DNA from: an uncultured Spirochaetaceae bacterium
GTDB taxonomy: Bacteria > Spirochaetota > Spirochaetia > SZUA-6 > DRHE01
NCBI GenBank assembly: GCA_964551205.1
Contig: CAZKCQ010000001.1
Coordinates: 5,746-69,745 of the forward strand
DNA length: 64,000 bases
Reading direction: 5' to 3'
The notes below the pieces were generated by a model. That model did not search any database, had not been told where the DNA came from, and worked only from the letters and a program-made list of their open reading frames with translations. The position numbers were made by a program, and so were the translations under genes. Of the stretch, positions 1 through 64,000 are shown piece after piece (the stretch's first letter is position 1; every line of letters begins with the position of its first letter).

Positions 1-10
1 ACCCACAGAC

Positions 11-2731
11 ATGAAAAGAAAAACGACTAACACCGTGCTTTATCTTCTGTTCTTTGTTACCGGCATCAGCGGATTGATCTACCAGGTCGTCTGGGGGCGG
101 ATGTTCGGTCTGGTCTTCGGCAACACCGTGTTCGCCTCCAGCACGGTTCTGGCTGCCTATTTCGCCGGATTGGCCCTTGGGGGTTATCTAGCCGGCAGGT
201 TCGTCGCCGAGCGAACCGATGGATTGCGGATCTACGGCATCCTCCAGCTGGGAATAGGTCTGTTCGGAGCGCTCATGCCTCTCCTCGTCCAGGCGATCTC
301 CGGCATCTACGGCTGGATCTATCGTGGCTTTGAGCCTTCCTTTGCCACTCTGACCGCCATCCGGCTGCTGCTCTCCTTCCTGGCCCTAATCGCCCCCTGC
401 GTGTTGATCGGGGCCACCCTGCCGGTGATGAGCAAGTACCTCACCGACATCTACAGGACCGGGCGCGGCACGATCGCCAAGCTGTACGGCATCAACACGC
501 TGGGAGCCGTGGTTGGCGCTTTCACGAGCGGTTTCCTGCTGATCGGCCGCCTCGGCATCCTGCTCACCACCTTCAGTGCCGCAGCGATCAACCTGACCGT
601 GGCAGTCCTGGCCTATCTGATCTATTTGCGGCACCTCCGGCTTTTCGGCGCTGCGGTCCCGCGGATTGCCGGACGCGGTCCTGCCGGGGACTCGCTGAGA
701 AGCAAAGCTGGGACTACCGACAGATCGGAAACCGTCGACAGCCGAACCGCCGACAGATCTGATACAACAACCGGAACGGCAGCAGCCGACTCGGTTCCGC
801 CTTGGCTGCTGCTTCTCACCTATGGGGCCGCGGGCTTCGCCGCCCTGGCGCTGGAGGTAGCCTGGACCCGGGCCCTGGTCTGGATCATCGGCCAGGACTC
901 CTACGCCTTCGCCGCCATGCTGTCGGTGGTGTTGGCGGGGATCGGATTGGGAAGCTTGCTGTTCTCCTTTTTCATCGACACTATCAAGAACGAGCTGCCC
1001 CTTTTGTATGGATTCCAGTTCGTCCTGGGGGTGTTCGTATTTCTCTCCATCGCTGCCATCCACGGCGGCCACGATCTGATTCGCAGCATTCTCTCGGTAG
1101 TCAACAGCTCTCGCTTATTGCGGTGGGTCTTCGTGAACCTGGGCGCCTACACCATCATTCAGATGACCGTGGCCTCCACGGTGATGTTCGTGCCCGCGCT
1201 GATCATGGGAGCCGCGTTTCCGTTGTTTGCCCGAATGTTCATCCGTATCACCGGAAACGTCGGCAGGGGGGTGGGCACGATCTACTCGGTGAACACCCTG
1301 GGAGGTATTGCCGGCTCCCTGGCCATGGGTTTCCTGATCGTCCCGATCCTGGGGTTGCTTTCCTCGATTGCGCTGATGGGCTGCATCTACCTGCTGGTGA
1401 GCCTGGTGCTGGTCGCCGCAGCCGGTGGCAGGAGGGTTGTGCTGAGGATCGGTCAGGCAGCTGTGGTGCTGGTGGCAGGATTTCTGCTTCTGATCACGGC
1501 GAATTTCGATTTTACGAACATTCTCGGCAAGACCCTGAAATCCGTAGGGGACTACACCTTTGAAAATGTTCTCTACTACCGTGAGCACGCCACCGGTACG
1601 GTGATGGTCAAGCAGAGCGAGGTGTACGGAACGGAGATGCTGATCGACGGCACCCAGGTGGCCTCCACCGGGGACTTCGATCTGCACTCCCACCTCTACC
1701 CCGCCCACCTGATGTCCCTGCTAAAGGAGGATCCGAAGGACGTCCTGGTCGTTGCCTTCGGCGCCGGGGGAACCAGCGGTTCCCTGCTGCTCTACGATGA
1801 GGTGCAACGGCTGGACGTCGTGGAGATCTGCGAGGGGGTGATCGAACCGGCCAAACGCTACTTCAGCCAGATGAACAGCAATGTCTTCGACGATCCCAGG
1901 CTGAATCTCATCATCCAGGACGGCAAGAACTATGTCCGCATGACCGACAGGAGCTACGACATCATTTACTCGGGGCCGATCCATCCCCAGTCCAACCAGG
2001 GCAGCGCAGCCCTGTATACGAGAGAGTACTTCGAGGACTGCCGGGAACGGTTGAAAGAGGGGGGTTTCCAATGCCTGTGGCTGCCCCTGCATGTGACCAG
2101 CCCCGTGTATTTCAAGATCATCCTGAAGACCTTCATGGAGGTCTATCCTTACGTGACTCTCTGGCAACTGCCCCATACGGAGAACTCCGCTTCACACCCT
2201 CACCTGATCGGCAGCCTGGAACCGATCTATCCGGATTACGGAGTTGTGAAGCGCAAGCTCGAACGACCGGCAATCCAAAAGGATCTGGAAAGGCTGCACG
2301 ACACTCGCTTCAGCGAGCCCTACGAGTTCTTCGCTCAGCTGGCTATGGATCAGGATGAGCTCGAAAAAATGGTGGAGGGTGTCGAAAGCCTGAACACGGA
2401 CAACCTTCCGGTGGTCGAGTTCTACAAACACACGGTGAATTTAGTGGCCTCGAGCAAGGCCTCCAAGGCCAAGCTCCTCAATGAGATCGCCAAACACATG
2501 CAGCACCCTCTCCCCTACATTGTAAATGTACCGGAGGATGAGCGGGAACAGCTGAAGAAGGACTTGGATCGATTGTACGAGGGGTATCGCTACCTGCTCG
2601 TCGGTCACTCCCTGATCGCCCTCAGCGACTTTTCGGGAGAGGATGTCGAGCAGTTCATCAGGCAGTATTACCGGCAGGCCTACGAGCTCCTGCCGGAGAG
2701 CAGCTATCTGCAACGATATCTAACCGAATAG
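11..2731 (+). CDS. Fused polytopic membrane domain / spermidine-synthase-like (polyamine aminopropyltransferase family) protein, 906 aa
   Basis: ATG at 11. The N-terminus 'LLFFVTGISGLIYQVVWGRMFGLVFGN' is typical of membrane-anchored SpeE-like proteins. Two hydrophobic multi-helix blocks are separated by a charged Thr/Asp/Arg-rich linker. The C-terminal region carries the Rossmann/spermidine-synthase motifs 'VLVVAFGAGGTSG' and 'DIIYSGPIHP', followed by a ~150 aa extension. Confidence 0.6.
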   Translation: MKRKTTNTVLYLLFFVTGISGLIYQVVWGRMFGLVFGNTVFASSTVLAAYFAGLALGGYLAGRFVAERTDGLRIYGILQLGIGLFGALMPLLVQAISGIYGWIYRGFEPSFATLTAIRLLLSFLALIAPCVLIGATLPVMSKYLTDIYRTGRGTIAKLYGINTLGAVVGAFTSGFLLIGRLGILLTTFSAAAINLTVAVLAYLIYLRHLRLFGAAVPRIAGRGPAGDSLRSKAGTTDRSETVDSRTADRSDTTTGTAAADSVPPWLLLLTYGAAGFAALALEVAWTRALVWIIGQDSYAFAAMLSVVLAGIGLGSLLFSFFIDTIKNELPLLYGFQFVLGVFVFLSIAAIHGGHDLIRSILSVVNSSRLLRWVFVNLGAYTIIQMTVASTVMFVPALIMGAAFPLFARMFIRITGNVGRGVGTIYSVNTLGGIAGSLAMGFLIVPILGLLSSIALMGCIYLLVSLVLVAAAGGRRVVLRIGQAAVVLVAGFLLLITANFDFTNILGKTLKSVGDYTFENVLYYREHATGTVMVKQSEVYGTEMLIDGTQVASTGDFDLHSHLYPAHLMSLLKEDPKDVLVVAFGAGGTSGSLLLYDEVQRLDVVEICEGVIEPAKRYFSQMNSNVFDDPRLNLIIQDGKNYVRMTDRSYDIIYSGPIHPQSNQGSAALYTREYFEDCRERLKEGGFQCLWLPLHVTSPVYFKIILKTFMEVYPYVTLWQLPHTENSASHPHLIGSLEPIYPDYGVVKRKLERPAIQKDLERLHDTRFSEPYEFFAQLAMDQDELEKMVEGVESLNTDNLPVVEFYKHTVNLVASSKASKAKLLNEIAKHMQHPLPYIVNVPEDEREQLKKDLDRLYEGYRYLLVGHSLIALSDFSGEDVEQFIRQYYRQAYELLPESSYLQRYLTE

Positions 2732-2776
2732 CGGCGAACAGCCCGAACCGGGCGCCCACCGGTGTCCTTGCCGCAG

Positions 2777-3958
2777 CTACTCGTAGGCTTTGTACTGCTC
2801 GTCAATCTCCTCGATCCCGACCGGGCGGTTTTCCCGGGCTGAGCGAATCACGGCCAGCGTGCATTGAACCGCCCGAACCCCCTTCTCTCCGGGATAGCGT
2901 GGCTCCCCGCCACCGGTCAGGCAGTCGAGGAAATGGTGGATTTGCCGGATATGCCCCCGGCTGTAGTAGGAGATATCCGATTTCCAGACGTCATCCCCGC
3001 CCTCGTCGAAACGGAAGGCCAGGGTGTCCTTCCCTTCCCTGTGCAGGAGAAGATGCTGCTCCGCGCCCTCCCAGAACAGGCGGCCGCCGCCCTCCCCCAG
3101 CACCTCGATCATGCCGCGCTCCCCAATCACCGAGCTGCTGAATCCCAGCATGTAGTCGTACTTTCCGTTCAACCGTTCCGCCCTCATCCAGGCGCCCTGG
3201 CAGGCCGGGTCTTCATACCTCCAGGTGATGATGGGAATATCGATCGCCGCGGTGCTGTACGGGTCGTGGGCCGCTCCCTTCTGGCTGCGTACGCCCCGGT
3301 TGTCGGCTGTGACCGCGAAAACTTCCCGAATCGGTGTATCGAGCATCAGGTACTCGGCGGTGGAGAAGAAATGCACGGCGTGGTCGAAAATCCAGGGAAA
3401 ATCGCCTCCCCCGGATTGTACGGGGTCCAGCCGCCAACTGCGGTCGGCGGGCACTTCGCTGGCATGGAGCTTCTCCTTCTCCAACCAGGCACCGTGGCGC
3501 TGGCGGATCTGCAGCGGGCGCCCGATCTCCCCCGCCTCCAGCAGCTCCCGGGCCTTCATGTGCGAGCTCAGGAAAACGTAGGTTTCCCCCACCATTATCC
3601 TGGTGCCGTGTCGGGCGGCCGCTCGACAGGCCTCCAGCCCCTCACCGGCGTAGCGGCAGAAGGGCTTCTCGCAGTGCACGTGTTTTCCCGCTCCCACGGC
3701 CTCAGCGGTCATAGTCGCATGCAGGTGGGTCGGCGTGGCGATATCCACGACATTGATCTGCGGATCGGCGAGCATCTCAGTGTACGACGTGTACACCTTG
3801 GCAATTCCGTTTTCCCGGGCGAAGGCATGAGCCCGCTCGGCGCTGAGATCGCAGACCGCCATGACTTCGGCAGCGGGATGACTGCGGTAGCCCTTCAGAT
3901 GAGAATAAGCCACCAGACCCAAACCGACCATGCCAACGCGGGCCTTTCCGATTTTCAT
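2777..3958 (-). CDS. Gfo/Idh/MocA family NAD(P)-dependent oxidoreductase
   Basis: N-terminus 'VGMVGLGLVAYSHLKGYR...VMAVCDL...' gives the Rossmann GxGxxG. The 'EKPF' motif is present ('HCEKPF'). The start overlaps the stop of the IclR gene by 4 nt, suggesting an operon. Confidence 0.85.
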   Translation of the reverse strand: MKIGKARVGMVGLGLVAYSHLKGYRSHPAAEVMAVCDLSAERAHAFARENGIAKVYTSYTEMLADPQINVVDIATPTHLHATMTAEAVGAGKHVHCEKPFCRYAGEGLEACRAAARHGTRIMVGETYVFLSSHMKARELLEAGEIGRPLQIRQRHGAWLEKEKLHASEVPADRSWRLDPVQSGGGDFPWIFDHAVHFFSTAEYLMLDTPIREVFAVTADNRGVRSQKGAAHDPYSTAAIDIPIITWRYEDPACQGAWMRAERLNGKYDYMLGFSSSVIGERGMIEVLGEGGGRLFWEGAEQHLLLHREGKDTLAFRFDEGGDDVWKSDISYYSRGHIRQIHHFLDCLTGGGEPRYPGEKGVRAVQCTLAVIRSARENRPVGIEEIDEQYKAYE

Positions 3959-4749
3959 GTCCCGGTTTCCTCTCTCTCCACATAACCGCAGTGACGGGAG
4001 ATCTTCAGCGCGATTTCCTTGATCGCCTGCCCGTGCTCTTCGACAGCCCGATCGGGCAGGCGGTATTTCGGACCGGAGATGCCGATCATGGCAATCGGGG
4101 CCTTGAACTCGTTGAGGATCGGCGCGGAGATGCAGCGGATACCGTCGATGTATTCCTCGTCATCCACTGCGTAGCCGCTTTGCCGAACCCGGTCCAGATG
4201 TTTTTTCAATTTCGAAATCGTGGTGATGGTGCGCTGTGTATAGGCTTCCAACTCGACGGGATACAGCTGTTCAAGGGTGTTTTCCTCCTGAAAGGCCAGA
4301 TAGGCCTTGCCCAAAGCGGTGCAGTACAGAGGCTCCCTGGCCCCGATCTGGGTGTTTACCGAGAGGGTTTCCGAACTGGAATAGCGGTCAATGAACACCA
4401 CATACTTCTCTACGACCACGGCCAGGTGGGCGCTCTCTCCGGTCGTTTCCGCCAAACTCAGCAGATACGGTCTGGTGATCCGCTGGATATCGAGATTCCT
4501 CCTCAGAGCGTTGTACAGACCGTAGATCTTCAACCCCAGGCTGTACTGCTTTGTCTCCTGATCCCGCAACAGATAGCCGCGGCGCTCCAGAGTGGCCAGT
4601 AACCGGTGAATCGTGGCCTTGTCCCAGTGGAGCTTGGTCCACAGCTCCCCCAGGGTGATCGGCTTGTTGGCCTGCTCCACCACTTCAAGTAGATACAGCC
4701 CCTTGTCCAGGGACTGAATGATATGTGGGCTCTTATTGCTTTTGGTCAT
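3955..4749 (-). CDS. IclR family transcriptional regulator
   Basis: N-terminal wHTH 'IQSLDKGLYLLEVV...ITLGEL' is followed by an IclR effector domain ('LSLAETTGESAHLAVV', 'GKAYLAF'). Length is 264 aa. Confidence 0.85.
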   Translation of the reverse strand: MTKSNKSPHIIQSLDKGLYLLEVVEQANKPITLGELWTKLHWDKATIHRLLATLERRGYLLRDQETKQYSLGLKIYGLYNALRRNLDIQRITRPYLLSLAETTGESAHLAVVVEKYVVFIDRYSSSETLSVNTQIGAREPLYCTALGKAYLAFQEENTLEQLYPVELEAYTQRTITTISKLKKHLDRVRQSGYAVDDEEYIDGIRCISAPILNEFKAPIAMIGISGPKYRLPDRAVEEHGQAIKEIALKISRHCGYVEREETGT

Positions 4750-4801
4750 CCTTGTCTCCCTCGAGGTGAATCCTGCGTGTCCCGGCTATGAAGATGACTG
4801 G

Positions 4802-6682
4802 TCAAAACCCCAACCTGTGGTGCTCCTTCTGAACCTCCTCACACCAGTTGCCGACGTTCCAGGAGCCGAACACACCCAGCCCGCCCAGCTCGTTTTCACC
4901 AGCGTACACGGGTACGTGGATCAGGCTCAATCCTCCGTAGGCGTAGGCCTGCTGTAGGGCTGTTTGCAGCTGCCCGGGGGTCGTGCCGCCGGATATCGCC
5001 TTCACCCCCCGGACCGAGCGCGCCAGAGCCAGGTAATCCGTTTGCACCCGATCGGAGGTCTTGTATTCGGATCGATTTTGCGCAGCCTGCAAACCGGTAA
5101 TGGCGGCCATCCTGCGATTGTCGAAAAGGACGATGCAGCCCCGCAAACCGTGTTCAGCACCGTCGAAGAGGATCTGGGGATTCATCGTAAAGCTGCCATC
5201 GCCGGTAAAGGCAAATCCATAGGTCGGCTTGTCCGCCAGGGCGGCGCTGAGCAGAGCGCAGACGGCGAAACCCATGTAGGAGGATCCGGTATCGCTGAAA
5301 GTGAGGCCGTGCTCCTCGTCTTCCACCACCTGAAAGCCGTTGGCCTGAACATCTCCGGCGTCGAAGTAGCGGGCGGCCTTCTTCTCCCTGGCGAAATCGT
5401 AAACGATCTTGATGGCCGCGGGCTGGGTCAGCACCTCCTGCTTCCAAACCGCATCGTACAGCAGCGGATTGTCGAAGCGCCGTTTTTTGAATCGAATCCA
5501 CTGCTCCTTCATGGAGCTGTTCTTCTTCAGCCACGGGGAGATCTCTGCAACCGGAGCAAAGCCGGCGTCCTTCAGCTCTGCGATCCAGCGTTGCAGATTC
5601 AACCGGGCGTCCCCCAGGATGATCACGCTGCGGTTGTAATGCCCGGCATCCTCGACGCTGGTGTTGAAGTTGATGAGCGCCCCCGCTTTCTTCCAGGCTG
5701 TTCCTGAGCAGTCCCACTGGCATACGGCGCGGGCACCGATGACGATGACCAGATCGGCGTTCTCCATGGCGAAATTGCCGCAGATCGATCCTTTCGATCC
5801 GCCCACGCTCATGAATCGAGTCCGACTGAAGGGAACCACGCCGCTCATCTTGGCACCGCTTACGATCACCCCGTCGATCAGCTCCGCCAGCTCCTCGATT
5901 TCCCGGCCGCACTCCGCTGCGCCCCCTCCGAACTTGATGGTGATCGCTTTGGCCTTGCTCACCAGTTCGGTGGCCCGCCTGAATACATCCGGGTCGTTGG
6001 AGGCTACTCGAGGAAAGAACGGCCGATCGGAAAGCTCGGCCAGATTACAGCCTTTGATCACCTGCGGTTGGACGTTCATCGGCAGCAGGAGGAAAAAGGG
6101 TTCCTGCCTGCCCTGATTGAATACCGAGGCCGCCCCGCGACGCAGCGCGGTGAAGACCGCCTCCGGGGTATGAACCTGGTAGCCCGATCCCATGTTTTCG
6201 ACCAGCTTGAGGAATCCCGCCTGGACCCGCTTGGGCAGCTGCTGCATGTTCGGTCCTTCGTCGTGGGTGGTCTCATCCCCGTAGATGTGGTAAACCCCCA
6301 GTCCGTTGGAAGCGGAAGCCAAAGAGCCGGCAAAGGCGTGAAGGGCTCCCGGCCCTATGGAGGCCAGAACCGCTGCGGTCTCTCCGTACTGCCATTTCAA
6401 CATGCTGGCACAGTGAGCCGCCTCGGTCTCGTGCCGGACATTGAAGAACTTCACCAACCCGCGCGTCTCGTAGATGGAGAGGATGTTGGCGAAATCGGTG
6501 TTACCGTGTCCCAGGATGCCGATGAACTTGCGCACACCCTGGTTAAGGAGGCCGAGGATCACCGCTTCGGACACGGTGATATCCTGGAACTGACCCAGTT
6601 TTCCGCCGGAAAGGGCTTGGGACAGTGATCCACGCCTGGCTACAGTCTCTGCCCGGCTGTCAACCTCCTCGTGGCGATTCAT
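4802..6682 (-). CDS. Thiamine-pyrophosphate-dependent enzyme (acetolactate synthase / IolD-like family)
   Basis: 626 aa with three TPP-enzyme domains: an N-terminal Pyr domain 'ILGHGNTDFANIL', a central domain, and a C-terminal PP domain with the TPP-binding motif 'FTGDGSFTMN'. Confidence 0.8.
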   Translation of the reverse strand: MNRHEEVDSRAETVARRGSLSQALSGGKLGQFQDITVSEAVILGLLNQGVRKFIGILGHGNTDFANILSIYETRGLVKFFNVRHETEAAHCASMLKWQYGETAAVLASIGPGALHAFAGSLASASNGLGVYHIYGDETTHDEGPNMQQLPKRVQAGFLKLVENMGSGYQVHTPEAVFTALRRGAASVFNQGRQEPFFLLLPMNVQPQVIKGCNLAELSDRPFFPRVASNDPDVFRRATELVSKAKAITIKFGGGAAECGREIEELAELIDGVIVSGAKMSGVVPFSRTRFMSVGGSKGSICGNFAMENADLVIVIGARAVCQWDCSGTAWKKAGALINFNTSVEDAGHYNRSVIILGDARLNLQRWIAELKDAGFAPVAEISPWLKKNSSMKEQWIRFKKRRFDNPLLYDAVWKQEVLTQPAAIKIVYDFAREKKAARYFDAGDVQANGFQVVEDEEHGLTFSDTGSSYMGFAVCALLSAALADKPTYGFAFTGDGSFTMNPQILFDGAEHGLRGCIVLFDNRRMAAITGLQAAQNRSEYKTSDRVQTDYLALARSVRGVKAISGGTTPGQLQTALQQAYAYGGLSLIHVPVYAGENELGGLGVFGSWNVGNWCEEVQKEHHRLGF

Positions 6683-6749
6683 CCACTCTCCTGGCTCTGA
6701 ATTTTTTTTCGCACCCTTGCGGTTTCAAAGTTCAAATTATAAAATCGCT

Positions 6750-6764
6750 TTGACAAATTGTCAA
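6750..6764. promoter_or_regulatory. Perfect palindrome TTGACAA-A-TTGTCAA in the divergent promoter region between the IclR/TPP-enzyme operon and the URO-D-like gene
   Basis: Seen in sequence. It is the only long perfect palindrome in the 118-bp intergenic region, and it also contains a TTGACA -35-like hexamer. Confidence 0.4.
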
Positions 6765-6800
6765 CGAAACATCGAGTCTTTGCAGGGATATCGAAGAACT

Positions 6801-7883
6801 ATGATGACATCCAGGGATCGGATCATTCGACACATGAATGGGGAGAAAACAGATCGTCTTCCCTTCGTTATTCGCTGGGAGCCGTGGGATCAGGCTATCG
6901 AGCGGTGGAAGAGTGAAGGAATGAAGACTGACGACGAATGGTATACTCTGTTCGACTTCGATCCCTTCTACGTGGAGGCCGGCGTGAACTTCAGCATCTG
7001 CCCGCCCTTCGAACGGGAGATCCTGGAGGATGAAGGAGAAACTATCGTGTTCAGGGACGAGCAGGGCACGGTCAAACGGGACTACAAGGGCACTATGACC
7101 ATGCCCCAGTTCCTCGATTACCCCGTGAAGGATCGAAAAAGTTGGGAGGAGCACAAGTGGCGCTTCGATCCCGACACTCCGGAACGCTTCCCCCCCGATT
7201 GGGACAAGAGGGCAAAAGAGCTGAGAGACTCTGAGGCCATCGTTCTGGTGGGGACCTATCCCTACGGCTTCTACGGCGGCGTAAGAACCATGATGGGGGC
7301 GGAGTCCTCCCTGGTGGCCTGCGCCCTGGATCCGGAGCTCATCGAAAAAATCAACGCCCACCTCTGCAATCTCTGGTACCGGCTGCTGGAACGAATTTTC
7401 GAGGAAACCAGGCTCGATGAGATCGCCTTCTGGGAGGACATGGCGGGAAAACAGGGATCTCTGATCTCCCCGGCCATGTTCCGAAGATACATGACTCCCA
7501 ACTACCGCAGGCTCACGGATCTAGCGGCGCAAGGGGGAGTGAAAATCTGTTCCGTGGACAGCGACGGGTTCATGCACGAGCTGACCGGCCTGTTCATCGA
7601 AGCGGGCGTCACCACCATTTATCCCTACGAGGTGCAGGCGGGAAACGAGATCCCCTATCTGCTGAACAGGCATCCTGAGCTCAGGGCCATGGGCGGTATC
7701 GACAAGCGGGCCCTGTCAGAAGGCAAAAAAGCCATCGATGCGGAAATCGAACGGGTTTCTTCAATCGTGAAGCTGGGCCGCTATATCCCCTTCATCGATC
7801 ACCTCATCCCCTCCGACGTTTCCTGGCAGGACTACCAGTACTTCGTGTGGAGATGGAAGGAGATGACAGGAAAGAGGAGTTGA
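6801..7883 (+). CDS. Uroporphyrinogen decarboxylase (URO-D)/MtaA-like family protein (paralogue 1)
   Basis: The ORF-track start at 6717 is a TTG lying inside the promoter/palindrome region, so the internal ATG-ATG at 6801 is preferred. URO-D-like motifs are 'MTMPQFLDYPVK', 'FWEDMAGKQGSLISPAMFRRY' and 'KICSVDSDG'. It is about 45% similar by eye to the 55438 paralogue. Confidence 0.75.
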   Translation: MMTSRDRIIRHMNGEKTDRLPFVIRWEPWDQAIERWKSEGMKTDDEWYTLFDFDPFYVEAGVNFSICPPFEREILEDEGETIVFRDEQGTVKRDYKGTMTMPQFLDYPVKDRKSWEEHKWRFDPDTPERFPPDWDKRAKELRDSEAIVLVGTYPYGFYGGVRTMMGAESSLVACALDPELIEKINAHLCNLWYRLLERIFEETRLDEIAFWEDMAGKQGSLISPAMFRRYMTPNYRRLTDLAAQGGVKICSVDSDGFMHELTGLFIEAGVTTIYPYEVQAGNEIPYLLNRHPELRAMGGIDKRALSEGKKAIDAEIERVSSIVKLGRYIPFIDHLIPSDVSWQDYQYFVWRWKEMTGKRS

Positions 7884-8023
7884 GCGGGTTTTCTACCCCT
7901 TTTGCAGTTCCTCCCTGGCGGTTTGTACGAAGGCGATGTAATTCTCCCCGACCGGCGCTCCGGTTCCGCCGCTTCGCACATGGTCGAGAAATCGCTTGCG
8001 TGGGCTTGCTGCTGCCGTAGCTA

Positions 8024-9085
8024 CTACCTTCGGCCCAGCTCGCGTTTGAGCCGGGTGTAAGCCTCGATGTTGGCGATCGGGATGTTGTGGGGCAGGTCCC
8101 CCGCAGATTTGAAAAAGTACCCGGGGTATCGCCTGCCCAGATCGGCGCAGCGCCGAACCTCCGCCTTGATCTCCTGGTAGCTGCCGCGGGTGAGGATCTG
8201 GGTGTCGATGTTGCCCACGACGGAGTGATCATTGCCGTATCGCTCCAGGATCGATTGCAGGTTGTTGCTGGTGTCGATATGGATTCCATCGATGCCCAGG
8301 GCGATCAGGTCGGGGATCAGCTCCTCGAAGCGGCCGTCGCTGACAAAGACGATGATCTTACCCGCCTGGCGCGCCGGCTCCAGGATGCGTTCGTAGCGGG
8401 GAAAGATCTCCCGTCGATACCACTCCGGGGCAAAAACCAGCCCCCTGGTAATGGCCACATCGTCATGGAAAAAGAACACCGGGCAGTCGTCTTGCACCCA
8501 CTCGCTGACGTTTTGCACACTGATCTCCGTGAACTGGTCAAGGATGATTCCGAAGGTCTGCGGATCTAGGGCTGCAGCGGTCAGGAAATGCTCCCAGCCG
8601 AAGGCCATGATGCCGAACTGAAACAGGGTGGTGTAATAGATGCCGGTAATCAGCACCGAGTCACCGGCCTGCCGGCGGCTTTGCCGCGGGCTCTGAATGC
8701 GCTCATCCCGCCACTTGCGGCTCACGACCCGGACCCGCCCTTCGCGGTCCGCCAAAGGGCGATAGGCCAGGACCTCCTCCGCACTGCGGAAGCCGTAGTC
8801 CTCCTCCCAGGGGCTGCCGCTGCATCCCCATTCGGTGAGCTTGCTGCCGTCTTCCCGCATGATGGTGGATTGTCCCCCTTGAAACCGAACCGCCCTCTTA
8901 GGTATGTCCACAATCCAGTCGATCTCCAGCAACGGCAGCGCCTTGATGTAGGCCGCAACCGGATCCTGATAGGGGTCGATACCGCTCACCTTGTGCACGA
9001 TTCCCGGATGCTCCAACACTTCGAACGACGGGATGCCGTCCACCGGACGAAGACTCAAGGCATCCACCGCTCTCTTCAATCCCAT
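8024..9085 (-). CDS. URO-D/MtaA-like family protein (paralogue 2)
   Basis: 353 aa. Carries the (beta/alpha)8 URO-D-like signature, with 'FFFHDDVAITRGLVFAPEWYRREIFP' matching the conserved 'DDxxG...SPxxxRxxxxP' region. C-terminus is 'IHIDTSNN...VVGNIDTQ'. Confidence 0.7.
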   Translation of the reverse strand: MGLKRAVDALSLRPVDGIPSFEVLEHPGIVHKVSGIDPYQDPVAAYIKALPLLEIDWIVDIPKRAVRFQGGQSTIMREDGSKLTEWGCSGSPWEEDYGFRSAEEVLAYRPLADREGRVRVVSRKWRDERIQSPRQSRRQAGDSVLITGIYYTTLFQFGIMAFGWEHFLTAAALDPQTFGIILDQFTEISVQNVSEWVQDDCPVFFFHDDVAITRGLVFAPEWYRREIFPRYERILEPARQAGKIIVFVSDGRFEELIPDLIALGIDGIHIDTSNNLQSILERYGNDHSVVGNIDTQILTRGSYQEIKAEVRRCADLGRRYPGYFFKSAGDLPHNIPIANIEAYTRLKRELGRR

Positions 9086-9207
9086 GCGTTATACCTCAGC
9101 TCATTGACGTATAATCTAATCCGTTTCATTATATTCAAGATTCAGGCAAGGGCAAGCCATAGACTCAGCACACAGCCCGGCCTGTCAACCGAAGGAGGAG
9201 AGCAATC

Positions 9208-10278
9208 ATGCCCGGGTTGGAAAAAATCAACATGGGGTTCATCGGCTGCGGCCGAATCGCAGATCTGCACTACCTCGGCTATAAAAACGATCCGAGGGCC
9301 CGGTTGTACAGCGTGTGCGACATCAACGGGGCGTTGGCGGAGAAACGCAGACGGGAGTGGGGAGCCGTCAGGGAATATACGGATTTTCACAAGATGCTCA
9401 ACGATCCGGACTTGGATGCCGTGGAGATCCTCACCCCCAATCCGCTGCACGAGGAACCGGCGGTTGCAGCTGCAGAGGCCGGCAAGCACGTCGCGGTACA
9501 GAAGCCCCTGGCGGTGAGCCTCGACAGTGCCGACCGTATGCTGGCCGCGGCTGCCGGCAGCGGCAAAGTGTTCAGGCTGACCGAGAACTACGTGTACTAT
9601 CCGCCGATCGTACTGGCCAAGAAATTGATCGATCAGGGGGAGATCGGCGATCCTCTGAACATCCGCATCAAGTTCATAGGCGGAGCCCGGGGCGGCTGGG
9701 AGGTGCCGGGGCGTTCCTGGAAGTGGCGGTACGAAGAGCTGCAGTCCGGCCGGGGGATGCAGACCTTCGACCACGGGCACCACATGTGGTCCACGGCCTG
9801 GTTCTTCCTCGGCTCCATTGAACGGGTGATATGCTGGGTTGACCGCCTGGACGGCAAAGTCGACTGCCCGGCCTCGGTGATGTGGCAGCACCGGGAGGGG
9901 ATCCGCTACGGGATGTGCGAGTATGTCTGCGCGCCGGACATGTACGTACCGTCGAAGTACTACTCCGCCGACGAATGGATCGAGATCACCGGCACCCGGG
10001 GAATCGTGCAGGTCAACCAGTGTACGGGAAACATCAGCGACCGGGCGGCGGTGAGCCTGTACTGCGAGGGCAAATGGCGGCATTTCTCCGATGTCGACGG
10101 GGACTGGGCTTCCGGATTCGTCGGAGCCACCCGGAACTTCCTCGCCGCCGTACGAGGTGAGGAACAACCGTTTCTAAACGGGCAGCAGGGACGGGAGATC
10201 CTCAAGATCGATTTGACGATTCAGGAATCGGCCCGCAGCGGCCGCGAGGTAAATCCTGAGGAGCTGGAACCGGTCTGA
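9208..10278 (+). CDS. Gfo/Idh/MocA family oxidoreductase
   Basis: 'MGFIGCGRIADLHYLGY...SVCDI' and 'HVAVQKPLA' motifs. An AGGAGG RBS lies 8 nt upstream of the ATG. Confidence 0.85.
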   Translation: MPGLEKINMGFIGCGRIADLHYLGYKNDPRARLYSVCDINGALAEKRRREWGAVREYTDFHKMLNDPDLDAVEILTPNPLHEEPAVAAAEAGKHVAVQKPLAVSLDSADRMLAAAAGSGKVFRLTENYVYYPPIVLAKKLIDQGEIGDPLNIRIKFIGGARGGWEVPGRSWKWRYEELQSGRGMQTFDHGHHMWSTAWFFLGSIERVICWVDRLDGKVDCPASVMWQHREGIRYGMCEYVCAPDMYVPSKYYSADEWIEITGTRGIVQVNQCTGNISDRAAVSLYCEGKWRHFSDVDGDWASGFVGATRNFLAAVRGEEQPFLNGQQGREILKIDLTIQESARSGREVNPEELEPV

Positions 10279-10312
10279 ACCGCAAGCGATCCGGCGGGAG
10301 GGGCTTCCCGAC

Positions 10313-11203
10313 TCAGCCCTTCACCGCCCCCACAATGATGCCCTTGATGAAGTACTTCTGGACGAAGGGATAGAGGAAAATAATCGGACCAATGGTAACC
10401 AGACCGGTGGCCATCTTGACGCCCTCGGCGGGAAGAATGCCGCTGGCATCGCTCTGAACAGCCGAGGCGGTTGCAGACCTGAGAAACTGCACATTGGAGA
10501 TGATCGCCCGCAGCAACAACTGCACTGGAAAAAGGCGATGGTTCTCGATAAACATGAGACCCAACCACCAGTCGTTCCAGTAGCCAAGCGCAACGAACAG
10601 CCCGACGGTGGCCAGCCCCGGTTTGGCTAACGGCAATATGAGCCGCGTGAAAATCGTCAGCTCTCCGGCGCCGTCTATCTTGGCCGATTCCGGTATCTCC
10701 TTGGGGATCGTTCGAAAGAAATTTCTGAGAAGGAACATGTTCCAGGCGTTGACCGTATAGGGGAGTATCAGGGCAAAGATCGTATTCCTCAGGTGAAGGA
10801 CGCGGCTGACGATGATGTACCAGGGAACCATACCGCCGTAAAAGATCATGGTAAAGAAAGCGAAGAAGGCAATATAGTTTCGATATTTCAGGGTCGGTAC
10901 CGAGAGCGGATAGGCCAGCATGGCCGTCACCAGCAAACTCAACAAAGTACCAGCTACGGTTACCGTAACCGTGATAATATAGCCGTTTATGATCCGTCGT
11001 ATGTCGTGGTAGATCATGACCCAGGGAGCGTAGGATACCTTGTTGGGAATGAAGGCAAAACCCTTTGTTATAATCTCGGCTTCATCGGTGAAAGAGCCGC
11101 TGATAATCAACAAAAAGGGCATCAGGCAGCCGACGGAAAAGATCCCCACGACAAGATAGATGAGAATTCTGGGTACTAGCCGGATTTCCTGTTGGACAGC
11201 CAT
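10313..11203 (-). CDS. Carbohydrate ABC transporter permease (CUT1, MalG-like)
   Basis: Six predicted TM helices. EAA-loop-like motif 'AKIDGAGELTIFTRLILPLAKPGLATVGLF'. Confidence 0.85.
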   Translation of the reverse strand: MAVQQEIRLVPRILIYLVVGIFSVGCLMPFLLIISGSFTDEAEIITKGFAFIPNKVSYAPWVMIYHDIRRIINGYIITVTVTVAGTLLSLLVTAMLAYPLSVPTLKYRNYIAFFAFFTMIFYGGMVPWYIIVSRVLHLRNTIFALILPYTVNAWNMFLLRNFFRTIPKEIPESAKIDGAGELTIFTRLILPLAKPGLATVGLFVALGYWNDWWLGLMFIENHRLFPVQLLLRAIISNVQFLRSATASAVQSDASGILPAEGVKMATGLVTIGPIIFLYPFVQKYFIKGIIVGAVKG

Positions 11204-11217
11204 TACAATCAGCCCTT

Positions 11218-12144
11218 CTAGAACAAGGCGCCTTCTTCGCTAAATCTTCGAGCCAGGAGGTTGCTGCCCAAAACCAGAACAAGCCCCACCACTGATTGAT
11301 AAAGCCCGGCGGCTGCGGACATACCGATATCTCCCAGTTGGCGCAGAGCTCTGTAAACATAGGTGTCGATTACGTTCGTCGTTCGATACAGCATAGAGTT
11401 ATCCCCGATGATGCCGTAGATCATGCCAAAATCACTGATCATGATGCGGCCTATCGCCAGAAGAGTCAGCACCACGGCTGTCGGGATGATCAAAGGAATA
11501 CTTATGCGGGAGATCTGAGTCCATTTACCTGCTCCATCGATCTGCGCTGCCTCGTAGAGCTCTTCGTTTATACCGGCCAAGGCGGCCAGGTAGATGATGA
11601 CCCCGAAACCAGTCCACTTCCAGTCGTAGATCAGGGTCAGAAACCAGGTCCAATATTCTGCCCGAGCGAGCCAGCTGACCGGCGCTATACCGAAATGTCT
11701 TAGAATCCGATTGAGAGCGCCATGGTCGGAATGAAAAAAATTGTAGGTAAAGACGGCAACAATGATCCAGGATATGAAGTAGGGAAAAAACATGAGAGAT
11801 TGGGTAGTTTGTTTGAACCATCTCGAACTAATTTCATTTAAAAGTAGTGCAAACCCGATCTGCAGGATCAAACTGGTGAAAATGAACAAAGAGTTCAGAA
11901 CGATGGTATTTCGTGTTACCGTCCAGGCATCGGTGGAATTGAAGAAGAAGCCGAAGTTCTTGAAGCCGACCCAGGAGCTTCGAAAAAACCCATCGATGTA
12001 ATTGAAATCCTTGAAGACGACGATAATGCCGAACATCGGAAGGTAGTTGAAGAGAAGGAAAAATACGATCCCCGGAATAGTCATCAGATAGAGCGCATGG
12101 TTTCTGCGCATCTCATTTAAAAATATCCGTATTGGGCGCTGCAT
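11218..12144 (-). CDS. Carbohydrate ABC transporter permease (CUT1, MalF-like)
   Basis: 'AAQIDGAGKWTQISRISIPLIIP' EAA motif and hydrophobic helices. Directly upstream of the MalG-like gene. Confidence 0.85.
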   Translation of the reverse strand: MQRPIRIFLNEMRRNHALYLMTIPGIVFFLLFNYLPMFGIIVVFKDFNYIDGFFRSSWVGFKNFGFFFNSTDAWTVTRNTIVLNSLFIFTSLILQIGFALLLNEISSRWFKQTTQSLMFFPYFISWIIVAVFTYNFFHSDHGALNRILRHFGIAPVSWLARAEYWTWFLTLIYDWKWTGFGVIIYLAALAGINEELYEAAQIDGAGKWTQISRISIPLIIPTAVVLTLLAIGRIMISDFGMIYGIIGDNSMLYRTTNVIDTYVYRALRQLGDIGMSAAAGLYQSVVGLVLVLGSNLLARRFSEEGALF

Positions 12145-12244
12145 GAAACTCCTTATACACTATCACCTTGAGGAATGCAACAAAGAAGACGGGATAGAAC
12201 TTTCTCTATCCCGTCTTGCGATGTCTTTAAAACTGTGGTTGCGT

Positions 12245-13765
12245 TTACTTAGAGGCCAACCAGGAATCCAGCTGCTTCTGCAGCTCCGCCAGGATCTTCT
12301 CGCTGCCGGCAGCTTTCTGCTTGGCGAGGTAGTCGTTGTAGGCTGTGGCGGGGTCCACCGCGCCCAACTCGATGGCGCGTCCGACATTCTGCCGCAGGCT
12401 GCTTCTCTGGGCGATCTCATTCTTCACATCGCTGATTTCAGGGAAAAAGCCGACATGGGGGAGCAGCTTGTCATTGATGTAGGTGGCTTTCAAGACTTTC
12501 TCCATCCACCCGGGTTCATCGTCCACCGTGGGCCGCTCAAGCTCCGGCCAGAAGGCACACCAGCGCCCGTGCCAGCCGTAGTACGGACTATCCGCCATTG
12601 TGTAGGGAGCGGGAATCACCACCGCTCTATTCGGTCCCTCTTCCCAGTGCTTGCCCTTGATCCCGTACATGACCAGGTCGTAGTTGTCCTGGTTCAGATG
12701 CATCCATTCCCAGAACCGCATAGCCTTTTCGGGATGAGCCCCATTTCTGTTAAATAACAGGATGTTGTTCATCGGGGGGGAGAGGGGTCCCTGGAGGTCA
12801 ACCCGCAGCAGGTGGCCTTTTACTTCCCAATCCGGGTGGTTCGGCTTGATCTGCATGTTCATCTCGTTCTCACTGTCGAAGATATGGACAAATGAGGCTG
12901 CCTTACCGGTGATCATCAGATCTTTATAGCTCGTCTGTTGGGCAAGTACGTCCTTCTCGAAGTAACCGTTCAGGTACCAGCGGCGGAACCTTTTAGTCAG
13001 ATCCTTGTAAAGGTCGGTTGTCTCGAAATCGATGAGCTTCAACTTTGGGTCGTCCAGCTTGTAGACGATGTTCCATTGTTCGTTCAAGGACCCGTATCCC
13101 CCAACATACGCAAACGGCGAGATCCACACCAATTCCTGGGAAACCGCGGATGGGATCATTGCCGGTTCATTCTTGACCATGGCGTCGAGGAATTTCTCGT
13201 AGTCATCCAGCGTGAACACATCCCCGTTCAATGTGTCGAAGTTTTTCAACCCGTATTTCTTGTACAGGTCGTAACGGATCTGAACGGAACGTCGCTCCGA
13301 TTTGGGCCAGCGCCAGGGGATGCCGATGATGTGCCCACCGTACTTGCTGGCTTCCCATTTATCCTTTTCCACAGTTTCCCAGATGTGCGGAGCGTACTTG
13401 GGCAGCATATCCTCAATGGCCAGGAAAGCGCCCTGTGGGGCCATAGTCGGAATAGCACCCCAGTCGCCGTCAAAGTGACACTCGTAGGTTTCCCCGGCGG
13501 CAACCATAGCCCGCAGCTTGTTCTGGTAATCTGCCCAGGGAACGAAGTTGAACACAACTTTGGCTGCAATTCCATCCGCCTGGATCCTGCTGTTCACCTC
13601 GTCAAGGACCGTGTCCAGCTCTCTTGGGACGACTCCGGGGAACCAGAACGTGATTGTGTCGATCTGCTCTTCCGAACCGCCACCGGCGAAGGCTTGGGTT
13701 GAGATAAAGCCCATGGCGAGTAGGGATAGCAAGAGGACCGAAACAATTTTCAGAGGTCTTTTCAT
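12245..13765 (-). CDS. Extracellular solute-binding protein, large type (lipoprotein) of sugar ABC transporter
   Basis: Signal peptide 'MKRPLKIVSVLLLSLLAMGFISTQAFAGGGS'. 506 aa SBP_bac_1-like protein. First gene of the SBP-permease-permease operon, with a GGAGGAGGAGG RBS. Confidence 0.8.
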   Translation of the reverse strand: MKRPLKIVSVLLLSLLAMGFISTQAFAGGGSEEQIDTITFWFPGVVPRELDTVLDEVNSRIQADGIAAKVVFNFVPWADYQNKLRAMVAAGETYECHFDGDWGAIPTMAPQGAFLAIEDMLPKYAPHIWETVEKDKWEASKYGGHIIGIPWRWPKSERRSVQIRYDLYKKYGLKNFDTLNGDVFTLDDYEKFLDAMVKNEPAMIPSAVSQELVWISPFAYVGGYGSLNEQWNIVYKLDDPKLKLIDFETTDLYKDLTKRFRRWYLNGYFEKDVLAQQTSYKDLMITGKAASFVHIFDSENEMNMQIKPNHPDWEVKGHLLRVDLQGPLSPPMNNILLFNRNGAHPEKAMRFWEWMHLNQDNYDLVMYGIKGKHWEEGPNRAVVIPAPYTMADSPYYGWHGRWCAFWPELERPTVDDEPGWMEKVLKATYINDKLLPHVGFFPEISDVKNEIAQRSSLRQNVGRAIELGAVDPATAYNDYLAKQKAAGSEKILAELQKQLDSWLASK

Positions 13766-13789
13766 TTCCTCCTCCTCCTGTTTTTTTTT

Positions 13790-13806
13790 ATAGCGCGAGG
13801 CGCTAT
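13790..13806. promoter_or_regulatory. Perfect inverted repeat ATAGCGC-GAG-GCGCTAT flanked by T9 and T6 runs; candidate operator or 5'-UTR hairpin of the SBP operon
   Basis: Seen directly in sequence at 13781-13812. It lies about 25 nt upstream of the SBP start and downstream of the predicted minus-strand promoter. Confidence 0.4.
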
Positions 13807-13822
13807 TTTTTGCTGTTGATCT

Positions 13823-13850
13823 ATTATATTTGCAATTTCATTATATGCAA
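13823..13850 (-). promoter_or_regulatory. Sigma70-like promoter for the ABC transporter operon (minus strand: TTGCAT-16 bp-TATAAT)
   Basis: The reverse complement of 13845-13850 is TTGCAT and that of 13823-13828 is TATAAT. The spacer is 16 bp and the region is AT-rich. Confidence 0.45.
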
Positions 13851-13942
13851 AAAACCGCTCTTGTCAACCTCCTTTCAATAGTATCCGAATCTAATCAAAA
13901 ATCAACAACATACTGACTAATTCCCAACAAATTCAAACACCG

Positions 13943-14941
13943 TTAGGCGGATTCCCGGATTACCAGCGATGGATCGTAAATTATGCGCTGATCGATCCCA
14001 TCCGCCTTTTCGATCAAATGAGCCAATAAGCTGGCGCTTCGTTTACCAATCGTTGACTTCGGAATGCTAACCGTGCTCAACGCCGGCTTGGAGAAAGAGA
14101 ACAGATCAATATCGTCGATTCCCATAACCGCAACCTCCCGGGGTACATCAATGTTGCGCTCCAAAAGAGCCTTGAGCGCACCGGTGGCGATGTAATCGCT
14201 GAAACAGAGAATCGAAAGCGGCGGCTGGTGCGTCGTGAGAATCTCCCGGGTGATATTGTAGCCGTCTTCTTGATTCACCGCATTTCGGTACACAAAACCC
14301 GGGTTTATCTCGAGTCCGTTTTCCTCCATAGCTTCGCGATATCCCCGTTCACGTTCTCTGGCGGAAGACGGTTGTGGAAAGTAATTGATGAATAATACCT
14401 TCATATGCCTTTTTTTAATCAGATGGTCCGTTGCCAAATAGCCGGCTTTGATATCGTCTGCGATAACGTAGCTGTCTCGATCTCTCGCCAAACAACGGTT
14501 CGAAAGCACATACGGAATACCGTAGTGCCCGAGCAGTTCGACTCCCTCAGAGTTCCCCAATGCCGGGGTCAGTACGACACCGGCCACGTTGATGCTTCGG
14601 CATTCTTTGATGATTTCCAGCTCTTTATCGACCCTTTCGTCGTTGTTGAAAATGAGAGTGTGGAAACCGCTGTTTGCGTTCTCCTCCTCTACTCCCCTTA
14701 TCAGCTGTGAAAAATACGGATTCGAGTTATCGGTGATTATCAATCCGATAAACCTGGTTATGTTGCTCCTCAGGCTTTTTGCGGCTTGATTCGGGATATA
14801 TTGCTTTTTTTGTACGAGCTCTAAGACCTGCCTGCGCCTGCTCTCGGAAATATCCGGATGATTCTTCAAGGCTTTGGAGATCGTGGCGATGCTAACGCCC
14901 AGTTCCGAAGCCAAGTCCCTCAGGGTTACGGTTGTTCTCAT
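13943..14941 (-). CDS. LacI family transcriptional regulator
   Basis: HTH 'VTLRDLASELGVSIATISKAL' and periplasmic-binding-fold core 'FIGLIITDNSNPYFSQL'. ATG at 14941 is preferred over the ORF-track start at 14956. Confidence 0.85.
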   Translation of the reverse strand: MRTTVTLRDLASELGVSIATISKALKNHPDISESRRRQVLELVQKKQYIPNQAAKSLRSNITRFIGLIITDNSNPYFSQLIRGVEEENANSGFHTLIFNNDERVDKELEIIKECRSINVAGVVLTPALGNSEGVELLGHYGIPYVLSNRCLARDRDSYVIADDIKAGYLATDHLIKKRHMKVLFINYFPQPSSARERERGYREAMEENGLEINPGFVYRNAVNQEDGYNITREILTTHQPPLSILCFSDYIATGALKALLERNIDVPREVAVMGIDDIDLFSFSKPALSTVSIPKSTIGKRSASLLAHLIEKADGIDQRIIYDPSLVIRESA

Positions 14942-14957
14942 GCAACGTAACGACAAC

Positions 14958-14986
14958 TTGACAGGTCAGCCATAACTATTTAGAGT
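14958..14986 (+). promoter_or_regulatory. Sigma70-like promoter (TTGACA-17 bp-TAGAGT) for the 15103-21291 operon
   Basis: Perfect -35 TTGACA at 14958-14963. The 17-bp spacer is followed by TAGAGT at 14981-14986. Divergent from the LacI gene. Confidence 0.45.
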
Positions 14987-14988
14987 AC

Positions 14989-15013
14989 TTAAACGTTATA
15001 GTAAACGTTTAAG
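14989..15013. promoter_or_regulatory. Two tandem LacI-family-type operators (TTAAACGTTATA and palindromic TAAACGTTTA)
   Basis: The core AAACGTTT with a central CG is the classic LacI/GalR-family operator centre (Cra/FruR consensus TGAAACGTTTCA). The copies are at 14989-15000 and 15002-15011, about at +1 of the predicted promoter. Confidence 0.5.
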
Positions 15014-15102
15014 CCCTCTCTACTCTATCCTGTATGAAGGTGGAAATCAAGTGACTGCGTGCACTTCTATTGCGAGATAATCCGGTGCGAATCTTCCGGC
15101 GG

Positions 15103-16159
15103 AGGTGTTGATATGAAAAAAGTAGGTCTTATCGGCTGCGGCTTCATATCCGGGGATCATCTGAACGGGTGGAAAAACTGTGAGCATGCAGAAGTCGTGG
15201 CGGTGTGCGACCTAAAAAAGGATCGGGCGGAAAAAAGAGCCGAGGAGTTTGGGATACAGAGGGTCTATAGCGATTATCGTGAAATGCTGCGCACTGAAGA
15301 ACTGGAGATCGTTGACCTCGCCACTCCGGTGTCGACGCACAGAGAACTTGTACTGGAATCAGTCAAGAAGGGGGTGGATATACTAATAGAAAAACCCTTC
15401 GCCGACAGGATGGAAGACGCGGTTGAGATGGTACGTTCCTGCGAGAGCAAGAGAAAAAAACTCATGGTCTGTCAAACCTATCGATGGCATCCCTGGTACC
15501 GACAGATCAAACGAGAGCTTGAAAGCGGCATCATCGGCACACCGTACTATGCCAACATCATGCAGAGGGTGAGCTTTGCCATCCCTCAAGGACCGGAGGG
15601 GAAGGTTCCGTTATTGGAGGACCAACCGTTTTATGAAGATGTCGAGCTGCTCCTTTTACTCGAGCAGGGCTGTCACTATCTCGACGCGTTCAGATACTTC
15701 TTCGGGGAAGCCGATAGTGTTAGCGCATCCATTCGCTATATCAGCCCGTACGTGAAGGGTGATGATTTGGCCGTGGTTATCGTGAATTTCCGCGATCTGG
15801 TTGCCGTGTTGGAAGACCTGTGGTGCACCGTAGGTCAGCAGAAAACAAGCGTTACGTTTATACAGGGTGAAAAGGGAAGCATTTTCTTTGACGGCACTGC
15901 TGGGGCTGCGCCGCACCGAACCGAGGACACCGGTAATCTGCAGATAGTACTGTCCTCCGGTGAAAAAATCGAAAGAGAATTGGATGGAACCAGATACTAC
16001 GCCAGAGGATTCGAAAAACTGATAGGTCATTTTGTCGATTGCATCCTGAATGACCGGGAACCGACCACCAGCGGCAGAGACAACCTGAAAACACTGGCTA
16101 TAGCTTTCAAGGCTTATGAAGCATCCAGGCAGCAGAGAACTCTATCCATAGAAGAGTAA
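15103..16159 (+). CDS. Gfo/Idh/MocA family oxidoreductase
   Basis: ATG at 15103 with a GGAGGTG RBS. 'VGLIGCGFISGDHLNGW...VVAVCDL' and 'IEKPFA' motifs. Confidence 0.85.
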
Positions 16160-16168
16160 CTGGAAATC

Positions 16169-17002
16169 ATGAAGGCGAGTTACTGCACGCTCATCTACGA
16201 AGGCAACGAGCTGTTATCCGCACTGGAAGATGTGAAACTTGCGGGTTATCAAGGTATCGAGCTGTACGCGAAAGACTGGCGCTGGGCTCTCGACAGGTAT
16301 TCTCTGGATCAGTTCGGCGATATGCTTCAACGCTTTGATGTGAACGTTACCGGGGTTATGGGCGGAGTGCTCAACGAGCAAAACGACCTGGAGGCTTTCG
16401 GGGAAGCAGTGAAGGTGGCAGCTGCAATCGGATGTCCAAACGTTTTTTTCGTTGCCGCAGCAAAGCCCGGCTGCGAATACAGCAGCTTTATCAGCTTGAC
16501 TAAACAGGCGACCGCCCGTGCTGCGAATATGGGAATCACCGCATTGCTTCATCATCATGCCGGCACTCTGGCAGAAACAATGGCTCAGACGCGAAATATC
16601 GCAGAATCCGTGCGCATGGACAACTTCGCAATCTGCTTTGACAGCGTTCACATGGCTCTATTCGAACAGGATTTGCCGGGAAGTGTGATGTCCCTGGGAA
16701 ATCTAATCAGGTACGTTCATCTCAAGGATATCAAGAAAGACAGAGAGGTGATCCTCCGCGGAGTACCGGCTGCAGGTCTCACATGGGCAAACCTGGACTA
16801 TCTAGCGCAGGAGTATACGGGTCTTGGGGAAGGTACGCTCGACAACGAAGAGGTGGCGCATACCCTGCTGGGCATGGGTTATGACGGCTGGTGGGTGATC
16901 GAAATCGAAAGACAGGAGTATGAGCGAAAAGAACATGCGCAACGAAACCTGGATACACTCCGCAGCTATTTTCGTACATACGAAAAACGGCCGGAATCCT
17001 GA
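16169..17002 (+). CDS. Sugar phosphate isomerase/epimerase (xylose-isomerase-like TIM barrel)
   Basis: 277 aa. 'GYQGIELY' and 'VHLKD...' motifs are typical of AP-endonuclease-2/xylose-isomerase-like TIM barrels. Starts 10 nt after the previous stop. Confidence 0.7.
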   Translation: MKASYCTLIYEGNELLSALEDVKLAGYQGIELYAKDWRWALDRYSLDQFGDMLQRFDVNVTGVMGGVLNEQNDLEAFGEAVKVAAAIGCPNVFFVAAAKPGCEYSSFISLTKQATARAANMGITALLHHHAGTLAETMAQTRNIAESVRMDNFAICFDSVHMALFEQDLPGSVMSLGNLIRYVHLKDIKKDREVILRGVPAAGLTWANLDYLAQEYTGLGEGTLDNEEVAHTLLGMGYDGWWVIEIERQEYERKEHAQRNLDTLRSYFRTYEKRPES

Positions 17003-17021
17003 ATTCATGAATCGGTAAGTT

Positions 17022-17963
17022 ATGACCGAGCGGCATCCGCACCACAGTTCAGTGCAAATCATTACGATCGGCTTTGTTTTCAACGAGAACATACGGTTTC
17101 CGGATCGATCCATCGGCCCACTGTTGGGAGCGACGGTTGCCTATTCCTCCGTGGCACTCGGACGATTGGGGGCGCGGGTAGGCATCGTAACCAACGTAGG
17201 AACAGATATCCCGGAGAGCCTGCTGGCACCCATTATTGAAAGCGGTGTCGATACCAGAGGGCTGCACAGAAGCGGCAAATTCCCGACAACGACAACGCTC
17301 CTGGAGTACGACCCCGAAGGGTTTAAAGTAATACGGTATCTAAAAAAGGCACCCCGTATTCGATTCGATGACATTCCCGACGCGTACCTCAGCGCAGAAA
17401 TGGCTTTCTTCTGTGCCGTCGATTTCGATGTGTCTGCCGAAACTGTACGAAAGGTCAAATCAACCGGCATAACTACGGCGGCGGACCTGGGCGGGTTCGG
17501 GGGTGCGCATACCAGCAAAGAGGAGATGAAGGAGTTCGCGAACAACCGCTCGCGGATTCTACGCTCATATACGGAGAATATCGATATCGGAAAGGCCAGC
17601 CTCGAAGACTGCTATCACCTGTTCGGAGACAGCGGTTTGACCGAAGAGCGGGCACTCGAACAACTACTGGATAGCGGTATAAAAATAGCGGTCATGACCC
17701 TCGGGGAACGGGGCGCGGTAATTGCTTCCAGCGAAGGAACGACAAGAATCCCCGCTGCGCCGGCACGGGTGATCGATACCACAGGGGCAGGGGATGTGTT
17801 CATGGCGGCATTTTTGTTGGAGTATCTGAACACCGGAGATCTCTACAAGGCGGGTTTGTTTGCCGGTTCAACGGCCTCACTGCTGATAGAAAAAAGCGGC
17901 GGTGTGAATATCGACCGGATTCCGGATTTCGATCAAGTACGGAGAAGATTGGGGCAACTTTAG
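17022..17963 (+). CDS. PfkB family carbohydrate kinase (ribokinase-like)
   Basis: The C-terminal 'DTTGAGDVFMAAFL' is the PfkB anion-hole/GAGD motif. Length is 313 aa. Confidence 0.8.
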   Translation: MTERHPHHSSVQIITIGFVFNENIRFPDRSIGPLLGATVAYSSVALGRLGARVGIVTNVGTDIPESLLAPIIESGVDTRGLHRSGKFPTTTTLLEYDPEGFKVIRYLKKAPRIRFDDIPDAYLSAEMAFFCAVDFDVSAETVRKVKSTGITTAADLGGFGGAHTSKEEMKEFANNRSRILRSYTENIDIGKASLEDCYHLFGDSGLTEERALEQLLDSGIKIAVMTLGERGAVIASSEGTTRIPAAPARVIDTTGAGDVFMAAFLLEYLNTGDLYKAGLFAGSTASLLIEKSGGVNIDRIPDFDQVRRRLGQL

Positions 17964-18019
17964 GATTCGATCGGGAACAATCCTTTTTTTGGCGCACTAG
18001 ATACCTATTGGGGGAGATC

Positions 18020-19087
18020 ATGAAGGGGAAAATCAGGATAGCGATTGCCGGTGTGGGAAACTGCGCCCAGGCTCTCTTACACGGAATAGAGTATTACAAA
18101 CAACATCCCGAGGACTCACGTGGCCTGATGAATGTTGACATCGGTGGATTCAGAGTTCAGGACATCGAACCTGTGGCCGCTTTCGACATCAACGCGGCCA
18201 AAGTAGGAAAGGATCTGAGCGTAGCCATGTTCGCCGAACCGAACATGGCCTATCGATATCCGAACGTGCAGGTTGGTCGCTACGGTGTCAGAGTCAAGAT
18301 GGCCCCGGTTCTTGACGGAAATCCGCCGCATCTGGCCCGATTCTACGAGGTATCCTCGGAGAAGCCGAGCGATATGACGCAAGTGTTGATAGAGAGCGGG
18401 GCCGACATGCTTCTCAATCTCATACCGACGGAATCCCATCAGGCGGCCCGCTCATTCGCGGAAGCTGCGATCGAGGGAGCAAAAATCGGCTTTGTCAACG
18501 GAATGCCTACACTTATTGTCAGCGATCCCGAGTATCAGAAGGCGGCTCGAGACAACGGTGTGCCGGTTATCGGTGACGATGTGAAAAGTCAGCTGGGCGG
18601 TACGGCGATCCATCGGGCCCTGGCTGTACTCATGAATATGCGGGGAATTCATCTGCAGAACACCTATCAAATCAACTATGCGGGGAATACGGATTTCGCC
18701 AACCTGCTTGCCAGAGGCGAGAGTAAGCACAAAACAAAAAAAGAGGCCGTGACCTCCCTTATGCCTTACCCCGTTACAATGTCGACGGGTTTTACCTTTG
18801 TCGAATTGATGAAAGACCGGAAGACTTCGATTTTCTATTTCGATGCGAGCAATTTCGGGAATACGCCGCTGCATCTTGAAGCCAAGCTGGAGGTAGAGGA
18901 CAGTGCGAATTTCGCCGGTGTAATGGTGGATATGATCCGCTATATCAAGCTGGCCCGCGACAGAGGCATCTCCGGAGTTCTGGATTCCGCCTGTTCATTC
19001 CTGTGCAAGCATCCCCCGAAGCAGATACCCGATGATGTGGCGTTTTCCCATCTGAAAGAATTTGTTGAAGGAAAAAGAAAGAGATAA
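18020..19087 (+). CDS. myo-Inositol-3-phosphate synthase (MIPS/Ino1) family protein, short bacterial type
   Basis: ATG at 18020 with a GGGGGAG RBS; the ORF-track start at 18008 is a TTG. 'IRIAIAGVGNCAQALLHGIEYY' and 'GDDVKSQLGGTAIHRALAVLM...NYAGNTDFANL...KTKKEAVTSL' follow the mycobacterial Ino1 pattern '[22 protein letters not shown]...GDDIKSQVGATITHRVLA...GGNMDFLNML...SKTQAVTSNL'. Confidence 0.75.
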   Translation: MKGKIRIAIAGVGNCAQALLHGIEYYKQHPEDSRGLMNVDIGGFRVQDIEPVAAFDINAAKVGKDLSVAMFAEPNMAYRYPNVQVGRYGVRVKMAPVLDGNPPHLARFYEVSSEKPSDMTQVLIESGADMLLNLIPTESHQAARSFAEAAIEGAKIGFVNGMPTLIVSDPEYQKAARDNGVPVIGDDVKSQLGGTAIHRALAVLMNMRGIHLQNTYQINYAGNTDFANLLARGESKHKTKKEAVTSLMPYPVTMSTGFTFVELMKDRKTSIFYFDASNFGNTPLHLEAKLEVEDSANFAGVMVDMIRYIKLARDRGISGVLDSACSFLCKHPPKQIPDDVAFSHLKEFVEGKRKR

Positions 19088-19127
19088 AACAGCCTGAAAG
19101 TGAAATTGACAATAGAGGAGCAGCCCC

Positions 19128-20306
19128 ATGGAAGAGATCAAAAAAATCGGAATTGTCGGATGCGGAAGCATCGCGGAAATCGCCCATCTTCCCTCAATCG
19201 CCAAATGCGAGCAGGTAAAATTGGAAGCGCTCTGCGATGTCGACTCGGACAGGGCGGAGAGCCTGGCGAAGAAGTGGGATGCGGCCAAATGGTACCACGA
19301 CTACCGGGATATGTTTTCCGAGACCGATCTAGATGCGGTCATTATCGCTACCCCCAATAATTTCCATCGCAATCAGGTTGTGGCCGCAGCAAAGGCCGGC
19401 GTAGATGTGCTGGTGGAAAAACCCATGGCCGGCACCAACAGGGAAGCCTGGGAAATGGTCGAAGCCTGCAAAAAGGCAAAGGTGAAGCTGATGGTGGGTT
19501 GTGACCGCCGCTATTGGATTCACAATCAATGGGCAAAAGAGCTGATCGAGGCGGGTGTGATCGGGGAGCTCCTGATGAGCCGATCTTGCCTGCACGAACA
19601 CTGGTACCTGTATCAAAATCATGTGGCCAAGACGGGTTTTCGACTGGATGCGGCGATGACCGGCGGCGCGGCGTTGAACGACACCGGGGCACATGCGATT
19701 GATTTACTCGTGTGGCTGAATGGAAGCAGGGTAAAGCGGGTCGTAGGTGTTGCCAAGCGTCTAGCCATGCCGGAAAGCTATACGAAGAACGACGATACCG
19801 CGCTCATGATGCTGGAGCTCGAAAACGGAGCATTCGGGACGGTCAGCTGTAATCGATTTTCACCGGCGGTGAACCAGAACACGGAGCTGTGCGGAACCGA
19901 AGGGACCATCTTCACTTGCACCGATGCAACAAATCCGTTTCAGACCTGGCCTATGGCCGTGTATACAAACAAGGAATACTCGCTCCACACGTTGCCCCAG
20001 GTGCTCAAAAACTATCGCTGGCCGGAGCTGTTCTGGGTCGAAGATATACAGAACGAAAGCGTAAGGAAGCGGTGGGTACCGATTTGTCCGCCCCGCCATC
20101 CGAATAACTACGAACGCATGCTCGACCATTTCCTGGACTGCATAACCAACAACAAGCAACCCTTGACCTCAGGGGAGGACGGCGCCCGGGCCGTCGAGGT
20201 CATGTGTGCAGTGTTGAAGAGCCAGGAGAGCGGACGGTGGGTTGATCTTCCTTTGGAGGAAGAAATCGTTCCGAAATATTACAAACCTCTGCCGCTGGAG
20301 GAGTAG
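19128..20306 (+). CDS. Gfo/Idh/MocA family oxidoreductase
   Basis: 'IGIVGCGSIAEIAHLPS...ALCDV' and 'VEKPMA' motifs. Length is 392 aa. Confidence 0.85.
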   Translation: MEEIKKIGIVGCGSIAEIAHLPSIAKCEQVKLEALCDVDSDRAESLAKKWDAAKWYHDYRDMFSETDLDAVIIATPNNFHRNQVVAAAKAGVDVLVEKPMAGTNREAWEMVEACKKAKVKLMVGCDRRYWIHNQWAKELIEAGVIGELLMSRSCLHEHWYLYQNHVAKTGFRLDAAMTGGAALNDTGAHAIDLLVWLNGSRVKRVVGVAKRLAMPESYTKNDDTALMMLELENGAFGTVSCNRFSPAVNQNTELCGTEGTIFTCTDATNPFQTWPMAVYTNKEYSLHTLPQVLKNYRWPELFWVEDIQNESVRKRWVPICPPRHPNNYERMLDHFLDCITNNKQPLTSGEDGARAVEVMCAVLKSQESGRWVDLPLEEEIVPKYYKPLPLEE

Positions 20307-20310
20307 AGCA

Positions 20311-21291
20311 ATGAAAAAGGTGCTTGTTACCGGGGCCGCCGGTTTCGTGGGAGGAGAACTTGTAAAACAACTAGAGGAAAAGGGAGTGGAGGTTGTCGGG
20401 CTGGGTCGATCCAAGCCTCCTGAAAACGGGCAATTTATCAGGGCGGATATAACCGACGCGGCCGCCCTCGATGATGCGGTCAAAGATTACTCGTTTGACA
20501 CGATCATGCATCTGGCCTCCCTTCCTGGTGATACGGGTAATCCCCGGGAAATGATTCAGGTCAACGTGAATGGATTACAGAATATCTTGGAAATAGCACG
20601 CAGGATGGAAGTGCAGCGTTTTGTGCTGGCCAGCAGCATATCCGCCTATGAATGGTACCCGGCTACCGAATTCAATCCGCCCGACTACCTGCCCGTTGAC
20701 GAAGATCACCCCTGCCGTCCCAAAGACATGTATTCCACCTCAAAACATATGCAGGAGCTTCTATCTCTTACCTATTTTCGGCAGTACGATGTACCCGCGG
20801 TGATCCTGCGCCTGACCGCCGTAGTGGGTCCGGCGGGGAGAGGGGGAGGCAGAGGGTGGCGTGATTTCGCCGAACAGATGGCGGAGGGTAAATCGGTTCA
20901 GATACCCCATTTTTCGGGGGATGAGATGTGCCATTACGTGGATATCAGAGATGTAGCCCGTATGTTCGTCGCCGCGGCAGAGCGTCAAAAGGCAATCGGT
21001 CATATCTTCAATTGCTGCGGACCGCGCTCAACAAGAGGATCGGACTTTGCCAGGGCTATAGCAGATATCGTACCGGGTATCAAGGTTGAATTCGGCTATC
21101 CCTGGAGTATGGCTCAAGGCAAACAACTATGCTTCAGCATGCACAAAGCCAAGGAGTTGATCGGTTACGAGCCGAAATTCGGAATAGACGATTCACTGCG
21201 CTATATCAAGGACTGGATCGAAACCGGCGGCTTGCAACAGATGAAAAGAACCGACAAGAAAACATACGGTCACGGCATCCAAAAAAGATAA
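20311..21291 (+). CDS. NAD-dependent epimerase/dehydratase (SDR-extended) family protein
   Basis: Internal ATG at 20311 with a GGAGGAG RBS. 'MKKVLVTGAAGFVGGELVKQL' is the GxxGxxG NAD-binding motif, and 'YSTSK' gives the catalytic YxxxK. Confidence 0.8.
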   Translation: MKKVLVTGAAGFVGGELVKQLEEKGVEVVGLGRSKPPENGQFIRADITDAAALDDAVKDYSFDTIMHLASLPGDTGNPREMIQVNVNGLQNILEIARRMEVQRFVLASSISAYEWYPATEFNPPDYLPVDEDHPCRPKDMYSTSKHMQELLSLTYFRQYDVPAVILRLTAVVGPAGRGGGRGWRDFAEQMAEGKSVQIPHFSGDEMCHYVDIRDVARMFVAAAERQKAIGHIFNCCGPRSTRGSDFARAIADIVPGIKVEFGYPWSMAQGKQLCFSMHKAKELIGYEPKFGIDDSLRYIKDWIETGGLQQMKRTDKKTYGHGIQKR

Positions 21292-21428
21292 CCAGGACCC
21301 CGGATAACAACATTTTTTATTCCGTGCGATAAAATCAGTCGTAACAGGTGGAATTGGTTGAAAAATAGAAGAGTTTTCTGTTTACTTCAGGACAGACAGG
21401 ACGCACATCTTTAGGGGAGACGCCTGGA

Positions 21429-22376
21429 ATGATAGTCGTACAGGGCTTGAGCAAGCGCTACGGACAGCATACCGCCGTCGATGCTATCAGCTTCAAAGTG
21501 GAGGAAGGCGAGATCGTGGGCTTTCTAGGACCCAACGGCGCCGGTAAGACCACAACCATGAACATCATCACCGGCTACATCTCGGCCACGGAAGGCAAAG
21601 CCACGGTCGCCGGGTATGACATCCTCGAGAATCCGTTGGAAGTGAAGCGGACAATCGGCTACCTGCCCGAAGCTCCTCCCCTGTACCTGGATATGACGGT
21701 TCGGGAATATTTGGGCTTCGCGGCAAAAATCAAGCGGGTCGGGAAGGCGCAACGGCAAGGGAACCTGGATACGATCATGGATCTGGTGAAGATCGCCGAT
21801 GTTCGGGGGCGGCTCATCAAAAATCTGTCCAAGGGGTACCGCCAACGGGTCGGCCTTGCGCAGGCCCTGATCGGCGATCCTCCGGTGCTGATCCTGGATG
21901 AGCCCACCATCGGCCTGGACCCCAAACAGATCATCGAGATCCGCAACCTGATCAAAGAGCTGGGACACGAGCGAACCATCATCCTGAGCTCCCACATCCT
22001 TCCCGAGGTTACGGAAATCTGCCAGCGGGTTCTCATTATCCACCGGGGCAGGATCGTGGCCGAAGACACGATCGAAAACCTGTCCGCCGGGCTGAGCGGG
22101 CGCAGCCGCTTGGCGATCCGGGTGGCCGGAAGCGAAAAAGAGGCTCTGAAAATCTGCCGCTCCATTCCGAGCGTCAAATCGGCGGAATCGGCGGGCTGCC
22201 GGGAGCCCGACACGATCGACCTCTTAATCGAGGCGAACGAGGACCAGGACATCCGCAGACCGCTGTTTCGGGAGATGGCTGAACACGACCTTCCGATCCT
22301 GATGATGCGGTCTGTAGACTATAGCCTGGAGGACATCTTCATCCAGCTGACCACCGATGAGAAGGGGGTATCCTGA
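21429..22376 (+). CDS. ABC transporter ATP-binding protein (ABC-2 type, GldA-like)
   Basis: Walker A 'GPNGAGKTT', signature 'LSKGYRQRVGLAQAL', Walker B 'ILDEPTIGLD'. Confidence 0.85.
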   Translation: MIVVQGLSKRYGQHTAVDAISFKVEEGEIVGFLGPNGAGKTTTMNIITGYISATEGKATVAGYDILENPLEVKRTIGYLPEAPPLYLDMTVREYLGFAAKIKRVGKAQRQGNLDTIMDLVKIADVRGRLIKNLSKGYRQRVGLAQALIGDPPVLILDEPTIGLDPKQIIEIRNLIKELGHERTIILSSHILPEVTEICQRVLIIHRGRIVAEDTIENLSAGLSGRSRLAIRVAGSEKEALKICRSIPSVKSAESAGCREPDTIDLLIEANEDQDIRRPLFREMAEHDLPILMMRSVDYSLEDIFIQLTTDEKGVS

Positions 22377-22378
22377 CC

Positions 22379-23242
22379 ATGCTCGCCGTATTCACCCGAG
22401 AGCTCTCCGCCTTCTTCAAAAGCATCACCGGCTTCATCTTCATGGGCATCTTTCTGCTCATCACCGGCATCTTCTTCATGTCCGACAACCTCATTCCCCA
22501 AAGCCCGAACTACCTGAGCGTCCTGGGAGGGATAACCTTCGTATTCCTCGTGGTGGTGCCGATTCTAACCATGCGAATGCTCTCCGAAGAGCACCATCAG
22601 AAAACCGACCAGCTGCTTCTGACCAGCCCCTTGAGCATCGGCAGCATCGTCATGGGGAAATATCTGGCCGGAGTCGCTGTTTTTCTGATCACTCTGATCA
22701 TCACCCTCCTCTACCCGCTTCAGCTGAGCCTGGTGGGCTCGGTTTCCGTATCGGAGATCGCCGGGGGCTACATCGGGATCTTCCTGCTGGGATGCGCCTT
22801 TATCGCCATCGGGCTGTTCGTCTCCTCCCTTACGGAAAATCAGGTTGTAGCCGCGGTGGTGACCTTCGGGCTCCTCCTCCTGTTGTGGATCCTGGATTTC
22901 CTTCAGCAGGGACTGCCCGGAGACCGCTTTTCCGGAATCGTATTCGCCATCCTGATCGTAGTCGCCGTGGCGATCTTCCTCTACTTCACGATCCGGAATG
23001 TTTTCATAGCGGCGGCGGCAACCATAGTGGGGGGCGGTTTCATCGCCGTGCTCTCCGTCGTTCGACCGGCGAGCTTTGACGGTTTGATCGTGCGGGTGTT
23101 GAAATGGTTTTCTCTGCTGGCCCGTTATCGGGACTTTACCGGGGGATTGCTCAAGTTGAGCTCGGTGGTCTACTACCTCAGCTTCACCGCCGTGTTCCTC
23201 TTCCTGACCGTCCGCTCGCTGGACGCCCGGCGTTGGAAGTAG
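22379..23242 (+). CDS. ABC-2 family transporter permease (GldF-like)
   Basis: Six hydrophobic helices. Translationally coupled to the ATPase, with the start 2 nt after its stop. Confidence 0.7.
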   Translation: MLAVFTRELSAFFKSITGFIFMGIFLLITGIFFMSDNLIPQSPNYLSVLGGITFVFLVVVPILTMRMLSEEHHQKTDQLLLTSPLSIGSIVMGKYLAGVAVFLITLIITLLYPLQLSLVGSVSVSEIAGGYIGIFLLGCAFIAIGLFVSSLTENQVVAAVVTFGLLLLLWILDFLQQGLPGDRFSGIVFAILIVVAVAIFLYFTIRNVFIAAAATIVGGGFIAVLSVVRPASFDGLIVRVLKWFSLLARYRDFTGGLLKLSSVVYYLSFTAVFLFLTVRSLDARRWK

Positions 23243-23252
23243 GGAGGGGAAG

Positions 23253-24716
23253 ATGAAGAGTCGGAAACTGCTTGAATCCGTCAAGGATCCGAAGTTTCGC
23301 CACGGAGGGTATGCGGCGCTGGTGACAGCCATGGCCATCGCTCTGGTCATCGTCGTCAACGTCCTGGTGGACCGAATCCCCGCTGTCGTGGATCTGACCC
23401 GGGAAAAATTGTTCAGCCTCTCCGAACAGAGCATCCGCATCCTGGAAAACCTGGATCGGCCGGTCACGATCTACGGTTTGTTCGAAGCGGGGAAGGAGCC
23501 CGTGTTCATCGACGAAATCCTGCGACAGTATGCGGCGGCATCGCGTCGAATCGAACTGAAATACATCGATCCGATCCGTAATCCCGGTATCCTCAGCAGG
23601 TACCGGGTCAGCGAATCCACACCGGGTGAAAACAGCATCATCGTGGAGATGGGCGAGAAGTTCCGGGTCCTCAGCCAGTTCGATCTGTTCAACTACAGCG
23701 CCCCATCTGAGGAAAACCCCTTCGCTGCCCGCCAGGCTCAATCGCTGCGAGCCGAACAGAAACTGACCGGAGCGATCCTCTATCTGAGCGGTGAAGATAC
23801 ACCGGTGGCGTACGTTCTACGGGGACACAGAGAGGAGGAGGTGCCGTATGAGCTTCTGCAGCAGCTGGAGGAGGAGAATTACTCCTTCATCGATTTGGAC
23901 CTTCTTTCAGCGAAGGAAGTTCCGGAGGATGCGGATCTGCTGCTGGTGGTAAGTCCGGGGGAGGACCTGACGGATCAGGAGCAGGGCAGTATCCGCGAGT
24001 TTCTTCTGGATAGAGGCGGACGGGCATTCTTCATGATAGATCTTCTTTCCTCCGGTGTGAAACTGTCCAATTTCGAGGGCATTTTCCGCAGCTACGGCAT
24101 TGAACTGGAACGTGTACTGGTATTTGAAGAGGATCCCGGATTTCATCTGCCCCAGCTTTCGATCGGATTGATCCCCGACATCGAGGTGCACTCGATAACA
24201 GCCGACCTGATTACCGATGAACTGGCCGTGCTCTTTCCCCGCTCCCAGGCGATCGCCGAGCTGCCGACCAAGCGCCGAACCGTTACTGTAGAGCCGCTGT
24301 TGGTGACCTCCCCCAAAGCCTGGGGCAAGGTTGATCTGGACGACCGCTCCCTCGAACCCTCGGAAGAGGATCTTAGGGGACCATTTAATGTTGCGGTGGC
24401 TGTCACCGACAGCGGTGAGGGAGAAGCCCCGGAATCCCGCATCGTGGTGACCGCCTCATCGTTTTTCCTGTATCCGGAACGGGGCATCGGCATTCCGCTG
24501 AAAGGTCCCGGCAACGCGGATCTGTTCTACAACTCAGTCAGCTGGCTGCACGGGAGGGAGGAGACGATCTCCATCCGCGCAAAGAGCCTGCTCGAGTTTC
24601 CTCTGAGAATGAACCAGCTGCAGTTCTTCCTGTTCGCGGGAATCTCGGTCATTCTCATTCCCCTGATCGTGCTGGTCAGCGGATTGGTGATCTGGCTGAG
24701 GAGGCGCCATCTGTGA
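23253..24716 (+). CDS. GldG-like ABC-transporter auxiliary protein
   Basis: 487 aa with an N-terminal TM helix and a C-terminal TM helix 'FLFAGISVILIPLIVLVSGLVIWL'. The architecture and position after the ABC-2 permease match the Gldg family. Confidence 0.65.
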   Translation: MKSRKLLESVKDPKFRHGGYAALVTAMAIALVIVVNVLVDRIPAVVDLTREKLFSLSEQSIRILENLDRPVTIYGLFEAGKEPVFIDEILRQYAAASRRIELKYIDPIRNPGILSRYRVSESTPGENSIIVEMGEKFRVLSQFDLFNYSAPSEENPFAARQAQSLRAEQKLTGAILYLSGEDTPVAYVLRGHREEEVPYELLQQLEEENYSFIDLDLLSAKEVPEDADLLLVVSPGEDLTDQEQGSIREFLLDRGGRAFFMIDLLSSGVKLSNFEGIFRSYGIELERVLVFEEDPGFHLPQLSIGLIPDIEVHSITADLITDELAVLFPRSQAIAELPTKRRTVTVEPLLVTSPKAWGKVDLDDRSLEPSEEDLRGPFNVAVAVTDSGEGEAPESRIVVTASSFFLYPERGIGIPLKGPGNADLFYNSVSWLHGREETISIRAKSLLEFPLRMNQLQFFLFAGISVILIPLIVLVSGLVIWLRRRHL

Positions 24717-26122
24717 GGCGGCCGTTCATCCTCATCGGGCTGACCGTCGTACTGGTAGCGGCAATCGTTCTCACCTTCGTGGTCACCAGACGGCAGAAAG
24801 CTGCAGAGAATCCGGCCGAGGCCGAAGAAGTCCAGGCGGAGGAGCACGTCGAGATTTCCCTGGTCGAGCCCGCGGCGGTGCGGGACATCGAGCTCGTGTC
24901 GGCAGAGCGAAGGCTGCGGCTGCATAATACCGACGGCAGCTGGCGACTGGACCATCCCGACCCGATCGAGATAGACCCGACGGCAGTGGAAGATCTGGTG
25001 TACACCTTTGCCCGGCTGCCGGCGGAGAAAGTGATCGACCCCAACCCCGAAAATCTGGCACAGTTCGGGCTCGATCCGCCGAAAATCGTGGGCAGGGCTA
25101 CACTGGCTGACGGCAGCGTGATCGAGCTGCGACTCGGCGAGCTCACTGCGGCTGGAAACACCTACTACCTGATGAAGGCGGGGGATCCCGCTGTCTACAC
25201 CGTTTGGGCCAACCACGGCCTTCATCTCTCCTACTCGCCGGATGATCTGCGCAACAAGGATCTGCCCCGTATCGCCAAACAGCATATCCAGCATTTGAAG
25301 ATCAGCCGGCGGGGAGATCGGACCATTGAAATGCAGCAGGTCGATGAAAGCATGTCTAAGCGCTATCCCTTCCTCCAGTCGCGCTACGTGCTGACCAGTC
25401 CCTACCGGGGGCTCCAACCGGTGTCTATGGAGAAACTGTCCCTGTTCCTCAACCGGGTCCCGGTCCAGCTAAAGATCTCCCGCTTCGTAGACGATCATCC
25501 TCAAGACCTCTCCACATACGGTCTGGATCCGCCCCGGGCGGAGGTGATCATCGAGAACCCCGATACCGAGCTTTACCTCCTGATCGGCGATCGCAACAAC
25601 GAATCCCTGGTGTACGCCCGGCGAGGCGAGGGAGGTTCGGTATTTGCTTTGGAGAGCTCCGACCTCGAATTTCTGGAGGTCGAACCCTTCGATATAATCG
25701 AAAAATTTGCCTTCATCCCCTTCATCGATCATGTGGATCGGATCGATCTGCGCATCGCTGAGGAGTCCCACCGGATCGAGCTGATCCGCGGGGACGAGAC
25801 GCCGAATGCTGCCGTCACCTACTTGGTCGATGGTGCCGCTGTAGAGACGACGGCGTTCAAGGAACTGTATCGGAGCCTGGTAGGTCTGGTAGTGGAGGCG
25901 GAAGCTCCCTCACCCCCCTCGAAACAGGGAAAGGCCGTACTGGAATTGATCTACACCCTGAACAGGGGAGAACCGCTGGTCTACCACCTGGAGTTTCTGC
26001 CCTACGATCAGGACTTTTTGGCTGTTTTCAAAAACGACATAGCGGAGTTCCTGATCTCCGGACAGCAGGTGGCGATGCTGGTGCGGAAGGTGGGGGCGTT
26101 TCTTCAAGCCCTTTCGAACTGA
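24713..26122 (+). CDS. DUF4340-like protein (fourth gene of the GldA/F/G-type cluster)
   Basis: N-terminal TM 'PFILIGLTVVLVAAIVL' followed by a repetitive beta-rich domain. Its start overlaps the GldG-like stop. Confidence 0.55.
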   Translation: MRRPFILIGLTVVLVAAIVLTFVVTRRQKAAENPAEAEEVQAEEHVEISLVEPAAVRDIELVSAERRLRLHNTDGSWRLDHPDPIEIDPTAVEDLVYTFARLPAEKVIDPNPENLAQFGLDPPKIVGRATLADGSVIELRLGELTAAGNTYYLMKAGDPAVYTVWANHGLHLSYSPDDLRNKDLPRIAKQHIQHLKISRRGDRTIEMQQVDESMSKRYPFLQSRYVLTSPYRGLQPVSMEKLSLFLNRVPVQLKISRFVDDHPQDLSTYGLDPPRAEVIIENPDTELYLLIGDRNNESLVYARRGEGGSVFALESSDLEFLEVEPFDIIEKFAFIPFIDHVDRIDLRIAEESHRIELIRGDETPNAAVTYLVDGAAVETTAFKELYRSLVGLVVEAEAPSPPSKQGKAVLELIYTLNRGEPLVYHLEFLPYDQDFLAVFKNDIAEFLISGQQVAMLVRKVGAFLQALSN

Positions 26123-26178
26123 CGCACCGACCGCCGCACCACATTACTTTGATTCAATGGCGCCGGCTCACGTCCCCG

Positions 26179-26286
26179 TTACTTCATGCCCACGTTGACC
26201 AGCCGGCGGCCACGGCCTTCCAGTGCGGTAAGGATAACCGCGTTCTTGTCCGCAGCGCTGGTTTCGTTGATAATCGCAATCTTCAT
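26179..26286 (-). pseudogene. 35-codon remnant resembling the N-terminus of an RpiB/LacA/LacB-family sugar-phosphate isomerase
   Basis: Reverse-strand ATG at 26286 with an AAGGAG RBS 7 nt upstream. It translates 'MKIAIINETSAADKNAVILTALEGRGRRLVNVGMK' and then TAA. Full-length family members are about 150 aa. Confidence 0.3.
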
Positions 26287-26493
26287 GTCAGCTCCTTATC
26301 CTCTTCCCGTGCTCAAGAAAAATTTCGATCTTACATAGTGTTGAAGAAACCGGCTACAATACGTCGGGAGAAAATCCATGGATATCGGATTTTCAGAATG
26401 ATTCACATGCTAAAATGGCTTTGATTGTTTATCAATTTCGTGCTACTTTGCCGGGGATCACGAAAACGAGGCTCGAAGTATGCGAGGACAGAA

Positions 26494-27138
26494 ATGAAAG
26501 AACAGTCTGAAAAATATTTTTCGGTTCTGTTCGAGCAGCGACCGGAGCTGATTGCCTGCCGAAGCGCCCTGAAAGCCGCCTTCCAGACGCTGGCGGCCTG
26601 CTTCCGGAGCGGAAACAAGCTGCTGGTCTGCGGCAACGGCGGCAGCGCCGCCGATTCAGAGCATATCGTCGGGGAGCTGATGAAGGGATTTCGTCTCCGC
26701 CGGCCGGTGCCTGAAGCCCGGGTCGCCCGGCTGCGCGGTCTCTACGGTACGGAGGGCGAACAGATCGCCCGCAACCTGCAGGGCGCCCTGCCGGCCATTT
26801 CGCTTGTCAGCCAGATATCCCTGTCCACGGCCATCGCCAACGATGTTTCAGCCGACATGGTCTTTGCCCAGCAGGTGTTCGGCTACGGCCGGCGTGGAGA
26901 CGCGTTGATCGCCATCAGCACCTCCGGCAACGCCGCCAACGTGATCAACGCGATCAAGGTTGCCCGGGCCCTGGAACTGAAGACCATTGCCCTGACCGGA
27001 GAAGGAGGGGCTCTGAAAGAGCTCGCCGAGATCGCCGTCGGGGTTCCCGGAGAGGACACCGCCCGGATCCAGGAGCTTCACATGGCCGTGTATCACACCC
27101 TCTGTGCCGCCCTCGAGGCCGATCTGTTCCCCGGGTAG
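26494..27138 (+). CDS. SIS-domain sedoheptulose-7-phosphate isomerase (GmhA-like)
   Basis: 'LLVCGNGGSAADSEHIVGEL' matches the GmhA motif 'CGNGGSAADAQHFAAEL'. 'AISTSGNAANVINAI' is present. Length is 214 aa. Confidence 0.8.
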   Translation: MKEQSEKYFSVLFEQRPELIACRSALKAAFQTLAACFRSGNKLLVCGNGGSAADSEHIVGELMKGFRLRRPVPEARVARLRGLYGTEGEQIARNLQGALPAISLVSQISLSTAIANDVSADMVFAQQVFGYGRRGDALIAISTSGNAANVINAIKVARALELKTIALTGEGGALKELAEIAVGVPGEDTARIQELHMAVYHTLCAALEADLFPG

Positions 27139-27145
27139 GTGATCG

Positions 27146-29065
27146 GTGATGTCCGCCTCTGTAGAGACAATTGACAAGCTGCTTTCCGGGCTTCCGAAGC
27201 TGCACATCGGCATCATCGGGGATTTCTGCCTGGACGCTTACTTCGAGGTCGACATGTGCGCCTCCGAGACCTCGGTTGAAACGGGTCTGCCCACCCGTCC
27301 GGTGGCCCAGCAGCGCTACTCCCTGGGGGGGGCCGGCAATGTGGCGGCCAACCTCAAAGCCATGGGGGTAGGGACGGTACGGTGCTTCGGGGTCAGCGGA
27401 GACGATCCCTTCGGGCGGCAGATGCGGCGCATCATGGCCGAGGCGGGTATAGAAGACAGCGAGCTTCCGGTACAGGAACGCGCCTGGGACACACACGTGT
27501 TCACCAAGGTGATCATCGGAGAGGAGGAGCAGCCCCGCCTGGACTTCGGGAACTTCAATGATCTGCATCCCCAGACGGCCGACCGCCTCTTGTCCGACCT
27601 CCGGCGCCGGGTCCCCGAATTGGATCTGCTCATCGTAAACCAACAGGTGCTCCGCGGCATCCACTGCGAGAGCTTCCGAAAGAGACTGATTGACCTGCTG
27701 GCCGGGCATCCCCGGCTGCTGTCGATCGTAGACAGCCGCAACTACAGCGCCGAGTTCCATCCCTGCCTGCGTAAGATCAACGACCGGGAGGCCGCCGTGC
27801 TCTGCGGCAAAGAACCTGGCCTCGACCAGACGATCTCCCTGGAGGAGGCCCGGGAGTACGGCTTGACCCTGTACAGCCGCTGGAACAAGCCCCTGTTTCT
27901 CACCCGGGGCGGGCGGGGCTGCCTGGTCTTCGATGCCGAGGGGTGCACGGAGATCCCCGGCCTGCTGCTGGTCTCCCGGATCGACACAGTGGGAGCAGGG
28001 GACAGCTTTCTGGCCGGGGCTGCGGCTGCTCTGGCGGCGGTAAACAAACCGGGGGTGGCGGCAGAGTTCGGCAATCTGGTGGCGGGGGTGACGGTGCAGA
28101 AGCTGTTCGTCACCGGCACGGCCAGCCCGCAGGAGATCCGGACCCTGGCCGCAGAAGCCAACTATCGCTACCACCCGGAGCTGGCCGCCCTGCCGCAGAA
28201 GGCCCGCTATTTCCGGGACAGCGAAATCGAGATCGTAAGTGAGCTGCCCCACGGCAGCCGCATCACCCATGCGATCTTCGACAACGACGGCACCATCTCC
28301 ACCCTGCGCCAGGGCTGGGAGGAGGTGATGGAGCCGGTGATGATCCGCTCGATTCTCGGCGAGGGATGGCGGAAGGGCGAGGAGACCGCCTACCGGAAGG
28401 TTCGGGACCGGGTTCGAAGCTACATCGACCGGACCACGGGGATCCAGACCCTGGTGCAGATGGTCGGACTGGTGGAGATGGTGCGGGAGTTCGGCCGTGT
28501 GCCCCAGGGGGAAATCCTCGACGAGCACGGCTACAAGGCGCTGTACAACCGGGAGCTGATAAAGGCAGTCAACCGGCGGATTGACAAGATCCGCAGCCGG
28601 GAGCTGTCCGTGGCGGATTTTACACTCAAAGGTGCGGTGGAGTTTCTGCGGGAACTTCACCAGCGCGGCGTACGCCTGTACCTGGCCAGCGGAACGGATC
28701 AGGAGGATGTGGAGCGGGAAGCGGAGATCCTCGGCTATGCCGGGTTGTTCGAAGGCAGGATCTACGGCGCCATCGGTGACATCACCCACGAACCCAAGAG
28801 AAAGGTGCTGGAGAGCATCCTGGGCGACATCCGCCTTAAGAAAGGCGAGCAGGTGACGACCTTCGGGGACGGGCCGGTGGAGATCCAGGAAACCAGCAAG
28901 CGAAAGGGTATCGCCGTGGGGGTGGCCAGCGACGAGGTGCGCCGCTTCGGGATGAACCTGGCCAAACGCAGCCGCCTGATCCAGGCCGGGGCAGATCTGA
29001 TCGTGGCGGATTTCTCCCAGTCCGGGAACCTGATGCAGCTCCTGTTCCCGAAAAAGGGGAAGTAG
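27146..29065 (+). CDS. Bifunctional fusion: HldE/RfaE domain-I-type heptose 7-phosphate kinase with a C-terminal HAD-superfamily hydrolase domain
   Basis: The N-terminal ~330 aa carries 'HIGIIGDFCLDAYF' and 'SLGGAGNVAANLKAMG', the RfaE kinase-domain pattern. The C-terminal ~300 aa carries HAD motif I 'IFDNDGTIS', motif II 'LASGT' and motif IV 'FGDGPVEIQE', with a cap domain. Confidence 0.75.
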   Translation: MMSASVETIDKLLSGLPKLHIGIIGDFCLDAYFEVDMCASETSVETGLPTRPVAQQRYSLGGAGNVAANLKAMGVGTVRCFGVSGDDPFGRQMRRIMAEAGIEDSELPVQERAWDTHVFTKVIIGEEEQPRLDFGNFNDLHPQTADRLLSDLRRRVPELDLLIVNQQVLRGIHCESFRKRLIDLLAGHPRLLSIVDSRNYSAEFHPCLRKINDREAAVLCGKEPGLDQTISLEEAREYGLTLYSRWNKPLFLTRGGRGCLVFDAEGCTEIPGLLLVSRIDTVGAGDSFLAGAAAALAAVNKPGVAAEFGNLVAGVTVQKLFVTGTASPQEIRTLAAEANYRYHPELAALPQKARYFRDSEIEIVSELPHGSRITHAIFDNDGTISTLRQGWEEVMEPVMIRSILGEGWRKGEETAYRKVRDRVRSYIDRTTGIQTLVQMVGLVEMVREFGRVPQGEILDEHGYKALYNRELIKAVNRRIDKIRSRELSVADFTLKGAVEFLRELHQRGVRLYLASGTDQEDVEREAEILGYAGLFEGRIYGAIGDITHEPKRKVLESILGDIRLKKGEQVTTFGDGPVEIQETSKRKGIAVGVASDEVRRFGMNLAKRSRLIQAGADLIVADFSQSGNLMQLLFPKKGK

Positions 29066-29068
29066 CAG

Positions 29069-30172
29069 ATGCCCTTTGCCCGGTTTGATCGAAGGCGGCT
29101 TCGCTTCCAGGCCCTGAAAACCCGCAGGAATCGGGTGTTCATCGAGACGGATCACGTCTCCCCCACGACTCCGCCGGGTCCGCTGGACCCGGATACCCTG
29201 GCCGCGATCGAAGAACTGGCCCGGGCTGTCAGGGAGGCTCGCTCCGGCAAGCGGCCGGTGGTTCTGGCCTTCGGAGCCCACACCATCAAGAACGGCCTGG
29301 CCCCGGTGCTCATCCGGCTGATCGAACAGGGTTGGTTGACCCACCTGGCCACCAACGGGGCCGGGATCATCCACGACTGGGAGTTCGCCTTTCAGGGGGC
29401 GAGCTCCGAAGACGTGCGGGAGAACGTGCACCAGGGAAGCTTCGGGATCTGGGAGGAGACCGGACGCTACCTGAACCTGGCCTTGCTGGTGGGAGCCTAT
29501 GAGGGCTTCGGATACGGGGAATCGGTCGGGTCCCTGGTCGAGCATGACGGCCTGAGGATCCCGGATAGGGCCGAGCTGATCGGGGCCGCCGAGCAGGCCT
29601 CGATAGATCCCGAGCGGGCCGCGGCAGCGGCGGACCTGCTCTGGGCCGTGGAGGCCTTCGCTTTACAGCCGGGATTCCTCTCCGTGAAGCATCTCTTCAA
29701 GCGCTACGGACTGCAGGCCGCGGCTTTTCGACTCCGGGTTCCCTTCACCGCCCACCCCATGTTCGGCCACGACATCATCTACACCCATCCCCTGAATCGG
29801 GGGGCCGCGGTCGGCCGCACCGCGGAACGAGATTTTCTGGTCTTTGCCCAAACGATCGCCGATCTGGAGGGAGGGGTGTATATCTCCCTCGGCTCGGCGG
29901 TGATGTCTCCGATGATCTTCGAGAAGTCCCTGTCCATGGCCCGCAACCTGGCCCTGCAGCAACGGCGGAGGATCGAGGAGTTCTCGATCTTCGTGGTCGA
30001 TCTGGCCGAGTCGGGCTGGGACTGGCAGAAGGACGGGGAACCGCCCCCGGATCATGCCGCCTACTACGTGCGCTATCTCAAAACCTTCAGCCGCATGGGG
30101 GGACGCTTGAGCTACCTGCAGGCGGACAACCGGGATTTTCTGCTGGCCCTCTGCAGAGCCCTCGGTGGGTAG
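29069..30172 (+). CDS. Conserved hypothetical protein, possible deoxyhypusine-synthase-like NAD-binding fold
   Basis: 'VLAFGAHTIKNGLAPVLIRLIEQGWLTHLATNGAGIIHDW' parallels the DHS '[41 protein letters not shown]'. 'VPFTAHPMFGHDIIYTH' parallels the DHS 'IPVFSPALTDGSLGDMIF'. This is read from motif resemblance only. Confidence 0.4.
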   Translation: MPFARFDRRRLRFQALKTRRNRVFIETDHVSPTTPPGPLDPDTLAAIEELARAVREARSGKRPVVLAFGAHTIKNGLAPVLIRLIEQGWLTHLATNGAGIIHDWEFAFQGASSEDVRENVHQGSFGIWEETGRYLNLALLVGAYEGFGYGESVGSLVEHDGLRIPDRAELIGAAEQASIDPERAAAAADLLWAVEAFALQPGFLSVKHLFKRYGLQAAAFRLRVPFTAHPMFGHDIIYTHPLNRGAAVGRTAERDFLVFAQTIADLEGGVYISLGSAVMSPMIFEKSLSMARNLALQQRRRIEEFSIFVVDLAESGWDWQKDGEPPPDHAAYYVRYLKTFSRMGGRLSYLQADNRDFLLALCRALGG

Positions 30173-30235
30173 CCCGGATCGGGGGGCGACCCTGGGCTCG
30201 CCTAAAACAATAGGTGCAGGAAAGGAGATGAGGCA

Positions 30236-31459
30236 GTGACATCTCGGGAACGGATACTGGCGGCCTTCGATCACCGTGAAGCGGATCGCCTGCCTGTGGA
30301 TCTTTCGGGCCACCGCTCCTCGGGTCTGAGTGCCGCGCTCTACCCGGGGCTGAGAAGGGCCCTGGGTTTGGTGCCGCGGCCTGTTCGGGTCTACGATCCC
30401 ATTCAACAGCTGGCGATCATCGACCAGGACGTTCTGGATTGCCTGGGGGTCGACACGATCGAGCTGGGGCGGGCCTTCGCCCTGGAGGAGAGGGATTGGG
30501 TCGACTGGACGCTTCCCGACGGCACCCCCTGCCAGATGCCGGCCTGGGCATGCCCGCAACGCCTGGACGGACGCTGGGTATTGAGGTCTTCGGAAGGGAT
30601 AATCCTGGCCCAGATGCCCGACGGAGCCCTGTACTTCGAGCAGACACGCTGGCCTTTCCACGAAAAAGAAAACCTCGATAGACTGCCTGAGGCGCTGCAG
30701 GAGGTGATGTGGGTGCGCTTTCCCTCTCCCCCCGGCCCCCTGGCTGACGGACCGCAGGGTAATAAAAAGCTGGCTGAAGGGGCGCGGCGGCTGCGGGAAT
30801 CGACGGATCGGGCCGTCATCGGCCTGTTCGGGGGAAGCATCTTCGAGTACGGAGAGTGGTTGTACGGGATGGACAACTATCTCTGCATGTTCGCCGGAGA
30901 GCCGAAGCGCCTCGATCGCTTCCTCGAGCGCCTGGTGGCGCAGCACCTGGTTGATCTGGAACGCTATCTGAGCGCGGTGGGGCCGTACATCGACATCATC
31001 GCCTTCGGGGACGACCTGGGCATGCAGACCGGGCCCATCATCTCTCCTGAGATGTACCGCCGCTTCCTAAAACCCCACCACATCACCATGTGGGGCCGAG
31101 CCAAGGAGCTGGCGCCGGTGAAGGTGATGCTCCACTGCTGCGGCGGGATCCGCGAGCTGCTTGCGGACCTGATCGACGCCGGGCTGGAGGCGGTGAATCC
31201 GGTCCAGACCAGCAGCGCAGGCATGGATCCGCAGATGCTGAAGCGGGAGTTCGGCAGGGATATCGTATTTTGGGGCGGAGGCTGCGATACCCGGGACGTG
31301 CTGCCTAAAGCCAAGCCCGGGCGGGTCAAAGACCATGTACGCAGCCGGGTGGAGATCCTAGGCCAGGGCGGCGGCTTCGTGTTTCAGCAGGTGCACAATA
31401 TCCTCTCCGACGTCCCCGTGGAAAACATCATCGCCATGTACGAGGCTGTCCGTCAGTGA
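30236..31459 (+). CDS. URO-D/MtaA-like family protein (paralogue 3)
   Basis: GTG start at 30236 with an AAAGGAG RBS. 'FGDDLGMQTGPIISPEMYRRFLKP' and 'MLHCCGGIRELLADLIDAGLEAVNPVQ' motifs. Confidence 0.75.
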   Translation: MTSRERILAAFDHREADRLPVDLSGHRSSGLSAALYPGLRRALGLVPRPVRVYDPIQQLAIIDQDVLDCLGVDTIELGRAFALEERDWVDWTLPDGTPCQMPAWACPQRLDGRWVLRSSEGIILAQMPDGALYFEQTRWPFHEKENLDRLPEALQEVMWVRFPSPPGPLADGPQGNKKLAEGARRLRESTDRAVIGLFGGSIFEYGEWLYGMDNYLCMFAGEPKRLDRFLERLVAQHLVDLERYLSAVGPYIDIIAFGDDLGMQTGPIISPEMYRRFLKPHHITMWGRAKELAPVKVMLHCCGGIRELLADLIDAGLEAVNPVQTSSAGMDPQMLKREFGRDIVFWGGGCDTRDVLPKAKPGRVKDHVRSRVEILGQGGGFVFQQVHNILSDVPVENIIAMYEAVRQ

Positions 31460-31551
31460 AGATTACCGCCGGGGATGGAGCGCTCGGAAGTCCCTCGATT
31501 TAATACAAGCTCAGTGGACAAACCGTGCGGAGTCGGTCCATAATCCGTCGC

Positions 31552-32565
31552 ATGGATTCCAAGGAAATCGTCTACCGCGCCCTCGCCTTTGAGGACGTAC
31601 CCCGGGTGCCCTACGCCGTAGACTTCACGGTGCCCGCCCGGGAAAAGCTCTGCGCCTCAGCGGCCGGCAGGAAACTGTACGACCGCATCGAGAACGATCT
31701 GCTGCTGACCCCGGTGATCCGGGTGGAATGGGGGACTCACGACGCCTCGGGCCTGTATGAAGACGAGTTCGGTCTGATCTGGGACCGTAGCCTGGATCCG
31801 GACATCGGCATCCCCCGATCCTTCGTCACACCGGAGAATCTGGATTCGATCCCCTGGCCGGATCCCCGGTTTGGGAGACGATTCGATGTGCTTCGAGACA
31901 ATATCAGGCAATATCCAGATCGTTTTCAGGTGATGAGCCTGGATTTCAGCCTGTACGAGAGGTCCTGGGGTCTGCGCGGTCTGGTAAATATGTATGTGGA
32001 CATGGTGGAACGACCCGATTTCACCGAAGCCCTGCTGGACCGGGTGCTTGAGTTCAACCTGAAGATCATCGAAGCGGGTCTTGAGACCTGTCCACAGGTC
32101 GATGCCGTGCATTTCGGGGACGACTTCGGCAGCCAGACCGGTATCCCCATGGGGGCGGAGCGCTGGCGTCGGCTGCTCAAGCCGAGGCTTGCCCGTCAGT
32201 ACGCTGCGGTCAAGGATGCCGGAAAGGTGGTATCCATCCACAGCTGCGGTAAAGTGGAGGAGATCCTCGACGATCTGGTGGAAATTGGCGTGGACCTGTT
32301 CAATCCCTTCCAGCCGGAAGTCACGGACGTTCCAGTAATTTTTCAACGATACCACGGCCGGCTGGCCTTCTGGGGCGGGGTGAGCACGCAGAAGCTGCTC
32401 CCCTATGCCGGTGTCGAGGAGGTGCGGCGGCAGATCGACAGGCTCCTGGACATGGGAAAGAACGGAGGCTACGTGATCGCGCCGGCCCATGCCACGCCCG
32501 GGGACGCCAGGGTGGAGAACATGGAAACTATGCTGCGGATGATCATCGAACAGGGGGCCCGATAA
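31552..32565 (+). CDS. URO-D/MtaA-like family protein (paralogue 4)
   Basis: 'HFGDDFGSQTGIPMGAERWRRLLKP', 'SIHSCGKVEEILDDLVEIGVDLFNPFQ' and the C-terminal 'FWGGVSTQKLLPYAGVEEVRRQIDRLLDMGKNGGYVIAPAH'. The start may be 31525 or 31552. Confidence 0.7.
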   Translation: MDSKEIVYRALAFEDVPRVPYAVDFTVPAREKLCASAAGRKLYDRIENDLLLTPVIRVEWGTHDASGLYEDEFGLIWDRSLDPDIGIPRSFVTPENLDSIPWPDPRFGRRFDVLRDNIRQYPDRFQVMSLDFSLYERSWGLRGLVNMYVDMVERPDFTEALLDRVLEFNLKIIEAGLETCPQVDAVHFGDDFGSQTGIPMGAERWRRLLKPRLARQYAAVKDAGKVVSIHSCGKVEEILDDLVEIGVDLFNPFQPEVTDVPVIFQRYHGRLAFWGGVSTQKLLPYAGVEEVRRQIDRLLDMGKNGGYVIAPAHATPGDARVENMETMLRMIIEQGAR

Positions 32566-32821
32566 CGGCGGTGCAGTCATCCACGTGCCTTGAACGCCAG
32601 AGTTTGTGCTTCAGGCTGTGCTCCGCGTAGTAGAATGGGTCTTGAAAGTAGCGGTTGACATCGAGGTCTTCAAGGATCGTCCCGGCGATCGGTTCCTCCA
32701 GCGCGACAAAAAAGCTCGCCGTTCCCGGCTTCCGCGACTTGCTGCTTGTTCGATTGTTCTTGCTTTCGGTTACCGCGAACACCTCATCGATCAGCGCGTC
32801 GAGCATGCCCTTATCGGCCAC
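32543..32821 (-). CDS. Small hypothetical protein (92 aa) between two URO-D-like genes
   Basis: The ORF is 'MADKGMLDALIDEVFAVTESK...'. Its start lies 17 nt after the stop of the upstream minus-strand URO-D-like gene and its 3' end overlaps the plus-strand URO-D gene by about 22 nt. No recognisable family. Confidence 0.25.
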   Translation of the reverse strand: MADKGMLDALIDEVFAVTESKNNRTSSKSRKPGTASFFVALEEPIAGTILEDLDVNRYFQDPFYYAEHSLKHKLWRSRHVDDCTAVIGPPVR

Positions 32822-32837
32822 TATCGGCCTCCTTCAG

Positions 32838-33890
32838 CTACAGACTCGGCACTGTCAGGCCGTCCTGCCGCAGGCAGGCTTCGAGGATCACGAGCAGATT
32901 TTCGTCCCGGGTGCCGTGCTCGATGTCCGGGACAGACAGGCTGAAGCGGTGACGGTCGCCCGCAGGAACCCGGGCCAAAATCCTTTCCGTCTCCTCCTCG
33001 ACTTCAACTGCAGAAGCACTGAGAAGGAACTGGGCGCTGTAGATGTAGCGTACCAGCGCTTCGGGAAAGCCCGCCAGGGTTTTGGCGATATCGGAGCCCC
33101 AGCCGATCTCCAGGAACTCCACCTTGGGAATCCTGCGGTAGGCGGAGAGGTACGGATCGAAAACACCGCAGTGATGGATGCCGAAGGGACATCCGGCCGC
33201 CTCCGCGACCGCGAAGATCTCCAGATCGAAGGGCAGCAGCCAGTCGGTATAGCTCTCCGGTCCCACGAAGGGCACAGTACAGTTGGTCAGGATCGTCGTC
33301 TCCGGTCGTCGGTTGGCCGCGTTGAAGTTAACCACGGCCTGGAGAATCCCATAACAAAAGGCGAGCAGATGCCCCGCCAGCTCCGGGTCCTCCTCCCTGT
33401 CCAGAAAAAAATCCTGACCCCGGATCAGCACCGCATCGTTGAGCACTCCCCTGGGAACAAAAAGAGGCGATTCCGTGCGGCCGAGCCGGCTGTTCAGCCT
33501 CTCCACCTGGCTCACGATCTCACTGTAGGGGAAAACAGAGGTGATATCCGACGGGACCTCCAGAGCCCTCACCTTCTCCGCTTCGAGGTGGCGGTTCCAG
33601 GGGTAATTGTCCACCGGGTAGGCGATCTCGCAGCCCGCCGCGGCCGCGGTGGCGGCGTTGCCGAAATCGGGGGGTACCACATCGGCGACCGGATCGCTGT
33701 CACCGATGGCGAGCTGCGGAAAGCGCCGTGCCAGCGTGCGGGCCATCTCCTGGTGGCAGGACACCCGGTAGTCGGGGCCGAAAACAAACTCCCTGCCGAA
33801 GTCCAACCCGTAGCCCCGATGCCACCAGGAGGGCAGGAAGTTGTAGAGCAGACTGTCGATCGGCAGCTTGCGGCGGACCGTATACCACAT
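32838..33890 (-). CDS. URO-D/MtaA-like family protein (paralogue 5, divergent)
   Basis: 'AAAAGCEIAYPVDNYPW...CPFGIHHCGVFDPYLSAYRRIPKVEFLEIGWGSD' has the 'HxCG' block shared with the other paralogues. Confidence 0.6.
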   Translation of the reverse strand: MWYTVRRKLPIDSLLYNFLPSWWHRGYGLDFGREFVFGPDYRVSCHQEMARTLARRFPQLAIGDSDPVADVVPPDFGNAATAAAAGCEIAYPVDNYPWNRHLEAEKVRALEVPSDITSVFPYSEIVSQVERLNSRLGRTESPLFVPRGVLNDAVLIRGQDFFLDREEDPELAGHLLAFCYGILQAVVNFNAANRRPETTILTNCTVPFVGPESYTDWLLPFDLEIFAVAEAAGCPFGIHHCGVFDPYLSAYRRIPKVEFLEIGWGSDIAKTLAGFPEALVRYIYSAQFLLSASAVEVEEETERILARVPAGDRHRFSLSVPDIEHGTRDENLLVILEACLRQDGLTVPSL

Positions 33891-33914
33891 CTCAGGAAGG
33901 CCCCCGGGAATCAG

Positions 33915-34628
33915 TCAAGCTTTGTTCTCCACCACGACCTTCAATGTTCCGGGTTTGCGGGCAGCGGCCAGGCGCAGAGCCTCCTCCACCTGTTCGAGGG
34001 TAAAACGGTAGCTTATCAGCTTTTTCATGTTGACCACCCCACGGGAAACCAGAGCAAGCGCTTCGGGGTATACGTTGCAGTAGCGGAACATCCCCTTGAC
34101 CTCCAGCTCCTTGATCCCGATCTGGTGAACGTCCAACTCTTGGACTGCTTCCGGAGGCCAGCCGCCGAATCGCCTCCCGGGCGAAGATGTGATCGCTCAC
34201 GGTCCCGGTCTTGATCTGTTTTTCGGCGTGGGTGACCACGCTGCACTTGGGGACATGACTGTCCGTGCCACTGGTGGTGGTCAACAGGACGATCGGCGGG
34301 GTGGTTGTCCCGGGTTGCCGGGGCTGGAAATAGGCATAGTCGAAACTCTTACGCGGATGGGTCATTTCGATGGCCGCCGCTTTGGCCACGTCCATCACAC
34401 TGCCGCCGCCGACTCCCAGGACCAGGTCACAGTCCGTCTTTTTCCCAGCAGCCGCGGCGCTGACTATCTCCGTGTTCGGGTTGGGCTGTGCTTCGTCATA
34501 GACCGCGACCGCCAGGCCCGCACCCTCCAGCAGCACGCGCCGACCGCAGGGCGTCACAGCTTCCGCCAACTCGGCGAGCTTTCCGGAGCCGAAGCGGATC
34601 TTGCCCGGCAGAAAATAGTTGAATCCCA
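33915..34628 (-). pseudogene. Decayed chimeric remnant: N-terminal ~165 aa of an iron-containing alcohol dehydrogenase followed (other frame) by the C-terminal 73 aa of a Zn-dependent MDR alcohol dehydrogenase
   Basis: 'MGFNYFLPGKIRFGSGK...DLVLGVGGGSVMDVAKAAA...LLTTTSGTDSHV' is the Fe-ADH N-terminal half. The frame then degenerates. The separate ORF 33915-34136 'GMFRYCNVYPEALALVSRGVVNMKKLISYRFTLEQVEEAL...KVVVE' is an MDR C-terminus. Confidence 0.5.
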
Positions 34629-34766
34629 TAACGACCCACCTCCAGCCAACGTGGTTGCCCAGAGGATCATTGATACACAATTTCGGCCAAAATCTACCAG
34701 GAGAATGGAGGCATCCTATCTGAGTTGCCCGGATTGCGCAAGAGCGATAGCGACGGCAAACTTCAC

Positions 34767-35681
34767 TCACTGCGGGAAAAAGCTTCTGATGTGCACCACG
34801 GACTCCACGATCTTATCCCTCAGAAGGTAATCCGAGTAATCCCGCCCGAGCTTAGGCCCGACCAGCTCCAGATAGCCGACGATGTGATCCAGGGGAAAAT
34901 TTTCCTGATTCCTGTCGATGATCCGCCGCAGTCGGGACAGGTCCACGATTCCTGATGGCAGGTCCTCCGGAGAGAAACCGAAGGTCGCGTTGAACCTGGC
35001 ATCCGTGTTCTTGAGGTGAAACTCCGCCATAAAAGGGATTTGGTTTTCGAACAGGCTCCAGTTGTCGTGGATCACTCTTCCGCTGCTGTCTGCCACTCCG
35101 TGGCTGATGTCGGCACATACGTAGACGGGTACGGTCGAACCTCCTGCGCTTTGGTGGTGGGTGTGCAGGGTGCCGAGCATGTGATCCAGCTCCTCCGGCA
35201 GGCTTGGCGGCTCGGCCAGGCAGGACATAGGTTCGATGGACAAAAATTCCAGACCCTCGTCGCAGGCAAGAGCCATCAGCTCCTTCATGTTGTCGAGGTA
35301 GATCTGGATACCCTGATCCTTGCTCTCCAACCTGTCTCGGTACACGGAGCCTGGATTACTCCCAACCGAATCCGCCCCTACCAGGGATGCGATTTCGATG
35401 TAACGCTCATAGTTACGGCGGGATACCTTTTGGAGATACCGATCACCGGAGAAAAACCCCCCCAGCTCCCGGTAGGAGGAGAAACAACTCTTGATCATCA
35501 CACCCCGTGCCGCCGCCCGTTCTTTCAAGGAGAGGAAGAAGCCGTCCTCCAAACTGTAGAGCTCGGGAAAACTTCCCAGCTGCAGATACCGCAGATCCAA
35601 CTCATCCATCAGATCGAAGAGCCAGTCATAGCTGTAGCGGTAGTGGATCGGATCGCTTTTGATACCCAGGCTGATCTGCAT
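34767..35681 (-). CDS. Sugar phosphate isomerase/epimerase (xylose-isomerase-like TIM barrel)
   Basis: 304 aa with 'LRYLQLG', 'LEFLSIEPM' and 'HLKNTD' blocks. Confidence 0.65.
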   Translation of the reverse strand: MQISLGIKSDPIHYRYSYDWLFDLMDELDLRYLQLGSFPELYSLEDGFFLSLKERAAARGVMIKSCFSSYRELGGFFSGDRYLQKVSRRNYERYIEIASLVGADSVGSNPGSVYRDRLESKDQGIQIYLDNMKELMALACDEGLEFLSIEPMSCLAEPPSLPEELDHMLGTLHTHHQSAGGSTVPVYVCADISHGVADSSGRVIHDNWSLFENQIPFMAEFHLKNTDARFNATFGFSPEDLPSGIVDLSRLRRIIDRNQENFPLDHIVGYLELVGPKLGRDYSDYLLRDKIVESVVHIRSFFPQ

Positions 35682-35719
35682 CTCGCTCCCTTCTTTAAGT
35701 ACGACCGGAAATCTCCCGC

Positions 35720-36763
35720 TTAGGGGTGAACCCTAAACACGATCTTGCCGATGGAACCGAAGCTGCTCTCAACAACCTGTTCGAACACTCGAGGACCCTC
35801 CTGCAACTCCGGGGTATGACTAATCAGAGGGGCGACCTCGAGCTTTCTGTCCATATGGTCCAGCGCCGCGGTCCAGTCGTTGTGCCCGGAAGGAACGATT
35901 CGGGAGTTCCACGTACCGAGGATCGTCAGTTCTTTGCGCAAGATAGAGGAGAAATCCTTCTCCCCAATAACAAACTGTCCGTGGATATTACCCAGAAAGA
36001 GGACATCGGCAAACCGAGCGGCGGACTGTACGGCCTGCAAGAATGTCCGGGGAAACCCGCAGGCTTCGACCACCCGGTCGACGCCCTGCCCCCCGGTGTG
36101 CTCCTGCAAAACGACTACCGGATCCTGTTCCCGGGAATCGACGGGGATAAATCCCATCTTCCGGGCCAACTCCAGCTTGTGTTCGTCGATATCCACGGCG
36201 AAGATGCGGGTGCATCCCCGGATGCGCAGCCACTGGGCTACCATGTTGCCGATCGGTCCGAAACCGATTACCGCCGCCGAATCTCCCGGATGAACATTGA
36301 GCCGGTTGACACCGTGAAGGGCAACGGCACAGGGTTCGGTCAACGCCGCATGAAGCAGGTCGACATGGGCAGGAACCGGCACGATGTTGTACTCCGGAAC
36401 ATAGACATACTCGGCGAATCCGCCGTTCCGGCGGGAGCCGAAGTAGTCGTAGTCCTGGCACTGGGCGTAGTCCCCGTTCTGACACGGCCGGCACCTCCGA
36501 CAGGGCAGAAGCGGGTACACGACAACACGATCCCCGGTGGAAAACCGGCTGCCCGGTGAGCTCTCCTCAACGCTGCCGGAAAACTCATGGCCCATGATCA
36601 GAGGGTAGTGATATGCGCCTCCGCCGAAGCCGCGCCGGATGTCGGAGCTGCAGATCCCGGCATAGGCAACGCGAACGAGCAGCCAATCCGCTGCCGGCTT
36701 TTCCGGCATCGGGATATCCGCAAACTCGATGAGCTTGTCCCGTTTGAGTACCAGAGCCTTCAT
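35720..36763 (-). CDS. Zn-dependent alcohol/polyol dehydrogenase (MDR family, sorbitol-DH-like)
   Basis: 'GICSSDIRRGFGG...PLIMGHEFSG' catalytic Zn site, structural Zn cysteines 'CRRCRPCQNGDYAQC', and 'IGFGPIGN' Rossmann motif. Confidence 0.85.
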   Translation of the reverse strand: MKALVLKRDKLIEFADIPMPEKPAADWLLVRVAYAGICSSDIRRGFGGGAYHYPLIMGHEFSGSVEESSPGSRFSTGDRVVVYPLLPCRRCRPCQNGDYAQCQDYDYFGSRRNGGFAEYVYVPEYNIVPVPAHVDLLHAALTEPCAVALHGVNRLNVHPGDSAAVIGFGPIGNMVAQWLRIRGCTRIFAVDIDEHKLELARKMGFIPVDSREQDPVVVLQEHTGGQGVDRVVEACGFPRTFLQAVQSAARFADVLFLGNIHGQFVIGEKDFSSILRKELTILGTWNSRIVPSGHNDWTAALDHMDRKLEVAPLISHTPELQEGPRVFEQVVESSFGSIGKIVFRVHP

Positions 36764-36843
36764 CAGTGGGAAGATCGTAAAGCAGTTTTACGTCTTTTTC
36801 AAGCATATGTAGATATTTGCGCCGATTTTTGATCGAAGTTGCT

Positions 36844-36870
36844 TGAACTATTGCCCCGACCGGCTATAAT
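36844..36870 (+). promoter_or_regulatory. Sigma70-like promoter TTGAAC-16 bp-TATAAT ending 6 nt before the ADH ATG (possible leaderless transcript)
   Basis: -35 at 36844-36849 and -10 at 36865-36870. The ATG is at 36877 and no SD is present. Confidence 0.35.
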
Positions 36871-36876
36871 ACACCC

Positions 36877-37923
36877 ATGATGAAAGCGGCAGTACTGGAG
36901 GGGCTGAACAGGATCACCCTCAAGGAGGTGGAAACTCCGATTTGCAGTCCAAACCAGGCGATTCTCAAGGTCAGAGCCTGTGCGGTATGCGGCTCGGATA
37001 TCCGCATCTACCACTACGGCAGCGATCGGGTACGATATCCCGCGGTGATCGGACACGAGATCGCCGGCGAGGTCATCGAGACGGGCACCGAGGTCACCCG
37101 AGTCAAGCAGGGAGACCGGATCGCCGTAGGAGCGGATGTGCCCTGCGGCGCCTGCTACTGGTGCACCAACGGCATGGGCACCAACTGTGCCATCAACTAC
37201 GCCGTGGGCTATCAGTTCCCCGGAGGTTTCCAGGAGTATATGCTCTTGAACGAAACGATTCTGAACTTCGGGCCGGTCACGCCTATCCCCGAAGGGCTTT
37301 CCTTCAACGAGGCCGCCCTGGCGGAGCCTCTGGCCTGCGCGATCAACGGTCTGGAGCTATCCCGGTTCAGTCTGGGCAAGAGCCTGTGCGTCATCGGCCT
37401 GGGACCGATCGGCTGCATGATGCTCGAGCTGTCCAAGGTTTTCGGCGCCTCCCGAGTCTTTGCGGCTCAGCGTTCGGCCAGGCGACTGGAGATGGCCCGG
37501 CAGTTTCGGGAGGATGCCCGTTTCATCTCCACAAAACAGGAAGATCTTGTGGAGACGGTGATGCGGGAGACAGACGGGGAAGGTGTGGATCTGGCCATCA
37601 CTACCGCAGGTACGGTTCAAGCTCATGAAGATGCGATCAAGATGGTGAGGCACCGAGGATACGTGAATCTCTTCGGTGGCCTGAAAGACCAACCCAAGCT
37701 CTGTATAGACTCCAACCTGATCCACTACAAGGAATGTTTTGTCATGGGCAGCCACGGTTCTCTTCCCCGCCACCATAACAAAGCGATGGAGCTGATCGCC
37801 AGGGGCGACGTACGAGCCACCCGCTATGTGTCCAAGGTGTTTCCGCTTCAGGAGATCGGGCAGGCCTTCGAGTTTCACGAGGCACGGCGGGGATTGAAGG
37901 TTATTGTGGATCCTCACGCGTGA
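36877..37923 (+). CDS. Zn-dependent alcohol/polyol dehydrogenase (MDR family)
   Basis: 'CAVCGSDIRIYHYG...PAVIGHEIAGEV', 'CGACYWCTNGMGTNC' and 'IGLGPIGCM' motifs. Confidence 0.85.
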   Translation: MMKAAVLEGLNRITLKEVETPICSPNQAILKVRACAVCGSDIRIYHYGSDRVRYPAVIGHEIAGEVIETGTEVTRVKQGDRIAVGADVPCGACYWCTNGMGTNCAINYAVGYQFPGGFQEYMLLNETILNFGPVTPIPEGLSFNEAALAEPLACAINGLELSRFSLGKSLCVIGLGPIGCMMLELSKVFGASRVFAAQRSARRLEMARQFREDARFISTKQEDLVETVMRETDGEGVDLAITTAGTVQAHEDAIKMVRHRGYVNLFGGLKDQPKLCIDSNLIHYKECFVMGSHGSLPRHHNKAMELIARGDVRATRYVSKVFPLQEIGQAFEFHEARRGLKVIVDPHA

Positions 37924-37937
37924 ATCGGAGAAGGAAC

Positions 37938-38609
37938 ATGAGTAGGATCAAGGTAGCTCCATCGATGATGTGCGCCGATTTCCTGAACCTGGAGAAACAG
38001 ATCGAAGTGATGGAAGCAAGGGGAATCGACTATCTGCACATCGACATCATGGACGGTCACTACGTTCCCAACTTCACCCTGGGACCGGATTTCTGCCGCC
38101 GTCTGGCTGCAGCAACCAACATTCCTTTGGATATTCATCTGATGATCGAGAATCCGGACTCCTACATCCCGATCTTTGCCGCCTTTGGGGCTCCGGCGCT
38201 GTACATCCACCCGGAGACCAGCTACCATCCGCTGCGATCCCTGCAGCTGATTCGCAGCTGCGGCGCTCGGCCGGGGATAGCCCTGGATCCTGCCGTACCT
38301 GTGGACTCGAGCCGCCCGCTGCTTCCCTACGTCGATCTGGCCTGCATTATGACCGTGAACTCCGGCTACGCGGGACAGAAACTGATCCCTCATACGATCG
38401 ACAAGGTCAAGGAGCTTACCGCTATCATCGATGCGGAGAGGCTGGAGATCGAGATCGAGGTGGATGGAAACGTCAGCTGGAAGAACATTCCCCTAATGGT
38501 CGAAGCGGGAGCGCGGATCCTCGTGGCTGGAAGCTCTTCCCTGTTCGAGGAAGGAACCGAGCTGGAGGCCACTATCGGACGACTTTACCAGTTGATCGGC
38601 AGGGAATGA
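37938..38609 (+). CDS. Ribulose-phosphate 3-epimerase family protein (AlsE/allulose-6-phosphate-epimerase-like)
   Basis: ATG at 37938 with a GGAGAAGGA RBS. 'APSMMCADFLNLEKQIEVMEARGIDYLHIDIMDGHYVPNFTLGP' is the canonical RPE N-terminal block. Confidence 0.8.
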   Translation: MSRIKVAPSMMCADFLNLEKQIEVMEARGIDYLHIDIMDGHYVPNFTLGPDFCRRLAAATNIPLDIHLMIENPDSYIPIFAAFGAPALYIHPETSYHPLRSLQLIRSCGARPGIALDPAVPVDSSRPLLPYVDLACIMTVNSGYAGQKLIPHTIDKVKELTAIIDAERLEIEIEVDGNVSWKNIPLMVEAGARILVAGSSSLFEEGTELEATIGRLYQLIGRE

Positions 38610-38624
38610 CCAGGACAGATAGAG

Positions 38625-39398
38625 ATGCTCGAACCGGAACGACATGAGCTAATCCTCCGGGTGCTGCGGCAGGGACGTTTTGCCTCGATCTTGGACATCG
38701 TCAATCTGATGCACTGCTCGGAAGCCACGGTACGGCGGGATCTGGCCAAACTGGATGCCACGGGCAAACTCCACCGAGTCCGCGGCGGTGCCGAGCTGAC
38801 AGAGAGAATTGTGGATGACGCAGAGCCGACTGCGCAGCTACCCTTTGAGTACCGCAAAGGGATCCTGTTGGAGACTAAGCGGTTGATCGCCCGCAAGGCC
38901 GCCTCCCTCTGCTCCGAAGAGGAAACCGTGATCATCGACGGCGGCTCCACTACTTTCCAGATGGCCGAGTTCCTTCGGGAAGCCCGGCTGAAGATCATCA
39001 CCAACTCTTTCGCCATCGCTGAAGTTTTGATCAAGAACTCCCAGAATACCGTGATTCTCAACGGCGGGATCGTCTATCCGGATTCGCAGCTCATTCTCGA
39101 TCCGTTTCAGGAGGAGGGGTTCCGCAACTATTCAGCAACCAAGGTCTTCATGGGAGTGTATGGGATCGACGAGCTGGGAGCTACAAACACGGACACGCTT
39201 CTCATCAAAACGGAGCGGGCCATGATCGAGCGGGGTCGAGAGTTGATTATCCTGGCGGATGCGAGCAAGTTCAATCGCCGCGGCAACCTGCTGCTCTGCG
39301 GGTTCGAGAAGATCACTACCATCATCACCGACCGTGGTATCTCACAACCGCAACGGGACATGGTGCAAGCGAACAACGTTGAGCTGATACTGGTTTAG
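38625..39398 (+). CDS. DeoR/GlpR family transcriptional regulator
   Basis: 'RHELILRVLRQGRFASILDIVNLMHCSEATVRRDLAKL' HTH followed by a DeoR C-terminal sugar-binding domain. Confidence 0.85.
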   Translation: MLEPERHELILRVLRQGRFASILDIVNLMHCSEATVRRDLAKLDATGKLHRVRGGAELTERIVDDAEPTAQLPFEYRKGILLETKRLIARKAASLCSEEETVIIDGGSTTFQMAEFLREARLKIITNSFAIAEVLIKNSQNTVILNGGIVYPDSQLILDPFQEEGFRNYSATKVFMGVYGIDELGATNTDTLLIKTERAMIERGRELIILADASKFNRRGNLLLCGFEKITTIITDRGISQPQRDMVQANNVELILV

Positions 39399-39510
39399 TT
39401 CGATGGTTTTTTTGAGAGTATTTGGTCAGAAACCGGCAATGCTGTACCCGGCCGGTGGCATTCCCTTGTTATTCGTCTACCAATAACATGTGCTCTGATC
39501 AGGATTCGGT

Positions 39511-40623
39511 ATGACTTCGAAACAACGCACCCATGCCGCACTGAAACGCCAACCAGTAGACCGGATTCCTGTCTTTATGTGGTTCCACCCAAACACAGAA
39601 CGGAATTTAGCAAGATTGTTGGAAGTGCCAGCTTCTGACGTAAGCGAGGCCATGGGGAACGATATCCTTCAGACATGGGTAAACAATAACTATGCGATGG
39701 AAGGCATCATTCACGAACGGGACGGTGAGTGCCATGTCGATTTCTGGGGAATCACCTGGGAGAAGGAAGGAGCATTCAACCAGCCAGTCAGCTTCCCCCT
39801 TGCCGGATCGACGGAGCACGAGCTGCAGGCATATACGTTTCCGCAGGACAAGATAGACTTCCTCTTACATCTCATGGATCCTGTAATTGAGCGACAAAAG
39901 GAGCTATTCATCGGTTGCGATATCTCTCCCTGCGCCTTCGAGATGTACTGGCGACTGCGTGGACTGGAGGAAGCCCTTTTGGATATCGCGGCTAATCCCA
40001 AACTGGCCAAGTTGATGCTTCTTCGCTGTGTCAACTTTGCGCGTACACTTGCCGAACGGGCTTGTCATGAGTTTCCTTTGGACTGGCTGTGGACCGGTGA
40101 TGATGTGGCCGGTTAAAATGGCATGATTTTCAGCCCCGCTTACTGGCGTGAGCTGATCAAACCCCGATTAGCAGAAATTTTCGCTGTAGGGAAGTCATCG
40201 AACCTCTGGGTGGCATTCCACTGTTGCGGAGCCTTGCGCCCGATCATCCCCGATCTGATAGAAATCGGCTTAGATGTTCTTAATCCTATACAAGCCGGCT
40301 GTCCCGGCATGGATGCCCTTGAGCTGAAGCGTGAATATGGAAATGAGTTGGCGTTTATGGGCGGTTTAGACACGCAAGGTATTATTCCCTTCGGAAGCGA
40401 AAAGGAGGTCAGATGTCATGTTTCCGAACTCTTGGATGTCATGACCTCCGGCGGAGGAGGATACATCCTGGCCGCATCTCACACAATTCCGCCGGAGACA
40501 CCTGAACGCAACCTCTTCGCCATGTACGATGAAACCGGCATAAACCGACAAGAGATCCTCGATCGGGCAGCCGATATTCGACAAAGGAATCGCAGATCCA
40601 CCGGTTCACCTCGCGCCGATTAA
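39511..40623 (+). pseudogene. URO-D/MtaA-like family gene (paralogue 6) interrupted by a single in-frame TAA stop at 40114-40116
   Basis: ORFs 39511-40116 and 40123-40623 are in the same frame: '...WLWTGDDVAG*NGMIFSPAYWRELIKPRL...'. The stop falls in the conserved 'DDxxG-x-xG...SP' block that is intact in the paralogues. Confidence 0.6.
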
Positions 40624-40717
40624 GGAGCTTCTCTCGTACACCTTTGACCCGTCTATGGGTTCCAGACAGAGCCGCACCAGCACGAGGTGAATGCGAAGTT
40701 TTCAGTGAGCCCCTCAC

Positions 40718-41875
40718 CTATGCAATACTGTGCCAACGATGCGTCTTCGCGGATTCGATTATTGCATCGATAGCTTGATTCGCTTTCCAGCCATCATAAA
40801 AATTGGGTTGCATGCTCCTATGGTTCAATATTGCGTCGATCATCTCGAATAATTGAATCACGAATGGCTCGTAAAATCCGGTGCCCATTCCAGCCATTGG
40901 GGATATTGTATTACCATAGGGATGGTCTTCACCGCCAACCAATATTTTGGTGAAACCATTTTGTCCCTTTCTCATACTGGTGGAGCAAAAATGCACTTCG
41001 TTCGGTTGTTCCCAATCAAAGAGTACACTACCACCGGTTCCATAAAGTTCAAACTCGAAATGGTTTTTTCGTCCCTGCGCAACACGGCTAGCTAACATAT
41101 TCCCTTGCGCTCCATTATCGAATTCCAACAACACATTACAAATATCATCAACATCGACTTTTCCGGTTTTTGGGCTGCCTTGGGCAGGAAAGTCTACCAG
41201 CGGTCTTTCCTCTATATGCGTTGATAAGCGACCTGTAACTTCCTTGATTTCCCCGACAAGAAAACGAGCCATATCGATTGCATGGGAGCCTAAATCACCG
41301 AGCACACCGCTTCCAGCGAATTTTTTTTGAAAATGCCAATCCAATGGGATATCACTATCTAGTGCCCAATCCTGTGTAAAAGAAATTCTAAACGACAATA
41401 TTGAGCCAAGAAACCCCTCTTTTACCCAACTCTTCACCAATAACACTGCAGGAGTCTTCCTGTAATTGAAGTTAATACCGTGTACTATACCGGCTTTTCT
41501 TGCGGCCTCATAAAGTTGTTTGGCATCTTCTGCGTTAAGAGCTAATGGTTTTTCACAAAAAATATTTTTATGTTGATTGATAATTTCCAACGCGAGTTCT
41601 TTGTGTAAAAAATTCGGAACTGCTACGACCACCAGATTGATATTTTCATCTTCTACCAGTGTGTGCCAGTCATCGGTCCAGTCATCGATGCCTACCCTCG
41701 AGGCAGCCTTTTGGGCAGAATAGTCGTCTTTGTCTGCGATGAGCTTGAAGGTTACATCTTTCACCTTATCTGCGAAAAATCCCTTTACCATTTGAAATGC
41801 TGTTGCATGCACTCGTCCGATGAAGCCCCCGCCTATGAGGCCGATACACAGTCTGTCCATTAGCACCTCCAGCAA
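40718..41875 (-). CDS. Gfo/Idh/MocA family oxidoreductase (low-GC island)
   Basis: 'LCIGLIGGGFIGRVHA' and 'CEKPLA' motifs. 385 aa. Confidence 0.8.
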   Translation of the reverse strand: MLEVLMDRLCIGLIGGGFIGRVHATAFQMVKGFFADKVKDVTFKLIADKDDYSAQKAASRVGIDDWTDDWHTLVEDENINLVVVAVPNFLHKELALEIINQHKNIFCEKPLALNAEDAKQLYEAARKAGIVHGINFNYRKTPAVLLVKSWVKEGFLGSILSFRISFTQDWALDSDIPLDWHFQKKFAGSGVLGDLGSHAIDMARFLVGEIKEVTGRLSTHIEERPLVDFPAQGSPKTGKVDVDDICNVLLEFDNGAQGNMLASRVAQGRKNHFEFELYGTGGSVLFDWEQPNEVHFCSTSMRKGQNGFTKILVGGEDHPYGNTISPMAGMGTGFYEPFVIQLFEMIDAILNHRSMQPNFYDGWKANQAIDAIIESAKTHRWHSIA

Positions 41876-41956
41876 ATGCGGTGTCCTATTGTGAAGAAAT
41901 CAACAGGTTGAAAGACCACAGAAATCCCCAGTTCGATATCTTCAATTATAGGATCG

Positions 41957-42922
41957 TTATACGAACCAGGGTTTCTCTGCTTTTTCAGAAATAGAAACAT
42001 CTTTTAAAAATTTCATTGCCTTCGACAAACCTTCCATAACGGACATCTGTTGATCTTCATGCTCGATACTTAACACAAAGTCGTATCCAATATTGCGTAA
42101 CATGCTAACGAAGTCTTTCCAAAATCCTGCTCCATGTCCATAACCGACTGTTCTAAAATTCCATGAGCGGTTCAAAGGCTCCTGATAGCTCCTGGTATCC
42201 AGTACTCCGGTTTTTGATTTCATATACTCATCAATCTTCGTATCTTTGGCATGAACATGATAAATACACTCTCCGAGATCTCTAGCCGCTACAACTGGGT
42301 CAATTCCTTGCCAAAACAGATGGCTGGGATCGAGATTTGCCCCTATTATTTCCCCCACAGAATCTCTTAGCTTTAGAAGCTTTTCTGGATTGTAAACCGT
42401 ATCTCCAGGATGCATCTCGAAACAGAGCTTTTTTACACCATGTTTTAAGGCATACTTCGCCATATCTCTCCAAAAAGGTATGACTTTCTTCTCCCACTGC
42501 CAAACTGCGAGATCTGCGTAATAATCGGGCCATGGACAGGTTACCCAATTGGGAACCTTTGCTTCATCTGAATCTCCAGGGCAGCCAGCGAATACTATGA
42601 CCCGTTCTACCCCCATTTTCCCTGCTAGTTGCAAAGTATCCTGTAAGTCTTTAGTGTGAGCGTAGGAAATCCTCTTGTCAGGGTGGAGAGGATTGCCCGA
42701 ACACCCAAATGCACTGATAAATAGTCCTCTCGTTTCTATCTTTTCGAGTGTATCTCTAATTTGTTGTTCATCTTCCAGCAGGGCAGCCGGATCGCAATGA
42801 GTCTTGGGAGCAAAACCTCCGGTGGGTAGTTCAACAGATTCTCCTCCTATGCCTGCTATAATGTCCACAGCCTCGTCCAAACTCCGATCGGCGAACAAAA
42901 CGGAAAATACACCTATTTTCAT
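41957..42922 (-). CDS. Sugar phosphate isomerase/epimerase (xylose-isomerase-like TIM barrel)
   Basis: 321 aa. 'VELPTGG', 'FEMHPGD' and 'HVHAKD' blocks. Confidence 0.7.
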   Translation of the reverse strand: MKIGVFSVLFADRSLDEAVDIIAGIGGESVELPTGGFAPKTHCDPAALLEDEQQIRDTLEKIETRGLFISAFGCSGNPLHPDKRISYAHTKDLQDTLQLAGKMGVERVIVFAGCPGDSDEAKVPNWVTCPWPDYYADLAVWQWEKKVIPFWRDMAKYALKHGVKKLCFEMHPGDTVYNPEKLLKLRDSVGEIIGANLDPSHLFWQGIDPVVAARDLGECIYHVHAKDTKIDEYMKSKTGVLDTRSYQEPLNRSWNFRTVGYGHGAGFWKDFVSMLRNIGYDFVLSIEHEDQQMSVMEGLSKAMKFLKDVSISEKAEKPWFV

Positions 42923-43072
42923 TGCAAGTACTCCTCAATTACTCAACTGTCCAAGTTTATATACCATGGTTGTTGCGCTTCATGTTAACCAGCTATCTAT
43001 CGAAGGTCATTACCTTTGATACACCTGCATCAACGATTGAATTCTTCTCTGAAGGCAGGTCGTTTCTCCGGT

Positions 43073-44416
43073 CTATATTCTATTCTGGAGCACGCGGACT
43101 GCATTTCGCGCCGCACCGATGGCAGCTGCCTCATTCATTGAATTCAACACAACAGGCAACCCCAATACACTTTCTGCGGCTGCTCGGATCAGCGGATTTA
43201 GTGCAAGGCCGTTCCCACTTCCCATGATTCTGATCCGTTCAGATCGTAGTTCAGCGGGCAGCAAATCCCGAAGTGTAGTACAGATACCCGTCGCCAAAGC
43301 TCTGGCAACAGAACCCAGGGAGAAATTGTCCAGACCGATCCCTTCGATGGAGCCGCGAAGTTCTTCATTATTCCTCTCTCCAAGGAAACTTGGACTGATG
43401 GTGAGTCCCTCAGACGAATCGGCTAGTCCCAGTTCGTTCATTGTAATGTATATTCGCTGCAATGGGATCTCGGCCAGGCATAGGGCGCTCATCCATTCCT
43501 GAACGACTGTTGCTAGCCATCGCCATGCAGAACCTCCGGAAAGGATCGCTGACACTGCAAGCAGCCTGTCATCCATGTAGGGGCGATACTCGAAAGTGGG
43601 GTATGCTTTCGGTGTTACCTGTTGCATGTTATTTGACAATACCGCCGATAGCTGAGCCCCTGTTCCTATTGTGAGGAATAGTTCCTTCTCCGGTTCTTGA
43701 AGGGTGGCGAAAATCGAAGCCTGATTGTCCCCAACCGCCGTGATTACCGGAATGCCCGCCGGTATATCAAAGAACTCCGCCCGTTCTCTTAAAAGGTGCC
43801 CGGCGATATGCCCATCGGGTACATTTTTCGGCAACAACTCAACCGGAATCCCGATAGCGGAAGCGGTTTCTTTATCCCACGATGAAGCTTTCAGATCGAA
43901 CAACCCCCAACTTGCAGCATTCGTGGGATCTGTAAGGGGGCGGGACAGACCGCAGAGCTGAGCCACGACAAGATCCTGTATTGTACTGGCGCTTATGGAT
44001 TCCAGGGGCAATTTCTTGAAGTCGGAGAACCAAGCAAGGGTCGCACATCCAAAACCACTACGCAACGATTTCCCTGTACGAGTGTTCAGTGCTTCCAGAA
44101 ATCCTCCCTCAAGACAACGCTTGTCCTGCCACGTAACCAAAGGAGATACAGGAGCGTTGTACCGATCCAGAAGCACCACACCGTGCATCTGGCCGGTAAC
44201 GCCGATCCCACTTATTCTCCTTCGCAAGTCCTGAGGAATTCTTTTGAGTGAATTCCAACATGACTCGAATAAAATGCTAACGTCTTGTTCCGAACGCCCG
44301 GGCGGCGAAGGAATATCGGCTCGATGTAAACGCCCGGCGACAGCGTGAACCTCCCCGTTCCCATCCGTAATAACTGCTGCCGTTTTGCTCGTGCCGATGT
44401 CAATTCCGAGATACAT
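43073..44416 (-). CDS. FGGY family carbohydrate kinase (xylulokinase/sedoheptulokinase-like)
   Basis: 'MYLGIDIGTSKTAAVI' N-terminal actin-fold motif and 'GTGAQLS'/'MGSGNG' C-terminal motifs. Internal ATG at 44416 is preferred over 44479. Confidence 0.7.
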   Translation of the reverse strand: MYLGIDIGTSKTAAVITDGNGEVHAVAGRLHRADIPSPPGRSEQDVSILFESCWNSLKRIPQDLRRRISGIGVTGQMHGVVLLDRYNAPVSPLVTWQDKRCLEGGFLEALNTRTGKSLRSGFGCATLAWFSDFKKLPLESISASTIQDLVVAQLCGLSRPLTDPTNAASWGLFDLKASSWDKETASAIGIPVELLPKNVPDGHIAGHLLRERAEFFDIPAGIPVITAVGDNQASIFATLQEPEKELFLTIGTGAQLSAVLSNNMQQVTPKAYPTFEYRPYMDDRLLAVSAILSGGSAWRWLATVVQEWMSALCLAEIPLQRIYITMNELGLADSSEGLTISPSFLGERNNEELRGSIEGIGLDNFSLGSVARALATGICTTLRDLLPAELRSERIRIMGSGNGLALNPLIRAAAESVLGLPVVLNSMNEAAAIGAARNAVRVLQNRI

Positions 44417-44453
44417 ATCGCTGCTTATATGTTCTGTCATTGACCACGCCATT

Positions 44454-45872
44454 TCAAACCAATATGCAAGTGAGATCAAGCACTTCCGCTAACACTCGAA
44501 GTTCCTGTTGATAGTCACCATACACAATAACCGTGTGCTCCCGTGAGATATTCTCAACAAAGCTTTCAAGATCATCGAACTCCAAGAGAGCGGTAGACTC
44601 GCAGTGGGGCATATTCTTATGGCGGGTTGTTTCGAGTATTTTGCCACCGGTAACAAGGAGCGTCCTGCCATCGAACTTTAACTCGACAACAGTCATCCTT
44701 CGGCTCCCGATAAGATCTCCATCAAGACCGCATCCTCTACCGTCGCGTTTGATCTCATAGGTTCCGCCGAAATCCTTCAGGAGACTCTTTCCCGAGGGAG
44801 TCATTTCGGGGGATACCACTCCCACAAAAGCACAGTGGCCGATTCGCGCTAAATTGTTCCAGCATTTGTCTGGATATATCGCAGGATCCGGCGAAATAGG
44901 ATCGCCGAAATGGTCGGTCAATGCTCCGATATACGATATGGGATACATGTTTGACATCATGCACGGAAGGTCGAGGAAGTAAGAGACGAAAGCCATGCTC
45001 ATCATTGCGCAATAGTCTCCGTCGCAAGAGGCGATATAGCCTTCTTCCCGGAGCAGAACCTGAGCTAAGCAGGGAACGTCCCGACCCCCGTTGATGATCA
45101 GATCTCCATAGCAATTCACTCCGAATCCAAGAGCTTTTTCTTCTTCGAGAATGGACTGTATCGCGATGGTACTCCTAAGTGCCTGTCGTAGCTCGTCGCT
45201 GCGAACCGTACTATTGATGTAGCGTCCTTTTCGTGATTTCCACAGCTCGTCGATTGCCGCTTCGCTCACCTCCGGATATCGTGAGCGGATTTCGGCGATT
45301 GGTCGAACTATGATACGTGTGCCAAGATTTTCCGTTACTAGGTAGCTGGCAGCACTAGCGTTCCAGGGGAAGTTCTGTTCTCCGAACACTACTAGAGAGG
45401 AGTTATTGAGCAAACGCTTCATGCCGAGCGCCCGAAGGTAGGATAGACCTTCTTGACCGTTCGCGAGTATTCGCGCCTCGACGCCAAGCGAGTGTAGGAA
45501 ATCCCGAGCAGACCACCGCCAGAAATCGGGCTCATCGTATTCCATGAGCGGCCAGAATAGCAATGGCAGTCCCCTGTCGATCAGGGGTTGGGGATGCGAG
45601 TTCCATACCTCTGTTGGATAAGCCGGGATACTGACAGCCAACACTGCGTCGATTTCCGGACCCAGATTTTTAATGACCTTTTCCCATTGTTCGGGTGATT
45701 CAATTGGAATCACGTCATTTAATACTCCACAGCCTTGAATCGCTTTCGAGAGGGCCTCCAGGTCGATATTGGGCTTGCCTTTTTTTGCGAGGATGGGTTG
45801 AAGCCGAGCGAGCGGCCGTTTCAAATATTCTTTTGGTTCTATAGCTAAATAACGGTGTGCGTGTTCCTGCAA
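44454..45872 (-). CDS. Hypothetical protein, possibly L-fucose/L-arabinose isomerase-like family (COG2407-like)
   Basis: 472 aa and soluble. The C-terminal third ('MPHCESTALLEFDD...') is reminiscent of the fucose-isomerase C-terminal substrate-binding domain. This is a weak assignment. Confidence 0.35.
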   Translation of the reverse strand: MQEHAHRYLAIEPKEYLKRPLARLQPILAKKGKPNIDLEALSKAIQGCGVLNDVIPIESPEQWEKVIKNLGPEIDAVLAVSIPAYPTEVWNSHPQPLIDRGLPLLFWPLMEYDEPDFWRWSARDFLHSLGVEARILANGQEGLSYLRALGMKRLLNNSSLVVFGEQNFPWNASAASYLVTENLGTRIIVRPIAEIRSRYPEVSEAAIDELWKSRKGRYINSTVRSDELRQALRSTIAIQSILEEEKALGFGVNCYGDLIINGGRDVPCLAQVLLREEGYIASCDGDYCAMMSMAFVSYFLDLPCMMSNMYPISYIGALTDHFGDPISPDPAIYPDKCWNNLARIGHCAFVGVVSPEMTPSGKSLLKDFGGTYEIKRDGRGCGLDGDLIGSRRMTVVELKFDGRTLLVTGGKILETTRHKNMPHCESTALLEFDDLESFVENISREHTVIVYGDYQQELRVLAEVLDLTCILV

Positions 45873-45907
45873 ATTTTTCCTCCGCCGTTTATTTGTATTG
45901 TTTGTCG

Positions 45908-47560
45908 TCAGGTTGTTAGTATGGCGACATCGTACGATTCCATGGAAATCTGGTTTTTCTCTACGTTTTTTCTGCCGTACAATTTCAAAATCATTTCTGC
46001 TCGTTGCGGATCAATTCCATAGTTTCGGAGATTGATCCGTACCTCGTGATTCGAGAAATTCAGGAAAACCGAAATCGCCGATTGGTTCAGGCTCCTGCGA
46101 TACGCCAGGATGTCCGGATCATCTTTCTCGTCGAGTGCAAAATTTCCGTTCTGGAGAATCGCAGACGAGTTTCTCAAGTTGATCAACACCTTGTAATAGC
46201 TTAGCATCGATTCAGTATCACCTTCCTGAGCCAAGACATTAATCCGGGAATGTGGAGATGACAATTTCATCCAAGGCTCTCCATTCGAAAACCCTCCTTT
46301 CGCTTCATCGTTCCACTGCATCGGGCTCCTACTCGTTTCTCTGAGGGCTCTAATATTCCAGTTATTGGCGGAAATTGGATCCCTAAGCTCATGGTAGGTA
46401 AGTTCTATATCGGGCATGCCGATCTCCTCCCCGTAATAGACCATGGGCACTCCCTTGAGGGTTATTGTAAGAGCAGCCAGAATTTTCGCCCTCTTGAGGT
46501 CTTCTGTGTATTCTCCCGTGCCGAACCGCGAGATCGCTCTCCGCACATCATGATTAGAAAAGGTGTTGCAACAGAGGAAGTCGTTTAGTTGTTCGACTTC
46601 GTTAGCAAGGGCGTGCCGGAAGCTATCGGCACCCCATCTTGAGTAGGCTAGTGAGAAATTGAATGCCACCGACATGCCGTTCCTGCATAACTCTAGCCCG
46701 GACTTAGTCTGAATATCCACCTCACCGATCAGCAGGCAGTCAGTACCGTGTCGGTCACAAATAGCTCTCATCTCCTGCATGATGTCGATAGTTTCCGGTT
46801 GACCTTTATCGTATCGATGCTCGTATTGAAGATGCTCCGGAATGAGGCACCTAACGTACTTGCTGCCATGAACGGGATCCAAAGGATCCAGGAAGTCGCG
46901 CGTGTCAATCTTTCTTGGCGGGTTGTCACGAAAATGTGCATCTTTTATATACATATCGATGGTGTCGATGCGAAAACCGTCAATTCCCGTCTTTACCCAG
47001 TACTCAAAGGCATCGAGAACCGCCGCCCGCACTTCCGGCTTACGCCAATTCAGCTCGGCATGTTCTTTGAAAAACAGACCGAGGTAGTACTGGTTTCTCT
47101 CCGGACAATAGTGCCACGCACTGCCACCACTGTAGCTTACCCAGTTGTTGGGGATCTCATCGAACCAATAATACCAGTCTGCCCGTGGGTTGGTTTGTGA
47201 AGAACGAGACTGCTTGAACCACTCACCGTAAATAGAGGTATTTGTCGCCGCCCATTCAAGAAGGATCTTGATGCCTGCTCGATGTGCAGTCTCCACTAGT
47301 TGGTGATACTTTTCTATGGTCCCGAAGAGAGGATTTATCTTCATGAGATTTGCCGGACCGTAGCCGAAGTCATATTCCAAAGGTCCATCGTAGAAAGGAC
47401 ATATCCAGATTCCACCGATTCCAAGATCTTTTAAATATGGAATTTTCTCAATGATACCTTGTAAGTCTCCGAAACCGTCGCCGTTCGAATCTCTGAAGCT
47501 CAAAGGATAGATTTGGTAGAATACTTTCTCCTTCCACCACTTTGAACGTGTTTTACTCAT
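45908..47560 (-). CDS. GH13 alpha-glucosidase / oligo-1,6-glucosidase-like
   Basis: 'VFYQIYPLSFRDSNGDGFGDLQGIIEKIPYLKDLGIGGIWICPFYD' GH13 N-terminal block, 'GFRIDTIDMY' and 'YYGEEIGMPD' conserved regions. Confidence 0.85.
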   Translation of the reverse strand: MSKTRSKWWKEKVFYQIYPLSFRDSNGDGFGDLQGIIEKIPYLKDLGIGGIWICPFYDGPLEYDFGYGPANLMKINPLFGTIEKYHQLVETAHRAGIKILLEWAATNTSIYGEWFKQSRSSQTNPRADWYYWFDEIPNNWVSYSGGSAWHYCPERNQYYLGLFFKEHAELNWRKPEVRAAVLDAFEYWVKTGIDGFRIDTIDMYIKDAHFRDNPPRKIDTRDFLDPLDPVHGSKYVRCLIPEHLQYEHRYDKGQPETIDIMQEMRAICDRHGTDCLLIGEVDIQTKSGLELCRNGMSVAFNFSLAYSRWGADSFRHALANEVEQLNDFLCCNTFSNHDVRRAISRFGTGEYTEDLKRAKILAALTITLKGVPMVYYGEEIGMPDIELTYHELRDPISANNWNIRALRETSRSPMQWNDEAKGGFSNGEPWMKLSSPHSRINVLAQEGDTESMLSYYKVLINLRNSSAILQNGNFALDEKDDPDILAYRRSLNQSAISVFLNFSNHEVRINLRNYGIDPQRAEMILKLYGRKNVEKNQISMESYDVAILTT

Positions 47561-47628
47561 TTCAGTATCTCCTTGGTGTTGTGCATTTTCTGTCGGGGGG
47601 CGTCCCGGCGACTACCACTTCGCGACAG

Positions 47629-48453
47629 TCAACCTTTCAGTGCGCCTTCCGTTACACCCTTGATGAAATATTTCTGGAACGAAAGAAAGAGCACGATAAT
47701 TGGCAATAGGGTCAAGGTGAAACCGGCGAGCATTAGGTTCCACCATTGCAAGTACTGGCCGGAAAGCTGGTATTGGGACAACGGAATCGTAAATCGCTTG
47801 GACGTAAGTAGAAGCGACGGCAAGAGAAAATCATTGAAGATCCACACCGTACCAAGCATGATGACCGTTGCAATGATCGGTTTGAGGAGGGGCAACACAA
47901 TGAAGATGAATATCCTGAAATTGCCTGCCCCATCAATATGCGCCGATTCTTCGAGCTCCAACGGAACTGAGCCCTTGATGAAACCGGTGAGGAGAAATAC
48001 AGGTAGAGACATTCCGAGGGCGATATAGATAATGATCAAGCCTCCCATGCTACCAATTTTTAGTACACCCACAACCTTCATGAGCGGGATCATGATAACA
48101 CTAAAGGGGATCATAAGCCCGGATATAAAGGCAATGTATATGACCTGATTAAAGACACTCTTATGACGAACTATGGCGTAGCTTGCCATTGAGGTGAAAA
48201 GTACTATACCGACCATAGAAAGAGAGACCACCAGGACACTGGTGATAAATGCGTTTACCATATGCGTGGTCTTAACGACCTGTGTGAAATTTTCGAAAGC
48301 CAGATGTCGAGGAAACGAGTAAAATGGTCTGGTCATCTCCTCCATAGACTTAAACGCGTTGATGATCGTCAAAAAAACCGGGAGAAAAAAAACCAGGGCT
48401 ATGATAATCAAGATCGGCGGAAGAACTACAGATGCAACCTTGTTACGCCTCAT
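47629..48453 (-). CDS. Carbohydrate ABC transporter permease (MalG-like)
   Basis: 'AHIDGAGNFRIFIFIVLPLLKPIIATV' EAA motif and six TM helices. Confidence 0.85.
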   Translation of the reverse strand: MRRNKVASVVLPPILIIIALVFFLPVFLTIINAFKSMEEMTRPFYSFPRHLAFENFTQVVKTTHMVNAFITSVLVVSLSMVGIVLFTSMASYAIVRHKSVFNQVIYIAFISGLMIPFSVIMIPLMKVVGVLKIGSMGGLIIIYIALGMSLPVFLLTGFIKGSVPLELEESAHIDGAGNFRIFIFIVLPLLKPIIATVIMLGTVWIFNDFLLPSLLLTSKRFTIPLSQYQLSGQYLQWWNLMLAGFTLTLLPIIVLFLSFQKYFIKGVTEGALKG

Positions 48454-49322
48454 CTCTCCACCGCCCTCTTATTCAGAGATACGATAATGACAAGCGATAC
48501 AAGCATGACGATGAAAAAAAGAACATAGGCTGCTGCGGAAGCCCGTCCAACCTGCGAATTTTTGAAGGCTACCTTGTAAATATAGATCGATAACGTTTCC
48601 GTCACGGTTCCGGGCCCACCTTTGGTCATAGAGAAGATTTGGTCGAATTGCTTGAAGGCGAACACCAGCGTATGCACAAAATTGATGATGAATGCGTGGG
48701 TAATGAGCGGAAGTTTGACCGCGACCAGTCGCCGCCAACTTCCGGCACCGTCGATCGAGGCTGCGGCCAGCAAGTTCGCATCGACACCCAGAAGTGCGGC
48801 GGAGTAGATAAGCATCGCCACACCGATGTTCATCCAACTCGTTGCGATGATTGCCGAAAACAGAGCCATCGACGGACTGAGGAATCGGATGCTCGCCAAG
48901 GAAGTCAACCCCAGTAATTTAAAGATCGCAGGAAAGCCCAGTTTGTAGATGTAGTACCATATGAATCCGATGATGATCGGTGTAAGGATCGCCGGAAGGT
49001 AGACCAGAACCCGGGTAATCCCGTTCACTAACCTGTTCGAAGAAGCATCAATACTAATAGCGATGATGAGAGCAACTGAGTTTATCAGTACTGAGGAGAT
49101 AAGCACGTAAATGACTGTTACCCGCAATGAGTTGAGGAAACGCTCTTCACCGAAGATCGTAATATAGTTCTGGAGTCCGACGAAATGAAGCTTCTCGACG
49201 AAGCTGGAGATGTCGGTAAGCGAAAGATAGAAGCCGAAGAATATCGGAAAGAGAACAAAGATCCCATAGAGGAACAATCCAGGGAACGTGAATAGAAATG
49301 ATTTTCTTGCAGAAATGAGCAT
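48450..49322 (-). CDS. Carbohydrate ABC transporter permease (MalF-like)
   Basis: Internal ATG ('MLISARKSF...') with an AAGGTG SD 5 nt upstream. I could not confirm a start codon at the ORF-track start 49382, and my coordinate reading there may be off by ±1 nt. 'AASIDGAGSWRRLVAVKLPLI' EAA motif. Confidence 0.8.
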   Translation of the reverse strand: MLISARKSFLFTFPGLFLYGIFVLFPIFFGFYLSLTDISSFVEKLHFVGLQNYITIFGEERFLNSLRVTVIYVLISSVLINSVALIIAISIDASSNRLVNGITRVLVYLPAILTPIIIGFIWYYIYKLGFPAIFKLLGLTSLASIRFLSPSMALFSAIIATSWMNIGVAMLIYSAALLGVDANLLAAASIDGAGSWRRLVAVKLPLITHAFIINFVHTLVFAFKQFDQIFSMTKGGPGTVTETLSIYIYKVAFKNSQVGRASAAAYVLFFIVMLVSLVIIVSLNKRAVER

Positions 49323-49385
49323 ATCCGCACCTTGTCGGAAGGAAGATACGCTGCACCGACGGCGATGCAGCGTACATTTCACTTT

Positions 49386-50648
49386 CTATTTACTGTACAC
49401 CTTGTACGCTTCGAGGAGATAGTTCTCCAAGGTTTGATTGGTATCATTCGCTGTGATCATTCCCGCGTTGAACTCCTGCAGTTTCGCACTCCAGTCCGAC
49501 CAAACGTTAGGCATGAACCACATGTGGTTCGGCAACGGATAGAGGGAAACTCCTGCATCTACGTACTTCTGTATGTCCTTTGCTACCGGGTCGAAGTCCG
49601 CATGGGCACCCTTCATAGCCGAGAAGATGTGGGTCACGTCTGTCCATATGTTAACTGCTTCTTCGGTTGTCAGCCATTCGACGAACTTGAGACCCATATC
49701 TTTGTCCTTGTGCTTCGCGTTGACACCGATGGTAGAATCGGCTCCGAGGATCATCACGTTTTTCTTGGCTCCATCGGGGGCCGGAGGAATGAATAAGCCG
49801 AGCTCAGCTTCGTTGTTATAGCTCAGTATCGAACTCACCGCCCAGACGCCCTGAATCACCATGGCTGCTTCGCCAATCGCGACTTTCTGGTTGCCCAATC
49901 CGTAACTCAAGTCATTGACATCCGGGTTGGCGTATTTCAGCAGCTTGGAGTACATCTCCATGGCTTTGGTCCATTCGGGGCCCGTGAAGTGCTTTTTGCC
50001 GTTGATAACGTTCATGTCGAAGTTAGGATCCGGCCCGTAGACAAACGGTGTCGCGATTGTCATCACAGCAATACCAAGTGGCCACTGATCATGACCGGTA
50101 ACCACCAGAGGGGTGACTCCCTTTGCTTTAATCTTGACACAAGCGCTGAACAGCTCGTCCCATGTTTGCGGCACCTGGACACTTGCGTCTTTAAATACCT
50201 TCTTGTTGTAGATAAAACCTTGGGCAGCTAAGTCGATCGGCAGGCTGTAGATTTTACCGTCGAGGCGTTGTCCGTCGAGAATCCCATCTTTCACACGGCT
50301 GAGGAATTTTTGATCAGTAAGATCCATCATGATTCCGGCTTTGGGAAGGATGAACCCGTAATTACCTCCTGGGATCGAGATTACCGCAGGCAAAGTTCCT
50401 GCTGCCATTCGAGCTTTGACAGCCTCATCGTAGTTACCAACACCACTGTAGACTACAGTCACATTCGGGTGCAGTACGTTGAAAGCCTTTGCCCATGCCT
50501 CATAGGTTGCTGTGGCTTCTTGTTTCCACACCAGAACCTCGAGCTCAATTTTAGCTGTTCCTTCTTGGCCGCCACTTGCAAAACCTGCAACGCCAACTGC
50601 CAGAAGGAGAATTAGAACAATTAGTGTGTTTCTACGCATGTTTTTCAT
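49386..50648 (-). CDS. Sugar ABC transporter substrate-binding protein
   Basis: Signal peptide 'MKNMRRNTLIVLILLLAVGVAGFASGG'. 420 aa SBP_bac_1-type. Confidence 0.8.
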   Translation of the reverse strand: MKNMRRNTLIVLILLLAVGVAGFASGGQEGTAKIELEVLVWKQEATATYEAWAKAFNVLHPNVTVVYSGVGNYDEAVKARMAAGTLPAVISIPGGNYGFILPKAGIMMDLTDQKFLSRVKDGILDGQRLDGKIYSLPIDLAAQGFIYNKKVFKDASVQVPQTWDELFSACVKIKAKGVTPLVVTGHDQWPLGIAVMTIATPFVYGPDPNFDMNVINGKKHFTGPEWTKAMEMYSKLLKYANPDVNDLSYGLGNQKVAIGEAAMVIQGVWAVSSILSYNNEAELGLFIPPAPDGAKKNVMILGADSTIGVNAKHKDKDMGLKFVEWLTTEEAVNIWTDVTHIFSAMKGAHADFDPVAKDIQKYVDAGVSLYPLPNHMWFMPNVWSDWSAKLQEFNAGMITANDTNQTLENYLLEAYKVYSK

Positions 50649-50735
50649 TTTCCTCCATTTTTCGGTAGATTTCCCACTTTTTTTCGACTATCTTTCTGTA
50701 AAATTCTTGTCTCTTCTTCCACCTCCTTTCATTTA

Positions 50736-51986
50736 TTAACTTCCGGAACCCTCCAGCAATCGCGGAATAGCGGATGGTTTGTGTAAGATACGCTCTACCA
50801 CGAGTGCGCTTACACCGACGAGTGCTGGATCGTTCGTTGACGAACTCAGCTCGATCTTAAGGTTGTGATACACACGGGGAAGTACATGTCTTTCAACGGT
50901 ATTACGGACCGTCTCAAGAAGTAAGTCGCCAAGTTTGGCCATTTCGTCACCAATCACAATTGTGTTGGGATTGAATGCGTTGATGACGCTCACCAAACCA
51001 AAACCGAGATACCATGCTGCCTTTTTCACCGCTTTGCGAACCAGCTCGTCTCCACCCTTTAAGGCCTCAACTATGGCCGGGAAAGATTGGTCCTTCGCAA
51101 GCATGCTCACTGGGTGATCGATAAGTCCTTCCTTCACTTCTCGTACGAGTGCGATTGAGGAACAGTAATGCTCGAGACAACCGTTGTTCCCGCATTCGCA
51201 TTTGGGCCCAGCAAAGTCAATACTCATATGCCCAATCTCTCCGGCGATCCCCAGGGTTCCCCGCAGAAGCCTGCCGTCGATTACAATTCCCGCTCCGATG
51301 CCCTGGCCAGCAGCCACGTAGATCATCGTTTCGTTTTCCATATGACGAGGGGATAGCCACCATTCGGCAAGGGCACCGGCCTTGGCATCATGCTCAAGGA
51401 ATACTGGGATAGGGAATGAAGACGATAGTTCTTTTTCGATAGAGACCATTTCCCAACCTGGGTATTCTGTCATGAGGGCAATCTTGCCTTCGGACCTTAC
51501 ATATGGACCAGGAATGGCAGCTCCAATTCCGAGAATCGTGAATTGGCGGGATGTGTCCAGCACTTGCGTGACATGGTCGATAATTTTCCGAATCACGGAA
51601 GCGGAGCCCACTGAGATGTCTATTGGCACCCGCTGGACCATGTTTTCTGCACCGAACAAATCGAACAGCCCGACAATGAAATAATTCCTGGTGAGCCGGA
51701 TACCAACTACCTTGTAGGCTTTGGTGTTGAGAGTGATGCCGATAGATCTCCGACCTTTCTGACCATTAATAATTCCTGTTTCAGTGACCAGACCCCAGCT
51801 GATGAGATCGTTGATGATATTTGTTATTGTGGCATTCTTAAGACCGGTCATCTTGGCTAGGTCGGCACGGGAACAAAGTTTCACTCTTCGAAGGAGCCTG
51901 ATTACTAAGGCTCGATTCATTTCCTGAACATCTTCAAGATTCATTCCCTGTTTCTGTCGTTTCGTCACCATTATCCATAAGTCCAA
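50736..51986 (-). CDS. ROK family transcriptional regulator (NagC/XylR-like)
   Basis: N-terminal HTH 'LCSRADLAKMTGLKNATITNIINDL'. ROK signature 'GIGAGIVIDGRLLRGTLGIAGEIGHMSIDFAGPKCECGNNGCLE' contains the Zn-binding CxCGxxGC. The start may be the internal Met at 51971 or 51944. Confidence 0.8.
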   Translation of the reverse strand: MDLWIMVTKRQKQGMNLEDVQEMNRALVIRLLRRVKLCSRADLAKMTGLKNATITNIINDLISWGLVTETGIINGQKGRRSIGITLNTKAYKVVGIRLTRNYFIVGLFDLFGAENMVQRVPIDISVGSASVIRKIIDHVTQVLDTSRQFTILGIGAAIPGPYVRSEGKIALMTEYPGWEMVSIEKELSSSFPIPVFLEHDAKAGALAEWWLSPRHMENETMIYVAAGQGIGAGIVIDGRLLRGTLGIAGEIGHMSIDFAGPKCECGNNGCLEHYCSSIALVREVKEGLIDHPVSMLAKDQSFPAIVEALKGGDELVRKAVKKAAWYLGFGLVSVINAFNPNTIVIGDEMAKLGDLLLETVRNTVERHVLPRVYHNLKIELSSSTNDPALVGVSALVVERILHKPSAIPRLLEGSGS

Positions 51987-52010
51987 TTCAATTTATTAAT
52001 TAATTGAATT
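51985..52010. promoter_or_regulatory. AT-rich inverted repeat AATTCAATT-N8-AATTGAATT at the 5' end of the ROK regulator gene; candidate ROK operator
   Basis: Perfect 9-bp arms seen in sequence. ROK/NagC-type operators are AT-rich palindromes. The element overlaps the 5' end of the ROK ORF or lies immediately upstream if an internal start is used. Confidence 0.35.
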
Positions 52011-52167
52011 AAATTATTTATTTGCATTATTACTTACTTCGTTTTATTTGTCAATACAATTATCAGACCTACAGCAATTCTCGTTTTAGCAGACAACGTC
52101 GATATGGCATGATTGTTGTTCTTTAGGTCATCCATAGTCAGATTGGAGATAGCGCTGGGCAGCGCTC

Positions 52168-52557
52168 TTGCAGCCACCGAGTCGATTAATTGAACACGCC
52201 CGGCAAGAACATGGATATGTAGGGGTGGCCTGGGTTCCAGCGGCGGGAGAAACGGTACTGGAAAGAGCGGGACCCGGTCCCCGCACCCTCTGGCCTTTGG
52301 ACATCGATCTGATCACAACCTCGGTGAGAAAAACCGGCCGGGTGGTGATCGTGGAGGAATCACCCGAACAGGGCGGACTGGGGGCGGAGATCGCTGTTCA
52401 GATCGCCGAACAGATTCCTGATTGTCTGCTCACCCCGGTAACCCAGATCGCCGCACCCAATACTCCGGCTCCGTTTTCACCGATCACGGAGAAGGCCTAT
52501 ATTCCTCAGCCTGAGCGGATCGCTGGAACAATCCAAAGACTCATCGAGGAGTATTGA
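52168..52557 (+). pseudogene. Orphan C-terminal fragment of a pyruvate/acetoin dehydrogenase E1 beta subunit (transketolase C-terminal domain)
   Basis: 'LWPLDIDLITTSVRKTGRVVIVEESPEQGGLGAEIAVQIAE' and 'APNTPAPFSPITEKAYIPQPERIAGTIQRL' match the last ~120 aa of E1-beta proteins. About 200 N-terminal residues are missing. The fragment has host-like GC. Confidence 0.55.
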
Positions 52558-52645
52558 GAAAGGTACGTTCACGGATCCTCGCATAATGGGTACTCCGGGC
52601 TTCTAAGGCAAATCCCGGCTCCGGGTTTTCCAGGGAGGTACGCTT

Positions 52646-53090
52646 ATGTTGAACAAATCACAAATTGAAAGGGCTTTTGAGCAGGGAAAGGGTATCTTCC
52701 GACTTGCTCCGAATTGGGTTCCCCGCAGCTTCTGCATCCCCGGTCGGCGACTGACGCTTCATCCCGACGATCTGTTCGCACTGGGGGGCGAAAGAGGCGG
52801 AATCGGGGAGCGGTGGCTGAGCTCGGTCACGGCCGCCGACAACGGGTCCATGACCGCGGCGCCTACGGGGTGATCGTGATCCAAGGACACGGGCGGCTGG
52901 GTGTGTGGAAGGCCGAACTCCGACCTTGATCCGCTATGGGCAGCTGTCCAATGACGAGCTCTTCGTCGGCGCTCGGGCGGCCGCTCGGGGAATCCGTATC
53001 GAAAACGAGTCGGAAGTGGAGCCGCTGGTGATGTTGAAACACTTCGGACCGGACAATCCCGATCTGCGGGAACCGATCCCGGCGTCCTGA
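52646..53090 (+). pseudogene. Probable frameshifted small cupin-type (sugar isomerase-like) gene remnant
   Basis: Three overlapping ORFs in three frames read consecutively as 'IFRLAPNWVP...HPDDLFALGGERGGIGERW', then 'AYGVIVIQGHGRLGVWKAE', then 'LIRYGQLSNDELFVGARAAARGIRIENES'. Stitched, this gives a cupin-like sequence. Confidence 0.3.
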
Positions 53091-53270
53091 AATCCCAAAT
53101 TCATTATTCACATTATATTTCAAAAACAACCAAAATCGACCATCTCGATATTGTCATGCCGAAATGGGTGAACTATGATGATGGCGGTTCTACATGGGCG
53201 TGATCCTGCGAAATGCCGAGCGCCCGACGGCACGATTGCCGCATGTCGACTCACAGAGGAGGAACTTTCT

Positions 53271-55430
53271 ATGTGGATCGAGGATACCTATCGCCGCCTG
53301 CATCTGGATTTCCACATGCCCGACTGGAGCCCGGAGATCCTGGCCGCATTCGACGCCGGGCAGATCGTCAGCAACGTGAAGAGGGCCAACGCCGATGCCC
53401 TTTACTTTTTCGCCAAGTGTCACTACGGCAACGCCTACTACAAGACCCAGGTAGGCAAACGTCATCGAAACATGAAGGACCGGGATTTCCTGGCCGAGAT
53501 GATCCTGGCCTGCCGGAAGGCCTCCCTGACCATTCCGGCCTACTTCAGCCTGGTCTGGGATGTGCATGTCTCCGTAAACCATCCCGAGTGGTGCATGCGC
53601 CATCCCGACGGGCAGGCTGTCACCAATCCCTGGCCCTATATCTGCTTCAACTCCCCCTACCGGCGGTACACCACGGAGATGCTGAAGGAGGTGGCGGCCT
53701 ACGACATCGACGGCATCCACTTCGACATGATCAACTTCAGCTTCAACGGTCTGTCCTGCTACTGCGACACCTGCCGGAAGATGTTCTTCAACCGCACGGG
53801 GCACCACATTCCCGAACAGCCCACCTGGGACGAAACCTGGAGGCAGTTCCTCCGGTTCCGCAATGAGACGATCCTCTCCTTCGTGTCGGACGTACGGGCG
53901 GCGGTTCACTCAGTCAAACCGGATCTGCCCATGGACTTCAACTATCACGGTTCACCGGGCTTCGACTGGCGGGCGGGCCAGAAACCGATCATGCACACCA
54001 CCTTCAACCCACAGGGTTCGGGGGAATCCTATCCGGCGGCTTTCGGGGTGCACTACACCAGCTTCGAAGCCCGTTTCCTAAAAGACCTGATTCCGGATCG
54101 ACCGGCCGAGATCGTCACCTCCCGTTTCAATGGACTTTGGGACTACACGGTGAAGAAGGAGGCCGGCCTCAAGTGGGAGCTCACCACGGCCCTATCCCAC
54201 GGCTGCAAGGTCATGGTTGTGGATCAGAACCTTCACGATGGGAGCGTGGATCCCCTGGTATACGACCGCCTGGCACCTGTGTACCGTGAGATCGAGGAAA
54301 AGGGAGAGCTCTGGGGCGGAACGCCGCTGAAGTTCGCCGCCCTGTACTACTCCGTTTCCAGCCGCGATTTCTACGCGCGGGGGGATCTGCCCAAGTACCT
54401 CCTTTCGGCGGGCGGCGCCTTCAGGGCGCTGGTGGAGAGCCACCTGCCCGTCAACGTTTTGCACGAGGAAAACTGTACCTTCGAAAAAATGAGGGTGTAT
54501 CCGGTGGTGGTCCTGGCCAACGTGGCGGCTATGAGCGATGCGGAAGCCGAGATGTTCCGCCGCTACGTGGCCGAGGGAGGAGTGTTGGTTTCCACTGGAG
54601 ACACGGCCCTGCACGATGAAGCCGGACGGCAGCGCCGGGAGCTGGCATTGGCCGATGTTCTTGGAGCAACCTACACGGGAAAGACCGAGACCCGCAACCA
54701 TTACCTCAGGGTGGAAGACGGGAAGGTCGGCTCCGGGCTCGAGGCGAAGGAGTACATCCTCTGCAATTTCCCGGGCAACATCGTAGAGCCGACCACGGGC
54801 AAGCCCCTCGGGAATCTGCACCTCAGCTTCCACGATCCCCTACCCCCCTATCAGACTTTCTCTCATCACCTGACCCCGCCGTGGCGGCAGGCCGGTCCCG
54901 CGGTCATTGTCAACGACTTCGGCAAGGGTCACTCCCTGTACACCCCCTCGCGGGTCTGCGCCGCTTACGCGGACCTATACACCCTGGCAGCACAGCGCAA
55001 GCTCCTGGCCAACCTGGTCACGGCCGAAGCCCCACCCCCGCTGACGGTGGATGCTCCGCTCAACGTGGAAGTGGTGGTGAACGAGCAGCGCAGGGGCATC
55101 ACCGGCAGCGACGGCGGCGATCCCGATTCCAAGACTCCCCCTGTCTCCCTGGTCACGGGCAAAACGCAACCGGAAAGCCGCCTGATCATCCACCTGATCG
55201 GCTACAACCCCCTCAAGGAGATCTTCACCCGCGGGTCGCAGATGGACGACCGGCCGGTACGCCCCGGCCCAACCATGGAGGAAGCGCTGCTGTATCGGGC
55301 CCGGATCGAGCTGCCGGCGGCCCCGAAATCCGTCAAAGCCTGGAGCCCCTCCACCGAGCTGAAGGTGGAAGGAAGGCAGGTGGATATTATGGTTTCAGAG
55401 ATCCACGAAGCCCTGATCGTCGAGATGTGA
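53271..55430 (+). CDS. Putative glycoside hydrolase, GH42-like / GHL6-like TIM-barrel protein
   Basis: ATG at 53271 with a GAGGAGG RBS. 'YICFNSPYRRYTTEMLKEVAAYDIDGIHFD' resembles the GH42 'YCPSSPxYRE' block. The 'LSCYCDTCR' Cys cluster resembles the GH42 Zn-binding CxC..C. The start could instead be 53175. Confidence 0.45.
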   Translation: MWIEDTYRRLHLDFHMPDWSPEILAAFDAGQIVSNVKRANADALYFFAKCHYGNAYYKTQVGKRHRNMKDRDFLAEMILACRKASLTIPAYFSLVWDVHVSVNHPEWCMRHPDGQAVTNPWPYICFNSPYRRYTTEMLKEVAAYDIDGIHFDMINFSFNGLSCYCDTCRKMFFNRTGHHIPEQPTWDETWRQFLRFRNETILSFVSDVRAAVHSVKPDLPMDFNYHGSPGFDWRAGQKPIMHTTFNPQGSGESYPAAFGVHYTSFEARFLKDLIPDRPAEIVTSRFNGLWDYTVKKEAGLKWELTTALSHGCKVMVVDQNLHDGSVDPLVYDRLAPVYREIEEKGELWGGTPLKFAALYYSVSSRDFYARGDLPKYLLSAGGAFRALVESHLPVNVLHEENCTFEKMRVYPVVVLANVAAMSDAEAEMFRRYVAEGGVLVSTGDTALHDEAGRQRRELALADVLGATYTGKTETRNHYLRVEDGKVGSGLEAKEYILCNFPGNIVEPTTGKPLGNLHLSFHDPLPPYQTFSHHLTPPWRQAGPAVIVNDFGKGHSLYTPSRVCAAYADLYTLAAQRKLLANLVTAEAPPPLTVDAPLNVEVVVNEQRRGITGSDGGDPDSKTPPVSLVTGKTQPESRLIIHLIGYNPLKEIFTRGSQMDDRPVRPGPTMEEALLYRARIELPAAPKSVKAWSPSTELKVEGRQVDIMVSEIHEALIVEM

Positions 55431-55437
55431 GCAGGAA

Positions 55438-56538
55438 ATGACCAACCGGGAGCGCTTCCGGGCCGCCCTGGCCTTCGAGCCTATGGACAGGCTCTGCCAC
55501 GTGGAGTGGGGATTCTGGGAGGAGACCTACACTCGCTGGCAGGGGGAGGGGCTTCCCGGGCGGGTCGTCTATCCGGCCTTCGACAACCTGAGCGACGGAG
55601 AGGATCTGTTCGAGCATCTCGGGGTGATCCGCTTCGGCTACCTGTTGCCCAACCAGTACTTCCTTCCCCAATTCACCTGCAAGGTGCTCGAAGAGGACGA
55701 GCACTTTCGCCTGGAACGGAATGAGAGGGGAGTGCTGGTGCGGATCAACAAGGAGAATCGTACAATTCCTCAGTTTCTGGACTATCCCGTCAAAAAACGA
55801 GAAGACTACGAAAAGCTGCGGGAGCGTTTGGCGGCCAAGACCCAAAAACGCTATCCCGGCGATTGGCCCGAGCTGGCCCGCGCAATGAGGGAGCAGGAAC
55901 ATACGGTGGTATGCACCCACATGGACGGCTTTTTCGCCTACCCCCGGGAGCTGATGGGTCTGGAGACCTTTCTCTACACCCTGTACGACGACCCGCAGCT
56001 GATCCGGAGGATGGTCCTGGAGCGGGTGAATTTCTATATCGAGGTCTACGAACGGGCGATAAAGGAAACCGCCCCCGATTTCGCCTTCCTCTGGGAGGAC
56101 ATGTGCTACCGCAATGGCCCCCTGCTTTCACCGCAGATGTTCCGGGAGTTCCTGCTCCCCGCCTATCAGAAGCTCACTTCTTTTCTACGCGGCTTGGGGA
56201 TACAGAACATCATCGTAGACAGCGACGGGGACGTGACCGCCCTCTTACCGCTCTGGCTGGAGGCGGGGGTCACGGGGATTCTGCCCTTCGAGGTTCGCGC
56301 CGGCATGAACGTGGTGCGGATCGGCGAAGATTTTCCCGGCCTGCAGATCCTTGGAGGCATCGACAAGACCGAAATCGCCAAAGGCAGGCAGGCGATCGAC
56401 GCCGAGCTGGAGCGCGTGCTGCCGCTCATGGCCAGGAGGGGAGGCTATTGCGCCGCCCTGGACCACTGGGTGCCGCCGCAGATCGGCCTGGAGGATTACC
56501 GCTATTTCGTGGAAAAGGTGCGCCGCTTCAGGGGATAG
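55438..56538 (+). CDS. URO-D/MtaA-like family protein (paralogue 7)
   Basis: 'RTIPQFLDYPVKKRED', 'LWEDMCYRNGPLLSPQMFREFLLP' and 'NIIVDSDGDVTALLPLWLEAGVTGILPFEV'. Closest paralogue to the 6801 gene. Confidence 0.8.
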   Translation: MTNRERFRAALAFEPMDRLCHVEWGFWEETYTRWQGEGLPGRVVYPAFDNLSDGEDLFEHLGVIRFGYLLPNQYFLPQFTCKVLEEDEHFRLERNERGVLVRINKENRTIPQFLDYPVKKREDYEKLRERLAAKTQKRYPGDWPELARAMREQEHTVVCTHMDGFFAYPRELMGLETFLYTLYDDPQLIRRMVLERVNFYIEVYERAIKETAPDFAFLWEDMCYRNGPLLSPQMFREFLLPAYQKLTSFLRGLGIQNIIVDSDGDVTALLPLWLEAGVTGILPFEVRAGMNVVRIGEDFPGLQILGGIDKTEIAKGRQAIDAELERVLPLMARRGGYCAALDHWVPPQIGLEDYRYFVEKVRRFRG

Positions 56539-56562
56539 GGGGATCTATTGCCTGGAATACAA

Positions 56563-58086
56563 TCAGGATCCCTGGAATTCACTCGCCGCGCTGTTGAGAT
56601 CCCGTAGTGCAGGATACAGGCGCTTGTAGATCTCCCGCTTGCGGGCGTAATGTTCAGCCTGTTGCGGCCGGGGTATCACGGGCTCCCCTGTTTTTACCCA
56701 ACAGCGGACCAGCTCCTGGACGCTGCGGGACGGATCCAGAGCACCGAGTGCCAGCATGCCGCAGGCCAGGCAGCCGGCCTCTTCCACATCCAGGGGAGTT
56801 ACCGGCAGGTTGAAGACATCGGCCCTCATCTGCACCAGTTCGGGGCTGCGGGCCCCGCCGCTGCCGACGTGGATCACCCGCAGGGGGATTCCGGCCCGCT
56901 TTAGGGCCTCGAGGTTGAGGGCCATCTCCAGGGCGATCCCCTCCAAAATGCCCAGGGCGATATCCCTCTTTTCGGTAGCCAGTGACAGGCCGAGCAGCGC
57001 ACCCCGGGACTCCGGGTCCATAGAGGGCGTACCGCTGCCGGTGAAGTGGGCCAGAACCAGGGCGGGATTTCGACTCTCCAGGGCTTCTGCAACCATTTGC
57101 GGAAAGTAGCCGCCCCCTTCCGCCGCCAGGCTCTCAGCCCGCTCGCGGTCCAGATGATCCCGAAACCATGCCATCAGGTTCCCCCCGCTCAGGGAGAAAG
57201 CGTTGGTACAGTACAGGCCGGGTACGGCGGCGGGGGTACAGGTGAAGTGGCACTCCAGCATCGCTTCGGAGGTATTTGTAGCGCCGTAGGAGGCATTGAG
57301 GCTGTCGGTGCTGCCCATGGAGTTCACGACGATCCCCTCAGCTACCGCCCCTGACCCCAATGCGGCACAGACCTGATCCCAACCCCCGGATACATAGACA
57401 CAGTCCCCGGCCAACCCCAGATCTTCCGCCGGAATCCTGGCCACGGTGTCAACTACCTCCCCGGGAGCCACGATTCGGGCCAGCTGATCTTCCCGCAGCC
57501 GCGCGATCTCCAGCAGGCGCCTGGACCAGCCGCCCTGCTGGAGATCGTACAGACCGGTCCTGGCCGCCAGAGATGCGGAGATCGCGGGCTCTATCCCCAG
57601 GGTCAAGGCCAGCATGTCGTTCCAACAGAGAAATTTACTTGCCTGTTCGAAAACCCGGGGTTCCCGATCCCGCCACCAGAGGATCTTGAAGATCGAGGCG
57701 ATTGGATGGAGGCTCTGTCCGGTAAGCCTGAAAAACTCCGCCGGATCGATCGATTCGGCCAGAGTCTGTGCCTGCTCCACAGCCCTGTGGTCCAGAGCCA
57801 CTATGGTGTTGGACAGCGGGTTGCCCTTCCGATCCACCGGCAACACCGCCTCCCCCAGGGCGGAAGAGGCAATCCCGCCTATCCTGCCCTTTCCCACCTG
57901 TCCGGCAACATCCCGGATCACCTCGCGAATCGATCCGAGCATCCGGCGGGAGTCGAGCTCGTAGTAGCCCGGTTTGGGGCGAAGCAGGTCATATTCCCGC
58001 TGGGCGGCAGCCAGAGCCTCACCCTGCTCGTTGAAAGCGATTCCCTTTGTCGAGGTGGTTCCTATATCCAGACCCAATACAACCAT
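56563..58086 (-). CDS. FGGY family carbohydrate kinase
   Basis: 'MVVLGLDIGTTSTKGIAF' N-terminal motif. 507 aa. Immediately downstream of the glycyl-radical enzyme on the same strand. Confidence 0.8.
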   Translation of the reverse strand: MVVLGLDIGTTSTKGIAFNEQGEALAAAQREYDLLRPKPGYYELDSRRMLGSIREVIRDVAGQVGKGRIGGIASSALGEAVLPVDRKGNPLSNTIVALDHRAVEQAQTLAESIDPAEFFRLTGQSLHPIASIFKILWWRDREPRVFEQASKFLCWNDMLALTLGIEPAISASLAARTGLYDLQQGGWSRRLLEIARLREDQLARIVAPGEVVDTVARIPAEDLGLAGDCVYVSGGWDQVCAALGSGAVAEGIVVNSMGSTDSLNASYGATNTSEAMLECHFTCTPAAVPGLYCTNAFSLSGGNLMAWFRDHLDRERAESLAAEGGGYFPQMVAEALESRNPALVLAHFTGSGTPSMDPESRGALLGLSLATEKRDIALGILEGIALEMALNLEALKRAGIPLRVIHVGSGGARSPELVQMRADVFNLPVTPLDVEEAGCLACGMLALGALDPSRSVQELVRCWVKTGEPVIPRPQQAEHYARKREIYKRLYPALRDLNSAASEFQGS

Positions 58087-58119
58087 GTTTCAGGAGAGTA
58101 TCAGAGATAACGGGATCGA

Positions 58120-60354
58120 TCAGCTGCTGACGATGCGTCGCACCACTACCTCGCGCATCTCCGGGGAGAGGCTGGCAAAGTAGGCGCTGAAACCGGTCAC
58201 CCGTACCACCAGATCGGGATACTTCGACGGGTCCTTGTGGGCTTCCAACACCTTCTGTTTGTCCAGGATGTTGATGTTGATCTCCGTGCCCCCCAACTCG
58301 AAGTGGGTCTCCAGGAGAGTGCACATCTTCTCCACCCCGCCCTCCTCTTTGGAGAAGCCGGGATCCACCTCGATTTGAAGCGGGGCTGGATTTCCCCAAC
58401 CCGGTTGGACCGCGGCCACCGCCTCGGCTAAGGCAGTCAGTGCACCATCCTTGCGGAAGCCCGGATCCGGATTCGATCCGAAGGAGATAGGCTCTCCCGC
58501 TCTGCGTCCGTTGGGTGTGGCGCCCAGGTGCTTGCCCATGGAAATGGTGCTGGCCCAGGAAAACAGTCCCGGGATCATCTTGTGGCCCTTGGGGGTCGGT
58601 TTCTCCGACACGATGCCGGCGAAGCTCCGGACGATCCGTAGGGCGTATTCATCCCCTTTGGAGCCGCCGTATCCGTAGTGGGGAACGTTCTTCATCATGG
58701 CCCTTACCTTCGCCCCATCAGCAGCCGACCAGTTGCTGTCCAGGTGTTGAAGGAGCTCCTGCCAGGACAGCCGCCTCTCCTCCTCTATACGCTGCTCCAG
58801 CGCGGCGAAGGAGTCCGCCGTGGTAGCCAGGGCTGTGCCGTCTATGCAGAGGTTCACATATTCGAGCGCCCCGGGTTGGGAGACGTCCATGCCCTTCTCC
58901 ATCGTCCCGTAGCACAGCAGGTCAAGGACCAGCTCGGGGAACACCCTGTGCATGTGCTCCAGGTGAAAGTCCAGACCTTCGGCCAACACCTCCACGGCCC
59001 GCCTCAGGTGCTTCTCGAAACGATCCCACAACTCTTCCACGCCGGGCTGAATCGTGGAATCGGCCAGCATCTCCCGCAGGGCCACGTCGAAAACCCTGGC
59101 GAAGTTCAGCTTGATCAGATCGTTCATGCCGTATTCCCGGCCGGGAACAGCGAACCAGTGACAGCCGTTGTAGATCCGCTTTCTCGCCTCCTGGAGGGAA
59201 TAACCGTTCTTGGTATAGTCCCGATACAGGGAATCCAGCCCCAGGAATTTGGGAATACCGAGCTTGTCCTCGAACAGGATCTCCACACCGCGCTTCAGCA
59301 GCCCCCGATCGATGCCCTTGCCCACGGCCACGGCCACATTGGCGGGGATCTTCAGCTGGTGCACCGCTTCCAACACGAGATAGGAAACGGGGTTGCTGTT
59401 GTCCCTGCCCTGCTCGTCATAACCACCCAGCTGGATGTAGTCGCTGACCCGCAGCAGGTTCTGGGCGATGAGGAAGACCGCCTCATCCTCCGTGAGCCGG
59501 CCTTCCTCCACATCCTTCTTGTAATAGGGATAGAGGTACAGATCCAGGCGGCCCAGGGAACCGCTGTTGTCGTACATCCGGGCCGCCATCTGGTACCAGA
59601 GGATCCACTGGCAAGCCTCCCGGAAGGTTCGGGGCGGACTGTCGATCAGCCACTCGTTGATCTGTGCCATCTCGAGCATATTCCGCTTCAGCTGCTCGCT
59701 TCCCTGTACCTCGACCAGGCGTCGGGCTTCTTCGACATGCCGGCCGATCAGATTCTGCATCCCCAGAACCACGTCTTCCAGCCCGTCGTAGAATCCCTTC
59801 TTGTCCGAACCGTTGATCGTTCTGTATCGTCCGATCTTCTCCAGCAGTCCCCTCCAGCCCAGATCCAGACCGATGGAAAGATCCTGGGCCAGGTGCTGAA
59901 CCCCGCCGATCCCGGTCACCAGGCCGTACTTCTCCTGCTCCGGCACCAGGTGATCGTAGCGCAGCTCGGGATTCCAATGGGGCTGGCGGGTGGAGAAGAA
60001 GTTCATCATGTACCCGCCGGCCAGGGATCCGTAAGGATCGATGTACACCGGATGAGACTCGAGCAGACGACGGTAGTTGCGTCCCACGATGGCCGGCCCG
60101 AAGTAGCCGCCGCTCTCATGATTCGACTCCAGCTCCAGCCCCTTGATCAGGATATCAGTGATCGGTTCACCGGAAGGACCGATCAGGGAGACAACATCCC
60201 TCAACTCCTCGGGGGGAGGGATCACCGCCCAGTCATCATAGTCCATGGCACCGATGATCTGCTGCTTGGTCCGAGTGTGAGCAAGCTTGGCTTCTCTGAG
60301 ATGCTCAAGCCGCTTTTGATAGCTTAGAGTTTTTTCTTTCAGCTGCGTTGTCAT
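58120..60354 (-). CDS. Glycyl radical enzyme (PFL2/glycerol-dehydratase-like family), substrate unknown
   Basis: ATG at 60354 with a GGAGA RBS; the upstream TTG at 60369 is less likely. C-terminal glycyl-radical motif '...LVVRVTGFSAYFASL'. A conserved Cys-loop candidate is 'NGCHWFAVPG'. About 745 aa. Confidence 0.8.
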   Translation of the reverse strand: MTTQLKEKTLSYQKRLEHLREAKLAHTRTKQQIIGAMDYDDWAVIPPPEELRDVVSLIGPSGEPITDILIKGLELESNHESGGYFGPAIVGRNYRRLLESHPVYIDPYGSLAGGYMMNFFSTRQPHWNPELRYDHLVPEQEKYGLVTGIGGVQHLAQDLSIGLDLGWRGLLEKIGRYRTINGSDKKGFYDGLEDVVLGMQNLIGRHVEEARRLVEVQGSEQLKRNMLEMAQINEWLIDSPPRTFREACQWILWYQMAARMYDNSGSLGRLDLYLYPYYKKDVEEGRLTEDEAVFLIAQNLLRVSDYIQLGGYDEQGRDNSNPVSYLVLEAVHQLKIPANVAVAVGKGIDRGLLKRGVEILFEDKLGIPKFLGLDSLYRDYTKNGYSLQEARKRIYNGCHWFAVPGREYGMNDLIKLNFARVFDVALREMLADSTIQPGVEELWDRFEKHLRRAVEVLAEGLDFHLEHMHRVFPELVLDLLCYGTMEKGMDVSQPGALEYVNLCIDGTALATTADSFAALEQRIEEERRLSWQELLQHLDSNWSAADGAKVRAMMKNVPHYGYGGSKGDEYALRIVRSFAGIVSEKPTPKGHKMIPGLFSWASTISMGKHLGATPNGRRAGEPISFGSNPDPGFRKDGALTALAEAVAAVQPGWGNPAPLQIEVDPGFSKEEGGVEKMCTLLETHFELGGTEININILDKQKVLEAHKDPSKYPDLVVRVTGFSAYFASLSPEMREVVVRRIVSS

Positions 60355-60395
60355 TGCTTTTCTCCGCAAATATATAGCCCAATCACTGTAATATA

Positions 60396-61352
60396 CTATA
60401 TTCGTCGGGATTTTAAGAATATGGAATCTACTATATTTCGAAATCTTTCAATTTGCCCCCGCGGCAGCGGCTCCAGATCCGCCGCCGGGTTGTCCATCCC
60501 CAAACTCCTGTACTTATCTCCTGCCAGAGGATGGAAGGCCAGGAGCTCCAGGGCGATCTCGGCCGAATCCCGGGAGTTGCCCCGTCCCGGTTTGACCGCT
60601 TGTTTCCCCCATCTCAGCTCCTTCAACTCCCGAACGAAACGGGCAATCGCCTCCACCTCCTCCGGAGTGTCGTTGACCGTGGGGATGACCGGGAGGCGGA
60701 AGATGATCGGCGTGTCCGTTTCCGCCAGGCGGCGGGCGTTGGCCAGGATCAGCTTGTTGTTCACTCCGGTGGTTTGCCGATGCTTCTGGCCGTCCAGGTG
60801 CTTCAAATCCATCATTACCAGGTCCAGAAGCGGGAGGAGGGAGGCGAAGTCGTCCCAGGATGCATGGCCGGAGGTTTCTATGGCGGTGTGTATTCCCGCC
60901 TGCCGGCAGGCTTCCAGGATCGCTCTGCTGAATTCCAGCTGCATCAGAGGCTCGCCCCCGGAGAGAGTCACCCCGCCGCCGGAGTTCCTGTAGAAGGCAG
61001 AATCTCGAAGGATCTCCTCCATGACCTGCTCCACCGTCATCTGCTCCCCCACCATCACAAGGGCATTGGTGAAGCAGTTCTCGACACAGGCACCATGGAT
61101 TGTGCAGAGGCTGCGCTCGAAGCGCTTCTGCCCGTCAACGATGGAATGGGCGTGAACCGGACAGATCTCCACGCAGGCCCCGCAGCGAATGCAGAGCTCG
61201 GGATACACCTGCAGCTCCCGCTGCCGCCCGATTCCCTCGGGATTGTGGCACCAGAAACAGCGCAATGAGCATCCTTTGAGGAACACGGTCGTTCTAATGC
61301 CGGGTCCGTCGTGAATCGAGAAACGCTGGATGTTGAAGATCGTACCGGTCAT
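60396..61352 (-). CDS. Glycyl-radical enzyme activating protein (radical SAM, with ferredoxin-like insert)
   Basis: 'FSIHDGPGIRTTVFLKGCSLRCFWCHNPE' is the CxxxCxxC radical-SAM cluster motif. 'CIRCGACVEICP' gives the extra 4Fe-4S ferredoxin motifs typical of GRE-AEs of the PFL2 branch. Sits directly upstream of the GRE. Confidence 0.85.
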   Translation of the reverse strand: MTGTIFNIQRFSIHDGPGIRTTVFLKGCSLRCFWCHNPEGIGRQRELQVYPELCIRCGACVEICPVHAHSIVDGQKRFERSLCTIHGACVENCFTNALVMVGEQMTVEQVMEEILRDSAFYRNSGGGVTLSGGEPLMQLEFSRAILEACRQAGIHTAIETSGHASWDDFASLLPLLDLVMMDLKHLDGQKHRQTTGVNNKLILANARRLAETDTPIIFRLPVIPTVNDTPEEVEAIARFVRELKELRWGKQAVKPGRGNSRDSAEIALELLAFHPLAGDKYRSLGMDNPAADLEPLPRGQIERFRNIVDSIFLKSRRI

Positions 61353-61530
61353 AGGCGACGAATCCAAACTACTCACTTTATAGCTAAAATTCAATTGGGG
61401 TATCCAAGAGGATCACGGATTCCAAATCCGAGTCAAGCACAAATTAACAAAATCATACAATTTCCAACAAATATATGGTTGACTTTTTGCCTATTATGAG
61501 ACAAAAATTTCCGGGAGCCGGTGATTGTCT

Positions 61531-62322
61531 ATGTACGAAACGAGAAAACGCGTCATTTTTGATCTCCTCGGGCAAAGAGGAACCGTTTCGATCGCTGAAT
61601 TGAAATCCACCCTCGGCGTCAGCGACATGACCGTGCGCAGGGACATCAAAATGATGGCCGAAGAAGGCCTCCTCAGACGAGTGCACGGCGGCGCTGTAGC
61701 AATCGAGGAGCAATACGAGGATACGTCTTTTCTCTCCCGGCAGGTGGAGGAGCTGGAACGGAAACAGGCCATCGCCAGCCGTGCCATGGAGTTCCTGAGT
61801 GGGGGAGAATCCATCTATATTGATGGAAGCACCACCTGCGGGGAGTTGGCCAAACTGCTCGCAGCCACCGACAAGAGTTTTCTCGTGGTAACGGACAGCC
61901 TGTACGTGCTTCTGGAACTGAACAAGAAAAGGAACATCGAGCTCCTCGTGCTCGGTGGTGTTTTGGACAAGGACGGGAACACCTTCGACGGCATCCTCAG
62001 CGTTGACAACGCCCGCAAGGTTATGGTGGATTGCTGTTTCTTCTCGGCAAAAGGATTCTCTACAGACTACATCAGCAATGCAGTCATGACCGGCAGCCAG
62101 GTAAAGCAGTTGATGATCCGCCAGGCCCACAAATGCTTCCTTCTGGCCGATTCCACCAAGTTCGGCAAACGTGGGGTGATCAAGCTCTGCGATTGGGAGG
62201 ATGTCGATGTTCTGGTCTCCGACGACTCACTCGACCGACTGGAGCTAGAACCAGTCGCACAACAAAAAACGATAATCCATCTGGTTCACATCCCGCTCAT
62301 ATCAGCCAAGGGTGTTTCTTGA
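61531..62322 (+). CDS. DeoR/GlpR family transcriptional regulator
   Basis: 'RKRVIFDLLGQRGTVSIAELKSTLGVSDMTVRRDI' HTH followed by a DeoR C-terminal domain. Divergent from the GRE-AE/GRE/kinase operon. Confidence 0.85.
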   Translation: MYETRKRVIFDLLGQRGTVSIAELKSTLGVSDMTVRRDIKMMAEEGLLRRVHGGAVAIEEQYEDTSFLSRQVEELERKQAIASRAMEFLSGGESIYIDGSTTCGELAKLLAATDKSFLVVTDSLYVLLELNKKRNIELLVLGGVLDKDGNTFDGILSVDNARKVMVDCCFFSAKGFSTDYISNAVMTGSQVKQLMIRQAHKCFLLADSTKFGKRGVIKLCDWEDVDVLVSDDSLDRLELEPVAQQKTIIHLVHIPLISAKGVS

Positions 62323-63359
62323 AGGCTCTGGTCCTCTACGGTCCCGGCGACTACCGGGTGGAGGACGATTGGCCGGATCCCCAGGTTCAAGCGGGGTGGG
62401 CACGGATCAGAGTTCACTACGCCGGCATCTGCGGATCCGACCTGCCCCGCTTCGCCGTCACCGGATCGTATCATCACCCCATGATTCTTGGCCACGAGTT
62501 TTCCGGGGTGGTCGATACGCCGGCGCCGGGCTCGACAAGGTTTGAAGCGGGACAAGCGGTAGCGGTTCTGCCGATCATCCCCTGCGGCAGCTGTGCAGGC
62601 TGCGCAACCGGCCAGCCGTTTCACTGCAGCAGCTATCAGTTCCTCGGTTCCCGCAACGATGGGGGTTTTGCCGAGTACTGCCTGGTACCGGAGAACAATC
62701 TTTTCCCCCTGCCGGAAAAGCTGGACCTGCGCATCGGCGCCTTTATCGAACCCATCGCCGTGGCCCTGCACGTGCTGCGCCGCTCCGCCTTCCGGCCGGG
62801 GCAGGATGCAATCGTGTACGGGGCCGGTACGATCGGTATCCTCATTGCGCTCTGGCTCGGAGTGTTCGGGGCCAAACGCGTCGCGATTGCCGATATACGG
62901 CCGCAGAGCCTGGAAACCGCGCGCTCGGTCGGGCTCGAGGAAGCAATCGATGCCCGGGGACTCGGAGTCACGACAAAGTCGGATGGCGGCGCGGCCTCAG
63001 CGACAGAGAGCGGCTTCGATGCCGCTTTCGAAGCGGCGGGTTCTTCGGCGGCCCTGCTCTCAGCCATAGAGATTGTCAGAAGCTCGGGCCGGATCACAGT
63101 GGTCGGCAGAGACACCAAAGACACGGTGATACCCCTGTCCAGCTTCGAGCGATTGATGCGCAAGGAGATCGCCCTTCAGGGCTGCTGGGGATATAACCTC
63201 AACGGTGAAGAGGACTTTGTGCGGGATCGGCTGCGCCGCGGCAGCTTTCCGGCCGCAAAACTGATCAGTCGCGAGATCGGTCTGGAGGACGCGCCGGAGA
63301 CGATCCGGCACATGATCGCCGGAGACATGTACTTCAGCAAAGTAATGGTGAGAATATGA
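62319..63359 (+). CDS. Zn-dependent alcohol/polyol dehydrogenase (MDR family)
   Basis: A TTG start overlaps the DeoR stop, giving 'MKALVLYGPGDYRVEDDWP...'. 'GICGSDLPRF...PMILGHEFSGVV', 'CGSCAGCATGQPFHC' and 'YGAGTIG' motifs. 346 aa, whereas the ORF-track start at 62031 would give 442 aa. Confidence 0.75.
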   Translation: MKALVLYGPGDYRVEDDWPDPQVQAGWARIRVHYAGICGSDLPRFAVTGSYHHPMILGHEFSGVVDTPAPGSTRFEAGQAVAVLPIIPCGSCAGCATGQPFHCSSYQFLGSRNDGGFAEYCLVPENNLFPLPEKLDLRIGAFIEPIAVALHVLRRSAFRPGQDAIVYGAGTIGILIALWLGVFGAKRVAIADIRPQSLETARSVGLEEAIDARGLGVTTKSDGGAASATESGFDAAFEAAGSSAALLSAIEIVRSSGRITVVGRDTKDTVIPLSSFERLMRKEIALQGCWGYNLNGEEDFVRDRLRRGSFPAAKLISREIGLEDAPETIRHMIAGDMYFSKVMVRI

Positions 63360-64000
63360 AAGCAGCCATGATTCACGCCAAGGGCGACCTGAGACTGGAA
63401 GACATATCGATTCCGGAGGTGCCCGCCGGTTCGATCCGGGTCAAGGTGCAGGCCTGTGCCATCTGCGGGACGGACCTACGCATCTACCGCAAGGGAGATC
63501 ACCGCGCGGAGTACCCGGTGGTGGTCGGACATGAGATCGCCGGTATTGTGGAGGCCGTGGCCTCAGGCATAAAAGGTGTCCGGGAGGGGGATCGGGTCTG
63601 TGTAGCCCCCGGGCACGGCTGCGGTGAATGCCGCATGTGCCGGTCAGGACAACCCAATGTCTGCCTCAACCCCTTCCCCTCCCTCGGCTACAAGGTCAAC
63701 GGAGGTTTCGAGGAGTACTTCGCCGTTCCGGAGAATATCTTCCGCCTTGGCTTCGTTAATCCGATTCCCCAAAGCTTGAGCTTCCGCCAGGCCTCGATGT
63801 CGGAGATCATCGCCTGCTGCCTCAATGGACAGCGAAACAGCCCGGTGCGGGAGGGGGACGTGGTCCTGATCATCGGGGCCGGACCCGCCGGGATCATCCA
63901 CTCTCAGCTGGCCCGCATGCGGGGCGCCGGCAAGGTGATCCTGACCCAGCGCAGCCGACCCCGCCTGGAGCTGGCGGCGGAGCGTTTTGCCATCGACCGG
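63356..64000 (+). CDS. Zn-dependent alcohol dehydrogenase (MDR family), 3'-truncated by the window end
   Basis: ATG at 63356 overlaps the previous stop in an ATGA arrangement. 'MKAAMIHAKGDLRLEDI...CAICGTDLRIYRKG...VVGHEIAGIV...CGECRMCRSGQPNVC...IGAGPAGI'. Confidence 0.8.
   Translation, partial: MKAAMIHAKGDLRLEDISIPEVPAGSIRVKVQACAICGTDLRIYRKGDHRAEYPVVVGHEIAGIVEAVASGIKGVREGDRVCVAPGHGCGECRMCRSGQPNVCLNPFPSLGYKVNGGFEEYFAVPENIFRLGFVNPIPQSLSFRQASMSEIIACCLNGQRNSPVREGDVVLIIGAGPAGIIHSQLARMRGAGKVILTQRSRPRLELAAERFAIDR

Follow-up and report, generated by a model that had tools for sequence, protein, structure and literature searches.

A glycyl radical enzyme cassette in a polyol-type locus of an uncultured spirochaete: a candidate for radical C-O chemistry on a sugar or polyol

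Can the substrate of a glycyl radical enzyme (GRE) be read from the genes that stand next to it? Strict anaerobes rely chiefly on GREs for chemically difficult C-O, C-N, C-S and C-C transformations, and the question is raised by a locus in which a GRE gene and an activase gene directly precede a sugar kinase gene. The locus lies in a 64-kb stretch of DNA from an uncultured Spirochaetaceae bacterium (contig CAZKCQ010000001.1, positions 5,746 to 69,745; 64,000 nucleotides, hereafter the window). The original prediction was that the enzyme is a radical dehydratase or lyase acting on a sugar alcohol or deoxysugar, a reading drawn largely from the neighbouring kinase and dehydrogenase genes.

The genes named in this prediction were all found at or beside the positions noted for them. 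A radical SAM activase (60396..61394), the GRE (58120..60369) and an FGGY carbohydrate kinase (56563..58086) follow one another on the minus strand; 26 bp separate the activase from the GRE, and another 33 bp the GRE from the kinase. A DeoR-family regulator (61525..62322) diverges from them on the plus strand and is followed by two Zn-MDR dehydrogenase genes (62319..63359 and 63356..64000, also plus strand), the second of which runs past the end of the window. The predicted range, 56563-62322, takes in the kinase, GRE, activase and DeoR genes; the two MDR genes lie just beyond it. The activase scores 349 bits against TIGR02494 (cut-off 174), has Radical_SAM and Fer4 domains and carries the CX3CX2C motif CSLRCFWC (61245-61271) as well as ferredoxin-like Cys motifs; it is 332 aa long from a TTG start, or 318 aa from the ATG at 61352 that gene callers choose.

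The divergent promoter/operator region (61395..61524) is AT-rich (38% GC). It has a conserved counterpart between the FGGY and DeoR genes of related loci, and the conserved blocks are visible in alignments A3 and A5. It contains inverted blocks, AAAGTCAA...TTGACT, plus TGTTG repeats, and one sigma-70-like site on the plus strand (61479-61508). No terminator-like sites were found on the minus strand between activase, GRE and kinase, and scanning the window gave no Rfam match and no tRNA. The short gaps, the lack of an internal terminator and the conserved DeoR-side region make the predicted co-transcription very probable; a single transcript would start at the DeoR-side promoter and cover all three genes.

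The kinase (507 aa; FGGY_N and FGGY_C domains) is XylB-like, scoring 233 bits against the XylB model TIGR01312 (cut-off 380) and 139 bits against the GlpK model TIGR01311 (cut-off 590). Its PDB matches are 3gbt, an FGGY gluconate kinase (163 bits), XylB (124 bits) and GlpK (~100 bits). Glycerol kinase had been named as the identity that would reduce the operon to glycerol metabolism, and on these scores the enzyme is not GlpK. Kinase orthologues in two related loci, L155 and L156, are 62-70% identical and always divergent from the DeoR operon, a layout also seen in loci L158 and L159. The DeoR protein (265 aa; HTH_DeoR and DeoRC) is 73% and 59% identical to its counterparts in L155 and L156, respectively, and the first dehydrogenase (ADH_N and ADH_zinc_N) is 78% identical to the L155 orthologue; its top model is galactitol-1-phosphate 5-dehydrogenase (NF007642, 200 bits vs. 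a cut-off of 550). An identical metagenome contig (L089) extends the DeoR operon past the window. There, the second dehydrogenase measures 353 aa and is followed by an EryC-like AP_endonuc_2 TIM-barrel protein (132 bits to PDB 4k3z, EryC), an HxlB-like SIS isomerase that sits right at the threshold of TIGR03127 (160.3 bits vs. 160) and a 432-aa protein whose sequence matched nothing in Pfam, NCBIfam or the PDB. The MDR models and the EryC-like and HxlB-like genes agree with the prediction of a polyol-type pathway. We conclude that the host locus is, as judged from its gene content, a conserved DeoR-controlled polyol/ketose-phosphate module, made up of the FGGY kinase, the two Zn-MDR dehydrogenases, a putative TIM-barrel isomerase/racemase (EryC-like), a putative 3-ulose-phosphate isomerase (HxlB-like) and the 432-aa protein.

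The GRE and its activase appear to be late arrivals in this module. In close relatives the locus runs GHL6/URO-D/FGGY and, divergently, DeoR/MDR/MDR/EryC-like/HxlB-like. The kinase and DeoR genes of L155, L156, L158 and L159 are only ~100-130 bp apart, with no GRE between them, and the GHL6/URO-D/FGGY/DeoR synteny is kept without a GRE in L158 and L159. In the window, the corresponding GHL6 glycosidase-like gene (53175-55430) and URO-D-like TIM-barrel gene (55438-56538), both assigned by Pfam, on the plus strand and convergent with the kinase, are likewise part of the conserved locus and lie outside the insertion. Homology in the DNA alignment with L158 (alignment A5) ends at the kinase start codon (58086) and restarts at ~61398. 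The ~3.3 kb in between (58087..61397, minus strand) consist of the activase, the GRE and the 33-bp spacer, and are not present in the relatives' syntenic locus. This pattern indicates that an activase-GRE cassette was recently inserted exactly between the start codon of the kinase and its native promoter/operator; the kinase is the ancestral gene of the locus, now third in the transcription unit. The GC3 of the cassette (0.74-0.78) is host-like, and reading the junction sequences revealed neither repeats nor mobile-element genes at its borders. The activase/GRE/kinase arrangement is shared by contigs of three separate sequencing runs (Logan SRR8557363, SRR8556609 and SRR8557365). Because the insertion is recent, the juxtaposition of GRE and kinase, on which the predicted substrate leaned, says little about that substrate, and their functional coupling could be incidental. 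The link to the kinase is recent and not a trait of the GRE family.

The GRE itself (749 aa from a TTG start; 744 aa from the ATG at 60354 chosen by gene callers) matches PF02901 (PFL-like, 298 bits) and PF01228 (Gly_radical, 55 bits). Its assignment to the PFL2/glycerol dehydratase family holds only loosely, with 290 bits against TIGR01774 where the cut-off is 678. It also falls below the cut-off of every named GRE equivalog, e.g. PflD (NF007437, 237 vs. 1109 bits), HypD (209 vs. 1100) and CutC (178 vs. 1050). The top match in a PDB sequence search was PflD (8yjo, 204 bits, ~27% identity); scores against all solved GREs range from 78 to 204 bits for the single sequence and from 105 to 274 bits for a family profile, compared to >1000 bits at ~60% identity within the family. 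An AF2 model has the GRE fold (TM 0.60-0.66, probability 1.0, to all PFL-like GREs), and was used solely to confirm the fold since pLDDT drops below 50 precisely in the active-site loops (154-160, 402-418, 604-609, 632-643 and 718-734). By these comparisons the enzyme belongs to a large, uncharacterised clade, distinct from the characterised GREs, with 575 confirmed loci in species-representative genomes, mostly Anaerolineae, and >1600 protein clusters at E<=1e-20. Homologues are 56-63% identical in genomes and up to 98% identical in protein and metagenome collections; databases name homologues 'formate acetyltransferase'. The clade, strongly conserved at ~60% identity across phyla, is widespread among uncultured anaerobic Chloroflexota, with further members in Ignavibacteriota, Bacteroidota, Armatimonadota and Bathyarchaeia.

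What sets this clade apart is its Cys loop, G402-C403-H404-W405 (59155..59166, minus strand; translation GCHW). Over 116 family sequences, the catalytic C403 and the Gly preceding it are invariant (116/116 each), W405 is present in 115 and H404 in 108; the glycine loop R723-V-T-G726-F727 (58189..58203, minus strand; translation RVTGF), the glycyl radical site, occurs in 112. The Cys loop aligns to GCVE of PflD, GCTE of HpsG and GCVE of glycerol dehydratase (GD), placing C403 on PflD Cys431, GD Cys433 and HpsG Cys462 and replacing the Glu of the CXE motif by Trp. The CXE motif is kept by all GRE eliminases and isomerases, and the roles of His164, Cys433 and Glu435 of GD are given in the same source (PMC13450708). 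The GRE lacks the CXE Glu of GD, PD, HypD, CutC, IslA/IseG, HpsG, HpfG, HplG, YbiW and PflD. Equivalents of GD His164, Ser282, Tyr339 and Asp447 are retained, with W405 in place of Glu435 and F603 in place of Tyr640; the family residues concerned are highly conserved (H159 in 116/116, S269 in 107/116, Y311, D417 and F603 each in 115/116). Ser282, Tyr339, Asp447 and Tyr640 of GD are residues that we take to line the polyol site. Literature on GREs together with anhydroglucitol, uroporphyrinogen decarboxylase, Anaerolineae, carbohydrate, inositol or sugar alcohols yielded no characterised GRE of this G-C-H-W type.

The expectation that the enzyme falls outside every characterised clade is thus borne out, and the CXE fingerprint of the known eliminases and isomerases is missing from it. 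The radical dehydratase or lyase on a sugar alcohol or deoxysugar fares less evenly: the polyol-type operon is in its favour, but a dehydratase is uncertain because the general-base glutamate is missing. Judged from the residues aligned here, the absent Glu argues against canonical 1,2-elimination, and the enzyme may work by a chemistry unlike that of any known eliminase or isomerase.

We asked what company the family keeps elsewhere by counting neighbours within 5 kb of the GRE in 80 family loci from genomes. The activase is present in 45 of these; FGGY kinase, DeoR and MDR genes are found in 3, 0 and 1, respectively, which rules them out as a signature of the family. The predicted coupling of the GRE to such genes consequently fails as a general inference, as the module also occurs without a GRE in four related loci and the nearest GRE homologues reside in other sugar loci. 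Carbohydrate genes recur around the clade: sugar ABC transporters, glycoside hydrolases, GFO/IDH/MocA proteins, DHDPS and HpcH aldolases, MR_MLE, PfkB, AP_endonuc_2 and transketolase. A caveat is that the subclade of the window's GRE departs from the main family next to the active site (F160L, H630F), so that family-wide context may not transfer to it.

The commonest neighbours other than the activase are URO-D-like proteins (17/80 loci), with an MtaA/UROD-like fold from which the Zn ligands are missing. They are only 20-31% identical to each other and have no conserved Cys or His, at least five paralogues occur in the 64-kb window, and the window's copy is kept in syntenic loci that lack the GRE. 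Their diversity, their many paralogues and this retention speak against them as specific GRE partners, and the association may just reflect their abundance in sugar loci. IolC-, IolD-, IolE/O-, IolG- and IolM-like best matches also recur around the cassette, both in relatives and in the window; all are far under equivalog cut-offs, and a link to inositol or cyclitols is a lead only. One family locus (L088) holds a split transketolase, RpiB and an Xsc-like TPP enzyme, genes that brought a sulfonate or sulfoquinovose link to mind. This candidate was rejected, as the GRE lacks the sulfonate-binding Arg of the C-S cleaving GREs (IslA, IseG, HpsG): HpsG Arg672, which anchors the sulfonate with Arg183 and Gln187 and is the only one of these within the aligned stretch, aligns with G601, a Gly in 113/116 family members. 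A 2026 review of sulfoquinovose describes no such GRE.

We favour the explanation, at a probability of roughly 0.5, that this is a relocatable GRE cassette of sugar loci, recently brought under a polyol regulon, whose enzyme probably acts on a sugar or polyol by radical C-O chemistry. The activase would install the radical on G726, which would generate a thiyl radical on C403. The substrate, which may be a sugar, a cyclitol, a polyol or a phosphate of one of these, would sit in a GD-like polar pocket, stacked on W405, and lose a hydrogen to the thiyl from a carbon that bears a hydroxyl group. Cleavage of the neighbouring C-O bond, by dehydration or by ring or ether opening with H159 as the acid, would give a keto or deoxy-keto compound, and in the window's genome this product could enter the kinase/dehydrogenase/isomerase module.

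The alternative that survives best, which we regard as possible but doubtful, is that the coupling is indeed incidental: the cassette is relocatable, the kinase site supplied a promoter, and the substrate is unrelated to the FGGY/MDR pathway, the true partners being encoded elsewhere. Candidates 2.8-13.8 kb off in the window are a CUT1 ABC transporter, URO-D-like genes, an IolD/ALS-like TPP enzyme, an IclR regulator and a GFO oxidoreductase. Several family loci speak for this. In L087, the cassette lies beside a Spermine_synth orthologue and between CUT1 ABC permeases (81-82% identical to window positions 10313-12144) and an IclR gene (74% to 3955-4749), while in L088 the GRE adjoins a TPP enzyme 73% identical to that at window positions 4802-6682. 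Gene order is GFO, activase, GRE, IclR, PfkB in L125 and AP_endonuc_2, activase, GRE in L086 and L092. The near absence of FGGY and DeoR genes around the family and the completeness of the polyol module without a GRE in four loci point the same way. On the other hand, the insertion is clean and fits operon logic, using the native 5' region and keeping the kinase downstream after a 33-bp spacer; had it been disruptive or neutral, its loss from in front of a kinase that the cell needs would be expected. The same arrangement is seen in contigs of three separate sequencing runs. Moreover, other close homologues of the GRE also adjoin a sugar kinase (PfkB).

We consider it unlikely that the enzyme is an isomerase of the PflD/YbiW type, in which case the FGGY kinase would replace the PTS and phosphorylate an anhydro-alditol or cyclic ether sugar that the GRE ring-opens to a deoxy-ketose phosphate. 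PflD and YbiW are GRE isomerases that cleave a C-O bond of 1,5-anhydromannitol-6-phosphate and 1,5-anhydroglucitol-6-phosphate (PDB 8yjo, 8id0, 8id7). PflD is the top sequence, profile and fold match of the GRE, with which the kinase is very probably co-transcribed. The enzymes have in common a PFL-like domain, a single catalytic Cys, a dedicated activase with extra Fe-S motifs, probably sugar-derived substrates and a sugar-locus context; PflD also shares the His equivalent to GD His164 and an Asp 14 residues past the Cys, where YbiW has Gly. Identity is, however, just 27% to PflD and 25% to YbiW, the N-terminus is remodelled, ~18 residues that PflD and YbiW have before the Cys loop are missing (alignment A2) and the loop reads GCHW rather than GCVE or GCIE. 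The substrates of both isomerases are sugar phosphates, whose C2-OH is deprotonated by the CXE Glu (PMC13450708), the residue that is Trp in the GRE. The window locus furthermore has no Fsa-type aldolase or PTS genes, and its kinase association is recent.

A divergent B12-independent glycerol or 1,2-propanediol dehydratase seems improbable. The GRE has the overall fold of these enzymes (the C. butyricum GD, PDB 1r8w/1r9d, and propanediol dehydratase) and keeps five of seven GD active-site positions (H164, S282, Y339, C433 and D447), and the breakdown of sugars and glycosides commonly ends in glycerol and diols. Against this, the family has Trp for Glu435 and Phe for Tyr640, each in 115/116 members, and GD scores 239 bits when the A1 profile is compared to solved structures. 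Nor do the loci (92 clustered, a dozen Pfam-annotated) show a recurring microcompartment shell, propanediol or aldehyde dehydrogenase gene or other diol-pathway partner. Plain glycerol metabolism is ruled out, the kinase not being GlpK and the GRE lacking Glu435. Very improbable is an enzyme like the X-succinate synthases (fumarate-adding) or like PFL, classes in which the Glu is likewise absent and which the name 'formate acetyltransferase' would suit, given that their PDB similarities are the lowest of all (BSS 78 and 118 bits, MASS 112 and 143, PFL 88 and 105), the PFL match is confined to the C-terminal glycyl radical domain, the loop has one Cys and not the adjacent CC pair of PFL/TdcE (PMC13450708), no small-subunit ORF is conserved among recurrent neighbour clusters and the gene context is carbohydrate, not hydrocarbon.

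Extending the favoured explanation of a relocatable sugar-locus cassette, we tentatively propose the G-C-H-W clade as a new functional class of GRE, with radical chemistry on sugars, cyclitols or polyols that dispenses with the Glu base, and the F630 subclade of the window's enzyme as a specificity variant whose cassette moves between sugar regulons. Possible reactions include acid-only or substrate-assisted C-O cleavage, loss of a methanol, ether or glycosidic leaving group, radical epimerisation and C-C scission. To our knowledge, each GRE clade newly assigned so far has led to a new pathway (hydroxyproline, choline, isethionate, DHPS and 'anhydroglycolysis'). For new sugar chemistry in anaerobes the cassette is a good lead. 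Assigning the clade would probably bring to light a step, so far unrecognised, in the anaerobic turnover of carbohydrates in sediments, bioreactors and hot springs, and would put to the test whether GREs need the CXE base for C-O chemistry. The polyol locus with and without the cassette provides a natural experiment, with a defined regulon and candidate inducers.

Among known systems, the nearest analogues of the host module, though not of the GRE, are the Brucella erythritol pathway and galactitol (GatD/GatR) catabolism; we know of no erythritol- or galactitol-type pathway that contains a GRE. The comparison with Brucella draws in part on the pathway reportedly described by Barbier et al. 2014 (EryA, EryC and ulose-phosphate isomerases). 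The module differs from the erythritol pathway in that Zn-MDR dehydrogenases replace EryB, and all of its enzymes are below equivalog cut-offs. It resembles these pathways in its FGGY kinase (EryA), EryC match, putative HxlB-like isomerase (3-ulose-phosphate to 2-ulose-phosphate), GatD-like MDR dehydrogenase and DeoR-type regulator.

Every gene named in the original prediction, which had described an operon of a glycyl radical enzyme (GRE), its activase and an FGGY kinase under a DeoR regulator, was recovered by ORF mapping and domain searches. The activase (61394..60396, minus strand; TIGR02494, 349 bits vs. a cut-off of 174) carries the radical-SAM motif CSLRCFWC (61245-61271, minus strand), followed by ferredoxin-like Cys motifs. 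The GRE (60369..58120, minus strand) scores 298 bits for the PFL-like domain and 55 bits for the Gly_radical domain, and its glycine loop RVTGF (58189-58203, minus strand) includes the radical site, G726. The activase is intact, as is the glycyl and cysteinyl machinery of the GRE. Gaps of 26 and 33 bp separate activase, GRE and kinase (58086..56563, minus strand, from the ORF map and a domain search), and a consensus scan of the minus strand found no terminator-like site between them. The DeoR gene (61525..62322, plus strand) diverges from the activase across 130 bp of 38% GC, and is followed on the plus strand by two Zn-MDR dehydrogenase genes, MDR1 (62319..63359) and MDR2 (from 63356, cut by the window end). 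The activase, GRE and kinase very probably form one transcription unit behind the conserved regulatory region on the DeoR side.

Beyond the window, the rest of the DeoR operon is seen on L089 (Logan SRR8557363), an identical contig from a metagenome: it encodes an AP_endonuc_2 TIM barrel, a 188-aa SIS protein and, as its last member, a 432-aa protein (L089:14438-15736), for which no sequence match was found in Pfam, NCBIfam or PDB. MDR1 is GatD-like (galactitol-1-phosphate 5-dehydrogenase model, 200 bits vs. a cut-off of 550), MDR2 is Tdh/YdjJ/IolM-like, the AP_endonuc_2 protein scores 132 bits with Brucella EryC (PDB 4k3z), and the SIS protein is barely at threshold for HxlB, the 6-phospho-3-hexuloisomerase (160.3 bits, cut-off 160). 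The kinase is XylB-like; a GlpK identity was rejected by profile and PDB comparison. By analogy, this module resembles erythritol- or galactitol-type catabolism, leading from a polyol through a polyol- or ketose-phosphate to a 3-ulose- or 2-ulose-phosphate.

Four related loci, reached via orthologues that are 62-70% identical for the kinase and 81% for a URO-D-like gene, lack the GRE. In two of them (L155 and L156), SIS, AP_endonuc_2, MDR, MDR and DeoR run divergently to FGGY, and the proteins are 59-87% identical to their window counterparts; after its FGGY kinase, L156 also encodes CUT1 permeases, an ADP-PFK/GK-family kinase and a class II FBP-type aldolase. The other two (L158 and L159) match the synteny of the window exactly (GHL6, URO-D, opposite-strand FGGY, DeoR, MDR, MDR, AP_endonuc_2, SIS and a 432-aa gene), with 100 bp and nothing else between FGGY and DeoR. 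The 432-aa protein is 72% identical in L156, and L158 and L159 have a gene of 432 aa in the corresponding place; it is a conserved component of the polyol module. The host module agrees with the earlier sugar-alcohol reading, yet in related loci it works without the GRE. In the DNA alignment of L158 with the window, homology stops at the kinase start codon (58086) and resumes at about 61398, directly upstream of the activase ORF, with conserved blocks (AAAGTCAA ... TTGACT, TGTTG repeats) and then the DeoR gene. This break, together with the GRE-less synteny, indicates that about 3.3 kb, comprising activase and GRE, was inserted exactly at the junction of the kinase with its native 5' regulatory region.

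In related genomes, the nearest GRE homologues lie at other sugar loci. Activase and GRE follow AP_endonuc_2 in L086 and L092, the latter also with a divergent PfkB kinase; the order is GFO, activase, GRE, IclR, PfkB in L125, split transketolase, RpiB, GRE, TPP enzyme in L088, and CUT1 ABC, activase, GRE, IclR, Spermine_synth in L087. L159, L088 and L125 come from one metagenome. Positions 11-13765 of the window are syntenic with L087 and L088 (ABC permeases 81-82% identical, IclR 74%, TPP enzyme 73%, Spermine_synth 65%), but GRE-less, and tblastn found no GRE remnant in the window, this region included. It encodes a Spermine_synth-domain protein, GFO, IclR, a 626-aa IolD/ALS-like TPP enzyme, two URO-D-like proteins, a 341-aa protein of no known kind and a CUT1 ABC transporter. 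The GC3 of the cassette (0.74-0.78) is at the level of the host genes. Since syntenic loci lack the GRE, GC3 is host-like and related genomes have the nearest homologues in different sugar loci, we conclude that the cassette relocated inside this lineage, with no foreign transfer, and that its coupling to the kinase is not ancient. The association with kinase and dehydrogenases, the main argument of the original prediction, thus reflects a recent insertion and is a poor ground for guessing the GRE substrate. A less likely but serious alternative is that the coupling is incidental and that the true partners are the ABC, TPP, IclR and GFO genes.

Co-occurrence was scored in ORFs called at 80 genome loci (the best 80 of 575), with profiles seeded from window genes and from neighbours in related loci. 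Within 5 kb of the GRE we found an activase in 45/80 loci, a URO-D-like TIM barrel in 17, CUT1 ABC components and GFO/IDH/MocA in 9 each, and a DHDPS-family aldolase and MR_MLE in 6 each. The FGGY/DeoR partnership expected earlier did not recur across genomes: FGGY kinases, with weak scores and from different subfamilies, occur at 3/80 loci, MDR dehydrogenases at 1/80 and DeoR at 0/80. Single contexts also include glycoside hydrolases (GH130, GH36, GH31, GH42, GH20), sulfatases, HpcH aldolase, a PF12831 FAD oxidoreductase, ROK regulators and sugar or oligopeptide-type ABC systems. The association of the family with carbohydrates is robust.

The URO-D-like family is the commonest neighbour of the GRE clade after the activase. 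Its copies next to GREs are 20-31% identical and lack a conserved Cys or His, and the one adjoining the window kinase is kept in GRE-less loci; these proteins are a weak clue to GRE function. At least five paralogues lie in the window, all in sugar loci (55438-56538, 6717-7883, 8024-9085, about 30584-31462 and about 39892-40497). Orthologues of the 55438-56538 protein have invariant E23, W27, D214, W219-E220-D221, D261-S262-D263, E285, K310 and D342-H343; because they have no Cys, an MtaA-type Zn methyltransferase is ruled out. The nearest folds to its AF2 model (pLDDT 93.6) are MtaA-like 4ay7 and UROD (TM about 0.65).

A separate minus-strand sugar operon (40718-51986) encodes a ROK regulator, a CUT1 ABC transporter, GH13, an AraA-like isomerase, a second FGGY kinase, AP_endonuc_2 and GFO/IDH/MocA. 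In GC it lies far below its surroundings (GC3 about 0.52 vs. about 0.76 in neighbouring genes), and the syntenic loci L158 and L159 lack it; it is probably a horizontally acquired island. Between this island and the GHL6 gene, a short ORF (52168-52557, plus strand; 110 aa by gene callers in L089) with only the C-terminal part of the transketolase C domain (Pfam profile positions 43-124 of 124) appears to be what is left of a gene. A LacI-headed cluster (13943-21291) contains GFO, AP_endonuc_2, PfkB, a myo-inositol-1-phosphate-synthase-family gene (18008-19087; 303 bits vs. a cut-off of 638), GFO and SDR; its top matches are Iol-like, all far under equivalog cut-offs, and it may belong to a cyclitol-related pathway.

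The window GRE falls far below every curated NCBIfam cut-off (TIGR01774, 290 vs. 678 bits; PflD, 237 vs. 1109; HypD, 209 vs. 1100; CutC, 178 vs. 1050). In a comparison with all solved structures, the single sequence has its highest score with E. coli PflD (204 bits; 27% identity, vs. 25% to YbiW), followed by the remaining eliminases, isomerases and an unassigned archaeal GRE (140-191 bits), with PFL, HPAD and BSS at about 80-90 bits. The family profile ranks PflD (274 bits), HpsG (250), CutC (249) and glycerol dehydratase (GD; 239) above MASS (143), BSS (118) and PFL (105). The AF2 model (mean pLDDT 75) confirmed the GRE fold (TM 0.60-0.66 to all PFL-like GREs) and served for that alone, since precisely its catalytic loops are unreliable. 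The protein database holds 1632 clusters homologous to the GRE at E<=1e-20, the best 120 of which are 58-98% identical and 737-798 aa long, mostly about 740; homologues, where named, are called only 'formate acetyltransferase' or 'pyruvate-formate lyase'. In a scan that took one genome for each species, 575 GRE loci were confirmed, the best 80 of which (56-63% identical) belong mainly to Anaerolineae and other Chloroflexota, with further hosts in Ignavibacteriota, Bacteroidota, KSB1, Armatimonadota, Acidobacteriota, Planctomycetota and Bathyarchaeia. Several genomes have two GRE paralogues <10 kb apart (L004/L005, at 816-3062 and 10001-12229; also L032, L039 and L068, where a GCHW-type GRE is paired with a canonical GCVE-type), and some MAGs have copies on different contigs. 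The paralogue pairs suggest that the clade has diversified in specificity.

The active site was compared in HMMER alignments to PflD, HpsG, CutC and GD (GD numbering as printed in the alignment), with conservation counted in 116 distinct family sequences. The family Cys loop, N-G-C-H-W-F-A-V-P-G-R-E-Y, aligns opposite G-C-V-E, and codons 59155-59166 translate to GCHW. GD His164 (H159 in the window GRE) and Cys433 (C403) are kept in 116/116, Tyr339 (Y311) and Asp447 (D417) in 115/116 and Ser282 (S269) in 107/116, but Glu435 is replaced by Trp (W405) and Tyr640 by Phe (F603), each in 115/116. The one sequence without Trp at position 405 belongs to another GRE paralogue, with GCVE. The position of the sulfonate-binding HpsG Arg672 is G601. 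In GD, Ser282, Tyr339, Asp447 and Tyr640 line the polyol site. Six metagenomic sequences, 72-84% identical, form the window subclade, which shows fixed differences from the other 107 sequences, including F160L, adjoining H159, and H630F, suggestive of a specificity variant. Residue 630 is H, Q or F according to subclade.

According to the accessible part of the 2026 superfamily review (PMC13450708), the CXE motif is retained by all C-O, C-N and C-S eliminases and by the three isomerases, the Glu of this motif either forms a hydrogen bond to the substrate hydroxyl or takes its proton, and the acid in GD is His164; this part describes no GRE class with Trp at the Glu position, and notes whole clades still without assignment. 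Taken with the CXE rule, the conservation of the fingerprint indicates that the family retains a GD-like polar pocket and acid and lacks the canonical Glu base.

We propose that the cassette GRE carries out radical C-O chemistry on a sugar, cyclitol or polyol, linked here to the kinase module, and give this reading a probability of about 0.5. The G726 radical would generate a thiyl radical at C403, which would take H from a carbinol carbon of the substrate or its phosphate; the neighbouring C-O bond would be cleaved with the assistance of H159, and H given back, so that the product is a keto or deoxy-keto compound. Stacking on the substrate is the probable role of W405, and the base may be D417 or H404. 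In this genome, the GRE product, or the substrate phosphate, would be the link to the kinase module. That the GRE is instead a PflD-type anhydro-sugar-phosphate isomerase is improbable: PflD is its best match among solved structures, but at only 27% identity and with Trp in place of the CXE Glu. A divergent diol dehydratase is less probable still, with the GD pocket kept and Glu435 lost. An XSS-type or, as the database names would have it, a PFL-type enzyme is very improbable given the scores for BSS and PFL.

The candidate new specificity put forward in the original prediction is upheld, as the GRE lies outside all characterised clades and lacks CXE. Literature searches, the accessible part of the 2026 GRE review and a PDB search yielded no characterised GRE of the G-C-H-W type. 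A GRE with its activase is a known kind of system, while the clade and its Cys-loop motif are new and its substrate may be.
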